Positions 1 through 64,000 of a stretch of DNA of 64,000 nt are shown here, piece after piece. The stretch is from the IMG/VR virus record IMGVR_UViG_3300032236_001613, positions 62,001 to 126,000 of that record; one strand, given 5' to 3'. The notes under the pieces were generated by a model. That model had not been told where the DNA came from. It searched no databases and saw only the letters and a list, made by a program, of their open reading frames with translations. How positions within the stretch are numbered: position 1 is the stretch's first letter; every line of letters begins with the position of its first letter. The position numbers were made by a program, and so were the translations under genes.

Positions 1-132
1 AGTGATGTGATAACGCAAACCGCCCGAGGCAGTGCCATTGCCCGAAAGCATACGAGCTACAGCACGCACACTCTTGAACGTGCGGCGCTCGCCCGAAGGA
101 AAAGTAACGTCAATCTTGATTGCCTTGTTCAT
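1..132 (-). CDS. Partial small protein (runs off left edge); paralog of 10198..10398
   Basis: Manual translation MNKAIKIDVTFPSGERRTFKSVRAVARMLSGNGTASGGLR; GGAG RBS; shares AVARMLSGNGT.SGGLR with 10198..10398. Confidence 0.8.
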   Translation of the reverse strand, partial: MNKAIKIDVTFPSGERRTFKSVRAVARMLSGNGTASGGLRYHIT

Positions 133-239
133 GTCATTTGCTCCTGTTTGTGATGACATTTACTAACTCAACGCATGTAGTCTACAGTCTTTTATCCAAC
201 CTGTCAACTACTTTTTACCAACTTTCTTCAAACAATTTT

Positions 240-314
240 TGGTAGGACCGGAGAGATTCGAACTCTCGACCAACGGATTAAAAGTCCGCTGCTCTACCGC
301 TGAGCTACGATCCC
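240..314 (-). tRNA. tRNA-Lys(UUU)
   Basis: Reverse complement folds to a cloverleaf: acceptor GGGATCG/CGGTCCT, anticodon loop CTTTTAA, T-loop TTCGAAT, encoded CCA. Confidence 0.95.
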
Positions 315-336
315 ATTCGAAACTAGTGTATACTAC

Positions 337-504
337 TTAATAAGCGTCTGTAACCTCGCGGTCCGTACGCCAGTTGTAGCGCAATTCCCGCTCATGGTCC
401 TTGGCACTCTTGTGTGTACGAGGACGGTTAAATGTGTTAAGATTGCGGGCTACAGGATTGCTCTTGCGGCGCCGGTTCTTGTCCAAATAGTTGTGATCGT
501 TCAC
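337..504 (-). CDS. Small basic protein (55 aa, GTG start)
   Basis: Manual translation MNDHNYLDKNRRRKSNPVARNLNTFNRPRTHKSAKDHERELRYNW...; GGAG RBS. Confidence 0.6.
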   Translation of the reverse strand: MNDHNYLDKNRRRKSNPVARNLNTFNRPRTHKSAKDHERELRYNWRTDREVTDAY

Positions 505-641
505 TGTCTGCTCCTGGCAGCGTTTAGTGTCTATACAGTATACGCAGCCCGTGGGGTAAGGTCAACCACTCCCCAAGAAATATTTTTTTAAGCTTGAACT
601 AGGTCGTGGGGCAGGATCCCAAGATTTGGATCTCATGATTC

Positions 642-671
642 TTGACATCTTGTGGGGCAAAATCATATAAT
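642..671 (+). promoter_or_regulatory. Consensus sigma70-type promoter facing against the left-arm genes
   Basis: TTGACA (642-647), 18 nt, TATAAT (666-671). Confidence 0.65.
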
Positions 672-967
672 ATAGGCTGAAATTTGTGGCAAAAGTGCCA
701 CAAAATCGGAGGTTCTCTTGACCATTTCTTGAGATTTTGAGAGGAAAAGTTTAGAAAATTTTGGGCAAAATTGAGGTTGACCTCCTCGGGGATGAGAGGC
801 TATGCTAGAATACTTCTCTCACCTTTCGCCATCATTCTGGCCATTTTTTCGTCATTATTTCAGATGTTTTGGCCATTTTTTCTCATTGTTCTCATCAGAA
901 TTTCTACACACGGAGAGTGTGTATAGATTCAGAGTTTTATCGTTGTTAGTCGATGATGAGTCTACTG

Positions 968-1201
968 TTAATCAAAGTTACCAATGGATAGAGTCACGCT
1001 TGAACGGATTACGCGAGCCAAGAGTAGGATTGCAGCAGTATGTTGGATATCAAGCTGTTGAGTAGTCCAATGATAGTAGTTAACCACAGCCCAGTTCCAT
1101 AGTTGACTAACCAGTACAGCAGCGAATAGTACAGCTACGATTGTTAGAGCTGTGCGTAAGAACAGTTCGTTCCAGGAGGGTAGTTTGTTTGTGTCTAACA
1201 T
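968..1201 (-). CDS. Small membrane protein
   Basis: Hydrophobic segment; TAAGGA RBS; upstream -35/-10 at ~1238-1266. Confidence 0.65.
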   Translation of the reverse strand: MLDTNKLPSWNELFLRTALTIVAVLFAAVLVSQLWNWAVVNYYHWTTQQLDIQHTAAILLLARVIRSSVTLSIGNFD

Positions 1202-1330
1202 AGTGATCGGATCCTTATGTGTTAGTGTGTAGAGAGTATTGTACGAGGGTTAGTTGGAGATGTCAAGTGTTAGTAAAAAATCTGCGCGATACGCTAGTGC
1301 GTAGTATTCTACAGCGGGGTATTATGGTCG

Positions 1331-1603
1331 TTAGGCAAAAGTATGTATCCAACGCCAGTCGCTGTACTTAAGTAGCAATAGAGTGTATTCTGGTGGAGTG
1401 TGTATAGTTAGCAGTTCGATATCGCCTCTTTCTATTAGAGGAGCTGCCACTTTGTATTCGCGTCGTCCAGGAGGGAGTTCTTTAACACAGTAGTGGGCAA
1501 ATGTCAGTTGATGATAGCCGCCCACTTCCTGTATGTAACATAACAAGTGATCGATTTTAAAGTATCTAGGCCAATTAGTTGCGATCATCGCGAGATAGTG
1601 CAA
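1331..1603 (-). CDS. Hypothetical protein
   Basis: ORF in minus-strand run. Confidence 0.5.
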   Translation of the reverse strand: MHYLAMIATNWPRYFKIDHLLCYIQEVGGYHQLTFAHYCVKELPPGRREYKVAAPLIERGDIELLTIHTPPEYTLLLLKYSDWRWIHTFA

Positions 1604-1766
1604 ACAAGCGGTAGATATTGTAGACAGTAATCACTGCTGCTGCTGTAAAAATGATCTTCAGTAGGACTGCGCCCGCAGGTGGGTAGAGGTAAGCCACTAC
1701 GAAAACTGCAAAAATAGTAGCCAATAACAGGGCTGTCTTAGCAGCCGCAACCATATCGATATTCAT
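1575..1766 (-). CDS. Small two-TM membrane protein
   Basis: Two hydrophobic helices; AGGAG RBS. Confidence 0.7.
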   Translation of the reverse strand: MNIDMVAAAKTALLLATIFAVFVVAYLYPPAGAVLLKIIFTAAAVITVYNIYRLFALSRDDRN

Positions 1767-1820
1767 AATCTTCTGCTCCTTTTTAAAGTGTGTACATTAT
1801 ACTAGAGTTAGAGTCGGCTG

Positions 1821-2210
1821 TCAACGACGCTGCAGCAGCTCGGTCAAGCAGCGGGCCAAGTAGTAGTCTTCGTGCTCAATAGCACGTACAGCCAAACTTT
1901 TGACATTAGCCCAAAGATCGGGTTGACTGTCCTCTGCAGCGTAGTGTTCTTCGACCTGCACACCACGAGTCTTCAACTGCTCAATCAACTCTGGATAGGC
2001 TGCGTCGTTGCGAACATAAACACCCTGTTCGCTGTCGTAGACCTGCGTGTTGACTCTAAGCCGCACCGGGTCCAGAGTCTCAGTAACAGCTTTGGACTGC
2101 CGAAGATCCATGCTGGTCAACTCGCGAATGGCCTTAATCACCCGAACACGATAATCGCCCAGACTTTCTGCGGGCATGACGATGGTGATCTCTTTGGGCA
2201 AACGGATCAT
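1821..2210 (-). CDS. Ribosomal protein bL12 (L7/L12) C-terminal-domain-like protein
   Basis: RVRVIKAIRELTSMDLRQSKAVTE resembles bL12 CTD [24 protein letters not shown]; start moved to ATG 2210 (TAAGGAG RBS, promoter at 2238-2266). Confidence 0.65.
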   Translation of the reverse strand: MIRLPKEITIVMPAESLGDYRVRVIKAIRELTSMDLRQSKAVTETLDPVRLRVNTQVYDSEQGVYVRNDAAYPELIEQLKTRGVQVEEHYAAEDSQPDLWANVKSLAVRAIEHEDYYLARCLTELLQRR

Positions 2211-2269
2211 ATCTAGCTCCTTAGTTAGTAAGCCGTTATTATACTGGAGTTTTACCAGAATGTCAAATA

Positions 2270-2430
2270 GACCCGGGCTAACTCTAGACAATTACATTGC
2301 CGAAAGTTTGCTATCTTGTCCAACCCCCGGGCAGCTGGACTCAACAGGGTTATGTACTCATTTCGTAATGCAGAGCAGCGGCTACCAAAACCCTGCTAAC
2401 ACCTTGCCCGGCTCTGTTTTGTCATTACCC
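2270..2430 (-). ncRNA. Candidate structured ncRNA with pseudoknot
   Basis: ORF-free unit between two promoters; nested stems GTAATG/CATTAC and CAGAGC/GCTCTG; loop CAGGGTT can pair with downstream AACCCTG. Confidence 0.45.
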
Positions 2431-2458
2431 GTACATTATAGCAGGTTTTACCAGAATG

Positions 2459-3001
2459 TCAAGCCCGATCTACAGGTTGCCAAATACACTGATCCCAAGT
2501 GGATACTTTGATGTGGTCTTGACTGTCCGTATCGGATTGTGCTAGAAATAGCTCCTCGTATTCGGCCGGATTGTAGGCTATTAGATTGTCTACTTCCATG
2601 CCAAACGGAACGTCGCTTTCTTGATCCTGAAACACCCAACGTCCGGGTTCAATTTCACGCATAGCGAACCGTTCACGAGCTTCTTCGTCAAGTCCTACTA
2701 CACGTAGGCAATGACAGGGCTTGCCGTTTGTAGAGTTGTATAGTGCTTCACTAGTGATCACGTAATAATAGTTAGATCCACTATCTTCCATAGGCTTACG
2801 CTCGCGTACTCGATCGCCGACCTTAAATGGGCTAGGGATCTGTCTGTTCTTTCGAGCAGTAGCAGCCAATTCATCCATTTCTTTTATAAATTCCTTCAAC
2901 TTATCCGTATGCTCTTGTTCTTTTTTTGTAGACTTGATTAACTGGTTGATCAACCAGTATACGATTAATACTCCAATGATACATTGTACGATCATGACCA
3001 T
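2459..3001 (-). CDS. Membrane-anchored hypothetical protein
   Basis: N-terminal TM, FKVGDRVR motif, C-terminal WDQCIWQP shared with 12988..13353. Confidence 0.75.
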   Translation of the reverse strand: MVMIVQCIIGVLIVYWLINQLIKSTKKEQEHTDKLKEFIKEMDELAATARKNRQIPSPFKVGDRVRERKPMEDSGSNYYYVITSEALYNSTNGKPCHCLRVVGLDEEARERFAMREIEPGRWVFQDQESDVPFGMEVDNLIAYNPAEYEELFLAQSDTDSQDHIKVSTWDQCIWQPVDRA

Positions 3002-3004
3002 GGT

Positions 3005-3373
3005 TTATACTCCTCCAAACCAGCTAGTATACCAAGACTTTTTGGGTTTATACTGTTCTTGCTGTTTAGCTTCGCGTGCTATATACTCTTGTTCCTTATA
3101 GGCGGCCAGTTCTCGACGAGCGTCACGGCCATTTTCGATAGCTTGCTCCAAATCTCGTCGGTTTTGATATGCCCGATGATGTAGGTGATCAATTTCTTCG
3201 GCAGCTTCTCTTATTTGTCGTTTGTAGTCTGCTAACAAGGCAGCGGAACGTGCAGTTTCATCTTTAAGTTCTTGGATGTGCAGGCGCTGTAATTCCACAA
3301 TGGTGGTGCTATCTGCCAACATAGTGGCCAATTGGTCTTTGTCCAAATTAAGCAGATCGGGTTTGCTCAACAT
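3005..3373 (-). CDS. Coiled-coil protein
   Basis: Heptad-like helix, aromatic C-terminus KKSWYTSWFGGV; AGGAG RBS. Confidence 0.75.
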   Translation of the reverse strand: MLSKPDLLNLDKDQLATMLADSTTIVELQRLHIQELKDETARSAALLADYKRQIREAAEEIDHLHHRAYQNRRDLEQAIENGRDARRELAAYKEQEYIAREAKQQEQYKPKKSWYTSWFGGV

Positions 3374-3376
3374 TGT

Positions 3377-3574
3377 TTACTCCTTTTCTTTAAACTCGGG
3401 CATATGCTGAGACCAATCATATGTACCTACTTCATGATCCTCAGTCGGTTCTGGCAGTTGGAGTTTCAAAGCTTTGATCTCATCTTTAAGAGCACGGTTC
3501 TTGGCACGCAGGCCTGCTACAGTTTTCTCCAGCTGCTCACTGTACTCTTCGTAACTAAATTTGGGTCGAGACAT
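3377..3574 (-). CDS. Small coiled-coil protein
   Basis: RBS; directly downstream of promoter 3606-3634. Confidence 0.75.
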   Translation of the reverse strand: MSRPKFSYEEYSEQLEKTVAGLRAKNRALKDEIKALKLQLPEPTEDHEVGTYDWSQHMPEFKEKE

Positions 3575-3636
3575 TTCTGTTGCTCCTTACTGTCTAAGTG
3601 CGTATATTATACTAAGGTTTTACCGAAAGGTCAAGT

Positions 3637-3906
3637 CTATTTTTCAGTTTTGATTGCCTTAGCCACCATAGCTTCAATTTCTTTAACCACAGCAGCCAGT
3701 ATTGAACGGTAATATAATGATAGATTGTGTGCTATAACCCACACGATAGCCAATGTCCCGTAGAAGATCTTAGGTGGTTCGTGCCATAGTAAGGCACCTA
3801 GTGAGGTCCATGCAGCAATAGCGATAGCGAGCCGCTGTAGCAGCTCGCTTCGGCTAATGTTAGTAGTTACTCGAACTTCACTCACCATCAAACCCGCTTC
3901 ATGCAA
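3637..3906 (-). CDS. Small membrane protein
   Basis: Two hydrophobic segments; true start may be downstream of the annotated one. Confidence 0.55.
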   Translation of the reverse strand: MHEAGLMVSEVRVTTNISRSELLQRLAIAIAAWTSLGALLWHEPPKIFYGTLAIVWVIAHNLSLYYRSILAAVVKEIEAMVAKAIKTEK

Positions 3907-4727
3907 GTAATTTCAGCGAAGTTCGTCCAACTGTCCGGAAAGGCTACCTTCAAGTCTGCAATCTTAATCACAGCACGACATGACAGCTCCAACATACGCT
4001 CGCTATTATCATGAATGAAGTCAAGAATTGCTTTCTTTTCTTCTTCTTCGAAGCTGTACTTCTGCAGCATACCTGATTCAGTAACGTGACGCAGCCAGAT
4101 CAGCTTTTCACGATCGGTATCCATCTGTAGGTCAATGTAGTGGCAACGCGACTCAATCGCCTTCAAGTGGTTACGGAGTTTCTTAGAGCGCACGAAATCA
4201 AACTTCAAGTTGGTAATGAAGATTGCGCCACCCAAGAACTCAAAGCGATCTGGAATACCTTCACGTCGTAGCAAGCGACTGTCCTTGTTCCATGAAATGA
4301 AACGACGTTCGCTACTGTCAAGAGCGCCTTTAAGAGTGTTCAAGCTCTCTTCTTCTTCAAGTACAGTATCACAGTCGTCAAAGCCGATCACGTTCTTTTC
4401 TTCGCGGAACTCAAAGAGTTTAGCATATAGACCAATGCTAGATGCTGTACCTTTGACAATCTCATAGCGTGGCTTGCGACCGGCCAGTAGATTAAACAGA
4501 TCATCCTTAGCCAGGATTTCGCCTACGCCGTGGCTCTTGCCTACGCCAGCAGGACCTGATACAATAAGAGCACGAACGTGGCCTTGCTTAACGGCGCGGG
4601 TTACGTCGTGGAATACCTTAAAACGATTTTGCAAGCGGGTAAGAATCTGTGCATCAGTTTCTTTAGCAACAGACTTAGCAACGTCGGCAATACGATCCTG
4701 ATCCAATTCAATGGTGCTTTTGGTCAT
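3888..4727 (-). CDS. Phage P-loop (AAA-type) ATPase
   Basis: Walker A GPAGVGKS, Walker B IGFDDCD, sensor-like IFITN, ESRC arginine-finger region. Confidence 0.85.
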   Translation of the reverse strand: MTKSTIELDQDRIADVAKSVAKETDAQILTRLQNRFKVFHDVTRAVKQGHVRALIVSGPAGVGKSHGVGEILAKDDLFNLLAGRKPRYEIVKGTASSIGLYAKLFEFREEKNVIGFDDCDTVLEEEESLNTLKGALDSSERRFISWNKDSRLLRREGIPDRFEFLGGAIFITNLKFDFVRSKKLRNHLKAIESRCHYIDLQMDTDREKLIWLRHVTESGMLQKYSFEEEEKKAILDFIHDNSERMLELSCRAVIKIADLKVAFPDSWTNFAEITCMKRV

Positions 4728-4800
4728 TTAAGGTCCTTAAAAAGTAGAATTAATTACGCATCAACAGGTATATTATACTGCAAAGACCCTAATGGGTCAA

Positions 4801-5082
4801 TTAAGACTTAGTATCTTTGAGTACTCGTTTAATCATCTTCTGAAGCATTTGGTTGTTCGACTCGGAATCTTCTAGTTCGGCAGTCAAACGGGCGACCTGA
4901 GCAGTCAAACGCTCAACTTCGATCTTTTGGCGCTCTAGATCGTTCTGTAACTGCTGCTGTTGGGTTCGCGCATTCTGGGCGTCTAGTTTATATGCGTCAC
5001 GGCTTTTGATAGCTAGGGCTGCTAGCTCCATAAGCGGAGTGTCTGCAGTAGGTACAGGGTTATTGGCGGGTTCTAGTTTCAT
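4801..5082 (-). CDS. Coiled-coil protein
   Basis: Heptad pattern; AAGGA RBS; upstream promoter. Confidence 0.7.
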   Translation of the reverse strand: MKLEPANNPVPTADTPLMELAALAIKSRDAYKLDAQNARTQQQQLQNDLERQKIEVERLTAQVARLTAELEDSESNNQMLQKMIKRVLKDTKS

Positions 5083-5158
5083 AGTATGGACATCCTTCTA
5101 GTGTAGTAATTATCCAGGTAGATAACTATACACTAGAAGTTTTGGATAGTCAACCAGA

Positions 5159-5365
5159 TTATTCTGCAAATTCTTGCTCTTGGTAGTAAGCCAAGAGTTC
5201 GCGTTGAATAGTAGGAATCATCTCACCATCGCTTTCAATAGTAAAGCGGATAGGTGCATGACGCCAACTCTGTGTACGCTGGAACTCAGCGAACAGTTTT
5301 CGATGTCGAGCATTAGTTACATCAAACAATTCGTAAGGACGCATATGCAGATTCAATCGGCTCAT
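5159..5365 (-). CDS. Hypothetical protein
   Basis: AAGGAG RBS, compact operon spacing. Confidence 0.7.
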   Translation of the reverse strand: MSRLNLHMRPYELFDVTNARHRKLFAEFQRTQSWRHAPIRFTIESDGEMIPTIQRELLAYYQEQEFAE

Positions 5366-5380
5366 GGTCGTTCTCCTTAG

Positions 5381-5662
5381 TTAGGCTGCAACGGATTCGG
5401 ATTTCTTCTGTGTCTTAGTGCGCCGGGCTAGGCCGTCTTCAAGAGCTGCACGGACCTCAGCACGCCCATCATCAAAGTCAATGCTGATCAAGTATTCGAT
5501 AGCAGCGATCTTAGTCATGGGTTCGGGCAATTCGATCATATCAATGCAGTCATGATCAGTTTTGGCCAAAACCTTAACGCGAGCTGCATCGGTAGCAAAC
5601 CTGGTTTTGAACTGGCCTTTCAAACGGCTAACGCCGGCGTGTGTAAAAAGTTTATCAGTCAT
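5381..5662 (-). CDS. Hypothetical protein
   Basis: GAGGAG RBS; promoter ~5691-5720. Confidence 0.75.
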   Translation of the reverse strand: MTDKLFTHAGVSRLKGQFKTRFATDAARVKVLAKTDHDCIDMIELPEPMTKIAAIEYLISIDFDDGRAEVRAALEDGLARRTKTQKKSESVAA

Positions 5663-5726
5663 TTTGTCAACTCCTCTGTCTGTGTGCGTGTATTATACGA
5701 AACACAGACAGAGTTGTCAACCATTT

Positions 5727-6011
5727 TTAGTTCAAGCGTGGTGGTTCAGGATCGTATTCATCTTCGGTAGCGTACTGGTCTTCTGGATCGTAAGGCATAG
5801 TAGTCTCCTCTGTATCAGTGTCGTTATCAGTGTCAATCTCTTCCTCGTAGAATTCTCTAGCGGAATCGAGTTCGTCCTCAAAGTCGTCATCGCAGTAGTG
5901 CATAATATCGGCCAAAAGATCTGCAGGGCAAGTCCAAGTGGTGCCGTCGTTGCTAGCCAGCAGATCACGGATACGCTGCACAGCCTGTTGGTGTAGGGTC
6001 AAAGTAGTCAT
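5727..6011 (-). CDS. Acidic hypothetical protein
   Basis: Start moved to ATG 6011 (AAGGAG RBS); D/E-rich tail. Confidence 0.7.
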   Translation of the reverse strand: MTTLTLHQQAVQRIRDLLASNDGTTWTCPADLLADIMHYCDDDFEDELDSAREFYEEEIDTDNDTDTEETTMPYDPEDQYATEDEYDPEPPRLN

Positions 6012-6067
6012 TGTCCGTGCTCCTTTTGTTAAGTGTATATTATACAATCAACTAGGTATTGAGTCAA

Positions 6068-6424
6068 CTATTCGTCATTGTCGCATATTTCGCAAGGTTC
6101 CCAAGGTAATGCTCCGTGTGTGCAAGGTTTAGGGTCAGATTTCTTGGGAAGTGGAAGGTTCTTTAAAGGAGTAGTGCTGAATTCAGCAGATCGAACTACT
6201 CTTTTTAGTTCGTTGTCCCGAACTCTTTTATGAATGGGCTTTTCTTTTGCTGGGGTATCTCTTTCTGGAGGTTTTGAGTTCCTCAGTGTTTGTATCAAAC
6301 TATCTGTGTGAGCTACAGCAGATTGTGCTATCTTTATAGGATCCAATTTTTCGTTTGCTATGTTAGCCAACATTCCTTGCATGGCCATAGCCGCGATTTG
6401 CTCTCGTTTAGTTAAGTGCTTCAT
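6068..6424 (-). CDS. Hypothetical protein
   Basis: LTKRE.IAAMAMQG.LA motif common in small phage proteins; C-terminal CxH..CxxC. Confidence 0.7.
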   Translation of the reverse strand: MKHLTKREQIAAMAMQGMLANIANEKLDPIKIAQSAVAHTDSLIQTLRNSKPPERDTPAKEKPIHKRVRDNELKRVVRSAEFSTTPLKNLPLPKKSDPKPCTHGALPWEPCEICDNDE

Positions 6425-6471
6425 CTCTATATACCTTTGATGATACAGTATACAGAGATTCTAACCTATTG

Positions 6472-6672
6472 TCAATCGGGTTTTTTGAGCCAAAACTCCG
6501 CATCGTGTGCTATGCATTCTAGTGTGCCTGCGCCCGGGTAGTGGCGTAGAATGTGCATAGCACGTTCGCGCAAGTGTCGAGGGACTCTGGGTGTGGCTTT
6601 TGGGTTTAAGAGTTCTACTAAGAAGCGTTCTGCTGCTAGTAGAGCGCGATATCGTTCATCGGGTAGGGTCAT
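6472..6672 (-). CDS. Small conserved phage protein (BPSL0761-like)
   Basis: MTLPDERYRAL...PRVPRHLRERA..ILRHYP pattern recalled from that family. Confidence 0.6.
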   Translation of the reverse strand: MTLPDERYRALLAAERFLVELLNPKATPRVPRHLRERAMHILRHYPGAGTLECIAHDAEFWLKKPD

Positions 6673-6675
6673 TTA

Positions 6676-7305
6676 TTAATCCTCTGTATCAAGTCCGGAT
6701 AATTCTCTCATTCGTCTTGTATTAAAAAATGCAATCATTTCACCTAATTTAGCAGGCAAAGATTCGGACAAGACAAATCTATAGTTTTTGAAAGATACTT
6801 CGTTTCCAAAATATTGATTCATTTCGTCTGCATTTTTAAATGTAACGCGACTCTGTCCAGGACTGTGTATATCATAGACAGAAACATAATGTCCTTGATT
6901 GAATAATCTTTTCCAAATAGCAAACCCTTCATCACTTAACTGGTCGTCGCTGATAATGCATACTGGATAGTGAGTATCTTTGAGTACAGCATTATACAAG
7001 TTACTAGCGTAAGGAGGATGCCCGCTGTAATTAGGATCTTTGCCTACTACGTTTACCAAAAGGTTTTGTGGTTTTTTGGAAAATTCTATAGCTAGAAATA
7101 TATGTGTTTCTGTACCATACCAGTAGTAAATTGTACTTTCTAATTCAATTTTGAACAAGTCTTTAGATAACTTTTTTGGGTGTATTCCAGAAGATAATAG
7201 TTCTTTCACGTTTTGAGAAATTATAGGGTACATATCGCCTATATTATTTCTTTTGGGCATCTCTGTCAACCATGACTGGTTGAAATCAGTTCTACTCGTA
7301 GTCAT
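6676..7305 (-). CDS. AT-rich hypothetical protein, possibly virion-associated
   Basis: 209-aa ORF, markedly AT-richer than neighbours; N-terminal ..WLTE. Confidence 0.75.
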   Translation of the reverse strand: MTTSRTDFNQSWLTEMPKRNNIGDMYPIISQNVKELLSSGIHPKKLSKDLFKIELESTIYYWYGTETHIFLAIEFSKKPQNLLVNVVGKDPNYSGHPPYASNLYNAVLKDTHYPVCIISDDQLSDEGFAIWKRLFNQGHYVSVYDIHSPGQSRVTFKNADEMNQYFGNEVSFKNYRFVLSESLPAKLGEMIAFFNTRRMRELSGLDTED

Positions 7306-7308
7306 TCT

Positions 7309-7491
7309 TCAGCCCAAATCCGTTTTATAGCGAATGTGTACAGCAAAATCATAGGCTGCTTCAGGAGTCAAGCCTTTGGCTACAGCCCACCCAAGAGTCA
7401 AACTAAACCAATCTTGTGAACTGTCTGTATCGATTTCTGATGCTCTATCAGAGCATTCGGTTTTGAACAGTTCGATCAATTGTTCGTTCAT
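7309..7491 (-). CDS. Hypothetical protein (MNE- start family)
   Basis: Stop/start overlap with neighbours. Confidence 0.7.
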   Translation of the reverse strand: MNEQLIELFKTECSDRASEIDTDSSQDWFSLTLGWAVAKGLTPEAAYDFAVHIRYKTDLG

Positions 7492-7697
7492 TATTCAACT
7501 CCGAAATGATGCTTCAAAATACTACCACGGCTAACAAATGGATGATCAGCATCCTTGTCCATAATATAAGCACATTCCTTGACAATCAACTGGGCGAAAT
7601 TTTTAATAAAAACTTCTTCCAAACTGTTGGCAAAATCAAATCCTGGCAGAGGTTTATATCCAGCCTGTTCAGCAAGTTCTCTAATTCGCTCGTTCAT
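7491..7697 (-). CDS. MNERI-family small protein
   Basis: MNERIRELAEQAG..FAQLIVKEC..KHHFGVE. Confidence 0.8.
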   Translation of the reverse strand: MNERIRELAEQAGYKPLPGFDFANSLEEVFIKNFAQLIVKECAYIMDKDADHPFVSRGSILKHHFGVE

Positions 7698-7975
7698 TCT
7701 TCAATTCCGAAATGTTTTAGGATCTCGTCTCGAAGTTCACCGTTGCGAAATTCGGTAGCAAAGTCGTCCACCAAATGCACATAAAGATACTGCATAGCCT
7801 GTTCGGATTTGGGCAGTTTCAGAAATTTCTTGATACGCCGCCGTTCTTCTTTACTATATTCCTTAAGGTGATCCTTATGCACATAAAAGCCATCTGGGTC
7901 GTAATAGTCAAATTCAAATTCCGTGGCAAGATTGTGACAGCGACTTTCCATGCTTTCAACAATATATTCGTTCAT
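7694..7975 (-). CDS. Small protein sharing MNE..HFG.E ends with its neighbours
   Basis: Starts MNEY, ends LKHFGIEE; ATGA overlaps. Confidence 0.75.
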   Translation of the reverse strand: MNEYIVESMESRCHNLATEFEFDYYDPDGFYVHKDHLKEYSKEERRRIKKFLKLPKSEQAMQYLYVHLVDDFATEFRNGELRDEILKHFGIEE

Positions 7976-8178
7976 TCTTTAACTCCAAAATAACGCTTCA
8001 AACGAACAGGATACTCACTTGCGGGAAAACGATGGTCGACAAAATCCTGTATAGTCTTAGCACATTCCATAACAATCAACTCTGCGAACTTTTCAATAGC
8101 CTCTTGATCCCAAGCATCAGGAGTACCGTCGCAATACAAACCTGCTTCCTCAGCGAGAGTGTGAATACGTTCGTTCAT
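7972..8178 (-). CDS. MNERI-family small protein
   Basis: MNERIHTLAEEAG..FAELIVMEC..RYFGVKE. Confidence 0.8.
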   Translation of the reverse strand: MNERIHTLAEEAGLYCDGTPDAWDQEAIEKFAELIVMECAKTIQDFVDHRFPASEYPVRLKRYFGVKE

Positions 8179-8390
8179 TATTCAAAGACCTTAACAACTT
8201 CTTTATGCACCCGCTTGTCTGTCTGTAGGTATTCAACCCAGTTTTCAGCATCTGCGAGGTCGTGAAATTTACCATCTCGCTTAGTAGGATGCCAGATGTT
8301 AATCCAAAACAAGCCTAAACACTTGCTCTGTATCGCATACTGTGGGCGTCCGTAGTAGGCGCCGCTATGCTTAACAATACGGTATTTCAT
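8178..8390 (-). CDS. Hypothetical protein
   Basis: MKYRIV..Y.IQ.K.L.FW pattern; coupled overlaps. Confidence 0.7.
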   Translation of the reverse strand: MKYRIVKHSGAYYGRPQYAIQSKCLGLFWINIWHPTKRDGKFHDLADAENWVEYLQTDKRVHKEVVKVFE

Positions 8391-8632
8391 GCTTCACCTT
8401 CTACTAATGACAAGTTGTATTCACGAATTATAGGCTTTTCATTATTGATAGAGCAAGGATCTTCCATCACGATAAGACGTGTGTCGTCGATAACATAGAT
8501 AACAGTTGGATCTTCTAGCCCTTCAAGAAAAACCCGATGCATCATAGCGTGTTTACTAACGCCCCACCAAGTAGGGTAATCGATCTTTTCCCAATCCAAC
8601 GAAAAAAGAAACAGGATAGGTGGTGCTTTCAT
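8387..8632 (-). CDS. Hypothetical protein
   Basis: ATGA overlaps on both sides. Confidence 0.65.
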   Translation of the reverse strand: MKAPPILFLFSLDWEKIDYPTWWGVSKHAMMHRVFLEGLEDPTVIYVIDDTRLIVMEDPCSINNEKPIIREYNLSLVEGEA

Positions 8633-8976
8633 TCTTCAAACCTTTTCCAAAATTGCTGGTATGCCTCGAACTCTTTAGAAAATGCAGCATCCTTAGCCTT
8701 TTTTTCTTTTGCCAATCGTGCCTTATTAGCCTTGTTTTCTTTCGCTACCCGTGCCTTATATTCGCGGTCATTTTCTTCGCGTCGTTCATAGACGTTGATT
8801 GTATACTGACCAGGAACCTCTTCTGTTTCTTCGTGACGGAAGAAAAGTTCTCGGTTCTTATGAGTCTCCATAAGATCCTGAAGATTCTGGATAACCTGCA
8901 TAGGAGTTTTATTATGAAAGGTATGATACACGTATGCGTTACGAACCCAGCTTTCAATAATTTTACGGTCACTCAC
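8629..8976 (-). CDS. Hypothetical protein
   Basis: First gene after promoter 9006-9033; GTG start with AGGAG RBS. Confidence 0.7.
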   Translation of the reverse strand: MSDRKIIESWVRNAYVYHTFHNKTPMQVIQNLQDLMETHKNRELFFRHEETEEVPGQYTINVYERREENDREYKARVAKENKANKARLAKEKKAKDAAFSKEFEAYQQFWKRFEE

Positions 8977-9029
8977 GGGTCTACTCCTTCTGTTTACATG
9001 CTAACAGTATAGCAGGTTTTACCAAAAAG

Positions 9030-9395
9030 TCAACCTGTAGGATTGTTGGATAGGCAATGCGGGCAGGGCATTACGTCTGTATTCGGCACCAAAATAATCC
9101 CAGCTCCGCCACATTCTGGGCAGGGATCTGAACCCCGCGCACGGATGGCTTTGAAAATTGCCATTTCGGCATCCCACACGGCAACCTCTTCAGCGTTTCC
9201 TTGGTTGCCGCAATCACAACGCTCGCAACTGCACGGACGCTTGTATTTAGGTTCGGCTAACTTCTCACACGCCTCGCGCTCATGGGCAGCGACAAGGTTG
9301 GCAAAGAGTTCAAAAGAGTCCCGTCCTTTAGACGAAAACATATAAAGATCAAACCCTGACTCTTCTACCAGTCTTAGGATGTCATCGCGGGTCAT
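9030..9395 (-). CDS. MTRDDI-type protein with Cys-rich zinc-binding motifs
   Basis: FANLVAAHEREAC motif; CSCERCDC, CPECGGAG, CPHC. Confidence 0.75.
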   Translation of the reverse strand: MTRDDILRLVEESGFDLYMFSSKGRDSFELFANLVAAHEREACEKLAEPKYKRPCSCERCDCGNQGNAEEVAVWDAEMAIFKAIRARGSDPCPECGGAGIILVPNTDVMPCPHCLSNNPTG

Positions 9396-9610
9396 CCGAA
9401 TGATCTCCTTGCATCATGTTCGTTGTCAAACATCTTGCAGCCCCAGTAAGTGAGAGCCTGTGCGTTGAAATAGCCAGGCTCACCCTTAGCCTTGTTCCAT
9501 GCTGCACAGGCTTCTGCAAAACTCTCTGCCTCGTACAGTCCACAAAATTCTGCACCGGAAGAATTACCCGTTGCAGCGTAACCTTCCATCCAGACTTCAT
9601 ATTGTTTCAT
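9392..9610 (-). CDS. Hypothetical protein
   Basis: YEVWMEGYAATG..YWGC pattern; overlap coupling. Confidence 0.7.
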   Translation of the reverse strand: MKQYEVWMEGYAATGNSSGAEFCGLYEAESFAEACAAWNKAKGEPGYFNAQALTYWGCKMFDNEHDARRSFG

Positions 9611-9622
9611 TGGTATCTACTT

Positions 9623-9796
9623 TTAAACGTAGCCCAACCACTGAGCTCCCCAACCTAGTGCACCGATTGCACACAATACGCTACCTAGGCCCAACAAAAT
9701 TCTAGCCCAGATGGGCAATATCTTGAATGCAATAGCTTCATAGCCCAAAGACACAAATAAGAACAAATAACAAATAGCTACAATTAACGGTTTCAT
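9623..9796 (-). CDS. Small membrane protein (57 aa)
   Basis: Manual translation MKPLIVAICYLFLFVSLGYEAIAFKILPIWARILLGLGSVLCAIGALGWGAQWLGYV; AGGAG RBS. Confidence 0.7.
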   Translation of the reverse strand: MKPLIVAICYLFLFVSLGYEAIAFKILPIWARILLGLGSVLCAIGALGWGAQWLGYV

Positions 9797-9839
9797 CTTT
9801 CTGCTCCTTTCAATGTAGAAGTATTATAGCAGATCGAGA

Positions 9840-10145
9840 TTAAGAGAACAACCTCTTATACCAGGGCTGTTCATCATTGACAACTTGTGGTTGTGTATTA
9901 AGAGTGGCGGCGTGCAACTCTCTATTTTGATAGCGCAACCCTTGATTCTCACGAGTGATGTCTAACAAATCATCTCGGCAAGATGCTAGGAGAGTTTCAA
10001 GCTCTTGGTTAAGAGCCTTCAAACGTTCGATAATAGTGCGTTGGCTAACGAACATGGCTTCGTAGTCAGCTAAACGCTGCTCTGCAGTAGGCTGTGTCTT
10101 TTCCAGCTCTTCTTTTTTACGCTGTTCGAATGTAGGTGCTGCCAT
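9840..10145 (-). CDS. Coiled-coil protein
   Basis: Heptads; C-terminus PWYKRLFS; AGGAG RBS. Confidence 0.75.
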   Translation of the reverse strand: MAAPTFEQRKKEELEKTQPTAEQRLADYEAMFVSQRTIIERLKALNQELETLLASCRDDLLDITRENQGLRYQNRELHAATLNTQPQVVNDEQPWYKRLFS

Positions 10146-10156
10146 TTCATGCTCCT

Positions 10157-10187
10157 AAAAAAAATGGGCAGTTTAATGACCTGCCCA
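10157..10187 (-). terminator. Rho-independent terminator
   Basis: TGGGCAG/CTGCCCA stem followed by an 8-T run on the minus strand. Confidence 0.8.
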
Positions 10188-10197
10188 GGTCGGTTAA

Positions 10198-10398
10198 TCA
10201 TCCGGCTACAGCATTGTTCCGGACAATCGACTCGGCTTCGTTACCATAAAGCCCATTAGCAGCCTTGATGGAGATCTGCTCACGCAAACCACCCGACTCA
10301 GTGCCGTTGCCCGAAAGCATACGAGCCACTGCATGGATGCTGTGGAAGCGACGGATAACGCCCGACGGATGGGTAACAAAAATTCGACGATTAGTCAT
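10198..10398 (-). CDS. Small putative DNA-binding protein; paralog of 1..132
   Basis: RRFHSIHAVARMLSGNGTESGGLR; AAGGAG RBS. Confidence 0.75.
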   Translation of the reverse strand: MTNRRIFVTHPSGVIRRFHSIHAVARMLSGNGTESGGLREQISIKAANGLYGNEAESIVRNNAVAG

Positions 10399-10477
10399 TT
10401 CAAACTCCTTGTGTATCTAAAAGGTTTAATCTAACTCAACAGAACTATTATAGCAAAACTCTCAATCTAAGTCAACC

Positions 10478-10759
10478 TCAAACCTTAATAACGCCATGGT
10501 TATAACGAGTCTCCAGTACATCGTAAAACTCGTCAACAGCAGCAAAAAACCGGCAATGACGCGGGCTAGCCAAACGTCCTGCAGCCTTAGCACGCCCATA
10601 GGCCCGATTGAAGTTATCGTGCTCGCTACAAATAGCAACCGCATAATCGATACCTTCGGGCTTTTCAATAAAGGCCACAGTGGCTCCACCACGGCTTTCA
10701 ATCTTTCCGTCCAGATCACGGTTACGATAGTGAATGTACTTGATCTTAGGTGTATTCAT
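10478..10759 (-). CDS. Conserved phage protein
   Basis: GGATVA..YAVAICSEHDNFNRAYGRAKA.GRL pattern; RBS and promoter. Confidence 0.75.
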   Translation of the reverse strand: MNTPKIKYIHYRNRDLDGKIESRGGATVAFIEKPEGIDYAVAICSEHDNFNRAYGRAKAAGRLASPRHCRFFAAVDEFYDVLETRYNHGVIKV

Positions 10760-10815
10760 CTGTCCATCTCCTTTCTGTTTGTGTCTAAGTATTATACTAT
10801 GGTTTTACCAAAAGG

Positions 10816-11355
10816 TCAAGTAATTTTTCTCGAAACAATAAAAGTATCATCTGCACAGTTATATAGCAATGATTCCTTAATTTGTTTCGATACGTTAAAA
10901 GTTTTCGGCATCTCGAACTCATCACTTCCTTGATTATTTTTAGCTCGTGCACCCGTATAACGAGTTTGAGATATTATATTCTTTAGATCATATCCTTTAG
11001 ACTTTGCATATTCTTTAATTTGTCGCTTTAACCACCTAATACCGGCGGTTCCTATGTCTACCCCATTATATTGAGTTCCTAAACTAGTATGAACAATTTT
11101 ATTGTTACTGGGATGGTCAACTGGTGCTATATTTCCAATGTCAATGGATCCATTTTTAGAAAGTGAGAATGACGCAATTACCAATGGTCTATTGCTAGAC
11201 TTTTCAATCACTTTGGCATAATAGTGCCCTGGTATATCCTTAACTTGTTCGAAAGTAATAGATAGCTCTTGTTCTGGATTCTTATACGATTCTAGTATCA
11301 ATATTGAATTAATGTTGATAAAAAAGAATTTGCTTTCTATTTCATGTAGTCTCAT
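10816..11355 (-). CDS. AT-rich late-type protein with capsid-targeting-like N-terminus
   Basis: MRLHEIE start; TAAATA box at 11374-11379; AT-rich. Confidence 0.7.
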   Translation of the reverse strand: MRLHEIESKFFFININSILILESYKNPEQELSITFEQVKDIPGHYYAKVIEKSSNRPLVIASFSLSKNGSIDIGNIAPVDHPSNNKIVHTSLGTQYNGVDIGTAGIRWLKRQIKEYAKSKGYDLKNIISQTRYTGARAKNNQGSDEFEMPKTFNVSKQIKESLLYNCADDTFIVSRKIT

Positions 11356-11384
11356 TCCTACGACCTTTTGCTATATTTAACTCC

Positions 11385-12029
11385 TTAGTGTGCATAGTAG
11401 CTAGTGTTCTGTACGCTGTCGTCCCAGCAGGCGCGGCAGTTACCGCACTCATTGTCTTGAAAGCGGCTAGGGCAATCGTAGCCGTGTGCAGCACCATTCT
11501 TATGCACGGTTGAGGTATGCTCAAAGCCCTTAGGCGGCTCTGCGTCCATTTGCTGGGCACTCATACGGATTACAAGATTGCGTGGACGGCTGCGAAGTCG
11601 AAGGAACTCGCGCACCATACCAAACTCACGGGTAGGCAACCAATGCTCAACCCAAGGAGTCTGCTCTGCTACTTCGGCAATCATCTGCAAGTGATCTACA
11701 CTCTGCAGGTCGCCGCTATCGTGCCAACGGAAGTGTGTTTCACCTTTCAGTAGGCGCACCATAGCAGCAATCCAAGTGTCGCGAGTAACAGTATTGAGCA
11801 GAGCTTCTGCCAAACGAGCATGACGACGGTTGTGTGCTGCCTTAGTGTTGGGTAGTGAATACATTCCGCGCATAGCGTAACACTGGTGGCAGGTGCTGCC
11901 TTCTACTTGGCGCAGGATGCTACCAGTTTGGCAACGGGTAGCACTAAGCCCAAAGCTCTTGCCCGGCATTTTGCTAGGATTGCTGAGTCCACCAACAAAC
12001 TCTGCTGCCTCTGCTTTGGTCCTAAACAT
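11385..12029 (-). CDS. Gp88-like phage protein (Cys-rich)
   Basis: LSNPSKMPG.SF.L.A..C..G..L, C..CYA, FRWHDSGDL, HWLPTRE, C..C..CW; start moved to ATG 12029. Confidence 0.75.
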   Translation of the reverse strand: MFRTKAEAAEFVGGLSNPSKMPGKSFGLSATRCQTGSILRQVEGSTCHQCYAMRGMYSLPNTKAAHNRRHARLAEALLNTVTRDTWIAAMVRLLKGETHFRWHDSGDLQSVDHLQMIAEVAEQTPWVEHWLPTREFGMVREFLRLRSRPRNLVIRMSAQQMDAEPPKGFEHTSTVHKNGAAHGYDCPSRFQDNECGNCRACWDDSVQNTSYYAH

Positions 12030-12083
12030 AGCCAACTCCTTACTGTTACTGTAGGAATAGTATACTATGGTTTTACCAAAAGG

Positions 12084-12527
12084 TCAAGCCAATTCTTTCT
12101 TCTTGGCTCGGACTCGGGCTGTTCCCTTCTTAGTATGACGCACCATGCGAGCGTAACGATGCTGCCCCATCAAGATTTGGATACGACCTTCAAACCCGTC
12201 CTTAATAGGAACGCTCCCAGTTTCAATTTTGAAGTTGTTCTTGTCAAACCACTGAAGCCACTCGTAAAGTTCGGCTTCGGCTTCCTCACCGCGGCTCAAT
12301 ACTGCCACGCAGGGATGCTTATGATAGGCGTTCTCCGGACACCAAACGACGCCATTCTTATCTGCTCGTTTGTAGTCCTCGTCGTACCATGCATAGTCTG
12401 GATAATTACCGTCGACTACAATGCCCACGCAATGCCGCCCGATGCCTACTTCGCCTTCGAGATCCAGTTGACAGTTATTCTTAGCAGCCCAAACCGCCAT
12501 CCAAGTAATCTTTTCATCGCGTGTCAT
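12084..12527 (-). CDS. Hypothetical protein
   Basis: Own promoter and AGGAG RBS. Confidence 0.75.
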   Translation of the reverse strand: MTRDEKITWMAVWAAKNNCQLDLEGEVGIGRHCVGIVVDGNYPDYAWYDEDYKRADKNGVVWCPENAYHKHPCVAVLSRGEEAEAELYEWLQWFDKNNFKIETGSVPIKDGFEGRIQILMGQHRYARMVRHTKKGTARVRAKKKELA

Positions 12528-12581
12528 TGTATTACTCCTTGCTCTAACTATGAGTATATTATAACAGGTTTTACCAAATGG

Positions 12582-12923
12582 TCAAACACAATCTGAGACA
12601 AATTCTGTGTCAGGTGCAACCAGCGTTTCTACAAACCAAGTACCGCCTGTGCCCTGAGTATGCTCTTGTGCGTAGTCTTCTGCAGACTCTACGCTAGGAA
12701 ACGGGCCCGCAAAGTTAAATCCCTTGACAGGATCTCCATGTACTACAACAAGATCCACATTATCATCTTGTCCATCAACATTGGGCGTCCGCATCATGAC
12801 TACAAACCATGCAGCGGCTGTGCAGTACTCCCCGCCATAGTCGTAGGCTGCTTCTTCTTGATCAAAAGGCCCGATAAACTCGAAGCCGCTAGAAAGGTCA
12901 CCAAATAATATAACAAACTGCAT
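12582..12923 (-). CDS. Protein with internal duplication
   Basis: Two copies of V...GD...GF.F.GPF...E.A.DY..E...  WFV. Confidence 0.8.
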   Translation of the reverse strand: MQFVILFGDLSSGFEFIGPFDQEEAAYDYGGEYCTAAAWFVVMMRTPNVDGQDDNVDLVVVHGDPVKGFNFAGPFPSVESAEDYAQEHTQGTGGTWFVETLVAPDTEFVSDCV

Positions 12924-12987
12924 AGACAGTCTCCTTTTGCTATGAGTATATTATAACAGGTTTTACCAAAAAGTCAAGACCTGTGTT

Positions 12988-13353
12988 CTAAAGAGTCAAA
13001 CCTTCGACACCATTTTTCCGAGGTTGCCAGATACACTGGCTCCACTGAACTAGTTCTCGGTCATTCCTGTCATCGTAGGGTTCTAACCATGCCACAGGCA
13101 CCGCGTAAGACATAGGCCTGCCACTATGAGTGGAAGTTCCCCGATCAATCTGCCTACCGTCGGCCAGCACAGCAGTGAGGTCGTGCACGTCACAGGTGAT
13201 GCGTTGCCCGCCTGTTGTCTCTACAGTGGCGTGCCTGGCAGGTGCTCGCACCACAGCGTATTGCAGTTCATCGGGCGGTGGCGTGCCCTGCTGGTCAATC
13301 TGAATCACACGGACCCGTTGTCCAACTTTAAATCCCGTACTCATATTAAACAT
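12988..13353 (-). CDS. Hypothetical protein (FKVGQRV / WSQCIWQP)
   Basis: Own promoter and RBS; motifs shared with 2459..3001. Confidence 0.7.
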   Translation of the reverse strand: MFNMSTGFKVGQRVRVIQIDQQGTPPPDELQYAVVRAPARHATVETTGGQRITCDVHDLTAVLADGRQIDRGTSTHSGRPMSYAVPVAWLEPYDDRNDRELVQWSQCIWQPRKNGVEGLTL

Positions 13354-13405
13354 TTTCTCCTTGCTAGTGTCTGTGTATTATAGCAGGTTTTACCAAGAAG
13401 TCAAG

Positions 13406-13640
13406 TGCTTCTCTCTGCTGGCGGTGTTTGTCATCTCACCACAAACAATTATGTGGTATCCGCATCCCAACACAGAGAGACTTTCGTGTGCCAACGCCCG
13501 TTAGGTTAGACGGCAGTATTGCTACTGGAGACCATTGACAGTCATTCTCGCGAATGATATGTTGTTCTCAAACCACCCGTGGTTGTCACACCACTTCATC
13601 ATGCGGGTCACATTAGTGGCTGACTAAGCCACGTGGTCTT
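13406..13640 (-). ncRNA. Candidate multi-hairpin structured ncRNA
   Basis: ORF-free; GNRA-capped stems TCATTC-GCGA-GAATGA and CAGTA-GCAA-TACTG; 8-bp TCTCTCTG/CAGAGAGA enclosing a 7-bp stem. Confidence 0.6.
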
Positions 13641-13643
13641 TAA

Positions 13644-13928
13644 TTAACTAAAAATGTCAGCCAAAATCTGGTCAATTTCATGCTGACGTGCACGTTCGCC
13701 ATGAACGCGATCCATGAACTCTGACATCATGCCCGGACGATTGTGGACATAGTCCAGCTGGCCGTATGCCGAAATGTCAAAGTAACGGAAGGATGGTGCA
13801 CCAGGATAGTACTTAATCCACTGACCGCGCTGCAGGACCAAACGACCGTCCTGGATAGCACGCCGAGTGGCCGGATCCGAAAGAACCGGAGTAGGAAGAA
13901 ACTGACGACCCTTACGATTGATAACCAT
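13644..13928 (-). CDS. Hypothetical protein
   Basis: Promoter 13978-14006 and AAGGAG RBS. Confidence 0.7.
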   Translation of the reverse strand: MVINRKGRQFLPTPVLSDPATRRAIQDGRLVLQRGQWIKYYPGAPSFRYFDISAYGQLDYVHNRPGMMSEFMDRVHGERARQHEIDQILADIFS

Positions 13929-14002
13929 ATTAATTGCTCCTTACAAAAAAGTGTTTAAACTCTAACTCAACAGAACTATTATACTAAACTTTTACCAAAA
14001 GG

Positions 14003-14164
14003 TCAATAAAGACTTGAAAGATTTTCACGTTGCCAAACCCAGAGATCCTGTATCACATGAAACGCAGGTCCAACAGGGCCAATAGCGACGCCAGTGCGGC
14101 TATCCACTTCAAAAGTCTGCCAACCGCCTACAACACTACGGCAAGTGTATTCTTTGACAAACAT
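14003..14164 (-). CDS. Small hypothetical protein (53 aa)
   Basis: Manual translation MFVKEYTCRSVVGGWQTFEVDSRTG...; AAGGAG RBS. Confidence 0.65.
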   Translation of the reverse strand: MFVKEYTCRSVVGGWQTFEVDSRTGVAIGPVGPAFHVIQDLWVWQRENLSSLY

Positions 14165-14173
14165 GTCTGCTCC

Positions 14174-14326
14174 TTAGAGTTTGATCAGCACATCAGGATA
14201 GGCAGTAGCAAATGTTCGTGTTCGTTCACCACGCGGATCATAGTAATAATCCACTCGTTGACAATAGCGTTTGGCCAGCCACTTCACCACGAACACAGGC
14301 AGTATCACAGTCCATTTTGCTAACAT
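14174..14326 (-). CDS. Small hypothetical protein (50 aa)
   Basis: Manual translation MLAKWTVILPVFVVKWLAKRYC...; AAGGAG RBS, promoter 14353-14380. Confidence 0.65.
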   Translation of the reverse strand: MLAKWTVILPVFVVKWLAKRYCQRVDYYYDPRGERTRTFATAYPDVLIKL

Positions 14327-14376
14327 TGTTTGCTCCTTACTAGTATCTATATAGTATAGCAGGTTTTACCAAAAGG

Positions 14377-14595
14377 TCAACCAACCAAACCCTCATCCAT
14401 CATCTCCAAGAGTTTGATGGTGTATTCTCGCTCGTGACTGTAAGTCCTTGACTCGTTAGCCCATTCCTCACCATAGACAGCGAGGAACTCGTTGTAGATC
14501 TCTCGAAGAGAGATTTGAGGAAAACGGAATGCAACCTCATGGTACAGTTGGCCTTGGTTGACCATCTCGCGCATCTCGATGTTGATCTCTTTCAT
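14377..14595 (-). CDS. Hypothetical protein
   Basis: Own promoter 14620-14647. Confidence 0.7.
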   Translation of the reverse strand: MKEINIEMREMVNQGQLYHEVAFRFPQISLREIYNEFLAVYGEEWANESRTYSHEREYTIKLLEMMDEGLVG

Positions 14596-14649
14596 CTTAC
14601 CCTCGTTTGCTATGAATATATTATAGCAGGTTTTACCAAAAGGTCAAAC

Positions 14650-14844
14650 TTAGAATTGGCGAACGCAGAGTGACTGAATATGCGGAGCAGGCGCATAAAA
14701 ACTATTTTGTTCCTGCTGATGCAGCCATCCAGTACCTGCAGCTAGACAGGCCTCTTTGCTTTCAAAAGGCCCAATCTGGGTTATAGCTGAGCCGCCGCGA
14801 TGGTCACTCGCCGCAATAGTAAGAATCAATAACCAACCTGCCAT
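14650..14844 (-). CDS. Small exported/membrane protein
   Basis: WLLIL..., F.SKEAC..A pattern; GGAG RBS. Confidence 0.7.
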   Translation of the reverse strand: MAGWLLILTIAASDHRGGSAITQIGPFESKEACLAAGTGWLHQQEQNSFYAPAPHIQSLCVRQF

Positions 14845-14845
14845 A

Positions 14846-15046
14846 TTATTTCTCCTTCTTCAATTTAGGAAAGTGATAGGCTAAATTTTCCCAGAGACCT
14901 AGAACTATTGCTGCGGGTATAAACAGCACCATTAGACGGCTCCTGTCTAGGCCTAGCCCTAGTAATGGCATAGTCGTTAGTATCACAATACCTGCTATGA
15001 TCAGAGCCACAACTACGCTCAGTAAAATGACCAATAGAGTCACCAT
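14846..15046 (-). CDS. Small two-TM membrane protein
   Basis: Hydrophobic; 1-nt spacing with neighbours. Confidence 0.7.
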   Translation of the reverse strand: MVTLLVILLSVVVALIIAGIVILTTMPLLGLGLDRSRLMVLFIPAAIVLGLWENLAYHFPKLKKEK

Positions 15047-15047
15047 A

Positions 15048-15251
15048 TTACTTGTCCTTCTTGAAAAGATCCACTACAGACATCAAAATGCTCTTCAGTA
15101 AGAACACTACAAAGCCTACAACCGCGTATGGCAGACAGATGATAAAGCCTATAACAGGCACAGCCATCACAGCAGCTCCTAATGAGAACACGGCAGCGAA
15201 TGCTACTATGCACCATAAAATCAACAGAGTTGAGTAACTAACGGTAATCAT
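15048..15251 (-). CDS. Small two-TM membrane protein
   Basis: Hydrophobic; 1-nt spacing. Confidence 0.7.
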   Translation of the reverse strand: MITVSYSTLLILWCIVAFAAVFSLGAAVMAVPVIGFIICLPYAVVGFVVFLLKSILMSVVDLFKKDK

Positions 15252-15252
15252 A

Positions 15253-15471
15253 TCACTTGACCTTTTTTGGAAAAATCTTTTTCCAAAGCATAATGGGTGA
15301 TGTGATCAGTAACACGCCCAGCATCAATATACCACCCGGAATTAGAATAATCCACAGTATGGGCCTCTGCTTGGTGCCGAAATGTGCGCCAAACTTCATA
15401 GAAACCATGCCGGCTATTCCCAATGCCAAAAACAATACAACCAGCAAGGTTATGAGACTGATAGTAATCAT
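15253..15471 (-). CDS. Small two-TM membrane protein
   Basis: Hydrophobic; AAGGAG RBS. Confidence 0.7.
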   Translation of the reverse strand: MITISLITLLVVLFLALGIAGMVSMKFGAHFGTKQRPILWIILIPGGILMLGVLLITSPIMLWKKIFPKKVK

Positions 15472-15480
15472 AACATCTCC

Positions 15481-15774
15481 TTAAAACGGAATATCGTCGT
15501 CAAGCTGACGAGTAGATGGCCGAGGAGGACCTACGAACTCACTCTTAGCAACAGCCCGATCAACCCAGTATTGTACCTCCTCTTCGGTCATATAACAGGT
15601 TTCTTCAGGATGTGGCTGCGGCTTACCACGATAGTGCGGGTTCTCAATCCACACGTCGTAATCAGTAAGAATCCATTGACTATCCTTGTAACGATCATAA
15701 TCACCTACATTGTAGGCATATTCACGCATGGCTTCAGCTGGAGTGGCTACGCGATCTTCTTCATCATAAAACAT
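15481..15774 (-). CDS. Protein ending in SSB-tail-like DDDIPF
   Basis: C-terminus LDDDIPF; own promoter and RBS. Confidence 0.8.
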   Translation of the reverse strand: MFYDEEDRVATPAEAMREYAYNVGDYDRYKDSQWILTDYDVWIENPHYRGKPQPHPEETCYMTEEEVQYWVDRAVAKSEFVGPPRPSTRQLDDDIPF

Positions 15775-15828
15775 TGAAGACTCCTTACTGTTACTGTAGG
15801 AATAGTATACTACGGTTTTACCAAAAGG

Positions 15829-16095
15829 TCAAGATTTTTTGTATAGAGAGTGAAGGGCTTCGTGCTGCTCCAAAGCTTTCAACTGCTTCTTCACCTGAGT
15901 GAGATAGAGGTAGCGGCGATTGACTTCGGATCGGGCCAACTCACCATCGCAGGTCAAGTTCTCAGGGCTAAGGTCAGACTCTAGATGACCTGCCAGATGC
16001 CGACGGTGTTGCGGATCGTTGAGGTCCAGATCGGCCTCCTTGAAGAAGCGATTGATCTGATTGATGTGATCTAGATATTCAGTGAGTTCTTCCAT
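15829..16095 (-). CDS. Conserved phage protein
   Basis: LSPENLTCDGEL motif; own promoter and RBS. Confidence 0.75.
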   Translation of the reverse strand: MEELTEYLDHINQINRFFKEADLDLNDPQHRRHLAGHLESDLSPENLTCDGELARSEVNRRYLYLTQVKKQLKALEQHEALHSLYKKS

Positions 16096-16152
16096 AGGTT
16101 GCTCCTTGCTAGTGAGTCAGTATTATACTAAGGTTTTACCAAAAGGTCAACA

Positions 16153-16359
16153 TCAATTCACAAGATTTACACGCTCTAAACGGTAAAAGAAATCTTGCTT
16201 AGGGTCAACAATTCCAAACTCCACAAAGTATTCCGAACCTGTAAGTTCGTCATGGCAATGGAACCCGTCATCTTGTGTGTAGTCAATACGAAACACATCA
16301 CCATTCTGTATAAAGAATACTGAGTTCTGTGCAATGTCATGCAATTCGTTATGGTCCAT
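16153..16359 (-). CDS. Hypothetical protein
   Basis: Stop/start overlap. Confidence 0.7.
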   Translation of the reverse strand: MDHNELHDIAQNSVFFIQNGDVFRIDYTQDDGFHCHDELTGSEYFVEFGIVDPKQDFFYRLERVNLVN

Positions 16360-16691
16360 TATGCCTTCTCCTCAGTTTGAGCTTTGAGCTTGGCTAACTT
16401 TTTTTCGAGATTACTGATTTCTTTCAAGCGGGCCTTTTCCTTTCGGATAGCCTCTTTCTTCTTTTCTTCCTCTTCTCGAATTTTACGTTCAGCATCCTGC
16501 TTCTGATGTTCATTCCACCAGTCCAGATGCTGTTTCTTAGTAACTCCGCACTCTGTCCAATCAATGCGATCCACAATAGTAGGATCTGCTCGCATAGCAG
16601 CACAAACTACGGCTTCGAACTGTTTGACACGTTTCTCAAGGTTTCGTGAATTACGTTCTCGATCATAACTATCATCTACATAGCAAGGCAT
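16359..16691 (-). CDS. Hypothetical protein with charged coiled coil
   Basis: MPC start, WW.EH..QD motif; AAGGAG RBS. Confidence 0.75.
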   Translation of the reverse strand: MPCYVDDSYDRERNSRNLEKRVKQFEAVVCAAMRADPTIVDRIDWTECGVTKKQHLDWWNEHQKQDAERKIREEEEKKKEAIRKEKARLKEISNLEKKLAKLKAQTEEKA

Positions 16692-16703
16692 ATCATATTC
16701 TCC

Positions 16704-17057
16704 TTAGTCTGAACTGTCGTAGGCGTTGATCTGACCGCAATGGATACACTTATACTGGTCATAGCCGCGGCCTAGATTCTGTAAGAACTTCCACTCATGC
16801 CCAGAACACTTAGCCGCAGTCTCCTTAGAGACATAACCGTGACCACCACAGTGATCACAGATTTTACGGAAATGACTGTAACGATGACGATTCTCTGGAG
16901 TATCAGGCTTGCCATGCAGGTTGTAGCTGTTGATAGAAAGATTCCACCCACCATGACCACGGCAGCGAGGACACTCTACAGTATAATTAAGCCAAGGCTC
17001 CTTGCGTGGATGATCCAAGAATGCATCTGGATGATCTGGCGTAAGAAAGTCTGACAT
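16704..17057 (-). CDS. Zinc-finger protein (DnaJ-type CxxCxGxG)
   Basis: CPRCRGHG, CDHCGGHG, CIHCG. Confidence 0.8.
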   Translation of the reverse strand: MSDFLTPDHPDAFLDHPRKEPWLNYTVECPRCRGHGGWNLSINSYNLHGKPDTPENRHRYSHFRKICDHCGGHGYVSKETAAKCSGHEWKFLQNLGRGYDQYKCIHCGQINAYDSSD

Positions 17058-17110
17058 ATGTTACTCCTTGCTCTAACTATGAAACTATTATAGCAGGTTT
17101 TACCAAAAGG

Positions 17111-17257
17111 TCAACCGTTATCTGGAACTTCCTTGAAGCCAAATGCCGTAAGGTCATCAAGGTTAATGACTTCCCGGAGATAGTTCAGTAGCATCAGCTC
17201 GGCTGCATCGAGATCTTCTGCATCAAACTCTGTTTCGAAATTGATTTTGAATTTCAT
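17111..17257 (-). CDS. Small acidic protein (48 aa)
   Basis: Manual translation MKFKINFETEFDAEDLDAAELMLLNYLREVINLDDL...; stop lies in the next -35 box. Confidence 0.55.
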   Translation of the reverse strand: MKFKINFETEFDAEDLDAAELMLLNYLREVINLDDLTAFGFKEVPDNG

Positions 17258-17462
17258 AGGCTTCCTCACGGCTCATTTCATTATTGATACGATTGAAAAT
17301 GCAGTAGTCAGACACTCCTGCATCATACCCGGTCTTATAAGCATGACCACATTTGGCGTCGTGCCCGTTAACGGCATCGTAATACTGCTGATCTACACGA
17401 CCTTCTTCACGCCCGTCGAAGTAACCACGAGCATAGGCATAATAGGTGCTATCGTAAGACAT
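17223..17462 (-). CDS. Hypothetical protein
   Basis: YARGYFDGR..YKTGYDAG repeat-like motif; AAGGAG RBS. Confidence 0.7.
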   Translation of the reverse strand: MSYDSTYYAYARGYFDGREEGRVDQQYYDAVNGHDAKCGHAYKTGYDAGVSDYCIFNRINNEMSREEAYEIQNQFRNRV

Positions 17463-17480
17463 TGTGTTGCTCCTTTAATC

Positions 17481-17690
17481 TTATACCAATTTCATATAGT
17501 TAAATTCGGTCTTATTGCAGCGGCTGCAGATTCTGGTTTGATATATCACAAAACTGTAGACTCGACCCTTTCTATGCCAGGTTTCATTAAGAGACATGTT
17601 TGTCTCTTCATGATCCTCTCCATTGAGAAACTCACGAACGTAGTATTCGTTTAGATTAGCCCACTGACTCCACTTGTGTATAATGCACAT
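17481..17690 (-). CDS. Hypothetical protein
   Basis: MCIIHKWSQW..RICSRCNK pattern. Confidence 0.65.
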   Translation of the reverse strand: MCIIHKWSQWANLNEYYVREFLNGEDHEETNMSLNETWHRKGRVYSFVIYQTRICSRCNKTEFNYMKLV

Positions 17691-17747
17691 ATTACTTCAG
17701 CTCCTTGCTCTAACTGTGAATACATTATAGCAGGTTTTACCAAAAAG

Positions 17748-17990
17748 TCAACCTTCTTCGTCTTCTTCCTCGTCGTCTTCGGGCCAATCGTCGTCCTCAT
17801 CGTCTTCCCATTCTCCGTTACAATCTTCTCCCCAGGGTTCGTCGATGACGAGATCTAGGTTCTCGTCAAAAACTTCTTGGTTGACAATGGATACGTTGAC
17901 ATGGTTGTGTTCATAGTTTGCCAAAGCTTCAACATCAGTTTCTGCTTCAACTTCATACTGATGGGTGATTCGAACGTAGAATTTGGGCAT
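17748..17990 (-). CDS. Acidic hypothetical protein
   Basis: Own promoter and RBS; poly-D/E tail. Confidence 0.75.
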   Translation of the reverse strand: MPKFYVRITHQYEVEAETDVEALANYEHNHVNVSIVNQEVFDENLDLVIDEPWGEDCNGEWEDDEDDDWPEDDEEEDEEG

Positions 17991-18041
17991 CTCAATCTCC
18001 TTGTTATTGAAATAGAATTATACTAAGGTTTTACCAAAAGG

Positions 18042-18227
18042 TCAACCAGCTGGCGTTATATTCACAACAGTGAATAGTCCTCCCGGATAGGCTTCGAGAG
18101 CAACTGAAGGAAATAAATCAACGGCAGCATTTAGATCCGCTGCTTCAATCGTTAGACTTTCTAGTCTCCCAGGGTGAGGGAACTCAGGAGGATCTGATAC
18201 TTGAAAAGTTATAGTCCATAGACTCAT
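18042..18227 (-). CDS. Hypothetical protein
   Basis: GGAG RBS, overlap. Confidence 0.6.
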   Translation of the reverse strand: MSLWTITFQVSDPPEFPHPGRLESLTIEAADLNAAVDLFPSVALEAYPGGLFTVVNITPAG

Positions 18228-18460
18228 ATTACTACTCCATGTTCTTTATTGGATAGAATTACTTTTAATGCAATAGAATACGCTTCTTCAGCATCTTCAC
18301 AATTAAACAATTCAGGAAAACTACCCCGATCTAGATAGACATTGCAGATGTACTGGCCAAACCGCCAGTCCCGCTCATCACGACCACGACGATAGTGTGC
18401 GATCCAATAACGGCGCTCGAGGTTCAATAGGTGAACGGTAAGTGTGCGAGAAAACTGCAT
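18224..18460 (-). CDS. Hypothetical protein
   Basis: R.GQ...N.Y.....PELF..ED pattern. Confidence 0.65.
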   Translation of the reverse strand: MQFSRTLTVHLLNLERRYWIAHYRRGRDERDWRFGQYICNVYLDRGSFPELFNCEDAEEAYSIALKVILSNKEHGVVI

Positions 18461-18521
18461 AGATAATATTTACCATGTTTATCAGCCAATATTATAGCAG
18501 CTACTGCCAAACGATCAATAT

Positions 18522-18899
18522 TTACTTACTAGATGTCTGGACGAAGTGAGCTTGAGACCTATAGCCTAGTTCGCGTAGGCTAGTATTAATCAACTGCATG
18601 ACCGTCTTAGAAACGGGCGTGTCTGTTCTTGGAGGTTGAATACTCCAGGGCATTCCTCGCTCTTTGGGTTTCAAAAATGGATATCGATACTTCTCACCAT
18701 TAGGGTAACGAAACTCTTGCCCAGTTTTTTTGAGCAAGGTATTGTAAAGCCAATAAAGCATGTTGCTACGCTGACGTGCACGATCGTAGATATCTTTAGA
18801 AGATTGATCAATCTGTTCGATACCCCGACGCAAGGCACTGAGAGCTAATGCTTGAAGCTCGGGGTCTGGGTTACTTTCTAACAGTTCTTGTATCTGCAT
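18522..18899 (-). CDS. Late protein with capsid-targeting-like N-terminus
   Basis: MQIQELLE; TAAATA 4 nt upstream of ATG. Confidence 0.75.
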   Translation of the reverse strand: MQIQELLESNPDPELQALALSALRRGIEQIDQSSKDIYDRARQRSNMLYWLYNTLLKKTGQEFRYPNGEKYRYPFLKPKERGMPWSIQPPRTDTPVSKTVMQLINTSLRELGYRSQAHFVQTSSK

Positions 18900-18919
18900 A
18901 CTGTATTTATTTGTAGAAA

Positions 18920-19225
18920 GTTGCAGCGTCTTCGCTGGGTACGAAACGCTGCTGCCTCTTGATTTTTTGGAGATAAATCCTTCCAGCCCCGCTGAATCGG
19001 GCTCAAGTTATCCTACTTGTGCGACAAACAATAGAAACTTTCGTTTCTACCCGGCAAAGCCCTCATCATAACGACAATGACTCTACCCGCGGTTATACCG
19101 TTTCATTAGTCCCCTAGGAGCATAGCTAGCATTCAGACCGCTAGACGACACTAAGGGTTTCGCTTTCGGTTCAGGCATATGTAGTTATCAACATCACAGA
19201 CCGCTACAGCGGGGTTTTTGGTTTA
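18920..19225 (-). ncRNA. Candidate ~300-nt structured ncRNA downstream of tRNA-Leu
   Basis: ORF-free; long-range CCCCGCTG/CAGCGGGG, TAGAAAC-GAAA-GTTTCTA hairpin, GCAGCGT/ACGCTGC stem. Confidence 0.55.
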
Positions 19226-19230
19226 ATAGT

Positions 19231-19519
19231 TGGTGCCCTGAGCCGGACTCGAACCGGCACGCCAGTGGCGTCAGATTTTCTTACTACTACAGTTTTCACT
19301 GCCAGCTTGCGCTGTTTGTAGTCTGGACTATACCTTGACCTTAGCTATTGCTTTAGGTCCTTGCCGTCTAGTCTCTACACCTTCCTATTTCTAGGCTTGG
19401 CTCGGTATTAGCAGTTAAGCCTTCACCGAATTTGACAAGTTACATCTTAAAAGTTTCCTAATAAGAGCTCAAATCTTTTCTCTAAGTCTGATGCGTCTAC
19501 CTTGTTCCGCCATCAGGGC
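19231..19519 (-). tRNA. tRNA-Leu(UAA) split by a group I intron (exons 19484-19519 and 19231-19279)
   Basis: Acceptor GCCCTGA/TCAGGGC, anticodon stem TCAGA/TCTGA, loop CT-T^AA-AA after splicing, long variable arm, CCA. Confidence 0.92.
19280..19483 (-). mobile_element. Group I self-splicing intron (IC3-type, 204 nt, no ORF)
   Basis: P AAATTCGGTGAA, Q AATACCGAGC, R GTAGAGACTAGACGG, S AAGGTATAGTCC; follows a U and ends in G; inserted after U34. Confidence 0.9.
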
Positions 19520-19572
19520 AAATTATCAACTAACTATCTATTTAATATACGCTAATTATCTTCAGTTGTCAA

Positions 19573-19715
19573 ATGAGTTTTAGCCTCAGTTTACTATTCT
19601 CTTGCTACCTGATGTAAGTGCTTACAACACTTTTTACTAGTATCACAGGCTACCCGCTTCGAACAAGGTTAGGCTTGTACTTGTACTTGACCCGACGAGC
19701 TGGGCTAAAACTCAT
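19573..19715 (-). ncRNA. Candidate 143-nt rod-shaped ncRNA with its own promoter
   Basis: Perfect 13-bp terminal inverted repeat ATGAGTTTTAGCC; predicted +1 lies 7 nt after TATAAT of TTGACC-17-TATAAT. Confidence 0.6.
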
Positions 19716-19771
19716 AAAACTATTATATGCTAGCACCAGCATAAGGTCAACAATTAACAATAAATACTCCT

Positions 19772-20947
19772 ATGCGCATCCAAGAGCTACTATTAGAATA
19801 CAACCGACAGATTACCCTACAAAAGATAGGCGATCAGCTGACTCAAACAGCAGCTAGAGAACACACTACTGCAGAAGAGGCTATAGCTGCACTGGAAGAA
19901 ATGGATCCAACCGCAAATAAACAGTATACTCCTTGGCTGGCACGACAATACATTAAGCAGCAGTTTAGATTAGAGGACGCAGATAGAATACGCACAGTAC
20001 TAGATAACTTTGGTCAACTTAAATCAAGACTACCTGTTGAACAAAGAGATATAGGACGTATGGATTTTTACCAACTTGATGATTTAATTAATCAAGTATT
20101 AGATGTTAAACTAGAGGTGGATAAGCCTATTGAAGGAGGTACTTTCCCTATAGTTCCTGACTCCCGAGTCTTATACAACGGACCATTAGGGCAATTAGCT
20201 ATACCAGAAACCCGAGAAGCCAGTTGCGAATTAGGTCGTGGTACTGAATGGTGTACGGCTTATACAAAATCAAATAATCAATTTGATAGTTATAATCGAA
20301 GAGGTCCTTTATACGTATGGCGAGACAAAAATGGTGAGAAATATCAATTCCATTTCAGCGGCGGCCTACAAATGATGGATAGTCGAGATCGCCCTATAGA
20401 AAAAGATAAAATAGATTATTTTAGAAAACAGCATCCTGTACTTAAAAAATTGTTTCGACAAATAGAATCTCAAGCGTTAAAAGACCCTATATTAGCAACT
20501 CAGTATGCCGAAAAAGTAATTGGAGGACGTTGGCCCGAAGGCGAGGCCACAATAGCACAAACCTCACAGGCAGCATATTACTACGCTCGAAAAATAATCA
20601 AAAGTCGGTTTCCTGAGGGGGAAGCAGCATTATTAGAACCATCAACTGACATTAATTTTCTAATTTTTTATGCCGAACAAGTAATCAAAGGTCGTTGGCC
20701 TGAAGCTGAAGAAATGATAGCACAAAACCCATCGGCAGCATTTTACTACGCCCGACACATAATCAAAGGTCCTTTTCCTGAGGGGGAAGACGCAATAGCT
20801 CAAGATGACAGGCTCGCTTACAACTATGCTGTAGAAATACTTAAAGATCGTTTCCTAAAAGGAGAAAAGACTCTACAAAAGAGCAATGTTTATTGGTACC
20901 ATTACAAAAAACATTTCGGAATAAAACAACGTAAAGGTAAAACCTAA
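19772..20947 (+). CDS. Putative internal head protein with C-terminal helical repeats; paralog of 23127..24458
   Basis: MRIQELLLE; DPT..K.YT.WL, WCTA..N.F..Y..GP.Y, GEKYQFHF; ~6 repeats of A..YA..IIK.RWPEGE..I. Confidence 0.85.
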   Translation: MRIQELLLEYNRQITLQKIGDQLTQTAAREHTTAEEAIAALEEMDPTANKQYTPWLARQYIKQQFRLEDADRIRTVLDNFGQLKSRLPVEQRDIGRMDFYQLDDLINQVLDVKLEVDKPIEGGTFPIVPDSRVLYNGPLGQLAIPETREASCELGRGTEWCTAYTKSNNQFDSYNRRGPLYVWRDKNGEKYQFHFSGGLQMMDSRDRPIEKDKIDYFRKQHPVLKKLFRQIESQALKDPILATQYAEKVIGGRWPEGEATIAQTSQAAYYYARKIIKSRFPEGEAALLEPSTDINFLIFYAEQVIKGRWPEAEEMIAQNPSAAFYYARHIIKGPFPEGEDAIAQDDRLAYNYAVEILKDRFLKGEKTLQKSNVYWYHYKKHFGIKQRKGKT

Positions 20948-20949
20948 TA

Positions 20950-22125
20950 ATGCGTATCCGAGAACTAATTGATCACTCACACCCTATAGTTTACTTAGAC
21001 ATGGACGGAGTATTGGCAGACTTTGATCACGGTTATCGCGAACTATCTGGGCAAGATCCTAAAGACACATTTATACCTAATCCTAAAGATGATCCTGTGC
21101 TTAGCCGAATGATTGGCACAGATTTCTTTGCTAGATTACCTAAGTACAAGACAGCGGATCGGCTAGTTCAAATGGTGGTGGATCGATTTGGATCTTACTC
21201 TATATGCTCAAGCCCATTACGCGGCGATCATGATAACAGTGAGCACAATAAAAAACAATGGATACAGCAACATCTTAATCCACAACCTGCATCCATAGTT
21301 ATAACTGGTAGAAAAGAAAAATACGCTATACGTAATGGAGTTCCGAACATCTTGATTGACGATAAGTCATCTAATATTGCTAAATGGACTGCTAAAGGTG
21401 GAATAGGCATACTCTATTACGCTCCTAGAGATTCTTTAAATCAAGTGGCTAAAGTTCTTGATCAGTCTTTAAACGAAGAAAAAATCGAGTTCGATCCTGC
21501 TGATCCCGAACATGAAGAACAGTTTCTTAGACCTAAAGAGTTTCGTAAACAGGGCGCATACTCTTATGTAACTCATCATCCTAGTCATGATCCACATATG
21601 GTTCAAAAGACAGATCGTACCGCTTTACCACCTGAACAGAATCCTTTTTATCAATATGCTCGAGCAATTGCTACAGCAGAAAAACGTAACACTAACCCAT
21701 ACTTGCCTAGAGTACGAGTAGTTGATGCCGAAGAAACAGATTGGGGTGGCGTAGTCTTTACTTACGAATGCGAAAGATTACATGACTTTACCGAAGTAGA
21801 ACACCAGTTGGGCGAAGATGTAGTTGTAAACATAGGCAGAAAAATGTTTAATGATTACGACACATTATCACGAAATTACATTAGAGACCACAGAGGTGAT
21901 AACCTCAATGCTTGGGAAGTATTAGCAGGAATATTGCACTTTATGCAAGTAGGACATAAATGGAATTGGGTTAAAGACCCATTATTCAAACAGGCACTAG
22001 ATATTCTAAAGGAAATTGACGAGCAGACTGGTAACTTCTTTCAATGGGATTGGAAGGCAGATAACCTAATGATTAGGTTCACCAGTAAAGGTCCTCAGCT
22101 AGTGCTTACGGATCCGTTAAGTTAA
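20950..22125 (+). CDS. HAD 5'(3')-deoxyribonucleotidase fused to a T7 gp0.7-like protein kinase domain
   Basis: YLDMDGVLADF and LIDDK (HAD); QGAYSYV..K, PYLPRV, WDWKADNLM, LTDP (kinase). Confidence 0.75.
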   Translation: MRIRELIDHSHPIVYLDMDGVLADFDHGYRELSGQDPKDTFIPNPKDDPVLSRMIGTDFFARLPKYKTADRLVQMVVDRFGSYSICSSPLRGDHDNSEHNKKQWIQQHLNPQPASIVITGRKEKYAIRNGVPNILIDDKSSNIAKWTAKGGIGILYYAPRDSLNQVAKVLDQSLNEEKIEFDPADPEHEEQFLRPKEFRKQGAYSYVTHHPSHDPHMVQKTDRTALPPEQNPFYQYARAIATAEKRNTNPYLPRVRVVDAEETDWGGVVFTYECERLHDFTEVEHQLGEDVVVNIGRKMFNDYDTLSRNYIRDHRGDNLNAWEVLAGILHFMQVGHKWNWVKDPLFKQALDILKEIDEQTGNFFQWDWKADNLMIRFTSKGPQLVLTDPLS

Positions 22126-22130
22126 TAAGT

Positions 22131-22208
22131 TGGTGGGACTACTAGGGTACGATCCTAGACTCTCGCCGATTATGAGTCGGGGGTTTTAACCAATTAAACT
22201 ATAGTCCC
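22131..22208 (-). tRNA. tRNA with CAU anticodon (elongator Met or Ile2)
   Basis: Acceptor GGGACTA/TAGTCCC, loop CTCATAA, CCA; atypical T-loop ATCGTAC; paired G1-C72 argues against initiator. Confidence 0.85.
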
Positions 22209-22216
22209 TTAAAAAT

Positions 22217-22363
22217 TTAAGCCTCAGTCAAGTATGCGTATTGATGTCCCGGATACTGTGCATCCAAACGGCGCCTAGCATCCCAATAATCATCAGCTAG
22301 AATACGAACATCAAAGTAATCACTACGATCCAAACTGTAAACTCTAGCCTTGTAAGTACGCAT
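22217..22363 (-). CDS. Small hypothetical protein (48 aa)
   Basis: Manual translation MRTYKARVYSLDRSDYFDVRILADDYWDARRRLDAQYPG...; AAGGA RBS. Confidence 0.65.
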   Translation of the reverse strand: MRTYKARVYSLDRSDYFDVRILADDYWDARRRLDAQYPGHQYAYLTEA

Positions 22364-22467
22364 TGCTGTGTCCTTGTGTGTAACTGTCTAAGTGCAGACT
22401 AATATACACTGATACTAGCAAATGGTCAAGGCCTCTGCAGCGGGGTATTAGGTTATAAATAATAATT

Positions 22468-23130
22468 ATGCGTGCACAAGAAGTATTTGAATCTTATAGA
22501 TGGAGCTGGTCAGACGATGATGCAGAACAGCTCTCTAGTAAGATCCCACCCAAATATCTAGAAAGATTACGTAATCTCACTGTCCGGGATCGACGAGTTA
22601 GCAACTTTATGGATACCCATAACATTAACTTGGTTCAATTTCTCACAAGATTTCAGGAACAAAAGGGTTTAGATCCAGTAAACAAAACTGAGTTAGCATC
22701 TGATTTTATTGTTAAGATTCCGAAAAATAATCCTGAAGGTTTTTATTTTGCAAATAAATCTAATGAAGTTAGAGCCGGTGCCGAATTAGATATTGCAGAT
22801 CAAGCACATACAGATCTATATCGCGTTTATATGAAGACCAAACTTCGCGCAGAAAAGATAAACACTCCATTTACATTAACATTAAAAGAAGCCGCCGACA
22901 TCTTTAAAGCACAGGGAGGCAAATGTGCATTAACTGGAGAAAAGTTAGGAAAAGGACTAGGATCATCACCCAGTATGGATCAACGAGTTCCTAGAGTGAG
23001 AGGCGGCCCTGGTTATACTAAAGACAATGTACAATGGGTTACCGCACAGATTAACTTTGCTAAACAGAATTTAACTAATGAAGAATTTGCAGATCTTTGT
23101 AAAAAAGTTGCTGCACATTCCGGGAATTAG
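22468..23130 (+). CDS. HNH-like (bba-Me) endonuclease domain protein
   Basis: QGGKCALTG..SPSMDQ..GYTKDNVQWV..IN.AK; N-terminus MRAQEVFE. Confidence 0.7.
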   Translation: MRAQEVFESYRWSWSDDDAEQLSSKIPPKYLERLRNLTVRDRRVSNFMDTHNINLVQFLTRFQEQKGLDPVNKTELASDFIVKIPKNNPEGFYFANKSNEVRAGAELDIADQAHTDLYRVYMKTKLRAEKINTPFTLTLKEAADIFKAQGGKCALTGEKLGKGLGSSPSMDQRVPRVRGGPGYTKDNVQWVTAQINFAKQNLTNEEFADLCKKVAAHSGN

Positions 23131-24458
23131 AGTCTGTACCATTTGTCCTTTAACTTTACTAAAAACCTCGATACAGTTTGATACGCATAATGGCCATCAT
23201 ACTCTGTAGGCCCCGATTCCATGTCCCGAATAAGTTCGTTCACAGTATCTTTGAATTGCCTACGATATGTTAAGTCTGCTTGATCTGCGTTGCCTAAGGT
23301 CTTGATTTCATGCTTTCCTGGACCATCCGTGGGTAGATAATAGCGATCAGCTACAACTACTACAGCAGAAAAATCAGGTGGAAATATGGCATATACAAGT
23401 TGGGATGCTTTTTGTCCACGACTGGGTGCAACTCTGAGTGTTTGTAAAAAAGAACCCATATGTACATTAAAAAGTTCTTCAAAAGGATCAACCAACTCCC
23501 ATTCAAACATACCACTTTCTACTAGAATGCAAGAGTACATGCCATTTTCTAATTGACGAGCTTTCCATTTAAGATATTGTTTTGTATGGTTTAATCCATT
23601 ATAAGATGGCTTACGTGGTGGCTTTAACCAACTTAAACGATATTCTTTAGCTTGGTCTGCAAAGATTTTTGATAGCTCAGGAAACCTTCTAACTAGACTG
23701 CTGCCCCACTCACTAATGTCATTATCATGTTCGTCCATAAACTGGTGGCTAGGAAAATGAAACTGGTATTTTTCCCCAGTATGTACAGGCTGTCTAGGTA
23801 TTATAATATACATAGGACCATCTTGGTTATAGCTGTTAAACATGTTGTTGTTTGTAGCAGCTGTACACCAACGAGTGTTCTGCCCATAAAAGCAAGCTGC
23901 TTCTCGATCATTTGGTTTTATAACAATTAGACGATCATCACGAAATACTTCATCGTAATCGCCGCGGGGTGACTTCTGCTTTTGGTCATCTCTACGACTT
24001 CTGACTGCAGAAAAAGCGTTATATAACGTTCTAAAATTATAAGCGTTAATATCTCTAAGATTAGTTAATCTGCGACGTTTGTAGTCATCAAATTTTTCTA
24101 GAGAATCTGTAATCTCAGTAGCTACATCTTCTGCATGCATCGCGTCCTTACAATAGTTTTTTATTAACCATTGAGTGTATTCTTTATGTGGGGTGGGATC
24201 CATTAATTCAAAAATATTTACTAAGATTTTTTTAGACTCAGCTTCGATTGCATGGCGAGGATTATCATAGTCGTTGTGTTCGTCATAGGCCATACATAAA
24301 ATACTGTACCCTCTTTCACTAAGTAGGTCAGCAGATTTTAGACGTTGTATGTGATTATAACTTTCCAATTCAAAGAAATGTTTATACAACTTATCACCAT
24401 AATTCTTAACGGTGATTTCATGATTATATTCGACAAGGAACAGTTCGTTGAGTAACAT
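23127..24458 (-). CDS. Putative internal head protein; paralog of 19772..20947
   Basis: MLLNELFLVE; DPTPHKEYTQWL, WCTAATNNNMFNSYNQDGPMY, GEKYQFHF. Confidence 0.85.
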   Translation of the reverse strand: MLLNELFLVEYNHEITVKNYGDKLYKHFFELESYNHIQRLKSADLLSERGYSILCMAYDEHNDYDNPRHAIEAESKKILVNIFELMDPTPHKEYTQWLIKNYCKDAMHAEDVATEITDSLEKFDDYKRRRLTNLRDINAYNFRTLYNAFSAVRSRRDDQKQKSPRGDYDEVFRDDRLIVIKPNDREAACFYGQNTRWCTAATNNNMFNSYNQDGPMYIIIPRQPVHTGEKYQFHFPSHQFMDEHDNDISEWGSSLVRRFPELSKIFADQAKEYRLSWLKPPRKPSYNGLNHTKQYLKWKARQLENGMYSCILVESGMFEWELVDPFEELFNVHMGSFLQTLRVAPSRGQKASQLVYAIFPPDFSAVVVVADRYYLPTDGPGKHEIKTLGNADQADLTYRRQFKDTVNELIRDMESGPTEYDGHYAYQTVSRFLVKLKDKWYRL

Positions 24459-24460
24459 TA

Positions 24461-24871
24461 TTAGGCCTGATCTGCATCCATCACATCACAAGTAAGTGGC
24501 CAAGGTCCACGATGCGGCGGGCGTTGCATTGCTTTATAATGATCATAATTGGTATTGGCTGCAGCATGATTTTCGATGTTACTTGCTACTGTTTCGGCAA
24601 TGTCTCTATTGCTGTAACTAGCAACTGGTGCCCACCCTTGCCCGTGTGCTTGATGTACACGGCGTGCAGCTTCCCCAGGGCTTAATCTAGTACCTGCTAC
24701 TACAGCTTCGACTACTACTTCAAATGGTGTAACTGCATCATTTAGGATTACTACTGTAAATCCTCCAGGGACGTATAGTGGTACTTCTTGTCTTTGACGA
24801 ACTGTTGGACGATCAACTACTGTATCATCGTCAGTATCTACTGGTGCTTCAACTAATTCTTGTATACGCAT
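24461..24871 (-). CDS. clpS: ATP-dependent Clp protease adaptor ClpS
   Basis: VVILNDAVTPFEVVV, EA.RRVHQAH.QG, AET, PLTC motifs of the ClpS fold. Confidence 0.8.
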   Translation of the reverse strand: MRIQELVEAPVDTDDDTVVDRPTVRQRQEVPLYVPGGFTVVILNDAVTPFEVVVEAVVAGTRLSPGEAARRVHQAHGQGWAPVASYSNRDIAETVASNIENHAAANTNYDHYKAMQRPPHRGPWPLTCDVMDADQA

Positions 24872-24875
24872 ACGA

Positions 24876-25268
24876 TTATGCCACCGTTGGTCTTATGGAT
24901 TTTTGTAATCCTTGTATATTTTTACCTAGATCGTCTTGATCTTTTTGTATTTGTTGACTTTTTTGTACAATTGCATCAAGTTCTTTCTGTTGTTCTGGGT
25001 TGTTAGCTAGTGGTAGACCTTCGGGATTTTTAAGAGCTTGTTTGGCAAGATTGTATCCGCCGGAAAATGCTCCAGCAGCACTGCCCATTTTAGCTGCTCC
25101 TACCTGTGCATTTGCCACAGTAGAACCCAATGCTGATCCAACTTTGCCAGCTAACTTACTAGCAATACCACCACTGCCTGGCGTATCTGTACTACCTGCT
25201 GTCGGAGTTCCAATAGTAGTAGTTCCACCCTGTTCAATTAAGTCAATATAATATCTTAGGTTTTTCAT
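24876..25268 (-). CDS. Gly/Ala-rich putative head protein
   Basis: MKNLRYYIDLIE; late box 5 nt upstream. Confidence 0.75.
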   Translation of the reverse strand: MKNLRYYIDLIEQGGTTTIGTPTAGSTDTPGSGGIASKLAGKVGSALGSTVANAQVGAAKMGSAAGAFSGGYNLAKQALKNPEGLPLANNPEQQKELDAIVQKSQQIQKDQDDLGKNIQGLQKSIRPTVA

Positions 25269-25306
25269 AAAGATATTTAGCTGAGTTTAAACAATAAATA
25301 GATTGT

Positions 25307-25498
25307 ATGCGCATACATGATTTATTAGAAAACTTTGCAGATGGTAAAGGTCCAGGACGTCCAGGCGATAGTCAACGTCATGGTATTCCAAAGAAAGCCA
25401 CAATGGCTCAGCTACAGAAAGCTGCTCGAGCTAAAGGACGTAAAGGACAATTAGCACGTTGGCAAATTAATATGCGTCGTGGTAAGAAGAAAAAGTAA
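25307..25498 (+). CDS. Small basic putative head protein (NFADGK type)
   Basis: MRIHDLLE-NFADGKGPGRPG; K/R-rich; late box. Confidence 0.8.
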   Translation: MRIHDLLENFADGKGPGRPGDSQRHGIPKKATMAQLQKAARAKGRKGQLARWQINMRRGKKKK

Positions 25499-25501
25499 TC
25501 T

Positions 25502-25702
25502 TTATTTTTTTACTAGATTTCTAATATCTTCGACTTTTTCTCTTTCGATTAGATCAATTATAACACCGGTGAGTTCTATTTCTTTCTTAATAAAGAACAT
25601 CTTACGATTAAGTTCTTCTAAGCGTTCTTGATAAAATTTTAATTCTTTTTCTTTTTCTTCTTTTAATTTGTATATGTCTTGAATTAAAATTATATCACTC
25701 AT
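25502..25702 (-). CDS. Small coiled-coil protein
   Basis: ORF coupled to 25708..26280. Confidence 0.7.
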   Translation of the reverse strand: MSDIILIQDIYKLKEEKEKELKFYQERLEELNRKMFFIKKEIELTGVIIDLIEREKVEDIRNLVKK

Positions 25703-25707
25703 TAGGC

Positions 25708-26280
25708 TTATCCCCAGCTAATACTAGCTCCATTTTCTTGAGCAAATTTTACCATTTTGATCAGTGCATCAATATATCTATCAATTTGACTTTGACTACG
25801 ACCCACATCTATCATTCTAGGACCAGTATGTCCGATATGTGTAACACCTTGATCGTCAGTATGCTGGCGGCCCATAGGACCACGTTCATCACTAGGGTCC
25901 TGAGTATATTGGCTAGTATTTTGATTCTTTAACTGGATAAGTCTACGCATAAGCTTAGGTAGATCTTGATGATGTATTATGCCCGAATAGTCAGTATCTG
26001 TAATTCCTAGCATACGTTGTATCTCAAACCCGTTGGAATTACTTACACTTAGTTCAGGAGCACTAGAAACCCATTCTTCGGTTTCTCCCGCACCATCACA
26101 GCGTCTGCATGTTTCTTCGCCGGTACTCCACCGCTGTTTTCCTGTGCCATCACATACAAAACAAGGCTCCATTTGTTTGCTTTGCCATTCCATACTGGAC
26201 CAAACTTTATCCCCGTCATAATCTGTTAATTTTACAGGGTTAAAGGTCATGCCTTCAATTAATAAATCTTTAATACGCAT
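25708..26280 (-). CDS. Zinc-finger (CxxCxGxG x2) putative head protein
   Basis: MRIKDLLIE; CFVCDGTG, CRRCDGAG. Confidence 0.8.
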   Translation of the reverse strand: MRIKDLLIEGMTFNPVKLTDYDGDKVWSSMEWQSKQMEPCFVCDGTGKQRWSTGEETCRRCDGAGETEEWVSSAPELSVSNSNGFEIQRMLGITDTDYSGIIHHQDLPKLMRRLIQLKNQNTSQYTQDPSDERGPMGRQHTDDQGVTHIGHTGPRMIDVGRSQSQIDRYIDALIKMVKFAQENGASISWG

Positions 26281-26304
26281 AAAATTATTTATGCCAAACT
26301 GATC

Positions 26305-27081
26305 TTACTTTGCAGGCGGGGGCGACTGTACAAAAAGTTTCTGTGCAGCGATGCTATCTACAGGCGGCGCAAGTATAGTCCAATCAGATCCTAACACAGG
26401 TGTTAGATGAATATGACTACGAGGTATCCAATACTTATCTACATCAATATCTAACTGATCAACCATATTACTGATAACCGAATCTAAACAAACTAATGCG
26501 TTAGCGTTTTCGATAATAGTCAACCAATCAAAAATACTACCTGTAATGCCTTCTCGAATATCGATGCGTTGCCAATCCGATGGCAAACTTGAAAGGTCAG
26601 GATTAGTTTTAAAGCTGCTGCCTTCCAAATGTGTTACGTAGTAATTGGTATTCTTTACTAGACGATCGTACAATGCGTTTTCGGTTACTGTGTCTCTAGT
26701 AATGCATTCAGATAACTTCCATTTATTTTTAAAAGGAACTCCAGCTTTAGTATACTTAAACTCATCAAATTTCTGTATTTGGAACCAAGGAACGTCGCTG
26801 AGTTCTGGGATTACATTTAGGCTCTGATATAAGCAGACTATTTCATCACAGCCCGCTTTGTTAAGTAGCTTCATCGGATCCTCGTAGAAGAATTTACCAG
26901 CTGCGTCGGTTACCATAGGAATCCAATTTACCCAAGGTGCAGTGTTGATAAAACTTGGTAAAAATTCCTGACAAATTGGCCAATAAATTTGTACACCTTC
27001 GTTGTAATAATAACGTGCAATAGGCAACGCCATGCAAATATCACCTAATCCTCTACTCTGTATAATGCCAAGTTTCTTCAT
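26305..27081 (-). CDS. Glycosyltransferase, GT9/heptosyltransferase-like
   Basis: IIQSRGLGDICMALP, DWL.IIENA..LVCLDS. Confidence 0.7.
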   Translation of the reverse strand: MKKLGIIQSRGLGDICMALPIARYYYNEGVQIYWPICQEFLPSFINTAPWVNWIPMVTDAAGKFFYEDPMKLLNKAGCDEIVCLYQSLNVIPELSDVPWFQIQKFDEFKYTKAGVPFKNKWKLSECITRDTVTENALYDRLVKNTNYYVTHLEGSSFKTNPDLSSLPSDWQRIDIREGITGSIFDWLTIIENANALVCLDSVISNMVDQLDIDVDKYWIPRSHIHLTPVLGSDWTILAPPVDSIAAQKLFVQSPPPAK

Positions 27082-27160
27082 ATGTTCCTCTTAAGTAAAA
27101 TAATATACGTATTTAATATTTGTCTAATATCTAAATTATAATTTTGATATAAATAATTGT

Positions 27161-27424
27161 ATGAGAGCAAGAGACTTCATCACTGAAAAGAAACGTAAAA
27201 TTAAATCGCCTACACGTAGCCAATGCTCAGTAGGCAAATCTACTATGAGCAACGTAAGACGCTCACAGTGTGTTTCACTAGGATATCTAGCACATGATTC
27301 CGATCATACTATGGGTACAGGTACTCAGGGTAAAAAAGGTACAGGAGTACCACTTAGAGGTAAAAAAGCTAAGAGTGAAAAGCATGGTGGTCCTGTTAAA
27401 AACTACGGCGGTAGCCACAGCTAA
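27161..27424 (+). CDS. Small basic putative head protein
   Basis: MRARDFITE; K/R/G-rich; TATAAATA 5 nt upstream. Confidence 0.75.
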   Translation: MRARDFITEKKRKIKSPTRSQCSVGKSTMSNVRRSQCVSLGYLAHDSDHTMGTGTQGKKGTGVPLRGKKAKSEKHGGPVKNYGGSHS

Positions 27425-27457
27425 GTTAAATATTAGGGAACACCCTGATATCTTTAA

Positions 27458-28012
27458 ATGTATAACTTTATAAAATATGTCACTGAAGGCCGCAAAGAAC
27501 GACTAGAACAAGTTACGCTACCCTATGATCGTAATGATTTAGGTAATAGCCTAAGCAAAGATACGCTAGATTTACACTACGGTAAACTTTACAAAGCATA
27601 TGTAGATAGATATAATAAAGGTGAAGGTGACGATGATTTTAACGAAGCTGGTGCTTTCCTACATGCTATATACTTCACACAGTTCCGTTCACTAACTAGC
27701 AATAATCAACCTACAGAGCAAAGTTTAGAATTTGTTGAACAACATTTTAAATCATTTGAAAACTTTAAGAAAGAATTCTTAAAAACTGCTATGGGCATAC
27801 AAGGAGCAGGATGGGTTTACTTAGCCCGTAATGGCGAGCTTAAAACAATTAAGAATCACGAAATTAGAAAAGACATTGTACTATTGATTGATTGGTGGGA
27901 ACATTCGTTTCTGATTGACTTCGGTAGTGACAAAGAGAAATACCTAGAAGGCCAATGGCGCATTATTGATTGGACAAAAATAAACTATCTCTTGACAGGT
28001 ATGTCTAAGTAA
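27458..28012 (+). CDS. sod: Fe/Mn superoxide dismutase
   Basis: Metal ligands LH(YGK), FLH, DWWEH; L..LPY..; G.GW..L. Confidence 0.9.
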   Translation: MYNFIKYVTEGRKERLEQVTLPYDRNDLGNSLSKDTLDLHYGKLYKAYVDRYNKGEGDDDFNEAGAFLHAIYFTQFRSLTSNNQPTEQSLEFVEQHFKSFENFKKEFLKTAMGIQGAGWVYLARNGELKTIKNHEIRKDIVLLIDWWEHSFLIDFGSDKEKYLEGQWRIIDWTKINYLLTGMSK

Positions 28013-28038
28013 AGTATATTACTATACGAGGTAAGAAT

Positions 28039-28374
28039 ATGAAAAAGTTACTTTTAATTCTAGCACTAACAATTCCGTTTGCTACAGCTCACGCCGATCC
28101 TGAACATCATCACGATCGTGATCATCACGAATGGCACGAACGCGGCGGTCATTTTGGCTGGGGTGAATTCGTTGGCGGAATAATCTTAGGTGGCATCATT
28201 GCACATGAAGTAAATGGTCATTACTATGACAACGACGAAGACGAAGTTCGCCGCGTATCTGTATGTAACGATTATCCTGTAGTTGATCAATGGGGACACT
28301 ACGTCTTTGATAATCAGGGACATATGATAATTGAACGTCGTTGCCACGATGAATGGATAAGGGTAAATCGATGA
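28039..28374 (+). CDS. Exported His-rich protein
   Basis: Signal peptide MKKLLLILAL..AHA; GGIILGGII. Confidence 0.75.
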   Translation: MKKLLLILALTIPFATAHADPEHHHDRDHHEWHERGGHFGWGEFVGGIILGGIIAHEVNGHYYDNDEDEVRRVSVCNDYPVVDQWGHYVFDNQGHMIIERRCHDEWIRVNR

Positions 28375-28703
28375 TAACTGTATCTGCTGCTGCTGCAAAA
28401 CGCATTTGGGAAATACTAGAAGAGGAAGGCAATACTGACTTTGCTTTTAGAATTTCTGTAATCGGCGGCGGATGCTCAGGCTTTAAGTATAACTTTTCTA
28501 TTATTGACCCAAAATGGGTTAATTTCGACGACTATCATGTAATTGAAACTAACGGAATAAAGTTAGTAATAGACACAATGAGTATGGAATACCTAGATGG
28601 ATCCACAGTAGATTTTATTAAACGTTTGTTCAGCAGCGAATTTAAAATAAACAATCCTAAAGCTAAACAAAAATGCGGCTGTGGAAATAGTTTCGGCGCA
28701 TGA
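28371..28703 (+). CDS. Iron-sulfur cluster carrier, HesB/IscA/ErpA family
   Basis: GGGCSGFKY and CGCGNSF; start at 28371 (ATGA overlap). Confidence 0.92.
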   Translation: MITVSAAAAKRIWEILEEEGNTDFAFRISVIGGGCSGFKYNFSIIDPKWVNFDDYHVIETNGIKLVIDTMSMEYLDGSTVDFIKRLFSSEFKINNPKAKQKCGCGNSFGA

Positions 28704-28945
28704 AAAAGTATCGTAGGATAGCATCTTGGACTTTGCGTATTAGTCCTAAAAAAGAATACTGTTTTGATGATCTAGGCGAAGTTGTATTATCGCCTAACGT
28801 AGGAACTACATACTTACATTGGTACTCCGTTAAAGGCAATTTAACCGCTACTGCTACATTAGATGAACACATGATAGTGTCCACTCCGGTGAGAGTAGTT
28901 AATAATTCCGAAGATATTACTTTGGTCAACGTCATTGAAATTTAA
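28700..28945 (+). CDS. Hypothetical protein
   Basis: ATGA overlap. Confidence 0.6.
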   Translation: MKKYRRIASWTLRISPKKEYCFDDLGEVVLSPNVGTTYLHWYSVKGNLTATATLDEHMIVSTPVRVVNNSEDITLVNVIEI

Positions 28946-29013
28946 ATTGGTTGACTCTGTTGGTAATTCCATGTATATTAGTACTTTAATTTAATACACA
29001 GGTACTATACTAT

Positions 29014-30321
29014 ATGCATCACATTATTCAAGAACTTGCTGCAGACAATAGCCGCCTAGCTAAGGAAGCTATCCTTAAGCGTGAAGCCAACGCTGGTAAC
29101 GAAGAATTCTTCGAAGGTTGCCGTCTTGCGTTGGATAACCTTATGTCATTTGGTGTTAAGAAGGTTCCTACTTATTCTGGTCCAGATGGGCAAGGATTGC
29201 CGTGGGCTGCATTTACACAACTAGCAAATAGTCTTTATCGACGAGAGCTTACTGGGCATGCTGCCCGTGACGCTATTGAACTAGCAATGAGTGCTAGCAC
29301 CAAGGATCAGTGGAATCACTGGTACCGATTGATTTTGTTAAAAGATCTCAAGTGTGGCGTTAGTGAAAAGACCATTAACAAAGTACTTAAGAATACTAAG
29401 ATTAAGCCTGTGCCAGGATTCTCCTGTATGTTAGCTCACGACGGTGCTAATCATGAAAAGAAAATTGCAGGTAAGAAGTTACTTGAACCTAAGCTTGACG
29501 GTGTGCGTGTACTCACTGTTATTAATACAGTTAATCGCACCGTAACACAATACACTAGAAATGGTAAGATCCTAGAAAACTTTTCGCATATTACACAAGC
29601 TATCGAAGAACATATCGACCAGTTTGGACGTAGCTGTGTCCTTGACGGTGAAATGATTAGTACTAGCTTTCAGGCTCTTATGAAGCAGGTTCATCGCAAG
29701 GAAAATGTACAAGCAGATGATGCTGTGCTAATGTTGTTTGACATTATTCCTCTAACTGAATTCCAACTGGGTAAGAGTGCATTAGGGCAGCGTCGACGTA
29801 GCAATTTGCTTAAATCTTTTAAACCAGTGTTTGACCAAATTGGTAACATTGGTGTTATTCCGCAAACTGAAGTGGACCTTGATAGTTATGTAGGCGAGCT
29901 GCAGTTTAAAGAATTTAACAAAGAAGCTATTGATAATGGCTATGAAGGAATAATGATAAAAGACGTCGACGGAGTTTACGAATGTAAGCGTTCTGTCAAA
30001 TGGCTTAAGCAAAAACCTTATATTGAAGTAAGTCTTGCTGTAGTTGGCCTTGAGGAAGGCACTGGCAAGAATGAAGGACGCTTGGGTGCACTTATCTGTG
30101 AAGGCGAGGACGACGGGAAGCACATTCGAGTTAACGTTGGTAGTGGATTTACTGATGAACAGCGTCGAGAATTTTGGGAAGAACAAGACATCATGATTGA
30201 TCAAGTTGTAGAAATTCGTGCAGATGCTGCTACACTTAATCAAGATAGCGACAACATCTATAGTTTGCGTTTTCCAAGATTTCTACGGTTCCGTGGATTT
30301 AGCGTAGGAGAAAAAATCTAA
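29014..30321 (+). CDS. lig: ATP-dependent DNA ligase
   Basis: EPKLDGVR (motif I), LDGEM, FDI, EGIMIK, WLKQK, C-terminal OB fold SLRFPRF. Confidence 0.95.
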   Translation: MHHIIQELAADNSRLAKEAILKREANAGNEEFFEGCRLALDNLMSFGVKKVPTYSGPDGQGLPWAAFTQLANSLYRRELTGHAARDAIELAMSASTKDQWNHWYRLILLKDLKCGVSEKTINKVLKNTKIKPVPGFSCMLAHDGANHEKKIAGKKLLEPKLDGVRVLTVINTVNRTVTQYTRNGKILENFSHITQAIEEHIDQFGRSCVLDGEMISTSFQALMKQVHRKENVQADDAVLMLFDIIPLTEFQLGKSALGQRRRSNLLKSFKPVFDQIGNIGVIPQTEVDLDSYVGELQFKEFNKEAIDNGYEGIMIKDVDGVYECKRSVKWLKQKPYIEVSLAVVGLEEGTGKNEGRLGALICEGEDDGKHIRVNVGSGFTDEQRREFWEEQDIMIDQVVEIRADAATLNQDSDNIYSLRFPRFLRFRGFSVGEKI

Positions 30322-30542
30322 TGACTGAAGAAGCAGCAAAATACAATGTTAATCGTCCGCAGGTTAAAACTGTTAAAACCAAAGAAGAACAGTATCTATC
30401 AATTCTTAAAGAATTTGCTGATGAATATAATATAATAGGATGTTATCCTGCAATTACTAAAGAAGAAATTGCAGATAGGCTCAATCCAATTGCTAAAAAA
30501 ATCTATAAAATTTTGGACAAACTGGAGCGCGGTAATGGATGA
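30321..30542 (+). CDS. Hypothetical protein
   Basis: TAATG coupling. Confidence 0.6.
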   Translation: MTEEAAKYNVNRPQVKTVKTKEEQYLSILKEFADEYNIIGCYPAITKEEIADRLNPIAKKIYKILDKLERGNG

Positions 30543-30723
30543 GCTTGATTCTTATCACACGCACGAAGCACTAGATCGTATAAATTGTGTGCTAATTATG
30601 ATAGAGGAACTGCTAAGAAAGCATCCCTATATTGAACAAAATGAAGATATTAAAGAATCTGTTGATCATGCAGCCGATCATCTCAGCAGAGCTTATCAAC
30701 TAATCGGCCAACGACATTTATAA
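30535..30723 (+). CDS. Small conserved phage protein
   Basis: HEALDR..L.KHP..AYQ.IG; start at ATG 30535. Confidence 0.7.
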
Positions 30724-30740
30724 AGGAGATCGTAAGTAAA

Positions 30741-30959
30741 GTGGCAAAAGAATCAGCAATTGAATTAGAAGGGTTTGTAGAAGAAGTGTTGCCGAATGCA
30801 ACATTTAAGATTAAAGTTAACGAAAAGCACAGCTTGCTTGCTGTGATTTCTGGCAAAATGCGCCAGAACAAAATCCAGATTCTCACTGGTGATCGTGTGC
30901 GGGTTGAAGTTTCCCCCTATGATCTAACACGTGGTCGAGTAGTTTATCGAGAGAAATAA
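30741..30959 (+). CDS. infA: Translation initiation factor IF-1
   Basis: [40 protein letters not shown]. Confidence 0.97.
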
Positions 30960-30960
30960 G

Positions 30961-30992
30961 AAAAAGCGCAGTGTAAAAACTGCGCTTTTTTT
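30961..30992. terminator. Bidirectional rho-independent terminator
   Basis: AAAAAGCGCAGT-GTAAAA-ACTGCGCTTTTT between convergent infA and HNH. Confidence 0.9.
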
Positions 30993-31512
30993 ATGGGCTG
31001 ATATATTTTACCCAAACTGGATGGATGCGATCGTCATCCACTGACAGTTTGCGCTTTTCTGCGACTAATTGGTGATAAGTGGGCTTAACCGGCGTCTTCT
31101 TAGGACGAATGCGGTGATCGTTACCTTTAGTTGAGTTACATTTTCCACATGCGCAGACAGTATTCTCGTATGTGTTTTTACCACCATGACTTAATGGTAA
31201 TACATGATCGAGTGTAGCATCTTTGCGACTAACGTCTACGCCGCAGTATTGGCAGATGTAACCATCGCGTAGAAACACATTCTGCTTACTCCAGCGAATG
31301 CTTGCTTTGCGTTTTTCATATTCTTTTAAAATAACTACTGCTGGTACGCGAGTTTCCCAATTTACGCTGCGAACAATCCAGTCTTCGTGCCATTCAAGCA
31401 CTACGACCTTGTCCAGAACTAATTGAAGAATTGCTTCTTTCCAGCTCATGGTACTGAGTGGAATCATTGAAACAGGGCTACCGTCAGTGTTAAGTTTTAA
31501 CGTTGCTGCCAT
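30991..31512 (-). CDS. HNH endonuclease (McrA-like)
   Basis: RD...CQYCG..TLDHVLP.S.GG...N.V.AC..CN..K. Confidence 0.9.
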   Translation of the reverse strand: MAATLKLNTDGSPVSMIPLSTMSWKEAILQLVLDKVVVLEWHEDWIVRSVNWETRVPAVVILKEYEKRKASIRWSKQNVFLRDGYICQYCGVDVSRKDATLDHVLPLSHGGKNTYENTVCACGKCNSTKGNDHRIRPKKTPVKPTYHQLVAEKRKLSVDDDRIHPVWVKYISP

Positions 31513-31643
31513 ATTATACCTATATTTAGCTGTTTTGAAACATAGATTTATTATAACTAGGAATTACCAAAACAGCAACCAAAACTTTACCAACGCCTTT
31601 GAATAAATATCCATATACGGTACAACGGTAGGACCTTTAAAAC

Positions 31644-33041
31644 ATGAGTATACAATATATTAATACAGGAACAGCTCCAAACTCTGGTAACGGAGACGTT
31701 CTGAGAACAGCATTTAACAAAGTAAATGCTAATTTTAAAGAAATTACTACCTATATTGTACAGAGTTCAACGCCGCCTGCTACTACAGGAACTACAGTAT
31801 TATGGTATGATACAGTAGGCGGAAGAATGTATACCTACCTCGGTGGATCTTGGGTTGATACTAGCCCTATATTCTTGTATCCATATGGTAATACCGGAAC
31901 AGCAGGTGTAGTTAAAGTTGACGGAACTACTTTAGTTACTGTTGGAAATACCGGTACTATTGCAGTAAATGTCAATGCTTTTCCTAGTAACATTATTCCA
32001 GCAAGAGATTCTACATATGATTTAGGATCAACATCAACTCAATGGCGTAGCATCTATGTTAGCACAGGCAGTATCTACGTTGGTAAATCGGTAATTAATG
32101 CCGAAAGTGCAGATGGTCCTTTACATATTGCATCACCTCAAGGGGTTATGATTGATAATACTGCAACATTTAACGACGATCTTATCGTAACCGGAAATAT
32201 AAGATTCTTAGGATCCTCAACACAGGGAAATTCCGGAATATTCTTTGGTGACCAGTACGGTATTAACGCATTATATGCAGGTGTACAGGCAGGATATACT
32301 CCCTTGCCGGCAACAGTATTTCAAGCTAGTGCTAATATTGGCGGGTACATTCAAAATAATTTCCAGAACATTAATGCAGGACCACAAGCCTCGACTGAAT
32401 GGGTAGCAACTGCTGATAACGGAACAGACAGTATCAATTATGTTGACTTAGGGATTGCTGGGAGCACATGGGATGGATCACAGGCTAATAGTCTCGGAAC
32501 TGCTGCACAGCCAAACGATGCATGGCTATACACATTAGGTAATCCTACTAACGGTACCGGCGGCAATTTACTAGTAGGAACTGCACAAAACGGCAAGAGT
32601 GTTTTAATTATAGCAGGAAGTGCAGGACCAACTAGTGTAGTAGCAACTTTTAATAGCTCAGGATTGAGTCTTAATAACAATTCTATACTTGAGTTTGCCG
32701 ACACAACTGTACAAACAACTGCATGGACTGGCAATGTTATTACAAGCTGGCAAGCAACTCCAACTACTGCTACTTACGTAGTTGCTGCAACTGATTCAGT
32801 AATATTAGTTGACAATAATGGGCAAACAGCAAATGTAACTTTACCTACTAATTCGCCACAAGGCAAACAGTTTACTATTAAGAAAATTAATGGTGCAGGG
32901 CAGAACCTTAATGTAAGTATCACAGGCGGAGCATTAATTGATGGTATTAACAGCACAGTTACTATCGCTACTGCAACCGGATACTTAACAGTGATTGCTG
33001 ATAGTAATAGTGCTTACTGGATAATTAATGAATTATTATAA
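31644..33041 (+). CDS. Baseplate-attached fibre protein
   Basis: N-terminus INTG..PNSGNGDVLRTAFNKVNANF resembles T4 gp9/gp10 N-termini. Confidence 0.75.
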   Translation: MSIQYINTGTAPNSGNGDVLRTAFNKVNANFKEITTYIVQSSTPPATTGTTVLWYDTVGGRMYTYLGGSWVDTSPIFLYPYGNTGTAGVVKVDGTTLVTVGNTGTIAVNVNAFPSNIIPARDSTYDLGSTSTQWRSIYVSTGSIYVGKSVINAESADGPLHIASPQGVMIDNTATFNDDLIVTGNIRFLGSSTQGNSGIFFGDQYGINALYAGVQAGYTPLPATVFQASANIGGYIQNNFQNINAGPQASTEWVATADNGTDSINYVDLGIAGSTWDGSQANSLGTAAQPNDAWLYTLGNPTNGTGGNLLVGTAQNGKSVLIIAGSAGPTSVVATFNSSGLSLNNNSILEFADTTVQTTAWTGNVITSWQATPTTATYVVAATDSVILVDNNGQTANVTLPTNSPQGKQFTIKKINGAGQNLNVSITGGALIDGINSTVTIATATGYLTVIADSNSAYWIINELL

Positions 33042-33056
33042 TAGGAACGTAATTTA

Positions 33057-36000
33057 ATGGCTGTACTTAGCTTTCCAAAAACAAGAACCGACGGTAGTCC
33101 TTTACAAATTGGTGATCAATATACTGGAGGTAATGGCGTATTATATACCTACGATGGCGTTAAATGGATTGGCCACTCTCCTGCAGTAAATCCCGGCGCT
33201 AACTCGATCGCTAACAACAGCTTTGTTGTACAGGTCGACACTAGCGGAAACCTTGTTATTCCTAATAGCGCAACTATTGTTTATGAAAGCGGAGTTCCTG
33301 TTACTAGTAATGTATTAGTTAACAATTCGTTTACAGTATTTTTAAGTTCTACAGGCACTTTATCATTTATTAATACCAGTGGGCATGTTATCGATTCTCT
33401 TATTACTAATGCTGGTGCAAGTCAAAATGATCTCGAAATATCAGCTGACAATAATATAATACTTGCAACAAATGTTGCAACTACACTTTCAAATTTTTGG
33501 ACATTTTCAACTACTGGCTCATTAACATTCCCAAATAATACAGTACAAAATACTGCGTGGACAGGAACTATGGCGTGGACCCAGGTAACTGGCAATCCAC
33601 CGTTAGGTTATACTGGTAGTATTGGCTACATCGGTCCTCTTGGCTATGTCGGTAGCCAAGGAGATATCGGGTACACTGGTTCAACAGGATATAGCGGATT
33701 CGACGGATACACAGGTAGCCAAGGAGACATTGGGTATACTGGTAGTGCTAGTGATGTAATTGGTTACACAGGCAGCTATGGAGACTTGGGTTATACAGGT
33801 AGTAAAGGTGCTGGATATACTGGTAGTGCTGGTAATGATGCTGTTGGATATTCAGGTAGTATTGGTTATACAGGCAGTTCAGGTATCGGATATGCCGGCA
33901 GTAATGGTGCTAATGGATATGTCGGCAGTATTGGATACATTGGATCATTTGGTTATACTGGAAGTATCGGATACACTGGTTCAATTGGCTATAATGGAAG
34001 TATTGGCTATACTGGAAGTATAGGATATACAGGTTCGGTTGGATATACTGGAAGTATTGGTTATACTGGAAGTATTGGATACACCGGTTCAATTGGCTAT
34101 AGTGGCAGTATCGGATACACTGGATCATTTGGATATAGTGGCAGTATTGGGTACAACGGTTCAATCGGTTATGTAGGTAGTGCAGGTTCATCAGGAGTGT
34201 TAAACCTCAGTGCCGGAACAGGAATAACCGGAAGCATTAATACCGCTACACAAACATTAAACATAAGTGCTACTGGTGTACAAACAATAAATGGAACAAA
34301 TAACCAAATTACAGTTACTCCAGGTGTTGGGGGTGCTGTTACATTAAGTACTCCTCAGAATTTAAATACTACTGCATCTGTTACGTTCCAAAATCTTACA
34401 GTTAATAATCTAACTGTAAACTCCACCCTTACTGTTGCAACTAACGCTAGTGTTGCAAATAAAGTTATTAATCTTGCTTATAGTGCTACAAACGTAACGC
34501 AGATCGACGGCGGCGGAATTGTTCTAGGTACTGGAACATTCCAACAGAGCATTTTATACAGTCAAGCAAATAGCTACTGGAATTTCCAAGGTGCTGGAAT
34601 TAACGTAAATCAGATCTCAGCTTCAACTGCTACTATTGTTGGTCAATTAGGTGTTAGTGGAAATGTTAACCTAAATACACAATACCGAACTATCAACTAT
34701 CCTAATGCTGCTTTACAAATAGATAGTAGTGCTAATACTTCTACACAACTTATTGCACAGAATCATTTTACTGGAACTCAAGCATCAAACGATATTGTAA
34801 TCGTAAACGATAAAGGAAACAACAGTCAAAACTATATTGATATAGGAATCAACAGTAGTGTCTATGCCGATCCTAACTGGACTTCAAATGGACCGAATGA
34901 TGGTTACTTATTCGTCGATGGTGGTAATCTTACTATTGGTACAGATACCCCAGGAACTTGGGTAAGATTCTTTACCGAAGGCACATTAGCAAATAACATT
35001 GCTGTAGATATTTCAACTACAAACATTACATTATATAATAGTGTTGGCATTGTATTTCCAGATTTAACTAGACAAACATCAGCATGGAATACTTCAACTT
35101 CTGTAAAATGGACTCAAATTACAGGTGCTCCTAATGTTACAGGATATACTGGATCATTAGGCTATACAGGTAGTAAAGGTTATACTGGTAGTATTGGCTA
35201 TTATGGATCGATTGGTTACACTGGTAGCATTGGTTATATTGGTAGTATTGGTTATACTGGTAGTATTGGCTATTATGGATCAATTGGTTACACTGGTAGT
35301 ATCGGTTACACCGGTAGTATTGGCTATTATGGATCAATTGGTTACACTGGTAGTATCGGTTACACCGGTAGTATTGGCTATTATGGATCGATTGGTTACA
35401 CTGGTAGTATCGGTTACACCGGTAGCATTGGCTATGTAGGTAGCTCAGGCATCGGCTATTATGGATCAATCGGTTACGTGGGTAGCTCAGGTGGTGGTTA
35501 TACTGGTAGTATCGGTTATGTAGGTAGTTCTGGAATCGGTTACTATGGATCCATTGGTTACGTAGGTAGCTCAGGTGGTGGTTATACTGGTAGTATTGGT
35601 TATGTAGGTAGCTCAGGTGGTGGTTATACTGGTAGTATCGGTTATGTAGGTAGTTCTGGAATCGGTTACTATGGATCCATTGGTTACGTAGGTAGCTCAG
35701 GTGGTGGTTATACTGGTAGTATCGGTTACGTAGGTAGCTCAGGCGGCGGTTATACTGGTAGTATTGGGTACTATGGATCGATTGGTTATACTGGATCTGC
35801 AAGCACTGCTGCTGGTTATTCAGGAAGCATCGGCTATGTAGGTAGTTCCGGAATTGGTTACTATGGATCAATTGGCTACGTAGGTAGCTCAGGGGTTAGC
35901 TACACTGGATCAATTGGCTACGTAGGTAGCTCAGGGGTTAGCTACACTGGATCAATTGGTTATACCGGATCTGCAAGTACTGTTGCTGGCTATTCAGGAA

Positions 36001-36236
36001 GCATCGGCTACGTAGGAAGCATAGGCGGAGGCTACACCGGTTCAATTGGCTATGTTGGATCATTTGGTTACTATGGATCGATCGGCTACGTAGGTAGCAC
36101 AGGTAGCGGATACACTGGTTCAAACGGCTATGTTGGATCGCAAGGTATTACCGGACCTATCGGATATGTAGGTAGTATCGGGCAGGCGCCTATAGGATTA
36201 ATATTAGCAACTGTAATGGGATATAATTTATTATAA
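33057..36236 (+). CDS. Collagen-like tail fibre protein
   Basis: Two long (G-X-Y)n GYTGSI tracts flanking a beta-rich module. Confidence 0.85.
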   Translation: MAVLSFPKTRTDGSPLQIGDQYTGGNGVLYTYDGVKWIGHSPAVNPGANSIANNSFVVQVDTSGNLVIPNSATIVYESGVPVTSNVLVNNSFTVFLSSTGTLSFINTSGHVIDSLITNAGASQNDLEISADNNIILATNVATTLSNFWTFSTTGSLTFPNNTVQNTAWTGTMAWTQVTGNPPLGYTGSIGYIGPLGYVGSQGDIGYTGSTGYSGFDGYTGSQGDIGYTGSASDVIGYTGSYGDLGYTGSKGAGYTGSAGNDAVGYSGSIGYTGSSGIGYAGSNGANGYVGSIGYIGSFGYTGSIGYTGSIGYNGSIGYTGSIGYTGSVGYTGSIGYTGSIGYTGSIGYSGSIGYTGSFGYSGSIGYNGSIGYVGSAGSSGVLNLSAGTGITGSINTATQTLNISATGVQTINGTNNQITVTPGVGGAVTLSTPQNLNTTASVTFQNLTVNNLTVNSTLTVATNASVANKVINLAYSATNVTQIDGGGIVLGTGTFQQSILYSQANSYWNFQGAGINVNQISASTATIVGQLGVSGNVNLNTQYRTINYPNAALQIDSSANTSTQLIAQNHFTGTQASNDIVIVNDKGNNSQNYIDIGINSSVYADPNWTSNGPNDGYLFVDGGNLTIGTDTPGTWVRFFTEGTLANNIAVDISTTNITLYNSVGIVFPDLTRQTSAWNTSTSVKWTQITGAPNVTGYTGSLGYTGSKGYTGSIGYYGSIGYTGSIGYIGSIGYTGSIGYYGSIGYTGSIGYTGSIGYYGSIGYTGSIGYTGSIGYYGSIGYTGSIGYTGSIGYVGSSGIGYYGSIGYVGSSGGGYTGSIGYVGSSGIGYYGSIGYVGSSGGGYTGSIGYVGSSGGGYTGSIGYVGSSGIGYYGSIGYVGSSGGGYTGSIGYVGSSGGGYTGSIGYYGSIGYTGSASTAAGYSGSIGYVGSSGIGYYGSIGYVGSSGVSYTGSIGYVGSSGVSYTGSIGYTGSASTVAGYSGSIGYVGSIGGGYTGSIGYVGSFGYYGSIGYVGSTGSGYTGSNGYVGSQGITGPIGYVGSIGQAPIGLILATVMGYNLL

Positions 36237-36249
36237 CGGAGATTTAAAA

Positions 36250-37011
36250 ATGTCAGGTAATTCAAACCCAATTTATTCGAGGGTAGGTGATATACAAGGA
36301 GCCTATGCATTAATTAATGCGGCTAACGATTATACAGGTACAGGGCCTAATAATATACCTATCTTCACATCAGACTATACTAACGGCGGCTATGTACAGC
36401 GTTTGAGATTCAAAGCTTTAGGCACAAACATAGCTACTGTAGCAAGGATTTTTATCAACGATAATGATTTAGGGGCGCAAGGAGCTCTATATCAAACCTC
36501 ACCATTAACAACTGCTACTAACTTTAGTGCTACTCCTAGCACGACAGGTGGAACATTATATCCTGGAACTTTTTATGGAAAGATACAAGTAGTTGACCAA
36601 TGGGGCGGAGTAACAGCATTTTCTACAGAAACTAGTGCTGTTGTTGCAGGTTCAGGTGCCGGAAGTATTACTTGGAATTGGGGGGCTGTATCTGGTGCTG
36701 CATCGTACAGACTGTACACAGGACCTGTATCAAATTCTGAGGTTGTATTTTTTACAACTACTACCAATGTATATACACAAACAAATGCAGTAGTACCTGG
36801 AGAAATAGCTAGCCCGGCAGATTATCAAATTAACAACTATTTTGTTGGTGAGATTTCTTTACCTGCTACAACAATATCAGCAACTGCTGCAACTCCTGAT
36901 ATTGATTATCCTATGAACTTGGCGTTACCTCCGGGATATAGAATTTTAGTAGGGCTCGGAACAGCAGTAGCTGCTGGGTGGAGTGTAACTGCAATAGGCG
37001 GAAAATACTAA
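36250..37011 (+). CDS. Tail-associated protein with FN3-like segment
   Basis: ITWNWGAVSGAASYRLY; Thr-rich. Confidence 0.7.
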   Translation: MSGNSNPIYSRVGDIQGAYALINAANDYTGTGPNNIPIFTSDYTNGGYVQRLRFKALGTNIATVARIFINDNDLGAQGALYQTSPLTTATNFSATPSTTGGTLYPGTFYGKIQVVDQWGGVTAFSTETSAVVAGSGAGSITWNWGAVSGAASYRLYTGPVSNSEVVFFTTTTNVYTQTNAVVPGEIASPADYQINNYFVGEISLPATTISATAATPDIDYPMNLALPPGYRILVGLGTAVAAGWSVTAIGGKY

Positions 37012-37985
37012 TGTTAGATGTTTTTAATATACCCGGTGCTACTAAATCCGATGTACAGACGTTTACTGCAAACTCAACTGTAGCAGGCGGCAGCTGGTAT
37101 ACATGGCGTAAACCTAGAGGTATTTCTTTCATACATCTCTTCCTTTTAGGAGGCGGTGGTGGCGGAGGAAGTGGATTCATAGGTGCTGCTAGTAATGCTG
37201 CCGGCGGCGGCGGAGGTGGGTCATCCGCTCAAGCTAATATGATATTTCCTGCATGGGCTTTGCCAGATATTCTTTACATTTCCGTAGGAAGTGGAGGAGC
37301 TGGCGGCAATGCTGGTAACGGCGGTAATGGAATAGCCAGTTATGTATCAATTGATCCTAGCATTACCGTAAATAATCTGTTATCTATCGCAAGCGGAGGC
37401 GTAGGTGGTGGTGCTGGTAGTGCAACTACAGCTGGAGCAGTAGGTACCGCAGGTGCTGCATCTGCATCTACCGCAGCATATCTAGCAGGATTAGGATTTT
37501 TCTTTGGCGGAAATACTGCTGCAAACTTTAATCTTATTGGATCAGCTGGAATTATCGGAGCAGCGATCGGCGGTATTGCAGGTGGAAATTTAACGTTACC
37601 CGGAGCTTCAAACACTAACGCAGGATTAATTGTTACAGGTGGGGCGTCTGGAGCTTCTCTAGGTGCCGCTGCAAGCACAGGATTTGCTGGTGGTAATATC
37701 ACAGGTGCTGGGATTTTTCCAACAAGTAGCGGTGGAGCTGCAGGCGGAACAACAACAGCTCCGGGCGGGAATGGAGCTGGCGGGTTTTCACCTATTAAAG
37801 GATTACTTTACTTTTATGGCGGCACTGGAGGGGCTAGTGGTGGCGGTGCTGGAGGCAACGGCGGAGTTGGTGGTAATGGAGCGAACGGAGCAGGCGGTGG
37901 CGGTGGCGGTGCTGGATTAACTGGTACGACTGGCGGACAAGGTGGCCGAGGCGGCGATGGGATTGCAATTTTAACTGCTTGGTAA
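37011..37985 (+). CDS. Glycine-rich tail fibre tip-type protein
   Basis: W.KP.G...I....GGGGGGG..GGGGGS; ends GGRGGDG.A..W; start at 37011. Confidence 0.8.
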   Translation: MLDVFNIPGATKSDVQTFTANSTVAGGSWYTWRKPRGISFIHLFLLGGGGGGGSGFIGAASNAAGGGGGGSSAQANMIFPAWALPDILYISVGSGGAGGNAGNGGNGIASYVSIDPSITVNNLLSIASGGVGGGAGSATTAGAVGTAGAASASTAAYLAGLGFFFGGNTAANFNLIGSAGIIGAAIGGIAGGNLTLPGASNTNAGLIVTGGASGASLGAAASTGFAGGNITGAGIFPTSSGGAAGGTTTAPGGNGAGGFSPIKGLLYFYGGTGGASGGGAGGNGGVGGNGANGAGGGGGGAGLTGTTGGQGGRGGDGIAILTAW

Positions 37986-38002
37986 ACATATAGGAACAAA
38001 AG

Positions 38003-40168
38003 ATGTCATTATTATTTCCCACAAGTCCAAACGTAGGTGATACATACCGTGCAGATAACGGTGTAGTTTATACTTGGACTGGTGATCGTTGGAGTGCTGC
38101 ACAAACAGTACAAAATCTCGGACAAACTATTCCAGTAGCATATGGTGCTCAGATCGTTAACAACGGTTATTCATTAAATGTTGACACAGGTGGAACTGTA
38201 ACTCTTCCAATAAGCACACAATCGGCTATCAAAATAGAAAGCGGCGATATTTCTCTTAGAGCAGGATTTCATACTTGGATCGCTGATTCGGTGCAAGGAG
38301 GAACATATGCTAAAGCAGTTACCTTAGATAGCCAAGGAAACACTATTATTATTGGTGTTGATGATCAAGGCAATCAACCTGGGTACATGATAAAATTAGA
38401 CACCCGTGGGAATGTCATATGGCGTCAAGATATAACAGCTAATGTCGCTACCAGCTCTACTGCATGGTGGGAAGGATATGGGTTATGCGTTGACAATTCT
38501 GACAATATATATTCAACTATTAACTATCAATATGGGACTAACGCAGACAATAGCCCTAATAGAGAAATTGAATTAATAAAATTTGATCCTAATGGAAATA
38601 TTGTGTGGAGTAGTAGTTTTGGATTCTACGGAACAGACTTAGGATTCAGTCTTGCTCACGACGGCAACACAGGCATTGTGTTAGCAGGTCAAACACAGGC
38701 TTTAGATACCAGTACATATGATATATTTGTTGCTAAATTTGATCAATTTTCCGGAACAGCAACATGGCAGACTATTATAGGTAATATAGGCTCCGACGAA
38801 AACGAATACGGCATGGCAGTAAACACTAATACCGGTAAGATATTAGTAGTAGGATCTAGCAATGCTCTTATTAACGGCAATAATAATTCATCTTCTATGA
38901 TTGTTGTAGTACAGCTTGACGGCGTAACAGGAGCAGCAGATTGGCAAAACTCCTATGCCAGTTCATTGACTAATTATAATAGCTATGCTACAGATGCTGC
39001 TGCAGAACCCGGCGGTGGATGGTATGTTTACGGCGTACATAATGTTGCTAATTATAATTCTGCTGTATCAACTGCAAGGTTAGATTCTACAGGTAACATT
39101 ATATGGAGTTACTTATACGACGAAGGATGTTTAAATATCTCTGCTGCGATTGATACAGACGAACAGGGAAATTTATACGTAAACTATTTTACATTTGTAC
39201 CTATTAAAAATCAATACTATTTTGGTATAGGTTTTGGAAAATATACTCCCGATGGAACGTTTATATGGCAACGGTATTTAACTAACACAACAACAGATGT
39301 TCTCACAGTTGGTGATTTATGGTTCAGTGGTCCAGATCCATGGACAGATAGATTAGGTCAAACACTGGCAGTAAGAAACGGGCGTCTTGCAATGACTGGG
39401 GTTACATTCAACGGCTACAGCGAGACTAATCCAAAAACATTTGTACTTAATACCGAGGTTAACGGTGAACTTATTGATACAGGCAATTACAGAACAGTAA
39501 CCAGCAATTTTGTTCCTACTCCTGATACCTATATTGTAACCGCGTCGAATTATACCGTAACAAATATTACCGGCGGTAATGGTCCTTTATTTGCAGCAAG
39601 TGCAGACAATTCGATTGTAACAACCGCAACCACTATTACTTTAAATACCTATACTGATTATACTACATGGAAATTTAAACATACTGGCGGATTAGAGTTC
39701 CCTGATAAAACTGTACAAACTACAGCTTATCCTGGACAGAACCGTGTGTGGAGAAGCCCTAGCCCGAGTGAGTGGAGTATCACTGAGTGGGATTCAGGAG
39801 GAGTATTTAACTATGATGGAACAACTCCTACTATCTGGTTTGATCCTCGCAATTGTCCTGCTACTACAGATACCTATCTATTTCGAGGAGCAATAATTAG
39901 CTATCATGCTTATATCTTAGGCTCCGGTACTTGGATTGGAACCATACATTTAGCTTGCGATTATCCTACAGGAAATTGGTCAGCAACACATGCTGAAAAT
40001 GCCAATATAAATGGTGTTAATGTCAACGAACCTACTTATCAGTTTTGGGTCACAGATGCTAACTATCCTTACGCATTAACATTTGGAAATACAGTTGCTG
40101 CACAAACTGCAACAACATATATACAGTGGACTGCTAAAATGTTCTACGGCAATGACTACAACTATTAA
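38003..40168 (+). CDS. Tail adhesin with beta-propeller-like repeats
   Basis: DSQGN/DNSDN/DEQGN..W repeats; FP..P..GD.Y N-terminus. Confidence 0.75.
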   Translation: MSLLFPTSPNVGDTYRADNGVVYTWTGDRWSAAQTVQNLGQTIPVAYGAQIVNNGYSLNVDTGGTVTLPISTQSAIKIESGDISLRAGFHTWIADSVQGGTYAKAVTLDSQGNTIIIGVDDQGNQPGYMIKLDTRGNVIWRQDITANVATSSTAWWEGYGLCVDNSDNIYSTINYQYGTNADNSPNREIELIKFDPNGNIVWSSSFGFYGTDLGFSLAHDGNTGIVLAGQTQALDTSTYDIFVAKFDQFSGTATWQTIIGNIGSDENEYGMAVNTNTGKILVVGSSNALINGNNNSSSMIVVVQLDGVTGAADWQNSYASSLTNYNSYATDAAAEPGGGWYVYGVHNVANYNSAVSTARLDSTGNIIWSYLYDEGCLNISAAIDTDEQGNLYVNYFTFVPIKNQYYFGIGFGKYTPDGTFIWQRYLTNTTTDVLTVGDLWFSGPDPWTDRLGQTLAVRNGRLAMTGVTFNGYSETNPKTFVLNTEVNGELIDTGNYRTVTSNFVPTPDTYIVTASNYTVTNITGGNGPLFAASADNSIVTTATTITLNTYTDYTTWKFKHTGGLEFPDKTVQTTAYPGQNRVWRSPSPSEWSITEWDSGGVFNYDGTTPTIWFDPRNCPATTDTYLFRGAIISYHAYILGSGTWIGTIHLACDYPTGNWSATHAENANINGVNVNEPTYQFWVTDANYPYALTFGNTVAAQTATTYIQWTAKMFYGNDYNY

Positions 40169-40178
40169 GGATTAACAG

Positions 40179-41159
40179 ATGACTACTAGAAATTTAAAGA
40201 ATTTTAATGCTAATCAAATAGGGGTATGGGCCGGAGTCAATCCTGTACTTGAGGCAGGATCTTTATCTTGGGATAGTGCTAATGGGTTACGATTACATGA
40301 TGGTGTAACGCCTGGTGGTAATCTAGTCAGCAGTGGTGGAGTAGGCGGACCGATATCTCAACTAACAAGTGGCACAGCCAGTGTCACATTAAACAGTAAT
40401 GTGTATGGCGGTGGACAAAATATATTAAACATAAGCTCGGCAACTTATCTATTATTTAACGGCAGTGGGGATGGCAATCCTAATGAGTTTTTTGCTATTG
40501 GTTTACTACCGGGTGGATTAGAAAACGCAAATACGTCAAGTTTCATCTATAGTGCTAATCAATCATTTAATATTACATTAGTTACTCAACCTCTTAACTC
40601 GCCGCCACTTGCTGCTAACACTTGGACTTATAATGTAGATGGAACAATTACGCTGCCTCTATCAAATTCCGTATCAACTTCGACGATTGTTACCAGTTTA
40701 GGCGAAGGTCCTGACGCTAACTGGAACGATGGTGACGGGCAACCATGGGCAATACGTAATTACACAGGCGGTATAACACTTACATATACTACCGGCACTA
40801 ATCAATACGGAACCGGCGGTTTAATCTGGTTTGATACTTTTAACAATACAGTGCAGTCTCTCCCTCCAGCACCTGCAGGAATGGTTATAAAAGGATTTAT
40901 ACTTGATTATCATTTGATTACAAAATGGGCGGTGAGTTTGAATCCGTTATACGGGGACTTTGAAACCGGAACTATACATAATGTTTTAGGTACCATGACG
41001 CATACTAAAGCCACACAGCCTTGGGGAAATAATGATGTCTTTACAGTAGTTGCTAGCGACACTAATGGAGTATTAAGTTTTTCCCATACACAGGATTGTG
41101 AATTGAAAATTATGTGGACCGCTAAAGTATTCTACCACTATAACGAGAATTACTGCTAA
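40179..41159 (+). CDS. Tail fibre/adhesin protein
   Basis: LSWDSANGLRLHDGVTPGG (Mtd-N-like); C-terminus resembles that of 38003..40168. Confidence 0.7.
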   Translation: MTTRNLKNFNANQIGVWAGVNPVLEAGSLSWDSANGLRLHDGVTPGGNLVSSGGVGGPISQLTSGTASVTLNSNVYGGGQNILNISSATYLLFNGSGDGNPNEFFAIGLLPGGLENANTSSFIYSANQSFNITLVTQPLNSPPLAANTWTYNVDGTITLPLSNSVSTSTIVTSLGEGPDANWNDGDGQPWAIRNYTGGITLTYTTGTNQYGTGGLIWFDTFNNTVQSLPPAPAGMVIKGFILDYHLITKWAVSLNPLYGDFETGTIHNVLGTMTHTKATQPWGNNDVFTVVASDTNGVLSFSHTQDCELKIMWTAKVFYHYNENYC

Positions 41160-41180
41160 TCAAGGAACCAGGAAAGTAAC

Positions 41181-43307
41181 ATGTTAAAACAAATAAATTA
41201 TTCAACAGTAAACTTATATAACGATAATATTGTACTGCCTAACGGAACCTTGGTAATCAATAATGCTAATCAATTAAGGTTGCATGATGGTACCGCAGCA
41301 GGCGGTAACCCTGTAGGTGGCGGTAATGGGTACGAATTAACTTCCGGAACTTACGCAGTATCATTGAGTGGCGATACAGGTATATTAACTTTAAGTACAG
41401 CATCAACTATCTTAGGGGCGGGTTTAGATCCCAATGTCTATATTGAAACATTTACTACAAGTACAACTAGTATCTGGACCTTTGGTACTAATGGTGTATT
41501 AACATTACCTGAGTTAAATCCTATTATTAAAGGTAGTGGTACAGGTACGGATGTTACTGTCGTTGCTACTACTGGTTCTAATACAAGCACCTGGGTATTT
41601 TCAGCAGATGGTAAACTGATGTTCCCTAATAAAGGGCAGATAACAATGCCCACTTATGGACCATACGCAATTATAGATGGCAATCTTGACACTCCTACTC
41701 TAGGAACTGGTGTACTTTACGTTGCTAGTCCGTTGCCTCTAGACACATTATTACAAGTCGGTGACTTAGTTACTGATTCCAACAACCTTCAAACTAACAT
41801 AGTTTCTCCAGGTGTTACTTCCAACAACGACGGTACCTATAATATCTACGTGTATAACAGTTATGTAAGTGTTGCTCAAGGATCATTGACATTTGGCAAT
41901 AACCCAGTATGGCAATTTAAAAATGGCGGAACACTGGCATTGCCAAACGGCAGTAGTATAGATGCTGGTGTTGATGGTCAAGGCATTGGCCTAATCACTG
42001 ATCGTGGCACGATACGATTTGGTAATAGACCAGAGTTAATTGGTGGGCCAAGTCATTACCATATCATGCGAGATCCTAATGCTGACATAGATCTATACTT
42101 TGGTGATGACTATAACTATTTGTTACAGCCTACCGGGGGTGGTATAACAATTGGCAGTAATATTCGTTCAGGTACCGGCACACAATATACCTGGATGTAC
42201 GGCATAGACGGCATCTTGACAGTTCCGGGAACTATCTGGGCTCGTGCCAGTGACAACGGCAGCATTGTATTCAGTAGCGACGGAACAACCGATCACGGCA
42301 GTATCAAAGTCGATGGCGGTCATAACATGATCACCAGCGCAGCAAGCAACTACTATGTCAAGAGAGCTGGACAGGATAGATTTGCCATAACTGATACTGA
42401 TACTACCTTGATGGCCGGCGCCAATCTTGTATTAAAATCAAACAAATCTTCCGCAGAGAAAGTATGGACCTTTGGCACTAACGGCGATTTAACATTGCCG
42501 AATAGCACAGTTATCGGTGACATTATTGGTTCGGTTACACACGTTGCTGTTTGTACCGTAACTACTGGGGACGGTTATAACGGATTTTTCTCTGGGTTTG
42601 ATTTTGGTGCACTGCCTCAAATTGACGGTACGTGGACCGTAAATGGCCCAGGTGTTACCAACGGTGTGATTGACGGGCTTGATTATTATCTGCATCTAGT
42701 TCAGCTTCTAGTGTCGGGTGGTCAGCAATTCCAATCAGGTGGAACATATACATTTAGCAGTATGCCTGTTTATTCTATTGGTTCTAAAATTAGTGTTACT
42801 GGTATAACCTCTACTAGTACTTGGGACTTTTACACTAACGGAGCACTGAAGTTCCCAGACAGTACAGTGCAAACCACAGCTTGGACTGGCAAATTAACTA
42901 ATAACGGGCACGATGTGACGCTAGCATCTAATGGAGCACTATCATTGCCAGGCAATATTACTATCAATGCCAACGTGGAAACAAACGCAAGCGCATCGGT
43001 GGGTTCTTTAGCAGGAGCACCTGCTACTATTTGGACAGCTAGTACGTCTAGTGTTATTGGAGCACAAATTGTTTGTCGTTCAAATGTCAATTACGGACAA
43101 TATGTAGAAATGCTAACAGCAAATATTGTTCAAGATATTAATGGTAATGTTAATGTACTTGTTACAGGACAGGTAGGGTCAACCTCTACCGGATATGGAC
43201 CAACTACAATCACCGCAGGCATCAACAGTGGTACTTTATATGCTGTTGCACAACCAGCTGGAAGCAATGATTCTAACTTTGTTGTTAGTGTAACTGAGTT
43301 TTACTAA
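41181..43307 (+). CDS. Tail fibre protein
   Basis: LRLHDGT.AGG N-terminus; repeated W.F..DG.L..P segments. Confidence 0.75.
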   Translation: MLKQINYSTVNLYNDNIVLPNGTLVINNANQLRLHDGTAAGGNPVGGGNGYELTSGTYAVSLSGDTGILTLSTASTILGAGLDPNVYIETFTTSTTSIWTFGTNGVLTLPELNPIIKGSGTGTDVTVVATTGSNTSTWVFSADGKLMFPNKGQITMPTYGPYAIIDGNLDTPTLGTGVLYVASPLPLDTLLQVGDLVTDSNNLQTNIVSPGVTSNNDGTYNIYVYNSYVSVAQGSLTFGNNPVWQFKNGGTLALPNGSSIDAGVDGQGIGLITDRGTIRFGNRPELIGGPSHYHIMRDPNADIDLYFGDDYNYLLQPTGGGITIGSNIRSGTGTQYTWMYGIDGILTVPGTIWARASDNGSIVFSSDGTTDHGSIKVDGGHNMITSAASNYYVKRAGQDRFAITDTDTTLMAGANLVLKSNKSSAEKVWTFGTNGDLTLPNSTVIGDIIGSVTHVAVCTVTTGDGYNGFFSGFDFGALPQIDGTWTVNGPGVTNGVIDGLDYYLHLVQLLVSGGQQFQSGGTYTFSSMPVYSIGSKISVTGITSTSTWDFYTNGALKFPDSTVQTTAWTGKLTNNGHDVTLASNGALSLPGNITINANVETNASASVGSLAGAPATIWTASTSSVIGAQIVCRSNVNYGQYVEMLTANIVQDINGNVNVLVTGQVGSTSTGYGPTTITAGINSGTLYAVAQPAGSNDSNFVVSVTEFY

Positions 43308-43310
43308 GTT

Positions 43311-44138
43311 ATGGCAATAACAATACGATCAGCACAAACTATCCGCAACGGTGTTACACTACAAGGTGCTCTAAGACCCGACCCTACCATACATAGAAGC
43401 TATCGATATTGGAAATTTTCTGTAACACGTATAGCCGATGCATCTGCTGAAAATAACGATAATTGGCAAATATCTGAATTAGTATTAAAACGTTACGGAC
43501 AACGTATAGATTATACCGGTGCTACAGCATCAAGTACTCCTGGGTTTAATACCTCACCTAGCGAAACTCCTGATCACGCAATTGACAATGACCCTACTAC
43601 AAAACTTTGTATGCAGCCAAGTAGTGGTCAAAGCGGATTGGGATGGCCGTTAATCATCGACTTTGGACGAACAGTTACAGCAGATAGTATGAGTTATTTT
43701 ACTGCCGATGATGTACCTGCAAGAGATCCGGTTGATTGGATATTGTGGGGGAGTGGTGATGGCACAAATTGGAATCCAGTGTTCTGGACAACAGGATATA
43801 CTCCTCCAGTAGATAGATATGTAGAAACTTCCGAGTTTTATTTTAACCCACCATTTGTTAATCATATCACAGTTCCTACAGCTACCGGTGGAATCTCAGG
43901 AACTAATGTTTATCAGGCCTGGACCGCACCCAATGCTAACGGCGACGCATCAATACCTGTAGGTGCTACAGCATTTGGTACTAATCTAAATGATCACATA
44001 GGTGGTATCTATACTGTAACTGGCAATGTGTTAGAAGGCGGCTATCAAAAAATTACTGTAACAGACGGAATAAACAGCACGATCATTAATGTGACAAATG
44101 TGGGTTCTAACGAACCATTTGAAGTATATTGGAATTAA
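43311..44138 (+). CDS. Discoidin/F5/8-type carbohydrate-binding protein
   Basis: QISEL, AID....TK, IIDFG, RDP.DW.L.GS.DG.NW. Confidence 0.7.
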   Translation: MAITIRSAQTIRNGVTLQGALRPDPTIHRSYRYWKFSVTRIADASAENNDNWQISELVLKRYGQRIDYTGATASSTPGFNTSPSETPDHAIDNDPTTKLCMQPSSGQSGLGWPLIIDFGRTVTADSMSYFTADDVPARDPVDWILWGSGDGTNWNPVFWTTGYTPPVDRYVETSEFYFNPPFVNHITVPTATGGISGTNVYQAWTAPNANGDASIPVGATAFGTNLNDHIGGIYTVTGNVLEGGYQKITVTDGINSTIINVTNVGSNEPFEVYWN

Positions 44139-44141
44139 ATT

Positions 44142-44969
44142 ATGGGACTAATAATCAATTCAGGATTTACAATAGGACCTAGTGTTATTCTCAATGGTGG
44201 GTTACCAACTGCTATTATTCCTAACGGACTTACATCAGCAACCGCAGCTCCAAATGCCTACATAATCAAACAAGCATATCCAAATAGTACAGATGGATTA
44301 TATTGGTTACAAAATGCCAACATTAATGGTGGAGCACCATTTCAAGCGTATTGTGATATGACTACACAAGGCGGAGGTTGGACACTGATATTACAAAACA
44401 ATTATAGTGATTGGGGATACTCTGAGACTTTACTACGCAACCAAACTTCTGCTCCTACAACATTAGTTCCGAATGGTGCCTATGGCAGTGATGGATCGGC
44501 AAACTATAGTATTGTTGGCTGGGCAGATTATATTAAACGCAGCGCCAGCGGGTTTGATTTTATGATAGAAATAGGCAGTCGAGGAGGAATCGGAGGTATC
44601 TGGACTGCTAACGAAGCTTATAGTTTTACCGGTCGAGTTGATGTACCTACACTTCAAACACAAGGTTCACCGGTATACTTTGGTGGTAACACACAAGATG
44701 TTATTACAGGAACTGCCGGATTTCGTCAGAACATTACAGAAGTACACAAATTTGGTAATTGGAATTATAGCGACAGCGGGATGGAGCATCGTATGCCCTG
44801 GTATAATCCCGGAGATATAGGTATACCTGGTGTACTTACAACTACTCACGACGACCCTGGTGATTGGTGGGGTACATTAGTAGAATATTATGGTAGTGGA
44901 TTTACTCCTAGTCCGTGGGACCAATCGGTAGCTTTCCAATCGACAGTAGTCTGGTACTGGGTGCGTTAA
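44142..44969 (+). CDS. Fibrinogen C-terminal-like lectin domain protein
   Basis: DG.YW...YCDMTTQGGGWTLI. Confidence 0.8.
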   Translation: MGLIINSGFTIGPSVILNGGLPTAIIPNGLTSATAAPNAYIIKQAYPNSTDGLYWLQNANINGGAPFQAYCDMTTQGGGWTLILQNNYSDWGYSETLLRNQTSAPTTLVPNGAYGSDGSANYSIVGWADYIKRSASGFDFMIEIGSRGGIGGIWTANEAYSFTGRVDVPTLQTQGSPVYFGGNTQDVITGTAGFRQNITEVHKFGNWNYSDSGMEHRMPWYNPGDIGIPGVLTTTHDDPGDWWGTLVEYYGSGFTPSPWDQSVAFQSTVVWYWVR

Positions 44970-45601
44970 TGAAAATTCGCCCTGCTAACACAAGAGGCTA
45001 CCTAAACGTAGGTTGGATAGAATCGCGTAGAACATTCAGCAACAATAGCTACTGGGATCCTAAGTATACAAACTGGTGGGATCTCAAAGTAATTAATGAC
45101 GATATACAACAGCCCGGCAACTGTGTGCCTAATCATGAGCACCGTAACTTTGACATATTAGGATATATGGTCGAAGGTGAATTAGAGCATAAAGATAGTT
45201 TAGGCAATGTGGCCCGTGCAAAGCCCGGACAAATACAGCATATGTGGTGCGGTAAGAGTATATGGCATACAGAAGCTTGTGTCAGCAATATTCCTGCAAG
45301 ATATCTACAAATTTGGATTACTCCTAAACAGGAACACTTTAACACCAATCCTTACTATGAGATAATAGAAAAAACTACAGACTATGGACCCATTGTAATC
45401 GACTTAAAGCAGGATATGCAAATAAATGCAGGCATTATTAAAGGTCAACATACTTTAAATGTAAAAAATCAAGCCTACTTATATGTTATATCTGGAACTG
45501 TTACTGGCAGTAATTTTATATTAAAAGAAGGCGATGGTGCTGAATTATATAGCAATCTTACAGCAACATTTGATGCGCATATACTACTGTTTGAAGAATA
45601 G
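44969..45601 (+). CDS. Pirin-family cupin
   Basis: SR.TFS...Y, L.VINDD, H.H.NF.I..Y..EG.LEH.DS.GN, G.IWH.E, LQIWI; start at 44969. Confidence 0.9.
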   Translation: MKIRPANTRGYLNVGWIESRRTFSNNSYWDPKYTNWWDLKVINDDIQQPGNCVPNHEHRNFDILGYMVEGELEHKDSLGNVARAKPGQIQHMWCGKSIWHTEACVSNIPARYLQIWITPKQEHFNTNPYYEIIEKTTDYGPIVIDLKQDMQINAGIIKGQHTLNVKNQAYLYVISGTVTGSNFILKEGDGAELYSNLTATFDAHILLFEE

Positions 45602-45637
45602 TTTTTAAGTATAAATATAGAATAATAAGGAAAAATA

Positions 45638-45874
45638 ATGGCGCTTAACCATATTTCTACAGCAACTTCAAGTACTGCAATAGCTACTAAACTCTATCGC
45701 AGAGACTTAAAGTTGAACTTAGCACAAACTAAGCGTCAGAGCAGTACCGCTACGTGGCATAGAGTATTAAATATAATATCAGGAACGCATGTTGCTTATG
45801 TTAGTACATCAACTGCTACTGTTAGAGGAACCACTAGCCCTACTGTTGGGCATCCGTGGACATTAGGAGTATAA
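45638..45874 (+). CDS. Small late protein
   Basis: TATAAATA at 45610 and AAGGA RBS. Confidence 0.7.
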   Translation: MALNHISTATSSTAIATKLYRRDLKLNLAQTKRQSSTATWHRVLNIISGTHVAYVSTSTATVRGTTSPTVGHPWTLGV

Positions 45875-45877
45875 GGC

Positions 45878-46090
45878 ATGAGGGCAGCAGAGTTTATGAG
45901 AGCTATTGCAGACGTTATCGACAAGCTCGATGGCAAAGAATCTGAGCCCGAAGTTAAAGGTCCTTTAGAGCGTGATGTATTTGTTCCCCCTTTACAGACT
46001 AAAATTGAAATAATGAAGAAAATGGCCGATGTGCCACAGAAGAACGCAGATTTATTAGCGGCGGATGACGACGATCCACTAGATGGCTAA
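45878..46090 (+). CDS. Small late protein
   Basis: MRAAEF start; FVPPLQ.K.E motif. Confidence 0.7.
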   Translation: MRAAEFMRAIADVIDKLDGKESEPEVKGPLERDVFVPPLQTKIEIMKKMADVPQKNADLLAADDDDPLDG

Positions 46091-46100
46091 GGAGTGATCC

Positions 46101-49100
46101 GTGGCCTATACACAGGATTTTTTTACCAGTAGACGAAATTACGGCGATGGCACTACCCGAATAGGGGAAGTAGGCCGCCTCTGGTATGATCCTATTACCA
46201 ATACTATTAGAGTTAGTGACGGTGTTACTCCCGGTGGCATTATTGTTACAGGTGGAGGCGGCGGTGGCGGAACTACTACTATTGTGTCTGGTACTGCTCC
46301 TGGAGTACAGCCTACCGGAACACTTTGGTGGAATACTACTGATGGTAATTTATATGTAAGCTATCAAGGAACATGGGTTGATGCATCTGCGCAGTATGTA
46401 TTAGCTGCCGCCACCACAAGCACATTAGGTGGAGTTAAAATCGGAGCAGGAATCACTGTTGCTCCTGATGGAACTATATCTGTTACAGGAGTATCTGGTA
46501 ATGGTTATACCGGATCACAAGGTGCTACAGGATATATCGGAAGTGCAGGTGTTGATGGTATTAATGGGTATACTGGGTCTGCTGGTATTGATGGAGTCAA
46601 TGGGTATGTAGGCAGTACAGGATATACCGGTAGCTCAAGTGCTGCTATTGTTTCCGATACTAATCCCGGAACAGAAGCCACAGGCACATTCTGGTGGAAT
46701 ACAATTGATGGCAACTTATATATCAATTACCAAAACACTTGGGTAGATGCAGTTGCGCAATATGTATTATCAACAGCTACTACAAGTACGTTAGGCGGAG
46801 TTAAAATTGGCAGCGGCATTAGTATTACCGCTGACGGTACTATATCTGTTACAGGCGGGGCAGGTAATGGATATACTGGTTCTGCAGGAATTAATGGTAT
46901 AAGTGGATATACTGGATCTGCAGGTGTTGATGGTGTAGCTGGTTATACCGGCAGTACAGGATATACCGGTAGCTCAAGTGCTGCTATTGTTTCCGATACT
47001 AATCCAGGGCCAGAATCAACCGGAACGTTCTGGTGGAATACTATTGATGGCAATCTATACATTAACTATCAAAATACTTGGGTCGATGCTGTTGCGCAGT
47101 ATGTATTATCGACAGCTACTACAAGTACATTAGGCGGCGTTAAAATTGGTAGCGGCATTAGTATTACTAGTGACGGCACTATATCTGTTATTGGTGGAGT
47201 AGGAAACGGATATACCGGATCCGCGGGTACTAATGGAACTTCTGGATATATTGGTAGTGCCGGTGTTGCCGGATACATTGGTTCTGCTGGCATAGGTTAT
47301 GTAGGTAGTTCAGGTATCGATGGTATTAATGGATATACTGGTTCTGCTGGTATTGATGGAACCCTTGGATATGTCGGTAGTATAGGTTACGTAGGATCAG
47401 TTGGCACAGTAATCGTATCAGACACTGCGCCTGTGTCCGAATCAACAGGAACACTATGGTGGAATAGTATTGATGGCAATTTGTATGTAGAATACCAAGG
47501 AACTTGGGTAGATGCCGTTTCACAATTTGTATTAACAACTGCTACTACAAGTACATTAGGTGGGGTTAAAATTGGTAGTGGTATTAGCATTACCGGCGAT
47601 GGCACAATATCTGTTATAGGTGCGATTGGCTACGTAGGTAGTGCCGGTATTGACGGAATAACTGGGTACACTGGTTCTCAGGGAAATATCGGTTATTATG
47701 GAAGCAAAGGGTATACAGGCAGTGTAGGATACATTGGAAGCAAAGGGTATACTGGTAGTAAGGGGTATACTGGTTCACAAGGTGATATTGGTTATGTAGG
47801 TTCGCAAGGCAATATCGGTTATGTAGGTAGTGCAGGCATCGATGGTTATATTGGTTCTCAAGGTGATATTGGTTATGTAGGTAGTGCAGGTATCGATGGT
47901 TATATTGGTTCACAAGGCGATATTGGCTATATTGGTAGTGCAGGTATCGATGGTTATATTGGTTCGCAAGGTGATATTGGTTATGTAGGTAGTGCAGGTA
48001 TCGATGGTTACGTAGGTTCACAAGGTGATATTGGTTATGTAGGTAGTGCAGGTATCGATGGTTATATTGGTTCGCAAGGTGATATAGGTTATGTAGGTAG
48101 TGCAGGTATCGATGGTTATATTGGTTCACAAGGTGATATTGGTTATGTAGGTAGTATAGGCTACTTTGGAAGTATTGGATACAACGGAAGTAAGGGTTAT
48201 ACAGGTAGCATCGGTTATGTGGGCAGCATCGGTTATGTGGGCAGCATTGGATACAGCGGCTCTGCAGGTAGCTTCAACCCTATCATTTCAGACACTCCTA
48301 TCACCTACAATACAAGCCAACTATGGTGGAACAGTATTGACGGCAACTTATACATAGGATTTGAAAACTATTGGGTTCCTGCTGTACAAACTACAATAGG
48401 TCCGCAAGGATTAATAGGTTACATCGGTTCGCGAGGTATACAAGGGCCTATAGGACCTAATATTCCAGCAAGTGCTAGCCAACTGGGCAGCGTGATTATA
48501 GGCAATAATATCAACGTTGACGTTAATGGTGTTATTAGTATTCCTCAAAATGTTAATACGAGTGCTACTGTTATTTTTGATCAATTAACAGTTAACAACC
48601 TTAGTGTGTTAGGAACATTTACAAATGTTATACCCGCCGAGATACTAGGATACAGACTCTATCTTGCTAGTAGTGCTACTAACACTTCTACTATTAATAA
48701 CGGTGGTATACAGTTAGGCAGCACCACTACCGGTATACGTAGCTTACTATGGAATTACAACAACGGCAATGACTATTGGTATACAGATACTACTACCGGA
48801 TTCCAAACCGAGCACTTAGTAGCCGGATATAGTATTTTAAATAGTTTACAAGTCACTAACAAAGCCAACTTTGGCTTTGTAAACTTGTCATTAACTTACA
48901 CAAATGCTGTTATACAGATAGATAGTTATGGTGACAATTACACGCAGGTTATACTGCAAAATCACAGTTCCGGTACTAACGCTTCTGGCGACTTTATTGT
49001 AACTAATGATGCGGGCAACGATGCCATGCATTATATTGACTTAGGTATTAACAGTAGCAATTACAATACCAGCACTTGGACTGTTAACGGTCCCGACGAT

Positions 49101-51524
49101 GGTTACTTGTATGTGGATGCAGGTAACTTAAGTATTGGTACAGACACTCCAGGCAAGGGTTTACAATTCTTTACCGAAGGTACAATGTCTGAAAACATTG
49201 TGGCTACTATTACTACTGGTAGTTTAAATGTCAACAACATTAATACACTTAATAGTTCAACACTATCTCTTAACTTAGCAAATAATGGTAGTGTTAGTGT
49301 TAATACCATAAACATCCCCGTTGGAACTATTTTAGGTAGTACCACTGCTACGATATATACATTGGCCAGTTTAACATTAACTAATGTTATTGCGCATAGT
49401 ACATTGACTACAGACACATTATCTGCAGGACAGTATGGATTATTAAATGGTATTGCTGCTCCATATGCTGTTTATGAATTTACACAAACTCCTACACCTG
49501 CTCTACAAGTAGGCGACATACTAAGTGGTGCGGGCATACCTAACATATTACCTGGAGGTGTTATAGGATATACCGGTACTGTGGTATTAGCAGTCTGCAC
49601 CGGAACATATAGTAATTTGATTGTAGGCTATAGTGATTATAGTTATAGTGCAATTAGTTTACCTGCACCGGGTGTTTCAGTCTTAGTAGGACGCAATACA
49701 CTAAATGCCAATCTAGCTGTCACTACTCCGCCTATTACAGACGTTGGATTATTCCCGGGAGTTGCTGGAAACATTATTGCGGGACGCAATATATTACCAT
49801 TAGTTAATGATACCTACGACTTAGGGTCGCCTGCTATGCGGTGGCGTCATATATGGTTTGGTGCTGGTACAATTTATATCTTGGACGAAACATTAGGTAC
49901 CGACACTGCTATCGGTGCTAAAGATGGACTAGTATACTTACAAGGCGGTGTAGGATTAACTGTAGGTGAATTTACATTAGTTGACAACCAAATTAAAATT
50001 GCCAATCCCGCTCGTGATATCTTAGTAGGTACAACTACTGCCACAGGCAGTGTTATATTCAATCGTCCGATTAGAGTTAATGCTCCTGCTGGCAATACCG
50101 CATTTGTTGTGGATAGATTGGGTTTAACCACTATCAATCCCCCAATATCATTATCAAATACACAGTCAGCATTAAGTATTATTGGTAATGCTAGTGGTAT
50201 ACAACAGCCTCGTAACTTTAACAATACTATGTTACAAATTACAGGAGCAGATAGTACTGCTACTCGTATAAGTTTGGATGCATTTGGTACAGGATCGTAT
50301 CCTGTTATTGCTGGTAGACAAGCTGGCGGTACCGTTACTGCTCCTACTCAAACTAAGAACGGCGATACACTATTACGGTTTAGTTCTCAAGGATGGGGTA
50401 CTACTGGGTATGTTACTACAATCGGCCGCATTAATGTGCAGGCTGTGCAGGATTTTACTGACACTGCTGCAGGTACTAGAATACGTTTTCAAGTAACTCC
50501 TGTAAACACAAACAGTATACAAACTGTTACAGCAGATATTACTGCTACAGGATTAAGTTTAGTTGGTAACTCTATCGGTGGAATCACCTTTAGAGATAAT
50601 ACATTCCAGTATACAGCGTTTACAACATCAAGTGCTGTAACTAGCATTCGTGCAGGAACTGGCACACACGTTAGTTCCACAACCGGCGATGTTACTGTTT
50701 GGGTAGATTTATTAAGCGGCCCTACAGGTTACACAGGTAGTGTTGGTTATACTGGAAGTATCGGATATACTGGATCAAAAGGTTATACTGGCAGTATTGG
50801 CTATACTGGCAGTATTGGTTACACAGGCAGTATTGGCTATATTGGCAGTATTGGCTATATTGGCAGTATTGGCTATATTGGCAGTATTGGTTCAATCGGA
50901 TATACAGGAAGTGTTGGTTATACTGGTTCAATCGGATATACAGGAAGTGTTGGTTATACTGGTTCAATCGGATATACAGGAAGTGTTGGTTATACTGGTA
51001 GTGTTGGCTATACTGGTAGCATAGGTTATACTGGTTCTGCTAGCACAGTGCAGGGCCCACAAGGTTACGTTGGTAGCATAGGATATACAGGTAGTTTTCC
51101 CGGGTCATATGTCAGTAGTATCACAGCAGGTACAGGCACAGCAGTATCAACATCAACAGGTGCTGTTACAGTCTGGGCAATACCGCAGGCAATTACTAGC
51201 ACCGGAACTACATCAGCTACTAACATCACAGTAAACCTATCTGGTCCAACTTTTGTATATTGGCAACCCACAGCTAATGGCAATAGAACTATAACACTAA
51301 CTGGATTTTCGCCTGGTAGAAAAATTGAAATGTTTATTACCCCTCATACTGTTAATGACATTTTTACAGTAAGCGGAGTTACTACTAGTCAATGCAGTAA
51401 CGGTAAAAATACTTTTACAATGAATGGAGTCGGAGCATCGCAACAAAACAGTTTTATGCTACAGATTTATTGTACCACTAATGCAATAGGCGGTGTTTGG
51501 ATTTATGGCAATGGTAGTTTGTAA
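46101..51524 (+). CDS. Long collagen-like tail fibre (1807 aa)
   Basis: Repeated GT.WWN..DGNLY..YQ.TWVDA..ATTSTLGGVKIG.GI modules separated by G-X-Y tracts. Confidence 0.85.
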   Translation: MAYTQDFFTSRRNYGDGTTRIGEVGRLWYDPITNTIRVSDGVTPGGIIVTGGGGGGGTTTIVSGTAPGVQPTGTLWWNTTDGNLYVSYQGTWVDASAQYVLAAATTSTLGGVKIGAGITVAPDGTISVTGVSGNGYTGSQGATGYIGSAGVDGINGYTGSAGIDGVNGYVGSTGYTGSSSAAIVSDTNPGTEATGTFWWNTIDGNLYINYQNTWVDAVAQYVLSTATTSTLGGVKIGSGISITADGTISVTGGAGNGYTGSAGINGISGYTGSAGVDGVAGYTGSTGYTGSSSAAIVSDTNPGPESTGTFWWNTIDGNLYINYQNTWVDAVAQYVLSTATTSTLGGVKIGSGISITSDGTISVIGGVGNGYTGSAGTNGTSGYIGSAGVAGYIGSAGIGYVGSSGIDGINGYTGSAGIDGTLGYVGSIGYVGSVGTVIVSDTAPVSESTGTLWWNSIDGNLYVEYQGTWVDAVSQFVLTTATTSTLGGVKIGSGISITGDGTISVIGAIGYVGSAGIDGITGYTGSQGNIGYYGSKGYTGSVGYIGSKGYTGSKGYTGSQGDIGYVGSQGNIGYVGSAGIDGYIGSQGDIGYVGSAGIDGYIGSQGDIGYIGSAGIDGYIGSQGDIGYVGSAGIDGYVGSQGDIGYVGSAGIDGYIGSQGDIGYVGSAGIDGYIGSQGDIGYVGSIGYFGSIGYNGSKGYTGSIGYVGSIGYVGSIGYSGSAGSFNPIISDTPITYNTSQLWWNSIDGNLYIGFENYWVPAVQTTIGPQGLIGYIGSRGIQGPIGPNIPASASQLGSVIIGNNINVDVNGVISIPQNVNTSATVIFDQLTVNNLSVLGTFTNVIPAEILGYRLYLASSATNTSTINNGGIQLGSTTTGIRSLLWNYNNGNDYWYTDTTTGFQTEHLVAGYSILNSLQVTNKANFGFVNLSLTYTNAVIQIDSYGDNYTQVILQNHSSGTNASGDFIVTNDAGNDAMHYIDLGINSSNYNTSTWTVNGPDDGYLYVDAGNLSIGTDTPGKGLQFFTEGTMSENIVATITTGSLNVNNINTLNSSTLSLNLANNGSVSVNTINIPVGTILGSTTATIYTLASLTLTNVIAHSTLTTDTLSAGQYGLLNGIAAPYAVYEFTQTPTPALQVGDILSGAGIPNILPGGVIGYTGTVVLAVCTGTYSNLIVGYSDYSYSAISLPAPGVSVLVGRNTLNANLAVTTPPITDVGLFPGVAGNIIAGRNILPLVNDTYDLGSPAMRWRHIWFGAGTIYILDETLGTDTAIGAKDGLVYLQGGVGLTVGEFTLVDNQIKIANPARDILVGTTTATGSVIFNRPIRVNAPAGNTAFVVDRLGLTTINPPISLSNTQSALSIIGNASGIQQPRNFNNTMLQITGADSTATRISLDAFGTGSYPVIAGRQAGGTVTAPTQTKNGDTLLRFSSQGWGTTGYVTTIGRINVQAVQDFTDTAAGTRIRFQVTPVNTNSIQTVTADITATGLSLVGNSIGGITFRDNTFQYTAFTTSSAVTSIRAGTGTHVSSTTGDVTVWVDLLSGPTGYTGSVGYTGSIGYTGSKGYTGSIGYTGSIGYTGSIGYIGSIGYIGSIGYIGSIGSIGYTGSVGYTGSIGYTGSVGYTGSIGYTGSVGYTGSVGYTGSIGYTGSASTVQGPQGYVGSIGYTGSFPGSYVSSITAGTGTAVSTSTGAVTVWAIPQAITSTGTTSATNITVNLSGPTFVYWQPTANGNRTITLTGFSPGRKIEMFITPHTVNDIFTVSGVTTSQCSNGKNTFTMNGVGASQQNSFMLQIYCTTNAIGGVWIYGNGSL

Positions 51525-51579
51525 GGTGAGTGCCATTGTTATAGTTAGAAGATATAGGTAATGAGGAGTTAAATACGGC

Positions 51580-54500
51580 ATGTCATTAAATTTTCCACCA
51601 GGCGCTACAACAGGAACTACTTACAATGGGTATACCTACGATGGCACTAAATGGGTGTCCACTAGCACTATACCTACTAATCAAAGTTTATATACTACTG
51701 ACGTAGTTACGTTTGCTGGGATTAATGCTACAGGCGATATTATACCTGCAGCCGATAATACATATAACTTAGGATCGCCAGCAAATAAATGGAAGCACGT
51801 ATTTGTAACTAGTGGATCTATATATCTCGGCGATGTTAAATTAAGTACACAAAATGGTCAACTAGTAATACAAAATGTCAGCTATACATATAATACTGTA
51901 ACCAACATTATTAATACCGAAACTGTTATTAATACCTATGCTGCTCCTACTATTGTTCCGTTTTTTACAGTTACCAATGCTTTTGTCGCCGGTAATATAA
52001 TAACTACATCTACAGATGCCAGTACAACCACAGTAACAGCTAATGCACTATATGTAGCAGGTGGCGTAGGTATTGGAAAATCACTTTATGTAACTGGTCC
52101 TGCTATATTTAAAAATGATGTAGTATTTGGTGGATCAACTAATTACGTCTACAGCACTAATACAGTTTATACAGATAATATTCTAGAATTACATGCTCCT
52201 CCCGGAGGAGTCAACGGGCAGTGGACATTTAATGACGGCAAAGACATAGGATTAAGATTCCATTATTACAGTAATACTGATACTAATGCAGCTTTAGTAT
52301 TAGCACAAGATTCTGGAAATTTAGAGTGGTATAGTTCAGGTGCTGAGGGTAGTTCTACTTTTGTTGGCGTTACTTATGGTAACATCAAAGCTGGCGGAAT
52401 AATTCTAGTTAATAGTACAGCATCTGTTAATACACAAACCGGTGCATTAGTTGTTGCCGGTGGTGTAGGTGTTGGTGGAGACATCAATATCGGAGGTTCT
52501 ATTTACATTAACGGATCTGCAGTAGGCTATGGCTATACTGGATCGTTAGGATACGTAGGTAGTATAGGTTATGCAGGATCACAAGGTATCACCGGGTATA
52601 CAGGCAGTACTGGATATACAGGTAGTATAGGTTATGTAGGCAGTATTGGTTATACAGGTAGTACAGGATATACTGGTAGCATTGGTTACATAGGATCAAT
52701 AGGTTATACCGGTAGCTTTGGATATGTAGGCAGTGCAGGATTGATTGCTAATCCATATTCAGGTATTTTAACAATAACTAATACCACAAATTCTATTGGA
52801 GCTACTACAGGCGCTTTAGTAATTACTGGCGGGTTAGGGGTTGGCAAAGACGTTAACATTGGCGGTAACTTAAATGTTAATGCAATTACTGCTACTAATT
52901 TAACTCTTAAAAATAATCGAATTGTCTTAGGCAATGGAACTCCCGTTAATACTACTGTGTCGAACGCAATAATGATCGGTAACGGTGCAGGTTCTGGTAT
53001 TACATCCGGTGACCCTAATCTTATTGTTATAGGATATGGTGCATACCAAATTGGATCAGGTTCGACCGCAATTAGTAATAATATTGCTATAGGCACAGCT
53101 GCTTTACAAGGAGGTAATTTAGCAGGTTCGGCCGGAGCCAATATAGCAATTGGTTATAATGCTTTCTCATTTGGGCCTACCGGAGATTATAATATTGCGT
53201 TAGGTACTAACGTTGGTGCTAATATGACTCAAGCTACTTACCTAGTAGCTGTAGGATTTAACGCTGCTTATGGACTTTCTGCAAAAAGTACAACCGCAAC
53301 ATCAGTTGGAAACATAGCAATAGGATATAAAGCATTATATGCATCAGCGTTTCAAGCTGACGGTATAGTTGCTATTGGTCCAAATGCTGGTTACAATAGT
53401 GCACAAGGTAATTTCTCTATTGTCATAGGAAATTCAGCAACTAGTGTAGCAAACTCCATAGTTTTAAATGCTTCAGGAACTAAGGCTGTAAGAGGAACAG
53501 TATCTGGATTTTATGTTAATCCGGTGAGAGCAGACAGCAGCACCAGTGCTACAACTTGGGCTGTATTTTATAATCCAGCAACATATGAACTTACAACAGC
53601 TAGCACATTTGTTGGATATTATGGTAGTATCGGATATAATGGAAGTATTGGATATGTAGGTAGCGCGGGTACTAATGGATATAATGGAAGTATTGGGTAT
53701 ACCGGAAGTATCGGTTATATAGGATCTTTAGGATATACTGGTAGTCGTGGTTATACAGGAAGTATCGGGTATACCGGCAGTGCCGGAGCAGCAAGTACTG
53801 TACCAGGTCCAAAAGGCGATATCGGTTACACGGGCAGCGTGGCAACCCCATATCAACTAGTAAACAGTGATTATACACTTCAACTGAGTAATGCCGGTGA
53901 TGTAACTATCAATAATACAGGTATTAACGGATCAGGATTATACTTTGACGGAACTACTAATCTTTTGATAAGTCCTGGTATACAGTTTGGCACATCAGCA
54001 TTTACAATGGAAGTATGGTTTCAAATTGATCCCGGATATACTGACCAGTACGCACTTATTGGTCCACCTAGTTCCAACGTGGGGTCGTTAGGAGCAAGAG
54101 GAGATGAAAACGGAGCAGGAATTACTTATGATGCGGGGAACGGAAGTACCCAATTTGTTTATGCTCAAGGAGCAATCACTACCGGAGTACCGCATCATAT
54201 AGCCTTTGTTAGAGATAGTAGCAACAACTGTCAGGTATTCTTAGATGGTGTTGCCTGTACCACCGGAGTTCAAACTATCCCCGATGACCTAACTTCAAAC
54301 GTAACAGATACACACGAAATAGGCGGGTGGAACGATGGTACTTATGGTCAATATTATCTGCATGGCTTCATCACCGGAGTCAAAATAGTAGTAGGCAATA
54401 ACTTATATAACCCTAATGCTAGCAATATAACTGTACCTTCGTTGCCATTTACAAATAGTACCGGAACTCAATTATTGATTAATCCTACAGATTCTGTATC

Positions 54501-57500
54501 AGCATTCACTGACGCTAGCGGCAATAATACTATTACAGGAACAGCAATATATGATGTAATAAATGGTCTCATAATTTGGGATATAGCTAGTACCGGTATT
54601 ACGTTCCCTGATCATACAATACAGACTACCGCATGGAATTCCTTAGCTAATGTAGCATGGAGTCAAATAACAGGTGCTCCTGATGTAACCGGATATACTG
54701 GATCAACTGGTGATCAAGGTTATACCGGTAGTATAGGATATACTGGTAGCCGAGGATATACTGGTAGCCGAGGTTATACTGGAAGTATCGGTTATGTAGG
54801 CAGTATTGGATATACTGGAAGTATCGGTTATGTAGGCAGTATTGGATATACTGGAAGTATTGGTTATACTGGAAGTATTGGATATACTGGAAGTATTGGT
54901 TATACTGGAAGTATTGGTTATACTGGATCAGCTAGTACAGCTACAGGATATACCGGTAGTGTTGGTAATACAGGATATACCGGAAGCATTCCAGGATCTT
55001 ATGTCAGTAGTATAACAGCAGGTACAGACACTGTAGTGAATACAACTACCGGAGCTGTTACTATATGGGATAATAGCACTTTGCAAAGTGTGGTTAATCG
55101 AGGATCAAGTGTATCAGGCGTTACTCCAACATTTAATTCAGGTATTAGCGTTCCTGGAACAAGCACATTAGGTGGTGGTATCAATTTAAGTGGGAATCTT
55201 GCAAGCTCACCAATTAATATGAGTGCCTCGTACGGAGGACCATTTATAGCCGCATATGGGACACTTAACGGCTCTGGAAATATTTACTCACTGCAATACC
55301 AACATACTCTTGCACCAACTACGACAACAGTTGCTGCGTATTACGGAAATTTATTCTTACCAACGTTAGGAAATACTACTACCTATACTACCATGTATGG
55401 AACATTTGCTCGAGTTGATATGAATGCAAGTGCTGTGTCAGGATCAGTTAATACATGGTATGGTATGTTTTCTGCAAGTCCAAGTAGAAATGCTGCAGCT
55501 GATGTAAGATTTACCAATCATATAGGATATTATGCACAAGATCCTACCGGTATTACTGCAACTAACGTTTATGGATTTCAATCTGCTATAAATCTTGCTT
55601 CGGGAGTTAACAAGTATAATTTCTATGCTAGCGGAACAGCTCCGAATTATTTTGGAGGAACCAGTACATTTGCTAATTCTGCCTTAGCAACTTCTACCGC
55701 AACCGGCGCATTAGTTGTTACAGGTGGTGTTGGAATTGGTGGTAATATATGGGCAGGTGACTCTTATATAGGTGCCACTAATTCAAACTATTTTCAAATT
55801 ATTGGTGCTGTAAGTGCAAGTGCTACAGGTCCATCGATATTAGCTGCAGGAACAGACACTAGTATTAACCTTACTATCGAATCTAAAGGAAACGGAGTTA
55901 TTAAACTTGGTGCAGTAAATAATAATCCTACTGTACTTACTATAACGCCAACCGCTAGTGGATCAAACTATAACAATCTAAATATCACTAACGGTGTTGC
56001 TGGAGGAGTTAGCGGTCCTACGATCAATGCGTTTGGCAGTATCGATGCTAATATTGATATAAATTTAACACCTAAAGGTCTTGGAAAAATATATATCAAT
56101 GCTACAGCAACTTCTACCTCAACAAATACAGGTGCATTAGTTGTTGCAGGCGGTGTTGGAATTGGTGGCAACTTAAACGTCGGAGGAACAGGAACAATTG
56201 GATCCTCAAACGCAAACTACGTTGCCATTTCAGGTGCTTCAACTACACTCGAGCCAGCAATTGTTGCAACTGGATCTGATGCTAATATTCCGATACTGCT
56301 ACAGACTAAAGGAACTGGCAGCATTGACTTATCGGCAGGAACAGGAGGTTTCAATTTAAGTAATGGTACTTCGGTAACATCGCTAACTCGTAATTCTCCA
56401 GGTACCGGTTATACATCTACTCCTACAATAACAATTTCTGCGCCAACAACTCCAGGTGGTATAACAGCACTTGTTGCACCTATACCTATCGGCATTGTTG
56501 CTACACCGACTGTAGCATCATCAGGTACAGGGTATACTAATGGCGAGGTACTAAGTGTTTTAGGGGGTACATACACAACTAGTGCAACGATCACAGTAAC
56601 TGCAGTAGGTGGCAACGTCACAGGAGTGTCTGCATATACTAGCGGTGCATACTTTAACTATCCAGGTCCAAATCCTGTTGCAACTGTGTCAACACTCACC
56701 GGTAGTAGTGCAACATTTACGTTGGTATTTGGTGTAGGCAACGTCTATACAATCACTCAAGCAGGATCAGGATATGTTGAGCAACCGACCGTTACCGTCA
56801 GTGGCGGCGGTGGCAGTGGCGCTTCATTTTATGCAACTGTTAGCTCTCCAATAATTATTAAGAGCATCGGTGCATCTGCTGCTACTGCTATTGACTTTCA
56901 AGGACCCTATAATGGTCCAGCTAATATTTCACTTTTAAGACTTCGAGATATTGCTAACGCTGATTCATATATTCAAATACAAAACGGCTCTAGTAATAGT
57001 GGATTCCCGTTAATTGCTGCACAAGGTAATGCTAATTCAAATTTATCTTTATTTGCAAACGGTACAGGTATTGTTACTATCGGTTCAGGCGGAACTAGTC
57101 AAACCGGCCAGTTGAGAATTACAAACACTACAGGAGCGGTTAATCAATTATATATCACTGGGGCAACGACAGGTAATGGTCCGATTATTTCTGCTGGCGG
57201 AACAGATGCAAATATTGGTCTCAACATTGTTACAAAAGGCACTGGTGCTATTTCATTAAGGACAGGGGTAACTTCGACAACGCAGTTGCAAGTGATAGAC
57301 AACGTCGGTTCAGTTAACTACGTTACCGTCAAGGGTTCTCCAAGTGGAGCAGGGCCAACTATTAGCGTAGGTGGATCCGATACAACTGCACCGATTAGTC
57401 TTGCTCCTAAAGGCGATGGTGTTGTTTATATAGGCGGATCTAGCAGCAGTGTTACTAATACTGTGCGTATTGTTCCAAGCGGTGTAGATGCTTTGCGTAT

Positions 57501-58917
57501 AAGCGCAAATAATTCTGCAGTAAACTATTTGCAAGTCAATGCGGCTACTACCAGTTTTAGCCCAGCTTTTATTGCACGTGGCTCGGATGCTAATATCGGA
57601 ATTAATTTTGGTGCGCTTAATGCAGGTAATTTAAACTTTTATTCATCAGGCGATCCAAATGCCGGGACGGGAAAACTACAATTCCAAGTAACACCTACTG
57701 CAACTGCGACTAATTACATGGCAGTCACGGGAGCAATTGCAGGAAATGGTCCGACGATATCTGCTCAAGGATCCGATACAATAATTAATCTTAATGTAAC
57801 TCCTAAAGGAAACGGATCTGTTGTTATACCAAGTACTTCTGCAACAATTAATACTACTACAGGAGCATTAGTTATTACAGGCGGGGTTGGCATAGGACAG
57901 AATCTTAATGTCGGCGGATTAACTAATATCAGCTATACCGGTAGCGCAGATAGCAGTTTACAAATTACTGGTTACAATTCTAAGGGCGGCACAGGTTATC
58001 ACGATTTCTTAAGAGTAACAAACGGTTACACTAGTGCTACTAACATTAACAAATACTTCCGCTTAAACAGCACCGGTAGTTTAGAAATACTGCGTAGCGA
58101 TTATGGCGCTATAATATTATCATTAACTGATACCGGAGGACTTACATTTGGTACAGCTACGGTTTCTAACAATGATGCTACAAATAACTATTTAATATTT
58201 AACGGCACCGCGGCTAATACCGGCAGCGGACTTATGTTATACGACGACGGCAATTCGCATATACACGCTAGAGGTAACGGCGGATCGCTGTGGCTTAATG
58301 CTAATAATGGTGCTATCATCTTAGGTAATCAAGCACCGGTAAATGGTGGGTCGCCTGCCTCAGCTATCCTGATGGGAAACTCAACTACTATACGAGCCTA
58401 TGCTAACATCAACGGTAATAAGTCATATGCTATAAGTGGGTATGGTTATTTGTCAACCGGTGGCGCCGGAACTGTCCCTGGTGGTTCTGGAACCGTTCCG
58501 TACAGTCTGTATTGTTCTGATCGTATACAAGCAGCCGAAGTTGACGCTACATCCGACGAACGTGCTAAGGATATACAAGGAACTATTCCTTTAGAAAAGG
58601 CTTTGCTGTTTATTCAAGAAGTAGACGGTATCCTATATACTTGGAATCCAGATGCTGTGGAGCATGATGATCGTGGATTAAAAGCAGGGTTTGGGGCACA
58701 ATCTGTACACAAAGCAGGCTTCGAACACATGCTAGGTATTATTCCCAACGAGAAGATGAAAGAACAAGTGGACGAGGACGGATGGGTGCATCCCGAAGGT
58801 TACCAGTTAACTATGGGGTACAATCAAGCCATTCCGTATCATCATACTGTTATTAAACATCTGTTAGATCGTATTGAGAAATTAGAACAATTGGTAGAAA
58901 AACTACAGGGCAATTGA
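51580..58917 (+). CDS. Long tail fibre (2445 aa) with LamG-like domain and C-terminal intramolecular chaperone (peptidase S74)
   Basis: FTMEVWF..HHIA.VR (ConA/LamG); TSDERAKD..W..GF.AQ..coiled coil; TGALVV.GGVGIG x6. Confidence 0.88.
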   Translation: MSLNFPPGATTGTTYNGYTYDGTKWVSTSTIPTNQSLYTTDVVTFAGINATGDIIPAADNTYNLGSPANKWKHVFVTSGSIYLGDVKLSTQNGQLVIQNVSYTYNTVTNIINTETVINTYAAPTIVPFFTVTNAFVAGNIITTSTDASTTTVTANALYVAGGVGIGKSLYVTGPAIFKNDVVFGGSTNYVYSTNTVYTDNILELHAPPGGVNGQWTFNDGKDIGLRFHYYSNTDTNAALVLAQDSGNLEWYSSGAEGSSTFVGVTYGNIKAGGIILVNSTASVNTQTGALVVAGGVGVGGDINIGGSIYINGSAVGYGYTGSLGYVGSIGYAGSQGITGYTGSTGYTGSIGYVGSIGYTGSTGYTGSIGYIGSIGYTGSFGYVGSAGLIANPYSGILTITNTTNSIGATTGALVITGGLGVGKDVNIGGNLNVNAITATNLTLKNNRIVLGNGTPVNTTVSNAIMIGNGAGSGITSGDPNLIVIGYGAYQIGSGSTAISNNIAIGTAALQGGNLAGSAGANIAIGYNAFSFGPTGDYNIALGTNVGANMTQATYLVAVGFNAAYGLSAKSTTATSVGNIAIGYKALYASAFQADGIVAIGPNAGYNSAQGNFSIVIGNSATSVANSIVLNASGTKAVRGTVSGFYVNPVRADSSTSATTWAVFYNPATYELTTASTFVGYYGSIGYNGSIGYVGSAGTNGYNGSIGYTGSIGYIGSLGYTGSRGYTGSIGYTGSAGAASTVPGPKGDIGYTGSVATPYQLVNSDYTLQLSNAGDVTINNTGINGSGLYFDGTTNLLISPGIQFGTSAFTMEVWFQIDPGYTDQYALIGPPSSNVGSLGARGDENGAGITYDAGNGSTQFVYAQGAITTGVPHHIAFVRDSSNNCQVFLDGVACTTGVQTIPDDLTSNVTDTHEIGGWNDGTYGQYYLHGFITGVKIVVGNNLYNPNASNITVPSLPFTNSTGTQLLINPTDSVSAFTDASGNNTITGTAIYDVINGLIIWDIASTGITFPDHTIQTTAWNSLANVAWSQITGAPDVTGYTGSTGDQGYTGSIGYTGSRGYTGSRGYTGSIGYVGSIGYTGSIGYVGSIGYTGSIGYTGSIGYTGSIGYTGSIGYTGSASTATGYTGSVGNTGYTGSIPGSYVSSITAGTDTVVNTTTGAVTIWDNSTLQSVVNRGSSVSGVTPTFNSGISVPGTSTLGGGINLSGNLASSPINMSASYGGPFIAAYGTLNGSGNIYSLQYQHTLAPTTTTVAAYYGNLFLPTLGNTTTYTTMYGTFARVDMNASAVSGSVNTWYGMFSASPSRNAAADVRFTNHIGYYAQDPTGITATNVYGFQSAINLASGVNKYNFYASGTAPNYFGGTSTFANSALATSTATGALVVTGGVGIGGNIWAGDSYIGATNSNYFQIIGAVSASATGPSILAAGTDTSINLTIESKGNGVIKLGAVNNNPTVLTITPTASGSNYNNLNITNGVAGGVSGPTINAFGSIDANIDINLTPKGLGKIYINATATSTSTNTGALVVAGGVGIGGNLNVGGTGTIGSSNANYVAISGASTTLEPAIVATGSDANIPILLQTKGTGSIDLSAGTGGFNLSNGTSVTSLTRNSPGTGYTSTPTITISAPTTPGGITALVAPIPIGIVATPTVASSGTGYTNGEVLSVLGGTYTTSATITVTAVGGNVTGVSAYTSGAYFNYPGPNPVATVSTLTGSSATFTLVFGVGNVYTITQAGSGYVEQPTVTVSGGGGSGASFYATVSSPIIIKSIGASAATAIDFQGPYNGPANISLLRLRDIANADSYIQIQNGSSNSGFPLIAAQGNANSNLSLFANGTGIVTIGSGGTSQTGQLRITNTTGAVNQLYITGATTGNGPIISAGGTDANIGLNIVTKGTGAISLRTGVTSTTQLQVIDNVGSVNYVTVKGSPSGAGPTISVGGSDTTAPISLAPKGDGVVYIGGSSSSVTNTVRIVPSGVDALRISANNSAVNYLQVNAATTSFSPAFIARGSDANIGINFGALNAGNLNFYSSGDPNAGTGKLQFQVTPTATATNYMAVTGAIAGNGPTISAQGSDTIINLNVTPKGNGSVVIPSTSATINTTTGALVITGGVGIGQNLNVGGLTNISYTGSADSSLQITGYNSKGGTGYHDFLRVTNGYTSATNINKYFRLNSTGSLEILRSDYGAIILSLTDTGGLTFGTATVSNNDATNNYLIFNGTAANTGSGLMLYDDGNSHIHARGNGGSLWLNANNGAIILGNQAPVNGGSPASAILMGNSTTIRAYANINGNKSYAISGYGYLSTGGAGTVPGGSGTVPYSLYCSDRIQAAEVDATSDERAKDIQGTIPLEKALLFIQEVDGILYTWNPDAVEHDDRGLKAGFGAQSVHKAGFEHMLGIIPNEKMKEQVDEDGWVHPEGYQLTMGYNQAIPYHHTVIKHLLDRIEKLEQLVEKLQGN

Positions 58918-58964
58918 TTTCTAAATTCCTTTCTGCTATTATATGCGTATATTAAATACGGCAT

Positions 58965-61900
58965 ATGAAAAAGATCAAAATAGCGATTATAGACTGCGTA
59001 GGTCTTAACTACGATGGAACAACTTTACAGAAAAAAGGCATCGGCGGCTCAGAAAGTTCAATCATTTCTGTAGCAAAAGAACTAGTTGCACTAGACTTTG
59101 AAGTCTCAATTTTTAATGATTGTAACAGCCCAGATACTAAGCCCGGTATTTACGATGGTGTTAACTACTATCCTATTAGAACACTAGGTCAACGTGAGTT
59201 TGGCTTTGATATTGTTATCAGTCAAAGAACAGTAATACCATTTACTCCGCTTGAACTTTATGATCAAGTACGTCAGCCACCTCCTAGAGATTTTGATCCA
59301 AATATTTTCCGTCAAGTACAACGAACCGAACAGTTAAAGATCTTATGGCAGCAGGATACGTTTATTTGGGGTGATGCCTTACTTGAACAGTTATGTGTTA
59401 AAGGCTACATTGATGAGATTTTTAATCTCAGCGATTGGCACATTAGTTACACTACACATTCTAGTCACGGACCACGACGTAACTTTGAAGTATTAAAACG
59501 TTATATCTATCATACACGCAATGCTATTAATCGTTGGATAGATTGGGTTGATATTAAAAAGAAAGATCCTAACCTATTTGTCTATAATGCTTCGATTACT
59601 AAAGGTATGGTGCCTTTAGTACAAAAGATCTGGCCTAGACTTAAACAACATTTACCTAATGCTAAACTAAAAATTATCGGCGGTTATTATCGTTTCAATA
59701 ACGAACCAGTAAACGAGGCACAACAGAATTGGATTAACTTACAGAATTCTGTAGCACATGATAAGTCTGTCGAGTTTACAGGAATTATTCCGCAACCTAA
59801 GATTGCGGAAATTATGGCCGAAGCCAGTTACAATCTCTATCCCGGTGCATTTCCTGAAACATCAGGTATCAGCATTATCGAAAGTATCAACTATAATACA
59901 CCTATAATCGGTACACGCTTCGGTGCCATGGAAGAATCTGCAGCCGAAACAGCAGGTTACTATATCGATTTTCCAGTAGAGCCTAACGGACTATTTCCTA
60001 ATATTAACACCGACGATCAGGTTAATCGCTATGTTGATTTAGCATTGCGTGTTATAAGAGATCCTTACCTACATCAACAAAAGCAATATGCTTGCAATGC
60101 AGCTAAAGATGTTAGTACTTGGGATACAGTTGCATTACAATGGAAACAGCATTTTTATTATAAATTAGGATTAGAATTATCTGCCGAGGAACAACAGGCA
60201 GTCGATTGGATTAACTATCGTGTGCACAAAGTATTTGGTAAACGATTTGCTAATCCTGAAGAAGTTGTTGTTACCCAAAAACCCGAAAAGGTAACTGCAT
60301 TACCCGGACCACGTCCTAAGATTGCATTCGTTGATATTGTTGGCATGGCATACGATGGCGACACTCTTAATCGCAAGGGCATGGGCGGTAGCGAAAGTGC
60401 GGTTATTCTTAACAGTCGAGAACTAGCTAAAATTGGGCTTGATGTTACTGTGTTTAACGCTTGTAACGAAGATGGTAGTAGTCCTGGTATGTATGATGGG
60501 GTCACTTATCGACCTCTTGCAGATTTACAATCAACTACTGATGTTTTTGATGTAGTTATAAGCAGTCGTGTAGTTACACCTTTTATTACAGAACCATGGT
60601 ATAATTATCCCCAAACAACAAATAGAAAAATTGATTATCGTTGTTTTGAAAATATGCGTCGTAACGCAAAACTAAAAGTGTTTTGGATGCACGATACATT
60701 CTGTTGGGGCGATGACATTCTAGAAGATCTTGTTTGGACAGGTGCTATTGACGAAGTATGGACACTAAGTGACTTCCATGCATTCTATGTAATGAATGCT
60801 GCACATCCGCGCATGCGCATGATGGAAGTTATGCGTAGTCGCACATGGACTACTAGAAACGGATTAGTAAAATACTTTACTGAAGTAGACATTGCTGCCA
60901 AAGACCCTAACTTGTTTATATTCAACGCTAATATGAGCAAGGGCCTCGATCCTTTATTAAATCTTGTTTGGCCTCGAGTTGTAAAACAAATACCTAAAGC
61001 ACGTTTAACCGTAATTGGCGGCCATTATAAACTAGGTGCAGCATTTGCGCATAATGATGAAGAATCTGAGTTTATGAAGTTAGCTGGGCCGCACATGAAC
61101 AACCCTTCTATTACGTTTACAGGAATCATTAGTCAAAGAGAAGTTGCTGAAATTTCTGCAAAGGCTAGTTACTTCCTGTATCCAACTGCATTTCCTGAAA
61201 CTTACAGCATTAGCACACTAGAATCTCTGTACGCTAATACTCCTATGATCAGCTGTAGATTCGGTGCATTAGAAGAAACTGCTAGCCCCGAAGGCTACTT
61301 GATTGACTATTCCACAACACCGAATAGTTTATTTCCAAACGTTAATCCAGAAGAGCAAGCAGACCGTCTAGTTGAATTAGTTGTTAATGCATACAATAAT
61401 CCTAAAGAACACCAACGCAGAATGAAGGCATTAGATGTTATTAAAGATTTAGCCGGGTGGGATGTTGTTGCATTAGAATGGAAACAGCATATTTACAATA
61501 AGTTAGGCTTGTACTTAAGCCGTAGCGAAAGTCAGCAAGCTACTTACACTAAAAGCAAATATAGAAAAATCTTTAACCGTCGTATGACTACTGCTGAAGA
61601 ATGGCTCGTTCCTCCACAGGAATTATCCGATCAACAGAAGATGGTTATTATTAGTCCTTTTTACAATGCTGAACCTTACATCGAACGTTGTATTGCTAGC
61701 GTAGCAGCACAAGACTACGATCGTTACGAGCATTGGTTAATTGACGATGCTAGTACCGATAACGGATTTAAAGTTGCAGAAGATTATATCAATCAGCTAC
61801 CTGAAGAAATACAAAGTAAATTTAGACTAATCCGTAATGATGAAAACCAAGGTGCAGTCTATAATCATATGAGTGTTATTAGAGATTTAGATCCTAATGA

Positions 61901-63050
61901 TGTTATTATGATGTTAGACGGCGACGACAGTTTAATTAATCGTCCTGATGTATTAAGATACTTTAATGCTGTTCATTGGCATCACGATTTTACTTATGGG
62001 TCATGCTGGAGTATGGTTGATCAAATTCCATTAATCAGTCAGCCTTATCCTCCAGAAGTTATTGAATCTAGAGATTATAAAAACTATCATTTTAATTGGA
62101 AGATTCCGTATACTCATTTGAGAACAATGAAAGCCAAACTATTGTTAGAAGTTCCTAACGAGGCTTTCCAAGATAATCAAGGCAATTGGTTTAAAGCCGG
62201 CGGAGATAACTCTACGTTCTATAACGCATTGTATAATTGTGATCCTGATCGGATTTATGTGGTTCCTGATATTGTTTATAACTACAACGATGCAAGTCCT
62301 ATTAACGATTATAAGGTTAATAGAGAAGAGCAAGATCGAGCTATTTCGGTTATTTTTGGAAATAATGATCCTATTGATCGTGCACCAAAAAAACCCGAAA
62401 CAGTTAGCCAACCAATTGCATTATCAGCTCCTGCTGTAAATATCGGCCCGGCTAAACGTATTTTAATAGCTATTCCAACTAACAGAAATATTGAAGCTCA
62501 GACTTTTAAAAGTATATACGATTTAATTATACCCGACGGATACGTTGCTGAGTTTCAGTATTTCTGGGGATATCAAGTAGATCAAGTACGTAATCTAATT
62601 GCACACTGGACGATACACAATGGATACGATTACTTGTTTGCTGTTGATAGCGATATTTCGTTTGCACCAGACACATTAGTAAAACTATTATCGCATAATC
62701 GAGATATTGTTTCAGGTATATATATTCAACGCATTCCAGGAACACATATTATTGAAATTATGCGTAAAAATCCGCATGGTGGTGTTAGCCATGTTGATTG
62801 GAATACTATTAAAGGGCAAGGCTTAGTACCAATTGACGGATGTGGATTTGGTTGCGTACTAGTTAAATCTGAAGTGTTTAAAGCTATACCATATCCTCAC
62901 TTCCTATATCATAGTGCAATTGATCATAAAAATACTTTAAGTGAAGATGTTCATTTCTGTAATCAAGCTAGAGATAGAGGATTTACACTTTGGGCAGATA
63001 CTAGTGTAATTTGCGATCACACTGGATCTTGGACATTTAAGGTAAACTAA
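58965..63050 (+). CDS. Four-domain glycosyltransferase (GT4-like x2, GT2, GT-A)
   Basis: Duplicated KIA..D..G..YDG..L..KG.GGSES; P.YNAE.YI..C..S..DDASTD..LDGDD; VDSD..GFGC.L..EDVHFC. Confidence 0.9.
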   Translation: MKKIKIAIIDCVGLNYDGTTLQKKGIGGSESSIISVAKELVALDFEVSIFNDCNSPDTKPGIYDGVNYYPIRTLGQREFGFDIVISQRTVIPFTPLELYDQVRQPPPRDFDPNIFRQVQRTEQLKILWQQDTFIWGDALLEQLCVKGYIDEIFNLSDWHISYTTHSSHGPRRNFEVLKRYIYHTRNAINRWIDWVDIKKKDPNLFVYNASITKGMVPLVQKIWPRLKQHLPNAKLKIIGGYYRFNNEPVNEAQQNWINLQNSVAHDKSVEFTGIIPQPKIAEIMAEASYNLYPGAFPETSGISIIESINYNTPIIGTRFGAMEESAAETAGYYIDFPVEPNGLFPNINTDDQVNRYVDLALRVIRDPYLHQQKQYACNAAKDVSTWDTVALQWKQHFYYKLGLELSAEEQQAVDWINYRVHKVFGKRFANPEEVVVTQKPEKVTALPGPRPKIAFVDIVGMAYDGDTLNRKGMGGSESAVILNSRELAKIGLDVTVFNACNEDGSSPGMYDGVTYRPLADLQSTTDVFDVVISSRVVTPFITEPWYNYPQTTNRKIDYRCFENMRRNAKLKVFWMHDTFCWGDDILEDLVWTGAIDEVWTLSDFHAFYVMNAAHPRMRMMEVMRSRTWTTRNGLVKYFTEVDIAAKDPNLFIFNANMSKGLDPLLNLVWPRVVKQIPKARLTVIGGHYKLGAAFAHNDEESEFMKLAGPHMNNPSITFTGIISQREVAEISAKASYFLYPTAFPETYSISTLESLYANTPMISCRFGALEETASPEGYLIDYSTTPNSLFPNVNPEEQADRLVELVVNAYNNPKEHQRRMKALDVIKDLAGWDVVALEWKQHIYNKLGLYLSRSESQQATYTKSKYRKIFNRRMTTAEEWLVPPQELSDQQKMVIISPFYNAEPYIERCIASVAAQDYDRYEHWLIDDASTDNGFKVAEDYINQLPEEIQSKFRLIRNDENQGAVYNHMSVIRDLDPNDVIMMLDGDDSLINRPDVLRYFNAVHWHHDFTYGSCWSMVDQIPLISQPYPPEVIESRDYKNYHFNWKIPYTHLRTMKAKLLLEVPNEAFQDNQGNWFKAGGDNSTFYNALYNCDPDRIYVVPDIVYNYNDASPINDYKVNREEQDRAISVIFGNNDPIDRAPKKPETVSQPIALSAPAVNIGPAKRILIAIPTNRNIEAQTFKSIYDLIIPDGYVAEFQYFWGYQVDQVRNLIAHWTIHNGYDYLFAVDSDISFAPDTLVKLLSHNRDIVSGIYIQRIPGTHIIEIMRKNPHGGVSHVDWNTIKGQGLVPIDGCGFGCVLVKSEVFKAIPYPHFLYHSAIDHKNTLSEDVHFCNQARDRGFTLWADTSVICDHTGSWTFKVN

Positions 63051-63052
63051 TA

Positions 63053-63763
63053 ATGAAAATAGCTATTTTGGTTAGTGGTCAGCCAAGATTCCACAAAATG
63101 TCTTTCTACGATCACCTTACAAAGTTTAAAGGCTATAGTCAAGTTGATTGGTTTTTTTACATTTGGAAAAATAACGAAAACATCAAAAACATTCCGCCTG
63201 AATGGATCAATATTTCCGATGTTAATTGGGCTGTTGAAAAAATTAAAAAAAATCTACCTGTTAGCCATATACTTTCACGTTTTCATTTAGGAATGTATAA
63301 TATTCACGAATATCATACGTTGCCGTCAATTGGCTCAATAAATGCTATTAATTTACAATTTTATAGTTTAAAACAAGCCGATTTACTCCGTCAAGAAACA
63401 GAACAAACGTGGGGAAATTACGATTTAGTTGTTAGAACTAGGCTAGACAGAGAAATTACAAAAGAGATTAATCTAATAGAATTAAAAAACAAATTAGATT
63501 ATAACCCAAATCTCGTTTTCACACCAAATAATTACAAACATTATTATAATGAATATGGTATGTGTGACGCTTTTGCTATAACTTCTTCTAAAAATATGTC
63601 AATCTATAGTGATTTAATTAATTTTATTCCATCTTACTATCAGCAAGGGCTATATCCTCATCCTGAATCTTTGTTAAATTATCATTTAATAAAAAACTCT
63701 TTAGAATTAGACGAAACTTTGGAAATTAACCAATCATATAGCTACGAGTATGTAGACTGGTAA
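63053..63763 (+). CDS. Putative glycosyltransferase-related protein
   Basis: MKIAILVSGQPR..YDLVVRTRLD..D.FA..PE.LL. Confidence 0.6.
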   Translation: MKIAILVSGQPRFHKMSFYDHLTKFKGYSQVDWFFYIWKNNENIKNIPPEWINISDVNWAVEKIKKNLPVSHILSRFHLGMYNIHEYHTLPSIGSINAINLQFYSLKQADLLRQETEQTWGNYDLVVRTRLDREITKEINLIELKNKLDYNPNLVFTPNNYKHYYNEYGMCDAFAITSSKNMSIYSDLINFIPSYYQQGLYPHPESLLNYHLIKNSLELDETLEINQSYSYEYVDW

Positions 63764-63778
63764 TCATATAAATACAGG

Positions 63779-64000
63779 ATGTTACTACGTGAATTATTTG
63801 AAGACTCAAAAAACCCCGATTTAATAGAAATTTTTCGAAAATTTTTTCCTTTAGCTATGAAAGAAATTGGGCTAAAGGATTTACCCAAAATTGAATTAGT
63901 TGACCGTGTTCAAGACAGAGTTCAACCAACGTTTGGTAAATTTGTTAATAATACCAATACAATATATTTAGGAATTCTAAATCGTCATCCTTTAGATATA
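63779..64000 (+). CDS. Partial late protein with capsid-targeting-like N-terminus (runs off right edge)
   Basis: MLLRELFED..PTFG.F..I.L.I.NRHPLDI; TATAAATA 4 nt upstream. Confidence 0.75.
   Translation, partial: MLLRELFEDSKNPDLIEIFRKFFPLAMKEIGLKDLPKIELVDRVQDRVQPTFGKFVNNTNTIYLGILNRHPLDI

What the first reader, a model, noticed from the sequence alone, without database searches (positions are those of the whole stretch)
19231..19519. Phage tRNA-Leu(UAA) carrying a cyanobacterial/plastid-type group I intron
Seen: a 204-nt intron inserted after U34 with intact P/Q/R/S elements and terminal G, and no homing ORF. Known: this position and IC3 class typify the tRNA-Leu(UAA) intron of cyanobacteria and plastids. 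Inference: splicing gates supply of a TTA-decoding tRNA for the AT-rich late genes, and the intact anticodon does not exist until splicing, which may shield it from anticodon nucleases.
Basis: partly seen in the sequence, partly recalled or inferred. Interest (0 to 1): 0.6.

Follow-up and report, generated by a model that had tools for sequence, protein, structure and literature searches.

The report
Jumbo-phage tRNA-Leu gene with self-splicing intron
A 328-kb freshwater jumbo phage carries its only UUA-reading leucine tRNA gene split by a compact, intact group I ribozyme intron; the intron belongs to a phage-borne, apparently mobile lineage that is common in viral metagenomes but that I could not find described in the literature I could search.

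Summary
On the minus strand at 19519-19231 lies a tRNA-Leu(UAA) gene: 5' exon 19519-19484, 204-nt group I intron 19483-19280 inserted between U34 and A35, 3' exon 19279-19231 with CCA encoded. The intron passes Rfam's threshold. It has a full P1-P9 fold with strong covariation, an invariant U.G at the 5' splice site, a terminal G and no ORF.

The insertion site is the classical 'Leu.3Ug' site, but that site occurs in many bacterial phyla, not only cyanobacteria. The window's intron sits in an almost purely viral clade. Its nearest relatives include the unannotated copy in Agrobacterium phage Atu_ph07 and one in a 735-kb megaphage. Nothing marks the phage as a cyanophage: it has no psbA and its terminase is RaK2/PA5oct-like.

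Demand for the tRNA is real. TTA makes up 46% of the phage's Leu codons. The gene heads a promoter-dense early block that avoids TTA, so the tRNA is probably made early. 'Gating' by splicing and shielding from anticodon nucleases have no support.

One new result: in phages the intron is more conserved than the exons, near-identical introns sit in very different tRNA(UAA) bodies, and one intron-plus/intron-minus allele pair exists. This points to horizontal spread.

The parts
19722..19750 (-). Upstream sigma70-like promoter (TTGACC-17-TATAAT, 11/12)
   Evidence: This is a consensus match only. It is one of 22 minus-strand sites scoring 11-12/12 in window 1-20000.
19544..19572 (-). Proximal sigma70-like promoter (TTGACA-17-TATATT, 11/12). 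Its -10 element ends 25 nt before the tRNA 5' end, which predicts a leader of about 18 nt.
   Evidence: sequence
19484..19519 (-). 5' exon of tRNA-Leu(UAA): acceptor 5' strand, D arm, anticodon stem 5' strand, C32 U33 U34
19280..19483 (-). Group I intron, 204 nt, IC3-like, no ORF; omega-G at 19280
19467..19487 (-). P1 with internal guide sequence. Exon CUU plus intron AGA pairs with UUUGAG. The U.G wobble at the 5' splice site is U 19484 with G 19470.
   Evidence: U.G, C-G and U-A invariant in 31/31 sequences
19446..19465 (-). P2 hairpin with GAAA tetraloop (two U.U mismatches in this copy)
   Evidence: (all 8 pairs covary)
19325..19439 (-). Catalytic core. P3 (19439-19434 / 19365-19360), P4 (19430-19425 / 19406-19401), P5 (19421-19419 / 19412-19410), P6 with GAAA loop (19395-19384), P7 (19375-19369 / 19330-19325, pseudoknotted with P3), P8 (19358-19338)
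   Evidence: P3, P6, P7 and P8 all show compensatory changes; P4 and P7 are nearly invariant.
19283..19322 (-). P9 three-way domain: P9 (19322-19318 / 19287-19283), P9a with GCAA loop (19314-19303), P9b with GAAA loop (19301-19290)
19231..19279 (-). 3' exon: A35 A36 A37 A38, anticodon stem 3' strand, long variable arm, T arm, acceptor 3' strand, discriminator A, encoded CCA
1..19600 (-). Context: a presumed early block of small minus-strand ORFs, headed by the tRNA-Leu gene and ending near tRNA-Lys(UUU) at 240-314. It is dense in sigma70-type promoters, has GC3 0.46, and uses TTA for only 11% of Leu codons.

Best explanation
This is a working, intron-split tRNA-Leu(UAA) gene of an uncultured freshwater jumbo phage. 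Host RNA polymerase probably transcribes it from sigma70-type promoters at the head of the phage's early region (inferred). The 204-nt intron folds into a complete, compact IC3-type group I ribozyme and removes itself by the usual two GTP-initiated transesterifications. The anticodon stem of the tRNA holds the exons together (mechanism inferred from the family; the fold is shown here). RNase P trimming then yields a class II tRNA-Leu with anticodon UAA and an encoded CCA end. The tRNA serves the phage's own codon usage: TTA is its commonest Leu codon everywhere except in the early block, and this is the phage's only UUA/UUG reader. The intron itself is most likely a tolerated selfish passenger rather than a regulator. 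It belongs to a lineage of short, ORF-less introns that lives mainly in phage tRNA genes and has moved between different phage tRNA(UAA) genes.
For: Gene and intron boundaries. Fold: a P1-P9 model with 93.7% of cells paired against 28-41% in slid controls, 28 pairs with compensatory change, covariation score 0.35 against 0.03-0.08, and U.G at the splice site in 31/31 sequences. The MFE fold independently recovers P2-P6, P8 and P9 (z -2.65). No ORF in the intron. It is the only tRNA-Leu(UAA) among 28 tRNAs. TTA is 46% of Leu codons genome-wide but 10.9% in genome 60-80 kb, where GC3 is 0.46 against about 0.24 elsewhere. Promoters: 70 sites against 35.4+-6.2 expected in window 1-20000, with 22 of the 23 best on the minus strand, two of them directly upstream of the tRNA; the control region shows no enrichment. 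Lineage: the window sits in an all-viral 15-row set (SH-aLRT 95) inside a clade of 44 viral and 5 bacterial rows. Its nearest introns are viral, at 80-85% identity. The same interrupted gene occurs in Atu_ph07 and megaphage LR756501. At least 46, and probably about 62, of 120 viral contigs fetched by the core motif carry it. Freshwater relatives about 94% identical keep the intron. Mobility: intron identity exceeds exon identity in 81% of 1035 viral pairs against 11% of 1225 bacterial pairs. 14 viral pairs have introns 93-97.5% identical in tRNA bodies only 54-74% identical. An intron-minus allele with an identical 5' half exists in EBPR podovirus 3.
Against: No RNA data exist for this phage, so splicing, the mature tRNA and the timing of expression are all inferred. 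Promoter matches are consensus scans, and the host is unknown. The window's copy has an A.C mismatch at the outer P1 pair and two U.U mismatches in P2; both are peripheral, but they could slow splicing. Higher intron than exon conservation could partly reflect ribozyme constraint plus fast tRNA-body adaptation to hosts, rather than transfer.
Confidence: 0.78

Rival explanations
1. Regulatory gate. Splicing rate, set by GTP, Mg2+, temperature or a phage/host factor, deliberately times or throttles supply of the UUA-reading tRNA, so that TTA-rich middle and late genes are translated only when the cell is in the right state.
For: There is a sharp split in TTA use between the early block (11% of Leu codons) and the rest of the genome (about 50%). 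The gene is placed at the very start of the early block. The intron is strongly conserved across very different phages.
Against: Nothing here measures rate or regulation. The related IC3 tRNA introns are known as efficient self-splicers (established knowledge, e.g. works cited in PMC3984707). Intron-minus alleles of near-identical phage tRNA-Leu genes exist, so the intron is dispensable for at least some phages. Conservation is explained by ribozyme constraint and recent spread.
Confidence: 0.1
2. Defence evasion. The intron protects the gene or its precursor, either from anticodon nucleases or, at the DNA level, from homing or other endonucleases of competing phages that cut uninterrupted tRNA anticodon-loop sequence.
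For: [quoted passage not shown] Intron-plus and intron-minus alleles coexist among phages. An HNH/EndoVII-like ORF lies 3 kb away at 22468-23130.
Against: After splicing, the mature tRNA has a normal anticodon loop and is as exposed to an RNA nuclease as any other. I found no anticodon nuclease directed at tRNA-Leu(UAA) in the papers I read, and I did not search for one specifically. No endonuclease gene is linked to the intron here, and the HNH ORF is not adjacent.
Confidence: 0.07
3. A dead relic. The intron no longer splices, the gene is a pseudogene, and UUA decoding relies on the host.
For: There is no expression evidence. The window's copy has an A.C at the outer P1 pair and two U.U mismatches in P2.
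Against: Every core helix is intact. The U.G wobble, omega-G and P7 are conserved. The exons form a complete cloverleaf with encoded CCA. Relatives at about 94% identity keep the whole gene. The phage uses TTA at 36.8 per 1000 codons and has no other UUA reader.
Confidence: 0.05

Closest known systems
[quoted passage not shown]
   Same: Identical insertion site (CUU|...G|AAAA, between U34 and A35). The same helices, including the P9/P9a/P9b three-way domain. No ORF. Alignable at 66-76% identity.
   Different: The window's intron is shorter (204 nt against a median of 260 in the 8 cyanobacterial examples). It falls in a viral clade, not the cyanobacterial one, though the AU test does not formally exclude the latter (p 0.099). 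It is carried by a phage whose terminase resembles those of jumbo phages of Gammaproteobacteria, and the phage has no psbA.
tRNA-Leu(UAA) introns of non-cyanobacterial bacteria (Alphaproteobacteria, Burkholderiaceae, Acidobacteriota and others; census in Williams 2020, 10.1101/2020.01.27.920355)
   Same: Same site and same core motif.
   Different: They form a separate clade of 34 rows (SH-aLRT 95) and are longer (median 236 nt). In bacteria the exons are more conserved than the introns; in phages it is the reverse.
Unannotated interrupted tRNA-Leu(UAA) of Agrobacterium phage Atu_ph07 (MF403008.1, about 112886-113247) and of megaphage LR756501
   Same: The same gene, site and intron lineage, in jumbo or mega phages. 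The Atu_ph07 intron shares 85% of the window intron's positions.
   Different: The Atu_ph07 intron is 278 nt, with extensions in P5 and P8. The megaphage tRNA does not encode CCA. The Atu_ph07 record annotates a 'hypothetical protein' CDS over the 3' part of the gene.
Classical phage group I introns (T4 td/nrdB/nrdD, SPO1 DNA polymerase, S-PM2 psbA, Twort)
   Same: Self-splicing group I ribozymes in phage genomes.
   Different: Those interrupt protein-coding genes and often carry homing endonuclease genes. The 2014 review states that all phage introns then known were in protein genes, despite many phage tRNA genes (PMC3984707). This one interrupts a tRNA and has no ORF.

Membership tests
Group I intron (Rfam RF00028) | Covariance-model score above the curated threshold | tested here: met
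   64.3 bits against gathering 50, full model 1-253 (repeated)
Group I intron (Rfam RF00028) | U.G wobble at the 5' splice site within P1, and a terminal (omega) G | tested here: met
   U 19484 pairs with G 19470; omega-G is at 19280. U.G is present in 31/31 aligned relatives. 96 of 101 tRNA-Leu(UAA) genes have CTT|...G|AAAA.
Group I intron (Rfam RF00028) | P3-P7 pseudoknot with P4-P6 and P3-P8 domains supported by covariation | tested here: met
   59 pairs, 93.7% of cells paired, 28 pairs with changes on both sides, against slid controls at 28-41%
Group I intron (Rfam RF00028) | Guanosine-dependent self-splicing | not testable with these tools
   No RNA runs hold the phage. This needs an in-vitro assay.
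Bacterial tRNA anticodon-loop introns, type Leu.3Ug (subgroup IC3) | Insertion between U34 and A35 of tRNA-Leu(UAA) | tested here: met
Bacterial tRNA anticodon-loop introns, type Leu.3Ug (subgroup IC3) | Compact core without a P5abc extension, and sequence homology to known members | tested here: met
   P5 is a 3-bp hairpin. The intron aligns with cyanobacterial and other bacterial members, and 217 columns could be used for a tree. The IC3 label itself is taken from the literature; I did not compute a subgroup classification.
Cyanobacterial/plastid clade of the tRNA-Leu intron | Groups phylogenetically with cyanobacterial introns | tested here: inconclusive
   The best tree puts it in a viral clade. 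Holding it with 8 cyanobacterial rows costs 55.7 lnL units, but AU p is 0.099.
Mobile group I intron with homing endonuclease | An endonuclease ORF inside the intron | tested here: not met
   The longest stop-free stretch is 37 aa
Functional class II tRNA-Leu | Cloverleaf with long variable arm, discriminator A73, anticodon UAA after splicing | tested here: met
   ARAGORN call with intron. The acceptor, anticodon stem (UCAGA/UCUGA), variable arm, T arm, A73 and CCA are read directly.
Cyanophage | Photosystem gene psbA, or closest relatives among cyanophages | tested here: not met
   No PF00124 match in the 328-kb genome. The best TerL matches are RaK2-like and PA5oct-like phages.

The most novel reading that the evidence does not exclude
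Phages maintain their own lineage of miniature, ORF-less group I introns. These hop between tRNA anticodon loops of unrelated phages: tRNA(UAA) genes of both class II and class I shape, and apparently also Lys(UUU), Arg(UCU), Met(CAU) and Thr(UGU). They would move by a route that needs no intron-encoded endonuclease, such as reverse splicing into the CUU^AAAA loop or trans-acting free-standing nucleases. Their presence may influence competition between co-infecting phages or the timing of tRNA supply.
Probability: 0.3. Interest if true: 0.65.

Novelty: new member of a known kind. Interest (0 to 1): 0.45.

Why it matters
The tRNA-Leu(UAA) intron is a textbook 'ancient cyanobacterial/plastid' intron, and reviews state that phage introns sit in protein genes. 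Three results here change that picture. The same intron type is common in phage tRNA genes. It is missed by default tRNA finders and by the annotation of cultured phages such as Atu_ph07. In phages it behaves like a recently spreading element rather than a vertically inherited relic. This affects phage annotation, because tRNA counts and codon-supply analyses are underestimates and spurious CDSs are called over exons. It complicates use of this intron as a cyanobacterial or plastid marker in environmental DNA. It also offers a tractable system (Atu_ph07 on Agrobacterium tumefaciens C58) for asking how ORF-less group I introns move.

Tried and rejected
- Default ARAGORN and the Rfam tRNA model do not see the gene; ARAGORN needs its intron option.
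- No RNA-seq run holds the phage, so splicing could not be observed. Contigs from DNA runs only showed that relatives at about 94% identity keep the intron, and that one relative has other sequence in place of 18474-19535.
- Host inference failed. DNA ligase hits are only 30-34% identical and come from mixed phages. TerL points only loosely to jumbo phages of Gammaproteobacteria. psbA is absent.
- The AU test of 'window + cyanobacteria' as one clade was not significant (p 0.099), so I do not claim that this grouping is excluded.
- The ORF-free 331 nt downstream of the tRNA (18900-19230) has no Rfam hit, no phage blastn match and only modest fold stability, z -1.98. I do not call it an RNA gene.
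- The two adjacent 391-aa ORFs are not paralogues.
- Ten literature searches found no description of group I introns in phage tRNA genes. The nearest item is an uncharacterised 'tRNA-Stop interrupted by ~2.5 kb' in Vibrio phage pVa5. Subscription journals are not covered by the library, so absence of a report is not proven.
- They were printed once inside a script, and all exon comparisons were made half by half.

Full report
WHAT IS THERE. The window is bases 62001-126000 of a 328,068-bp IMG/VR virus record, CheckV 92% complete. Read on the minus strand, 19519-19231 is a tRNA-Leu(UAA) gene in three parts. The 36-nt 5' exon (19519-19484) ends in GACUU, so its last base is U34. The 204-nt intron (19483-19280) ends in G. 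The 49-nt 3' exon (19279-19231) begins AAAAUCUGA and carries the long variable arm, T arm, discriminator A and an encoded CCA. Rfam's group I intron model scores 64.3 bits against a gathering score of 50, over the whole model. The intron has no reading frame longer than 37 codons.

STRUCTURE. I derived P1-P9 by hand from the sequence and the Rfam alignment.
- P1: exon CUU plus intron AGA pairs with UUUGAG, with the U.G wobble at the splice site.
- P2: hairpin with a GAAA loop.
- P3: CUUGUC/GGCAAG.
- P4: UUCGGU/ACCGAG.
- P5: a 3-bp hairpin, so there is no P5abc extension.
- P6: hairpin with a GAAA loop.
- P7: pseudoknotted with P3.
- P8: present.
- P9: a three-way domain, with a GCAA loop on P9a and a GAAA loop on P9b.
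On an alignment of 31 non-identical members of the viral clade (A1), 93.7% of cells form standard pairs, against 28-41% when the 3' partners are slid by 1-3 columns. 28 of 59 pairs show changes on both sides. The covariation score is 0.35 against 0.03-0.08 in the slid controls. The C-G, U-A and U.G pairs at the splice site are invariant. The model was derived from one of the aligned sequences, which favours it on 'cells paired', but the compensatory changes are independent of that. A plain MFE fold recovers P2-P6, P8, P9, P9a and P9b (-57.3 kcal/mol, z -2.65). The window's copy has an A.C at the outermost P1 pair and two U.U mismatches inside P2; both are peripheral.

RELATIVES, AND IS IT 'CYANOBACTERIAL-TYPE'? 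A blastn of the locus against GenBank phages found the same interrupted gene, unannotated, in Agrobacterium phage Atu_ph07 (490 kb) and in a 735-kb uncultured megaphage. I then scanned for a 21-base pattern with 19 fixed bases, covering the P7/P3' core and kept degenerate enough to fit the Anabaena-type intron as I recalled it. In 46 viral and 52 bacterial loci, ARAGORN places the motif inside a tRNA-Leu(UAA) split after U34. A further 16 viral calls labelled 'Tyr(ata)', 'Ser(aga)' or 'Ser(tga)' are the same gene with the splice site set 1-2 nt off. The bacterial holders include cyanobacteria (8). They also include Caulobacteraceae, Rhizobiaceae, Sphingomonadales, Burkholderia/Paraburkholderia, Acidobacteriota, Vulcanimicrobiota (Eremiobacterota), Chloroflexia, Bacteroidia and Gammaproteobacteria. 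This agrees with Williams' 2020 census of 5,292 bacterial tRNA introns, in which Leu.3Ug is one of four classical types, all filed as IC3.

A maximum-likelihood tree of 96 introns with canonical junctions separates three groups: a cyanobacterial clade (8 cyanobacteria plus one unnamed bacterium, SH-aLRT 100), a proteobacterial/acidobacterial clade (34 rows, 95), and a clade of 44 of the 45 viral introns plus 5 Vulcanimicrobiota/Acidoferrum rows on a long branch. The window lies in an all-viral set of 15 (SH-aLRT 95). By pairwise identity its 25 nearest introns are all viral (80-85%), and cyanobacterial ones reach 66-76%. Viral introns are also the shortest, with a median of 202 nt against 236 in other bacteria and 260 in cyanobacteria. 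Forcing the window's intron together with the cyanobacterial ones costs 55.7 log-likelihood units, but the AU test gives p = 0.099. The label 'cyanobacterial-type' is therefore disfavoured, not excluded.

The phage itself gives no sign of being a cyanophage. It has no psbA. Its large terminase is closest (42-52% aa identity) to the RaK2-like and PA5oct-like jumbo phages of Klebsiella, Escherichia and Pseudomonas. Its DNA occurs in freshwater metagenomes. The host remains unknown.

WHAT THE tRNA IS FOR. The genome encodes 28 tRNAs. 25 are in a cluster at 194-204 kb. Three are scattered in the window: Lys(UUU), this Leu(UAA), and Met(CAU). The only other Leu tRNA is UAG. I took 370 greedily chosen long ORFs covering 90.5% of the genome. 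In these, TTA is the commonest Leu codon (46% of Leu, 36.8 per 1000 codons) and the genome GC is 37.2%. One region stands out. In genome 60-80 kb (window 1-18000), 38 of the 48 chosen ORFs lie on the minus strand, and the region as a whole uses TTA for only 10.9% of Leu codons with GC3 0.46, against about 0.24 elsewhere. That same block carries 70 sigma70-type promoter matches against 35.4+-6.2 in shuffles, and 22 of the 23 matches at 11-12/12 are on the minus strand. A neighbouring 20 kb shows no excess (56 against 61.6+-9.8, none at 12/12). The tRNA-Leu gene is the first gene of this block, directly behind two of these promoters: TTGACC-17-TATAAT at 19750-19722 and TTGACA-17-TATATT at 19572-19544. 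My reading is inference, not demonstration. The block looks like an early region read by host polymerase and written in host-like codons. The UUA-reading tRNA would be made from the outset, ahead of the TTA-rich bulk of the genome.

THE INTRON AS A MOBILE PASSENGER. I compared the gene halves separately. The window's intron is more like other viral introns (median 79% identity) than its exons are like their exons (69% for the 5' exon, 67% for the 3' exon). Against bacterial genes the order is reversed (exons 72%, intron 64%). Over all pairs, intron identity exceeds exon identity in 81% of 1,035 viral pairs but in only 11% of 1,225 bacterial pairs. 14 viral pairs have introns 93-97.5% identical inside tRNA bodies that are only 54-74% identical. 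Some of these pair a class II body (long variable arm) with a class-I-shaped body. EBPR podovirus 3 carries an annotated, uninterrupted trnL(TAA). Its 5' half is 35/35 identical to the 5' exon of an intron-bearing viral contig (L036). Its anticodon stem and acceptor arm also match, while the variable and T arms differ. Together these results point to gain, loss and transfer of the intron among phage tRNA genes without an intron-encoded endonuclease. How it moves is not shown. Candidates are reverse splicing into the conserved CUU^AAAA loop, recombination through the short conserved flanks, and trans-acting free-standing nucleases. Ribozyme constraint combined with fast host-adaptation of tRNA bodies could explain part of the pattern, but it does not easily explain near-identical introns in dissimilar bodies.

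Shielding from anticodon nucleases would apply only to the precursor, because the spliced tRNA has an ordinary loop. I found nothing for it. A DNA-level variant, in which the intron disrupts a nuclease target, is conceivable, since an endonuclease specific for tRNA-fMet anticodon regions is on record (reference list of PMC3984707). It is untested here.

NOVELTY. The intron type and its chemistry are classical. [quoted passage not shown] Ten full-text searches found no later description of group I introns in phage tRNA genes. The library lacks most subscription journals, so this is not proof of absence. I therefore file the finding as a new member of a known kind. The wider result is that there is a phage-borne, apparently mobile lineage, which is unannotated even in cultured phages.

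LIMITS. There is no expression or splicing data. The host is unknown. Promoters are consensus matches. ORFs for codon counts were chosen by a simple greedy rule, not a gene finder. The collections were sampled with one exact core motif and both scans were capped, so the frequencies are not a census. The tree rests on 217 columns.

Noticed in passing
window 1-19600, minus strand: A block of about 38 small minus-strand ORFs with 22 near-consensus sigma70 promoters (11-12/12), GC3 0.46 against about 0.24 elsewhere, and TTA at only 11% of Leu codons. It looks like a host-RNAP early region written in host-like codons, bounded by tRNA-Leu(UAA) at its head and tRNA-Lys(UUU) (240-314) at its tail.
   Followed up: partly
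viral loci L014, L088, L093, L095, L099 and others (16 of 45 viral tRNA(UAA) genes): The same intron sits in tRNAs with anticodon UAA that lack the long variable arm (3' exon about 40 nt, class-I shape, discriminator A). Which amino acid they carry is unknown. If it is not leucine, UUA/UUG would be recoded in those phages.
   Followed up: no
L002 1494-1855 (Agrobacterium phage Atu_ph07, MF403008.1 about 112886-113247): The interrupted tRNA-Leu(UAA) is not annotated in the record. A 'hypothetical protein' CDS (AUZ94936.1) is drawn over its 3' part and is probably spurious.
   Followed up: partly
L086 3211-3522 (90,490-bp contig, the same length and position as the Gordonia phage Daredevil blastn hit at 41897-41970); L042, L114, L043, L066, L054, L097, L107, L061, L118: The same intron core interrupts other phage tRNAs: Lys(UUU), Arg(UCU), Met(CAU) and Thr(UGU). 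One apparent case is in a cultured actinophage where nothing is annotated at that place.
   Followed up: partly
L247 701-782 (EBPR podovirus 3, JF412296.1) against L036 13114-13409: The uninterrupted and interrupted versions of a tRNA-Leu(UAA) share a 35/35-identical 5' half but have diverged 3' halves. The asymmetry might be a recombination or co-conversion tract.
   Followed up: partly
window 18900-19230: A 331-nt ORF-free spacer lies between the tRNA and the first early ORF. It contains several strong hairpins, two of them followed by T-runs on the plus strand. It has no Rfam hit and no phage blastn match; fold z is -1.98. Its function is unknown.
   Followed up: partly
window 22468-23130 (+), next to tRNA-Met(CAU) at 22131-22208 (-): A free-standing HNH/endonuclease VII-like ORF (PHROG 1035/3322/3118) lies about 3 kb from the interrupted tRNA. 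I did not examine a possible link to tRNA-gene or intron mobility.
   Followed up: no
window 18474-19535, seen in run X2 (record 9): A related freshwater phage contig has 2,081 other bases in place of these 1,060 bases, which include the tRNA-Leu gene. Another contig in the same run keeps the intron-bearing gene at about 94% identity. The locus is therefore variable among relatives.
   Followed up: no
window 33057-36236 and 46101-63050 (+): A collagen-repeat tail-fibre protein (1059 aa) and three giant ORFs (1807, 2445 and 1361 aa) follow downstream. They are presumably virion or tail components.
   Followed up: no
Pelagibacter phage HTVC120P 19653-19807; Bacillus phage Tavor_SA 9221-9328; Alteromonas phages AD45-P1 to P4 at about 42.4 kb: The same intron core (74-87% identity over 50-160 nt) appears inside or beside capsid and tape-measure genes, or in unannotated spots, of small cultured phages. 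This suggests related introns in protein genes.
   Followed up: no

What the first reader, a model, noticed from the sequence alone, without database searches (positions are those of the whole stretch)
19573..19750. Self-contained 143-nt rod RNA with a 13-bp closing stem: 6S-like or Y-like decoy
Seen: TTGACC-17-TATAAT (19750-19722) predicts +1 at 19715, the first base of a perfect 13-bp inverted repeat whose partner (19573-19585) abuts the -35 box of the tRNA-Leu promoter. Inside are an asymmetric bubble, further helices (CTTGTT/AGCAAG, AAGTG/CACTT) and a T-loop-like GTTCGAA. Known: 6S RNA is a rod with a central bubble that sequesters sigma70 holoenzyme, and bacterial Y RNAs pair their ends and have tRNA-like arms. 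Inference: a phage 6S mimic could shut down sigma70 transcription at the switch to late genes.
Basis: partly seen in the sequence, partly recalled or inferred. Interest (0 to 1): 0.72.

Follow-up and report, generated by a model that had tools for sequence, protein, structure and literature searches.

The report
New structured RNA in phage tRNA arrays

Summary
The sequence features are real: a perfect 13-bp inverted repeat (19573-19585 / 19703-19715), a TTGACC-17-TATAAT promoter that places +1 at the first base of the repeat, and a second promoter abutting its far end.

Comparative data identify it as an RNA gene on the minus strand. I found 10 distinct homologues in 12 IMG/VR phage contigs, one copy per record. 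All lie inside tRNA arrays on the tRNA strand, usually 0-5 nt after one tRNA and 0-36 nt before the next.

The fold has a closing stem P1 (13-21 bp, free in sequence), a three-way junction with hairpin P2, and a long arm P3-P3b-P4-P5. Of the base-pair cells, 98.2% pair, 23 of 39 pairs change on both sides, and every helix has at least one compensatory change.

No Rfam family matches, and the phage has no Ro gene. There is no 6S-type bubble and no conserved Ro-binding stem. T4 and T5 stable RNAs share the genomic layout but not the model.

Best reading: a new family of stable RNA, released from tRNA transcripts by tRNA-processing enzymes and acting in trans. No expression data exist.

The parts
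19722..19750 (-). Sigma70-type promoter of the RNA: TTGACC (19750-19745), 17-nt spacer, TATAAT (19727-19722). Predicted +1 at 19715.
   Evidence: 11 of 12 matches. It is the most upstream of 24 such minus-strand promoters in G000 60979-81750. In related metagenome contigs the listed variants fall in the spacer (19737, 19739) and upstream (19751-19756), not in the hexamers (the list is truncated).
19573..19715 (-). The RNA gene (143 nt): a member of a new structured-RNA family of phage tRNA arrays.
   Evidence: Covariance models R1-R3 score it at 128-136 bits. There are 10 distinct homologues. Covariation is shown.
19700..19715 (-). P1, 5' strand (RNA positions 1-16).
   Evidence: Pairs with 19573-19589. 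P1 is 13-21 bp in all members and differs in sequence between them. 12 of its 13 modelled pairs show changes on both sides.
19573..19589 (-). P1, 3' strand (RNA positions 127-143, with A130 bulged).
19668..19696 (-). P2 hairpin on the three-way junction (GU.GGGU ... GCCU.AC) with a variable loop of 6-19 nt.
   Evidence: Pair types seen: CG:4/GC:4 at one pair; CG, UA and UG at another; G.U to A-U at a third. The last change is also seen in metagenome variants at 19693.
19661..19666 (-). P3, 5' strand UUGUUC.
   Evidence: Pairs with GAAUAG at 19594-19599. Two U-A to C-G compensatory changes occur at different pairs, and C-G to U.G changes occur as well. Two G.U wobbles are invariant in all 10 sequences. 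The metagenome variant at 19661 gives U.G.
19594..19599 (-). P3, 3' strand GAAUAG, followed by the invariant junction strand UAAA (19590-19593).
19644..19657 (-). P3b 5' strand (GC, 19656-19657), an internal loop, and P4 5' strand GCCUGUG (19644-19650).
   Evidence: P3b outer pair: GC:6, UA:2, AU:1, CG:1. P4: one pair changes CG to AU in 2 sequences; the rest are invariant.
19604..19614 (-). P4 3' strand CA-U-CAGGU (19607-19614, U bulged), then A, then P3b 3' strand GC (19604-19605).
19635..19642 (-). Conserved 8-nt palindrome UACUAGUA in the large asymmetric loop between P4 and P5.
   Evidence: Identical in 8 of the 10 distinct sequences. It reads UCCUAGGA, still a palindrome, in L129 and in the sequence shared by L136 and L137. 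The self-duplex is -7.4 and -11.8 kcal/mol respectively. It is either a mini-hairpin or a homodimer contact; this is inference.
19616..19632 (-). P5 variable hairpin with apical triloop GUA (19623-19625).
   Evidence: All 5 modelled pairs change on both sides. By my reading of the alignment and the folds, the triloop is NUA: GUA, AUA and CUA occur, GUA most often. Its closing pair is U-A, C-G or U.G.
19544..19572 (-). Second sigma70-type promoter (TTGACA-17-TATATT), for tRNA-Leu. Its -35 box abuts the RNA's last base.
19231..19519 (-). tRNA-Leu(UAA). Exon 1 is 19484-19519, the group I intron about 19280-19483, exon 2 19231-19279.
   Evidence: Rfam Intron_gpI, 64.3 bits. Exons were aligned to the intronless tRNA-Leu(UAA) that follows the RNA in G001.

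Best explanation
It is a gene for a structured, non-coding, stand-alone RNA of 130-149 nt. The RNA belongs to a previously undescribed family carried, one copy per record, in the tRNA arrays of a clade of uncultured jumbo phages of about 330 kb. The sequencing runs that hold the window's DNA are freshwater and lake metagenomes.

Shown:
- The RNA strand is the tRNA strand (window minus strand).
- The fold is a closing stem P1 of 13-21 bp whose sequence drifts freely, a three-way junction with highly conserved joining strands (CUC, C, UAAA), a short hairpin P2, and a long arm P3-P3b-P4-P5.
- The long arm carries conserved internal loops, an 8-nt palindrome and an NUA triloop.

Inferred:
- Host sigma70 RNA polymerase transcribes the RNA, together with tRNAs in most phages. 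In this phage it has a dedicated promoter whose predicted start is the first base of P1.
- Its ends are made by the enzymes that mature the flanking tRNAs. RNase P cuts at the 5' end of the downstream tRNA. An endonuclease cut and exonuclease trimming act after the upstream tRNA and back to P1.
- The blunt P1 helix protects the ends, so the RNA should accumulate as a stable species, like the T4 and T5 stable RNAs.
- The conserved junction and loops, not P1, P2 or P5, are the working surface. They most likely bind a protein or another RNA in trans, possibly as a homodimer through the palindrome.

The partner and the benefit to the phage are unknown.
For: Homologues:
- The first was found with an exact-word scan. 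Only the element aligns to G001 (84% identity over window 19571-19707); the flanks do not.
- More came from pattern scans and covariance-model scans.
- Total: 12 contigs, 10 distinct sequences, one hit in each of the six records scanned whole.

Context: all ten lie on the same strand as every tRNA within 3 kb. Most are 0-5 nt after a tRNA and 0-36 nt before the next, commonly tRNA-Glu, then the element, then tRNA-Leu(UAG).

Structure:
- 98.2% of 383 cells pair, against 77% in shuffles and 29-49% when partners are slid.
- 23 of 39 pairs change on both sides; 0 of 500 shuffles reach any measure.
- Every helix has at least one compensatory change.

Strand: dozens of cells are G.U pairs, including two wobbles invariant in all ten. 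These would be A.C mismatches on the other strand.

Selection: 50 of 130 columns are invariant in six members, although DNA ligase in the same phages is only 54-80% identical.

Promoters. In this phage the RNA has its own promoter and tRNA-Leu has another, so neither depends on the other in cis.

No conserved ORF: the AUG in the window lies in the variable P1.

Precedent: T4 rnaC and rnaD, and eight T5 'stable RNAs with unknown functions', lie in the same way inside tRNA clusters. T4 RNAC and RNAD are detected RNAs of still unknown function (PMC9697503).
Against: - There is no expression evidence. No public RNA run holds the locus beyond a few words that probably come from the tRNA or intron, so the transcript, its ends and its stability are inferred.
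- There is no terminator after the RNA, so 3'-end formation relies on assumed processing.
- There are only 10 distinct sequences from related phages, and the alignment was fitted to the model, which inflates the pair counts somewhat.
- P4 is almost invariant, so it has little independent support.
- The function, and the choice of trans-acting over cis-acting, rest on one argument (separate promoters in this phage) plus analogy.
- The host is unknown.
Confidence: 0.75

Rival explanations
1. Cis-acting processing or insulating module of tRNA transcripts. The long P1 helix and its core would serve as an entry or cleavage site (RNase III or RNase E) that separates neighbouring tRNAs or shields the upstream tRNA's CCA end. 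The excised piece would be a by-product.
For: The element always sits between or next to tRNAs on their strand. In L027, L132, L133 and L138 the P1 helix runs on into the (A)CCA end of the upstream tRNA, pairing with UGG(U) after the element.
Against: A processing helix does not need about 50 invariant internal nucleotides, a conserved junction or covarying inner helices. In this phage the RNA has no upstream tRNA, has its own promoter, and the downstream tRNA-Leu has a separate promoter. In L128 and L134, homing-endonuclease genes separate it from both tRNAs by 745-970 nt, yet it is conserved.
Confidence: 0.1
2. A catalytic or ligand-binding RNA. It would be a small self-cleaving ribozyme that helps cut the tRNA precursor, or an aptamer. 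This would explain the very high conservation of the junction and loop nucleotides.
For: The conservation pattern (variable helices, invariant junction and loops, invariant G.U wobbles) is typical of ribozymes and aptamers. The ends coincide with processing sites.
Against: No known ribozyme or riboswitch family matches, even at lax thresholds. There is no expression platform or terminator. No cleavage site can be pointed to.
Confidence: 0.07
3. A 6S-like decoy of sigma70 RNA polymerase.
For: It is an elongated RNA with paired ends, encoded by a phage whose genome is rich in sigma70-type promoters.
Against: No 6S model matches at E<=10. It is 130-149 nt long with a three-way junction. There is no two-sided central bubble; the largest loop is 11 nt opposite 1-2 nt. 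Sequence conservation is concentrated in loops, unlike 6S, which by my general knowledge conserves shape rather than sequence. The promoter context looks early, not late.
Confidence: 0.04
4. A mimic of a tRNA or anticodon arm that titrates a host tRNA-directed enzyme, such as an anticodon nuclease of a defence system or a modification enzyme.
For: It lies in tRNA arrays. The apex of P5 always reads NUA, most often GUA, the tyrosine anticodon, flanked by U and A in most members.
Against: The flanking U and A covary as a base pair (U-A, C-G, U.G), so the apex is a triloop, not a 7-nt anticodon loop. There is no T arm, D arm or CCA end, and neither ARAGORN nor the Rfam tRNA model sees it. The phage has a normal tRNA-Tyr.
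Confidence: 0.04
5. A Y-RNA-like (YrlA-like) RNA that tethers Ro60/Rsr.
For: It has paired ends and a GUUCGAA string.
Against: No Y RNA or other Rfam family matches at E<=10. The closing stem has no conserved sequence. GUUCGAA is a helix strand and reads GUUUGAA or GUCCAAA in relatives. The phage has no TROVE gene, although the search's controls were positive.
Confidence: 0.01
6. A DNA-level element, either a miniature transposon with terminal inverted repeats or a protein-binding palindrome, rather than an RNA.
For: It has perfect terminal inverted repeats and an internal 8-bp palindrome.
Against: There is one copy per genome. The 'terminal repeats' differ between genomes while the interior is conserved, the opposite of a transposon. 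Helices depend on G.U pairs that exist on one strand only. I saw no target-site duplication in the flanks (my reading of the sequence).
Confidence: 0.01

Closest known systems
T4 rnaC and rnaD (species 1 and 2 RNAs) and the T5 stable RNAs (RNAI, RNAIII, RNAIV, RNA1, RNA2, RNA2H, RNA3, RNAX)
   Same: They are small RNAs of about 70-170 nt (RNAX is 719 nt) encoded inside phage tRNA clusters on the tRNA strand. They start 0-1 nt after a tRNA (T4 rnaD, T5 RNAIII), are interspersed with homing-endonuclease genes and sigma70 promoters, and have no known function (PMC9697503).
   Different: There is no detectable homology: model R1 with filters off and model R3 find nothing at those genes. T4 rnaC folds with a tRNA-like T arm; this RNA has none. 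The T4 and T5 RNAs were shown to accumulate; this one has no expression data.
GOLLD and ROOL large RNAs
   Same: They are phage or prophage RNAs of unknown function, often beside tRNA islands. They were defined by covariation, and they form homo-oligomers (PMC12286853). The palindrome here hints at self-association.
   Different: They are 500-800+ nt with elaborate pseudoknotted folds. This RNA is about 140 nt. No Rfam GOLLD or ROOL match was found.
6S RNA
   Same: It has paired 5' and 3' ends and an elongated shape.
   Different: This RNA has no central bubble, is shorter, has a three-way junction and gives no model match.
Bacterial Y RNAs (YrlA)
   Same: They have paired ends and, in some phages and bacteria, an association with tRNA-like modules (general knowledge).
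   Different: This RNA has no conserved Ro-binding helix, no T-loop and no Ro gene nearby, and gives no model match.

Membership tests
6S RNA | Match to the Rfam 6S covariance models | tested here: not met
   cmscan of window 19100-19900 at E<=10 and of three homologous loci at E<=0.1 found no 6S hit.
6S RNA | Large two-sided central bubble between two long irregular helices, about 180 nt in all | tested here: not met
   The consensus is a three-way junction. The largest loop is 11 nt on one strand and 1-2 nt on the other. Length is 130-149 nt.
6S RNA | Binds sigma70 holoenzyme and templates product RNA | not testable with these tools
   This needs biochemistry.
Y RNA / YrlA | Match to the Rfam Y RNA models | tested here: not met
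Y RNA / YrlA | Sequence-conserved Ro-binding helix formed by the 5' and 3' ends | tested here: not met
   P1 varies at 12 of its 13 modelled pairs. Only the innermost pairs are conserved.
Y RNA / YrlA | tRNA-like module with a T-loop | tested here: not met
   GUUCGAA is the 5' strand of P3, with compensatory changes. Its C varies to U, and its U to C.
Y RNA / YrlA | Ro60/Rsr (TROVE) partner encoded nearby or in the genome | tested here: not met
   PF05731 is absent from the 328-kb phage record, with positive controls. The host is unknown, so a host Ro cannot be excluded.
tRNA | Cloverleaf recognised by ARAGORN or Rfam RF00005 | tested here: not met
   Neither tool reports anything at 19573-19715 or at the homologues.
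Phage tRNA-cluster stable RNAs (T4 rnaC/rnaD, T5 RNAs), as a functional class | Encoded within a tRNA cluster on the tRNA strand, abutting tRNA genes | tested here: met
   All 10 members meet this. The T4 and T5 layouts are shown.
Phage tRNA-cluster stable RNAs (T4 rnaC/rnaD, T5 RNAs), as a functional class | Accumulates as a discrete stable RNA during infection | not testable with these tools
   No RNA run holds the locus.
T4 rnaC/rnaD and the T5 RNAs, as homologous families | Shared sequence and structure | tested here: not met
   Models R1 (filters off) and R3 give no hit on those genes.
GOLLD / ROOL | Match to the Rfam models; size 500-800+ nt | tested here: not met
   this RNA is about 140 nt.
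Miniature inverted-repeat transposable element | Many copies per genome, conserved terminal repeats, target-site duplication | tested here: not met
   There is a single copy. The terminal helix differs between genomes. I saw no duplication in the flanks (my reading).

The most novel reading that the evidence does not exclude
This is a new class of phage regulatory or structural RNA whose conserved three-way-junction core and palindromic loop act by a mechanism with no described counterpart. One possibility is a self-associating (dimeric) RNA particle made from tRNA transcripts that captures a host translation or tRNA-metabolism factor. Another is a small new ribozyme. If so, it could give a tractable, 140-nt entry point to the decades-old question of what the 'stable RNAs' in phage tRNA clusters (T4, T5, GOLLD, ROOL) do.
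Probability: 0.2. Interest if true: 0.8.

Novelty: new variant of a known kind. Interest (0 to 1): 0.55.

Why it matters
Phage tRNA clusters have been known since the 1970s to encode extra stable RNAs (T4 species 1 and 2, several in T5) whose function is still unknown. GOLLD and ROOL show that such RNAs can be elaborate. This family adds a small, sharply defined member: about 140 nt, a clear secondary structure, about 50 invariant nucleotides and a candidate dimerisation palindrome. It is more conserved than the proteins of the same phages, so it is probably important to them. Its size makes it suitable for chemical probing, structure determination and pull-downs, even though the phages are uncultured. 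It also warns annotators that gaps in tRNA arrays of jumbo phages can hold RNA genes that tRNA finders and Rfam miss.

Tried and rejected
- Rfam at lax thresholds on the locus and on three homologous loci found only tRNAs and the group I intron.
- blastn of the element against 50,697 cultured phage records gave only chance hits. The nearest cultured DNA ligase is 34% identical or less, so there is no cultured relative.
- A scan of 185,579 species genomes with a two-anchor pattern gave 10 hits, none confirmed by the model.
- Loci found through the neighbouring 391-aa protein (8 viral, 15 metagenomic) lack the element. The closest contig starts inside the gene.
- 80 further related phage fragments scanned with the models gave nothing except one 15-bit partial hit, taken as noise.
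- "It replaces a missing tRNA-Tyr" is rejected. ARAGORN's default run missed tRNA-Tyr, but the gene exists at G000 194127-194211.
- The anticodon-loop reading of the P5 apex is weakened by covariation of the closing pair.
- A 5'-UTR element of the plus-strand gene at 19772 is rejected. Homologues are not next to that gene, and the G.U pairs fit only the minus strand.
- A short ORF (21 codons from the AUG at 19715) is not conserved.
- A second conserved RNA downstream of tRNA-Leu: no similarity between the window and G001 there.
- A minus-strand terminator after tRNA-Leu: none seen.

Full report
**Source**

The window is bases 62001-126000 of a 328-kb IMG/VR virus record, G000 (37% G+C, 92% complete by CheckV). 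The DNA runs that hold it are freshwater and lake metagenomes. It encodes DNA ligase and giant tail-fibre-like proteins. Its nearest cultured relatives share 34% or less ligase identity, so the phage group is uncultured and the host is unknown.

**Observation**

- The perfect 13-nt inverted repeat (19573-19585 / 19703-19715) is there. It is the only perfect, separated repeat of that length in the window.
- TTGACC-17-TATAAT (19750-19722) and TTGACA-17-TATATT (19572-19544) both lie on the minus strand, each with 11 of 12 matches.
- The first promoter puts +1 at 19715, the first base of the repeat. The -35 box of the second abuts the last base.
- Downstream lies tRNA-Leu(UAA), 19519-19231. A group I intron of about 204 nt interrupts it after U34 (Rfam 64 bits).
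- Folded alone, the 143-mer is only modestly better than shuffles (z = -2.5). The single sequence therefore proves little.

**Homologues**

Loci found through the neighbouring protein lacked the element. Related contigs in four lake metagenomes hold it at about 93% identity.

An exact-word scan of IMG/VR found a 327-kb phage, G001. Only the element aligns there (84% identity over window 19571-19707), and it sits between tRNA-Met and an intronless tRNA-Leu(UAA). Further pattern scans, and covariance models run over records related through DNA ligase, brought the family to 12 contigs and 10 distinct sequences. Each of the six records scanned whole gave one hit.

Every member lies in a tRNA array. 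Within 3 kb all tRNAs are on the element's strand and none on the other. It usually starts 0-5 nt after a tRNA's CCA and ends 0-36 nt before the next tRNA. The commonest order is tRNA-Glu(UUC), element, tRNA-Leu(UAG).

In L128 and L134, GIY-YIG-like and HNH homing-endonuclease genes have been inserted on either side. T4 segB and the T5 heg genes sit in their tRNA clusters in the same way.

**Structure**

On the model-fitted alignment of the 10 distinct sequences:
- 98.2% of 383 pair cells are standard pairs, against 77% in shuffles and 29-49% when partners are slid.
- 23 of 39 pairs change on both sides.
- No shuffle out of 500 reaches any of the five measures.

| Helix | Support |
|---|---|
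| P1 (13-21 bp) | Differs almost completely in sequence between members but stays paired |
| P2 | CG/GC and G.U/A-U exchanges |
| P3 (UUGUUC / GAAUAG) | Two independent U-A to C-G exchanges, plus C-G to U.G |
| P3b | Four pair types at one pair |
| P4 | One C-G to A-U exchange |
| P5 | Changes at all pairs |

The variants listed in the metagenome contigs fit the fold. G23 to A turns a G.U into A-U in P2. C55 to U turns C-G into U.G in P3. The others fall in loops.

Dozens of cells are G.U pairs, including two wobbles invariant in all ten. These would be mismatches on the other strand, so the RNA is read from the tRNA strand, which is the window's minus strand.

In six members, 50 of 130 columns are invariant. 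They are concentrated in the junction strands (AG-CUC-GU, CUAACCUUG, UAGUAAAC), P4 and the loops.

The loop between P4 and P5 holds the palindrome UACUAGUA. In the most divergent members it reads UCCUAGGA, a double change that keeps the palindrome. It is either a two- to three-pair mini-hairpin or an intermolecular contact. This is one evolutionary event and only suggestive.

The P5 apex is a triloop NUA whose closing pair covaries.

**What it is not**

- No Rfam family matches the window locus at E<=10, nor three homologous loci at E<=0.1.
- There is no two-sided central bubble, so the 6S architecture is absent.
- P1 is not sequence-conserved and the phage has no TROVE gene, so the Y RNA features are absent.
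- It is not a tRNA.
- The idea that it stands in for a missing tRNA-Tyr failed: the phage has tRNA-Tyr and tRNAs for all 20 amino acids.
- It is not a transposon-like DNA element. It is single-copy, with variable ends and a conserved interior.
- It has no conserved ORF.

**How it most likely works**

Shown: a conserved, strand-specific, covarying RNA fold placed like a gene in tRNA operons.

Inferred from the anatomy and from established tRNA-processing pathways: host RNA polymerase transcribes it with the tRNAs. RNase P cutting at the downstream tRNA, together with cleavage and trimming after the upstream tRNA, frees it. The long blunt P1 protects its ends.

In this phage the upstream tRNA link is absent. 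Two plus-strand genes lie between tRNA-Met and the element, and a consensus promoter starts transcription exactly at P1. tRNA-Leu has its own promoter. Keeping a dedicated promoter argues that the RNA itself is the product and acts in trans, rather than being a processing spacer.

That promoter is the first of 24 near-consensus sigma70 promoters on the minus strand over 21 kb of small ORFs. The whole genome has 60, against about 20 in shuffles. This looks like an early region, so early expression is more likely than a role at the late switch.

**Comparison and novelty**

The closest known things are functional analogues: T4 rnaC and rnaD, and the eight annotated T5 stable RNAs. They have the same placement and size class and equally unknown function. 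My models do not match them.

GOLLD and ROOL share the tRNA-island habitat and self-assembly, but they are far larger.

I therefore rate this a new RNA family within a known, unexplained kind of phage gene. No paper found in the library describes it.

**Limits**

- There are no transcript data.
- Ten related sequences are few.
- The alignment is model-fitted.
- The host, the partner and the function are unknown.

Noticed in passing
window 19231-19519 (-): tRNA-Leu(UAA) is interrupted after U34 by a group I intron of about 204 nt, the position known from cyanobacterial and plastid tRNA-Leu. ARAGORN misses the gene. The equivalent tRNA-Leu in phage G001 has no intron. The tRNA plus intron resembles stretches of Agrobacterium phage Atu_ph07 and of a 735-kb uncultured phage at 72-74% identity.
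   Followed up: partly
window 1-19750 (-) = G000 60979-81750: 24 near-consensus (11-12 of 12) sigma70-type promoters lie on the minus strand in 21 kb of small ORFs. The whole genome has 60, against about 20 in shuffles. It looks like an early region read by host polymerase.
   Followed up: partly
L027, L132, L133, L138: In four family members the closing helix continues into the (A)CCA 3' end of the upstream tRNA gene, which pairs with UGG(U) just after the element. In the primary transcript the tRNA's 3' end would therefore be held in the helix.
   Followed up: no
L128 542-1168 and 1934-2389; window 22468-23130: Free-standing homing-endonuclease genes (GIY-YIG-like, HNH) flank the RNA in one phage. 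An endonuclease VII/HNH-like ORF lies beside tRNA-Met in the window. T4 segB and the T5 heg genes sit in their tRNA clusters in the same way.
   Followed up: partly
window 19207 and 22438; G000 63312; L026 about 1737 and 1967: A motif CT[AG]CAGCGGGGT[AT]TT recurs on the plus strand next to the minus-strand tRNA genes in both large phages. Its meaning is unknown; it could be a terminator-like hairpin or an endonuclease site.
   Followed up: no
G000 194127-204000 (outside the window): This is the main tRNA array. With the intron-bearing tRNA-Leu and two genes that ARAGORN's default run missed (tRNA-Tyr at 194127-194211, tRNA-Ile(GAU) at 200370-200443), the phage encodes about 30 tRNAs covering all 20 amino acids.
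   Followed up: yes
window 46101-63050 (+): Three consecutive giant ORFs of 1807, 2445 and 1361 aa. The first was scanned and matches tail-fibre and collagen-like families.
   Followed up: no
window 19772-20947 (+) and 23127-24458 (-): Two proteins share the same PHROG families of unknown function (phrog_28193, phrog_17056). They flank the tRNA-Met locus on opposite strands and may be paralogues.
   Followed up: no

Follow-up and report, generated by a model that had tools for sequence, protein, structure and literature searches.

Gene organisation and genomic context of the locus

The protein described here is encoded on the plus strand at positions 20950–22125 of the window, that is, of the whole 64,000-nucleotide stretch of DNA that was analysed. 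The window corresponds to bases 62001–126000 of a 328,068-bp virus record (completeness estimate of 92%) that originates from freshwater metagenomes. The ORF is the second gene of a two-gene operon headed by an ATAAATA motif at 19760, and it follows the stop of the first gene after a gap of 2 nt. The features of the locus are as follows:

19760–19766, plus strand: ATAAATA, a T4-type late-promoter motif, 5 nt before the ATG of gene 19772
19772–20947, plus strand: upstream tagged gene, MRIQELLLE..., 391 aa (phrog_28193, phrog_17056)
20950–22125, plus strand: whole ORF, comprising tag, NT5C, linker and kinase (391 aa plus stop)
20950–20976, plus strand: N-terminal tag MRIRELIDH, aa 1–9
20968–21475, plus strand: NT5C indel segment of 508 nt, missing in a related phage variant
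20977–21465, plus strand: NT5C-type HAD 5'(3')-deoxyribonucleotidase domain, aa 10–172
21466–21531, plus strand: acidic linker, aa 173–194, SLNEEKIEFDPADPEHEEQFLR
21532–22122, plus strand: T7 gp0.7 (T7K)-like minimal kinase domain, aa 195–391

The product of gene 19772 combines a WCTA...KYQFHF core with C-terminal repeats. A megablast comparison of the locus with isolated phages returned no match, and a promoter/terminator scan of the locus added nothing to the features listed above.

Elsewhere in the genome we identified a T4-type gp23 major capsid protein (PF07068, 265 bits), a gp21-type prohead protease (PF03420, 88.9 bits; G000 307459–308088) and a protein homologous to gp55, the late sigma factor of T4 (E 1.3e-8). 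The capsid protein shares 67–71% identity with those of the Rak2/GAP32/CBB-like jumbo myoviruses and of Vibrio phage 2.275.O. The source is a T4-capsid-type (Rak2/GAP32-like) freshwater jumbo phage.

The reading frame is uninterrupted, with neither internal stops nor frameshifts, and a Logan contig of run X1, which is the probable source of the window and hence not a fully independent witness, showed 0 differences over the whole ORF. A full-length NT5C–kinase fusion with 77% identity was also recovered from other samples (P0152, 396 aa, representing 20 member sequences); taken together with the identical contig, this makes an assembly chimera unlikely. One database gene call (P0002) puts the start at M18. 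We rejected that start, because it would remove the HAD nucleophile Asp17 and because the tag is conserved in P0152; the true start is accordingly M1. The fused ORF reported in the initial annotation is thus intact, 391 aa long and correct to the exact coordinates.

Predicted enzymatic domains

The N-terminal half had initially been assigned to the NT5C-type HAD enzymes, and homology searches agreed with this assignment: aa 12–159 matched PF06941 (E 5.7e-8, 33.3 bits against a Pfam cut-off of 24.8), and the match to phrog_2643 (5'-3' deoxyribonucleotidase) had an E of 3.1e-22. HAD motifs I (D17-M-D19-G-V), II (S87/S88, in ICSSPL) and IV (D137-D138, in LIDDK) are all intact, and DMDGVLADF, ICSSPL and LIDDK are conserved in the alignment with the human cdN structures 4l57/2i7d. 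The three motifs, the DMDGVLADF signature included, match those of human cdN/mdN and of the phage phrog_2643 enzymes, whereas the NT5C domain described here differs from other NT5C enzymes in forming the tagged N-terminal half of a kinase fusion. Stand-alone NT5C relatives with 56–62% identity are abundant in phage metagenomes, and the closest relative from an isolate belongs to Methylophilales phage Melnitz (48%). By its motifs, the NT5C domain is a catalytically intact-looking deoxyribonucleotidase. Enzymes of this type act on deoxynucleoside monophosphates, not on phosphoproteins, which leaves the earlier suggestion of a phospho-writer/eraser pair unsupported; likewise, nothing in the analysis argues for the action against nucleotide-signalling defences that had been proposed along with it.

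For the C-terminal half, an exhaustive search collected 382 kinase relatives, nearly all of them stand-alone proteins of 200–250 aa, and a family profile was built from 124 of these. Compared with aa 66–224 of T7 gp0.7, this profile reached 97.3% in hhalign (E 2.5e-11). Individually, 86 of the 124 members matched the gp0.7 PHROG (phrog_15752; best 9.3e-18) and 23 matched a Ser/Thr kinase PHROG, while the window's own kinase domain gave a weak match to the gp0.7 PHROG (E 0.04). Pfam searches with the C-terminal half alone and with all family members produced nothing above threshold, the sole matches being scattered, sub-threshold and kinase-like (ABC1, YrbL and Pkinase_fungal); a profile search of PDB sequences with the kinase returned only spurious helical designs. 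In a tblastn search of isolated phages, the kinase half was found only in Stenotrophomonas phages RAS14 and CM1.

Structure prediction, which the initial annotation had put forward as a check, yielded a kinase fold. An AF2 model built from the full-length sequence alone had no value (pLDDT 36); modelled with the family alignment, the kinase domain reached a pLDDT of 90.2. The leading Foldseek matches in PDB and Swiss-Prot were all protein (Ser/Thr) kinases, with TM values of 0.3–0.38, and FN3K and APH appeared among the weak matches. Matches in BFVD were phage protein kinases, T7-like ones among them. Among the 50 matches listed by VIA, which aligns structures independently of Foldseek, nearly all were kinases or kinase-fold chains (Z 5.3–7.4), the minimal kinases OspG and HopBF1 included. 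We attribute the low TM values and the Z scores of at most 7.4 to truncation of the domain and to a divergent helical insert. The model lacks an activation loop as well as the C-lobe region that binds substrate.

The kinase motifs that had been read from the sequence are all present and fall in columns conserved across the 124 relatives. They comprise the G-loop glycine G202 (121/124), K220 (a column with 110 Lys and 12 Arg), N249-P-Y-L-P253-R-V, the conserved hinge residue E275, the catalytic D367-x-K-x-x-N372 (D367 in 123 and N372 in all 124 relatives), M374, and the pair D388 (124/124) and P389 (120/124). The protein terminates in D388-P389-L390-S391, so that its last residue lies 3 residues past the DFG-equivalent D388 and a T7-type shut-off/DNA-binding domain is absent. 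In this protein the DP[L/I/V] motif is followed by Ser, a residue found at that place in only 23/124 relatives. Sequence and model together lend good support to reading the C-terminal half as a minimal kinase that shares ancestry with the T7 gp0.7 kinase domain and looks catalytically intact; the family profile, the fold matches and the conserved catalytic residues uphold the original T7 gp0.7-like call.

According to a 2026 study, mass phosphorylation by T7K early in infection disarms bacterial defences, and a DPV-S216 motif replacing DFG is the hallmark of T7K homologues; those of jumbophages (Salmonella phage Munch, Escherichia phage G17), which were left uncharacterised, lack the shut-off domain (PMC13645617). 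The kinase described here shares with T7 gp0.7 a homologous core: G202 is the equivalent of T7K G76, both the Lys and the catalytic loop D-x-[KH]-x-x-N are retained, and DP[V/L] followed by Ser takes the place of DFG. As in the jumbophage homologues, the shut-off domain is absent. In contrast to T7 gp0.7, the protein ends 3 residues past the DFG-equivalent Asp without a C-terminal DNA-binding shut-off domain, is fused to NT5C, bears a T4-like N-terminal tag, and is preceded by a putative late-type promoter, whereas T7 gene 0.7 is early (class I). A truncated kinase fold that stops around the DFG-equivalent is also seen in OspG/NleH (Shigella/E. coli) and HopBF1 (Z 5.5), to which there is no detectable sequence relationship. 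OspG/NleH and HopBF1 are bacterial type III effectors that work in eukaryotic cells.

N-terminal tag, late promoter and linker

The N-terminal tag remarked on in the initial annotation proved to be a recurrent element of this genome. The pattern M[KRLQ][ILVAFM]x[ED][LIVFM][LIVFMT] has 24 matches, about 20 of which lie at ORF starts, against ~2.6 expected over all Met residues. The consensus M-[RK]-[IL]-x-E-[LI]-[LI] stands at the start of ~20 unrelated ORFs of the 328 kb genome, as a portable peptide of ~9 aa. Among homologues, the tag is found on 122/148 kinase relatives and on 60/116 NT5C relatives; the remaining NT5C relatives start directly with MKKPEVYLDMDG, which marks the tag as a detachable extension. 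The codons of the tag vary synonymously (Arg CGT/CGC/AGA, Leu CTG/TTA/CTA), pointing to a constraint on the peptide. A cause at the mRNA level, namely a requirement of leaderless translation, was considered and rejected, given this synonymous variation, the presence of the tag on operon-internal genes and its absence from 13 leaderless structural genes.

In the T4 record, similar N-termini are found in IPII/III (MKTYQEFIAE), Alt (MELITELFDE), gp24 (MAKINELLRE) and gp68 (MLLIPETHELVLE). The N-terminus of IPII/III is an experimentally defined capsid-targeting sequence (CTS) that is cut by the prohead protease (PMC8442874, PMC3012670). The tags of this genome and the CTS or gp21-cleaved N-termini of T4 (IPI-III, Alt, gp24, gp68) have in common the form M-x-x-x-E-[LF]-[LIF]-x-E with L/I-x-E sites, an occurrence on diverse, fast-swapping cargo genes, late TATAAATA-type promoters, and genes for a gp21-type protease and a gp23 capsid in the same genome. 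The tag here is one residue shorter and is carried by ~20 proteins, enzymes of 80–440 aa included. Most tags of the genome have a second Glu at position 8–10, with L/I/F at -3 from it. In contrast, the focal tag MRIRELIDH has I-R-E at aa 3–5 and an Asp (L-I-D) at this second acidic position, where T4 IPII/III, Alt and gp24 likewise have Glu; this makes cleavage at the T4-like position doubtful, and the CTS-like function of the tag is putative.

The tagged proteins further include an 81-aa product encoded between portal and protease, the position of gp67 in T4, which is homologous to CBB gp253, as well as a weak PARP/ART-like protein, a GH19 muralytic enzyme, an EndoVII/HNH-like protein and a ClpS homologue, the last encoded 2.3 kb from the focal ORF. 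The ART-like protein (compare T4 Alt) and the GH19 muralytic enzyme represent cargo types known to be injected. The unpackaged T7 gp0.7 starts with MNITDIM, which fits the tag pattern too, so the tag may in part be inherited from the N-terminus of an ancestral kinase.

The ATAAATA motif lies 4–8 nt before the ATG in 27 ORFs of the genome and is under-represented genome-wide (78 occurrences against ~198 expected). About half of these 27 ORFs are tagged, and the rest encode tail fibres, a head-tail adaptor and virion structural proteins. Other genes of the genome use an AAGGAG Shine-Dalgarno sequence; the distance from ATAAATA to the ATG is too short for one, which suggests leaderless late mRNAs. 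For the related phages CBB and GAP32, ATAAATA has been described as the late promoter (PMC5259590). From the promoter sequence we infer that the focal gene is late, unlike the early gene 0.7 of T7; no RNA run was found to contain the locus. The 13 leaderless late structural genes that carry no tag indicate that the tag is not needed for late expression. Relatives with only 40% identity retain the promoter–tag arrangement on their kinase genes, and RAS14 has it too, with a longer leader sequence; the kinase of RAS14/CM1 starts with MKLIDLFED. In the RAS14 genome the ATAAATA-ATG arrangement is only weakly enriched. The isolate CBB, for which proteomics is available in the literature, has neither the kinase family nor the ATAAATA-N4-6-ATG arrangement, and it is therefore unusable for a packaging test.

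Between the two domains, SLNEEKIE at aa 173–180 opens a linker modelled with a pLDDT of 49–65. Here L174-N-E176 is one of only two L/I-x-E sites in flexible sequence; its positional counterpart in the stand-alone kinases is the L-x-E site of their tag. The L/I-x-E sites number 5 against 3.1 expected, which is not significant. Since L174-N-E176 lies in low-confidence, presumably flexible sequence, cleavage of the linker by the protease at this candidate site is plausible from sequence and model.

Origin of the fusion and candidate modes of action

Two stand-alone kinases, 93% and 88% identical to the kinase half (P0153 and P0154), begin with MRIQELL(K/T)EE(E)KEIIGFEPADPE, and a related phage (L011) likewise has a stand-alone kinase gene, on a contig syntenic with the window. 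The DNA homology of the stand-alone kinase genes to the window starts just past the tag codons, at the linker on the window side. In a contig from another lake metagenome (X4), window position 20967 is joined to 21476 via 16 other bases, giving a protein MRIREL-LTEEEK-EKIEFDP... in which the tag runs straight onto the kinase. This joint and the stand-alone relatives identify the NT5C module (~aa 7–175) as an in-frame indel. On the evidence of these alignments, the fusion is recent and arose when an in-frame indel set the NT5C module between the tag and the catalytic domain of the kinase.

The kinase is also found joined to a second HAD, unrelated to this one (P0145), or to a P-loop AAA_33/zeta kinase (P0104). 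Gene 19772 and the stand-alone kinase genes share an almost identical stretch, which spans the 92-nt promoter region and the opening 21 nt of the gene (MRIQELL) and stops directly after the tag; the promoter and tag thus behave as a cassette joint. Because the closest relatives of the kinase have no NT5C, a functional link between the two halves is, by this comparison, not required. The NT5C fusion itself is a minor variation, and its two activities may be uncoupled.

The explanation we propose as the most economical, to which we would give an even chance of being correct, is that the locus encodes a bifunctional late protein, an NT5C enzyme joined to a T7K-like kinase, that is tagged in the manner of T4, packaged, trimmed and ejected with the DNA. 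Virion delivery of the tagged fusion is plausible by analogy, given a tag like the T4 CTS, the encoded gp21-type protease, gp23 and gp55, and the late promoter. The tag would act like a T4 capsid-targeting sequence and gp21 propeptide: the protein would be made late and then drawn into the prohead core, where the gp21-type protease would trim it at I-R-E(5) and/or L-N-E(176), the latter cut releasing a kinase identical in form to the mature stand-alone one. The processed protein would be ejected with the DNA. Ahead of phage gene expression, the kinase would then modify host proteins in the way that T7K phosphorylates defence and nucleic-acid-binding proteins. The substrates of the NT5C part would be dNMPs, whether of the cell late in infection or of the newly infected cell.

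The same two-domain enzyme might instead be a cytoplasmic late protein whose tag is no packaging signal and whose kinase acts late in infection, an account we consider possible though on the unlikely side. Roles for the tag could then be sought in stability, in an N-degron used with the tagged ClpS of the phage, in the binding of a common partner, or in recombination as a joint. The missing second Glu of the focal tag, the similar N-terminus of the unpackaged T7 gp0.7, the tagged ClpS homologue 2.3 kb away and the behaviour of promoter and tag as a cassette joint are all in keeping with a cytoplasmic protein, and the GH19 enzyme with its tag might be no more than a late endolysin. Against it speak the close resemblance of the tag to T4 N-termini known to be prohead-targeted or gp21-cleaved, the tagged small protein at a head-core gene position beside the protease, and the lack of tags on the 13 leaderless late structural genes; a T7K-like kinase, moreover, would be most useful at the onset of infection (PMC13645617).

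Two further readings concern the nature of the protein itself. We regard it as improbable that the C-terminal domain, instead of being a protein kinase, phosphorylates small molecules or nucleic-acid ends in a pathway shared with the HAD phosphatase, either in nucleotide pool remodelling or in Pnkp-like end-healing. Kinase-like folds do house such enzymes, with FN3K and APH among the weak fold matches here; T4 Pnkp is a precedent for a kinase with a HAD phosphatase; the activation loop is missing, as is the C-lobe region that binds substrate; and the kinase also occurs fused to the unrelated HAD and to the P-loop kinase. However, the specific homologue of the domain is T7K, whose protein kinase activity is proven, the best structural matches are all protein kinases, as are nearly all of those listed, and the protein kinases OspG and HopBF1 are truncated in the same way. 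The family is also mostly stand-alone and its closest relatives have no HAD, so the two activities are not obligatorily coupled. Even less credible, and in our view very improbable, is an assembly or annotation artefact that merged two genes, or a dead pseudokinase. The stand-alone kinase genes of very close relatives and the one gene call that begins at M18 (P0002) would fit an artefact. The X1 contig without differences, though probably from the same sample and not fully independent, the 77%-identical fusion in other samples with its 20 member sequences, the ORF free of stops and frameshifts, and the full retention of the catalytic residues in both domains argue against it.

Extending the proposal of a packaged bifunctional enzyme to the whole group, we tentatively suggest, at somewhat less than even confidence, that a clade of freshwater jumbo phages with T4-type capsids uses a T4-like tag, M-[RK]-[IL]-x-E-[LI]-[LI]-x-E, on leaderless late transcripts to load ~20 interchangeable cargo enzymes (T7K-like kinase, ART-like, ClpS, nuclease, muralytic) into the head. 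The NT5C–kinase fusion would be one such cargo, split at its linker by the prohead protease to deliver a promiscuous, ready-made kinase that disarms host defences ahead of phage gene expression, and the promoter and tag would serve as the recombination joint for cassette swaps.

If this is true, the T7K weapon would be deployed here in a different way: it would be made late, tagged in the style of a T4 internal protein and probably delivered by injection, and so could act without its usual lag. For capsid-targeting tags beyond the T-even phages, the locus offers a concrete candidate that can be tested, with ~20 natural cargo proteins, and its natural indels show how cargo domains swap. Such a system may be of use for understanding phage counter-defence and for protein-packaging applications.

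Tagged genes around the nucleotidase-kinase fusion

The following genes of the window carry the same N-terminal tag as the fusion gene (window 20950-22125, +):

19772-20947 (+), paralogue 1, WCTA/KYQFHF core
22468-23130 (+), EndoVII/HNH-like protein (phrog_1035, 2.5e-17)
23127-24458 (-), paralogue 2, WCTA/KYQFHF core
24461-24871 (-), ClpS-like adaptor (PF02617, E 2.5e-10)

The two paralogues, neither of which has a Pfam match, share the core ...[EN/TR]WCTA...YN..GP[LM]Y...KYQFHF (matching phrog_28193 and phrog_17056), and paralogue 1 additionally bears four or five C-terminal repeats of ~36 aa each (xRWPEGExxIAQ). In the EndoVII/HNH-like protein, whose gene is preceded by TATAAATA, the nuclease-like domain forms the C-terminal part, and the protein also weakly matches PHROGs whose annotations read Srd anti-sigma and sigma70 decoy. 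The ClpS-like gene is likewise conserved beside the fusion gene in the contig of P0152, a 77%-identical fusion from other samples. ClpS reads Leu and Phe as N-degron residues; purely speculatively, cleavage of the tag after Glu5 would expose one or the other on most tagged proteins.

Three further tagged ORFs were noted in the 328-kb genome (genome coordinates):

49175-49972 (-), weak PARP/ART-like N-terminus (LYHGTT)
125779-127059 (+; window 63779 onward), 426 aa, including a GH19 muralytic domain
306046-306291 (+), 81-aa homologue of gp253 of the related jumbo phage CBB

The last lies 5' of the prohead protease gene, the place occupied in T4 by gp67.

Other genes of the window

Window 27458-30321, syntenic with contig L011 of a related phage, encodes an Fe/Mn superoxide dismutase, a HesB-like Fe-S biogenesis protein and an ATP-dependent DNA ligase, as identified from Pfam labels on the L011 homologues. 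At 31644-63050 (+), very large ORFs follow in a long series, reaching 2445 aa; the first have tail-fibre-like N-termini, and long antisense ORFs suggest repetitive, collagen-like coding sequence.

The late promoter and the tag

Across the genome, 27 ORFs, comprising both tagged cargo and virion structural genes, have ATAAATA, a T4-type late promoter, 4-8 nt (mode 5) 5' of the ATG. Within the window, such sites lie at 19760, 22455, 25294, 26292(-), 27149, 18910(-) and 63768. The gap is too short to hold a Shine-Dalgarno sequence in these 27 ORFs, and the mRNAs are apparently leaderless. This arrangement was not found in CBB.

Window 19680-19795, spanning the promoter region and the first seven codons (MRIQELL), is near-identical to L011:3910-4025 and to 430-545 of a second related contig, L014; different genes follow in these phages, and homology ends directly 3' of the tag codons. 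The stretch that encodes the tag appears to serve as a recombination joint at which cargo cassettes are swapped.

Follow-up and report, generated by a model that had tools for sequence, protein, structure and literature searches.

In E. coli, ClpS turns its protease toward N-degron substrates and away from other clients. Phages are also known to encode inhibitors of Lon and Clp, such as T4 PinA and lambda RexB. Capsid targeting sequences are, to our knowledge, known almost only from T4, and we know of no ClpS cargo described for that phage. The first 10 residues of T4 IPIII suffice for loading into the prohead, where the gp21 protease cuts after L/I-x-E, and an Asp at the cleavage Glu position stops processing but not packaging (PMC9026906). 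Earlier work described Clp sets with ClpS in Rak2-like jumbo phages and took them to act with host ClpAP (PMC6102473; PMC7824862), and the presence of ClpS in jumbo phages was noted by Iyer et al. 2021 (PMC7824862). In the literature, we found no description of a tagged or virion-borne ClpS. The novelty of the protein described here lies in the combination of tag and ClpS, and in the existence of a conserved clade set apart by an insertion and a motif in the extension; each component was already known.

A tagged ClpS-family protein and its metagenomic clade

We analysed a window of 64,000 nucleotides that corresponds to bases 62001-126000 of an IMG/VR record (328,068 bp, 37% G+C, 396 ORFs, estimated to be ~92% complete), which as a whole is labelled G000; coordinates without that label are those of the window. 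The phage encodes T4-like head and tail genes, including gp13, gp15, sheath, terminase, portal and a Peptidase_S77 protease. A megablast search of the locus against 50,697 deposited phage genomes found no near DNA relative, and the nearest cultured relative found for a gene adjoining the ClpS-like ORF is the Pseudomonas jumbo phage PA5oct. A search of sequencing runs found the locus DNA in freshwater and unnamed metagenomes; all matches were DNA runs, and the locus was found in no RNA run. The ClpS-like ORF and its parts are as follows.

24461..24871, minus strand: tagged ClpS-like ORF, 136 aa, starting MRIQELVEAPV (Pfam, PDB sequence matches, AF2/Foldseek)
24848..24871, minus strand: N-terminal tag MRIQELVE, codons 1-8, with a predicted cut after L-V-E8 that would leave Ala9 (T4 L/I-x-E rule)
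within 24461..24871, minus strand: predicted mature form after the predicted cut behind E8, residues 9-136, 13.9 kDa, pI 5.0
24764..24847, minus strand: disordered extension, residues 9-36, with family-conserved V-x-D-R-P-P-V and E-V-P-L motifs (AF2 pLDDT, alignments)
24551..24760, minus strand: Pfam-matched ClpS core, residues 38-107, with N44, D45, T48, P49 and H76 (Pfam, alignment)
24500..24553, minus strand: family-specific insertion of ~18 aa, N-T-x-Y-D-H-Y-[RK]...G-P-W, in the alpha3-beta3 loop (alignments)

The initial annotation had called this ORF a ClpS homolog with an MRIQELVE tag, and all of our searches agree. Pfam ClpS (PF02617) matches residues 38-107 with 40.4 bits against a cut-off of 23 (E 2.5e-10), the genome-wide profile scan gives 41.1 bits for ClpS, and every match in a PDB sequence search is a ClpS. 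The AF2 model has a pLDDT of 82.8, with residues 1-30 low (below 60) and residues 1-18 disordered; a Foldseek search of the PDB with this model returned ClpS for at least the top 30 matches, with E-values of about 6e-6 to 1e-5 and target TM-scores of 0.8-0.87. We conclude that the 136-aa ORF almost certainly belongs to the ClpS family.

The protein is one member of a clade. A word search found 43 further metagenomic protein clusters of 124-146 aa that are 47-93% identical to it; our clade alignment of 44 sequences consists of these 43 and the window's protein (the search gave 44 hits, of which one was omitted). IMG/VR holds 19 loci with the same ClpS-like protein, several of them on contigs of 130-368 kb. 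Since a tblastn search against the 50,697 phage records, like the megablast search, gave no match, the clade is known only from metagenomes. Nearly all members start with the tag, M-[RK]-x-x-E-[LIF]...[LIVF]-x-E. In five relatives, a gp13-like neck gene immediately precedes the tagged ClpS gene, which has gp14/15-like genes on one side and the sheath gene on the other. Elsewhere in the clade, the gene carries an ATAAATA motif of its own or comes after another tagged gene. As a separate observation, a related 219-kb contig (L010) carries three tryptophan-halogenase-like genes and a 2OG-Fe(II) oxygenase gene at 1017..5642, beside the neck/sheath module.

Compared with bacterial ClpS (E. coli 1MBU/2W9R/3O2B, C. 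crescentus 3DNJ and A. tumefaciens ClpS2 4YJM), the tagged protein has the same fold, a [DE]-[IV]-A-E-T motif and a disordered N-terminal extension of ~25-28 aa; 28 flexible residues would be left after the predicted cut. However, it is only 23% identical to E. coli ClpS, and bacterial ClpS has neither the 18-aa insertion, which lies before the last strand, nor the DRPPV motif in the extension. The chief difference is that the tagged clade has a predicted cleavable tag of the capsid-targeting type and a phage late-gene context.

Residues N44, D45, T48, P49 and H76 are equivalent to N34, D35, T38, P39 and H66 of E. coli ClpS, and they are invariant, together with D90 and W124, in all 44 clade sequences. 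Of these, N34, D35, T38 and H66 line the pocket of E. coli ClpS and bind the alpha-amino group of the N-degron. The gatekeeper M40 of bacterial ClpS is mostly replaced by Phe (22 sequences) or Ala (15 sequences), and the position of E. coli D36 varies (Pro in 16, Asn in 10 and Asp in 10 of the 44). Loss of D36 is not disqualifying, because mycobacterial ClpS (W-D-D-P-V-N) has Pro there yet binds Leu, Phe, Tyr and Trp (bioRxiv 10.1101/2024.06.12.598358). In canonical ClpS, the alpha3-beta3 loop borders the N-degron pocket (bioRxiv 10.1101/2024.06.12.598358), and the ~18-aa insertion beside that pocket could reshape or block it. Given that the pocket equivalents are invariant, N-degron binding is plausible, and we lean towards the view that the tagged protein has retained it. 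With regard to docking, the E79 equivalent is Asp (D90) in 44/44 sequences and the E82 equivalent is Glu (E93) in 43/44, whereas the K84 equivalent is Val or Ile in 40/44. These three E. coli positions we take to be the docking surface for the N-domain of ClpA/ClpC (Zeth/Guo 2002).

The tag, its other carriers and the late-promoter-like motifs

The tag is shared by many genes of the phage. A relaxed tag pattern matches 25 of the 396 ORF starts, as compared with 5 of 1647 internal Met positions, and about 20 of the matches are convincing. The carriers cluster at 48-52 kb and 80-89 kb of G000, the latter being 18.5-27.4 kb of the window, and 11 of the ~20 are grouped around the ClpS-like gene. 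The tagged genes and other features of this region are listed below; a slash marks the predicted cut.

18522..18899, minus strand: tagged 125-aa protein, MQIQELLE/S, with an ATAAATA motif (tag scan, motif)
19772..20947, plus strand: tagged 391-aa paralog, MRIQELLLE/YNRQ, with ATAAATA 5 nt before the ATG (BLASTP, motif)
20950..22125, plus strand: tagged 5'-nucleotidase-like protein, MRIRELID-H, with Asp for the cleavage Glu (profile match, tag scan)
22468..23130, plus strand: tagged endonuclease VII/HNH-like protein, MRAQEVFE/S (tag scan)
23127..24458, minus strand: tagged 443-aa paralog, MLLNELFLVE/YNHE, homolog of PA5oct gp205
24876..25268, minus strand: first gene of the operon, 130 aa, Gly/Ala-rich, pI 9.2, tag variant MKNLRYYIDLIE/Q (ORF, tag scan)
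25269..25280, minus strand: CTAAATA and a 5-nt spacer before the operon's first ATG, T4-late-promoter-like, with no Shine-Dalgarno sequence (motif scan)
25307..25498, plus strand: tagged 63-aa very basic protein, MRIHDLLE/N, pI 11.8 (ORF, tag scan)
25708..26280, minus strand: tagged 190-aa protein, MRIKDLLIE/G (tag scan)
27161..27424, plus strand: tagged 87-aa basic protein, MRARDFITE/KKRK, pI 10.5 (ORF, tag scan)
27458..28012, plus strand: Fe/Mn superoxide dismutase, just downstream of the tagged-gene cluster
28353..28703, plus strand: IscA-type Fe-S assembly protein, likewise just downstream
29014..30321, plus strand: ATP-dependent DNA ligase, likewise just downstream
30991..31512, minus strand: HNH endonuclease, likewise just downstream

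The ClpS-like gene is in one operon with its neighbours: the stop codon of the 130-aa gene lies 4 nt before the ClpS-like ATG, and the ATG of the 443-aa paralog lies 2 nt after the ClpS-like stop codon. The tag carriers are mutually unrelated, comprising ClpS-, 5'-nucleotidase- and endonuclease VII/HNH-like proteins, a sub-threshold zinc-finger protein, small basic proteins and the two large paralogs; the zinc-finger match, in the 190-aa protein, is a weak one to the DnaJ-type CxxCxGxG (19.7 bits against a cut-off of 32.7). Codons of the tag vary synonymously (CGT/CGC/AGA, ATC/ATA/ATT and CTA/TTA), indicating selection on the peptide rather than on the DNA.

Most tags end in [LIVF]-x-E, a gp21-type prohead-protease site, which in the ClpS-like protein is L-V-E8. 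We took this distal site as the cut for all assignments of the residue after it (P1'); the T4 rule would equally allow a cut at the proximal I-x-E5, which would leave Leu, Phe or Val. A prohead protease of the gp21 family is encoded in the genome (Peptidase_S77, 88.9 bits). Because Asp replaces the cleavage Glu in the 5'-nucleotidase-like protein, this protein might be packaged uncut, as in T4 (PMC9026906). Small tag-bearing ORFs also flank the module of portal, protease, scaffold and capsid genes (G000 306046..306291 and 310468..310671). The former encodes an 81-aa tag-like protein between the portal-like and protease genes and is syntenic with PA5oct gp150, a 73-aa protein that starts MKINDIITE. 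Mass spectrometry found gp150 in virions, and likewise PA5oct gp205, a protein with the start MKLFEVFTLYE that is homologous to the 443-aa paralog (PMC7318152).

The tagged genes are associated with late-promoter-like signals. In 27 genes, among them 11 tagged genes and tail- and neck-like genes, the ATG follows ATAAATA at a distance of 4-8 nt, with promoter-like motif sites at 19767, 22463, 25280, 25302, 26285 and 27156 of the window and 21 more genome-wide. A gp55-like late sigma factor is encoded at G000 295638-295922 (E 1.3e-8). A scan for sigma-70 promoters found 19, with 17.3 expected, and was thus uninformative. The ATAAATA genes have no Shine-Dalgarno sequence; head genes (protease and capsid) carry AGGAG instead. 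This suggests that the late mRNAs are leaderless or near-leaderless and driven by the gp55-like sigma factor. The phage also encodes a translation initiation factor IF-1 (30741..30959, plus strand; Pfam eIF-1a, 79 bits), a gene of possible relevance to the late genes that seem to be leaderless.

Taken in combination, the tag statistics, the gp21-type site, the protease, the late sigma factor, the ATAAATA motif and the PA5oct virion proteins lead us to a capsid-targeting reading: the tag is best read as a propeptide of the T4 CTS type that would target proteins to the prohead core. As with T4 IPI, IPII, IPIII and Alt, a short N-terminal propeptide ending in [LI]-x-E is found on unrelated proteins, with a gp21-family protease, late expression (here putative, from motif and context) and diverse cargo. 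The tag itself differs from that of T4, being M-R-I-x-E-L-x-x-E, whereas T4 IPII and IPIII begin MKTYQEFIAE. The set is also larger than that of T4, at ~20 genes, and the predicted cargo includes a nuclease-like protein, a nucleotidase-like protein and small basic proteins, as opposed to the restriction inhibitor and ADP-ribosyltransferase of T4. We consider it likely, from these sequence features, that the tagged ClpS-like protein is packaged; since its tag resembles the capsid-loading tag of T4, it would probably be injected with the DNA.

Clp context and the proposed role of the tagged protein

The phage encodes other Clp components outside the window, at G000 161.7-165 kb, 150.9 kb, 211.5 kb and 240.2-242.4 kb: a canonical untagged ClpS, a 757-aa ClpA-like protein with Clp_N, a ClpX with a zinc finger and a ClpP. 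The canonical ClpS (G000 163453..163755; 101.8 bits) adjoins genes for Hsp20, heme oxygenase and a ferredoxin-dependent bilin reductase, and resembles the canonical ClpS of Rak2/PA5oct-like jumbo phages, e.g. Atu_ph07 gp708. It has N-D-D-Y-T-P-M and lacks both the tag and the insertion; the tagged copy has both and is only 33% identical to it. With a canonical ClpS present as well, the tagged protein may serve a different function. We compared two complete relatives with terminal repeats, G001 and G003. G003 has both ClpS types as well as ClpA and ClpP. The complete genome of G001, however, encodes the tagged ClpS only, with neither a canonical ClpS nor a Clp_N protein, indicating that the tagged protein is independent of phage ClpA and that any unfoldase partner it has there would need to come from the host.

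A predicted complex of the ClpS-like core with the N-domain of the phage ClpA has an ipSAE of 0.53, as compared with 0.00 for the best control, which we rate as weak support for docking; agreement between the runs extends to 92% or more of contacts, and the partner has a pLDDT of 78 or higher. Of 78 solved complexes, 51 reach the ipSAE mark, as do 2 of 108 mismatches; scores of 0.60 or below account for only 5 of these 78. Memory of solved ClpS-ClpA complexes may explain the pass.

We propose that the tagged protein is a phage-specific divergent ClpS paralog that is packaged, injected and acts as an adaptor. It would be synthesised late from gp55-type ATAAATA promoters, with ~20 other proteins that share the tag, and the tag would dock it onto the prohead core. 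The gp21-family prohead protease would then cut after L-V-E8 and leave Ala9, which is not a degron, and the acidic mature protein of 14 kDa would stay in the head and enter the cell with the DNA. There it would be a ready-made adaptor on host ClpA/ClpC-ClpP and, where present, later on phage ClpA-ClpP, docking on ClpA/ClpC through the D-I-A-E-T surface and the extension, with an intact pocket and a largely conserved motif. Protease choice might thus be shifted toward L/F/Y/W N-termini before phage gene expression, sparing other ClpA clients, e.g. unfolded injected proteins or labile antitoxins, with the phage inhibitors of Lon and Clp as a parallel; this downstream effect on ClpAP choice could follow by analogy with E. 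coli ClpS. For the chain as a whole, of which we infer every step, we put the chances at about even.

The tagged protein could also be read as an adaptor that is not packaged but works late, in the cytoplasm, with the phage's own ClpA-ClpP, in which case the N-terminal motif would act in recognition by ClpX/ClpA or in translation of leaderless mRNA. The phage does encode a ClpA-like protein with Clp_N, ClpX, ClpP and a canonical ClpS, the docking prediction involved the phage ClpA N-domain, and tagged genes lack a Shine-Dalgarno sequence and start 4-8 nt after the promoter-like motif. However, structural genes with equal promoter spacing have no tag, and the synonymous variation in the tag codons points the same way. 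Moreover, the tag ends in a protease site, small tagged ORFs are part of the portal-protease-capsid module, virions of PA5oct contain tagged proteins, and G001 combines a tagged ClpS and more than 20 tagged ORFs with the lack of a Clp_N protein. We therefore consider a non-packaged adaptor unlikely. A protein that is packaged and has no role after injection, either holding new N-termini or peptides in the prohead or serving as a filler internal protein, would share all the tag and context evidence with the injected adaptor, and T4 heads hold hundreds of copies of internal proteins (PMC3012670). Nevertheless, the predicted new N-termini are mostly small or polar and are not ClpS ligands, and the residues that bind the alpha-amino group are conserved across the 44 sequences along with the D-I-A-E-T docking motif, which argues for retained adaptor function; we regard a purely intracapsid role as very unlikely.

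Tyrosine after the tag in the large paralogs

The 391-aa and 443-aa proteins are paralogs (BLASTP 2e-25, 35% identity over 191 aa) from a family with 875 or more metagenomic members, which has the core motifs ADPTxNKEYTQWL, GQGTRWCTA and GEKYQFHF and variable C-terminal modules (DUF4116-like repeats, LRR, HTH_35 and NUDIX). A Foldseek search of the PDB with the model of the 443-aa paralog (pLDDT 87) found nothing at E <= 0.001, and the Atlas gave only viral hypothetical clusters and one weak lead to PcfJ. In this model, residues 1-8 are disordered and the first helix starts at residue 13.

The initial annotation had proposed an N-degron timer, in which prohead cleavage exposes Tyr or Lys on co-packaged cargo and the packaged ClpS shields these proteins or hands them to ClpAP, so setting the lifetime of effectors. 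Its reading of the residues stands: a cut after the tag Glu would leave Tyr on both large paralogs (LLE/YNRQ and LVE/YNHE) and Lys on the protein of 27161..27424 (MRARDFITE/KKRK), and the ClpS identity is secure. Several further observations favour such a scheme. The tag Glu (E10) is invariant in 39 members of the large-paralog family, the close subfamily shows strict conservation of E-Y-[NK]-R, the ClpS-like and 443-aa genes are co-operonic with a 2-nt gap, and in L013, which represents another phage lineage, two E-Y paralogs lie 2-4 kb from the tagged ClpS. The pocket residues of ClpS are conserved, and the first eight residues of the 443-aa protein are disordered in its model.

A general degron design, however, finds no support. 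In the tagged proteins of the phage, P1' is predicted to be L, N, N, S, Y, S, Y, A, Q, N, G, K, D, G or I, with similar residues in the rest; most are N/S/A/G/D/Q, and L/F/Y/W are no commoner there than expected from composition. Neither G001 (17 cut sites in 24 matches) nor G003 (10 in 19) has a predicted L/F/Y/W at P1', and G003 has no homolog of the Tyr-paralog family, yet has the tagged ClpS. Because the tagged ClpS occurs even where the predicted cargo bears no degron, a timer does not account for the clade in general. Strict co-occurrence of the tagged ClpS with the Tyr-paralog family was considered and rejected, a homolog being no more than 10 kb away at just 2 of 21 loci. Within the large-paralog family, the residue after the tag in the best 120 clusters is Tyr in 36, Gln in 49 and Asn in 6, with Tyr confined to one subfamily, and PA5oct gp205 has Asp at that position. 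The modelled helix from residue 13 would leave two residues after Tyr11, which is short for a hand-off. Gln and Tyr alternate within an E-x-[NS]-R motif that is otherwise conserved, which points to the beginning of a structural element and not to a degron under selection; hence, the Tyr that follows the tag seems to reflect structure or lineage. We judge the timer to be quite improbable. The bolder version, in which the prohead protease unmasks Tyr on injected effectors and a ClpS remodelled by its insertion shields them or delivers them to host ClpAP, we hold to be highly improbable; if true, such a degron circuit would be a pre-programmed clock of effector lifetime that runs before any gene expression.

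So far, mentions of phage ClpS have treated it as no more than a curiosity of jumbo-phage gene content. If the tagged ClpS is indeed an injected adaptor, some phages would deliver a protease-specificity factor as a protein at time zero of infection, which would represent a new class of injected host-takeover cargo and would link the proteolysis of virion maturation, through the new N-termini that it creates, to the bacterial N-degron pathway. The tag, with ~20 cargo genes per genome, would then provide a simple sequence rule that predicts the injected proteome of uncultured PA5oct/Rak2-like jumbo phages.
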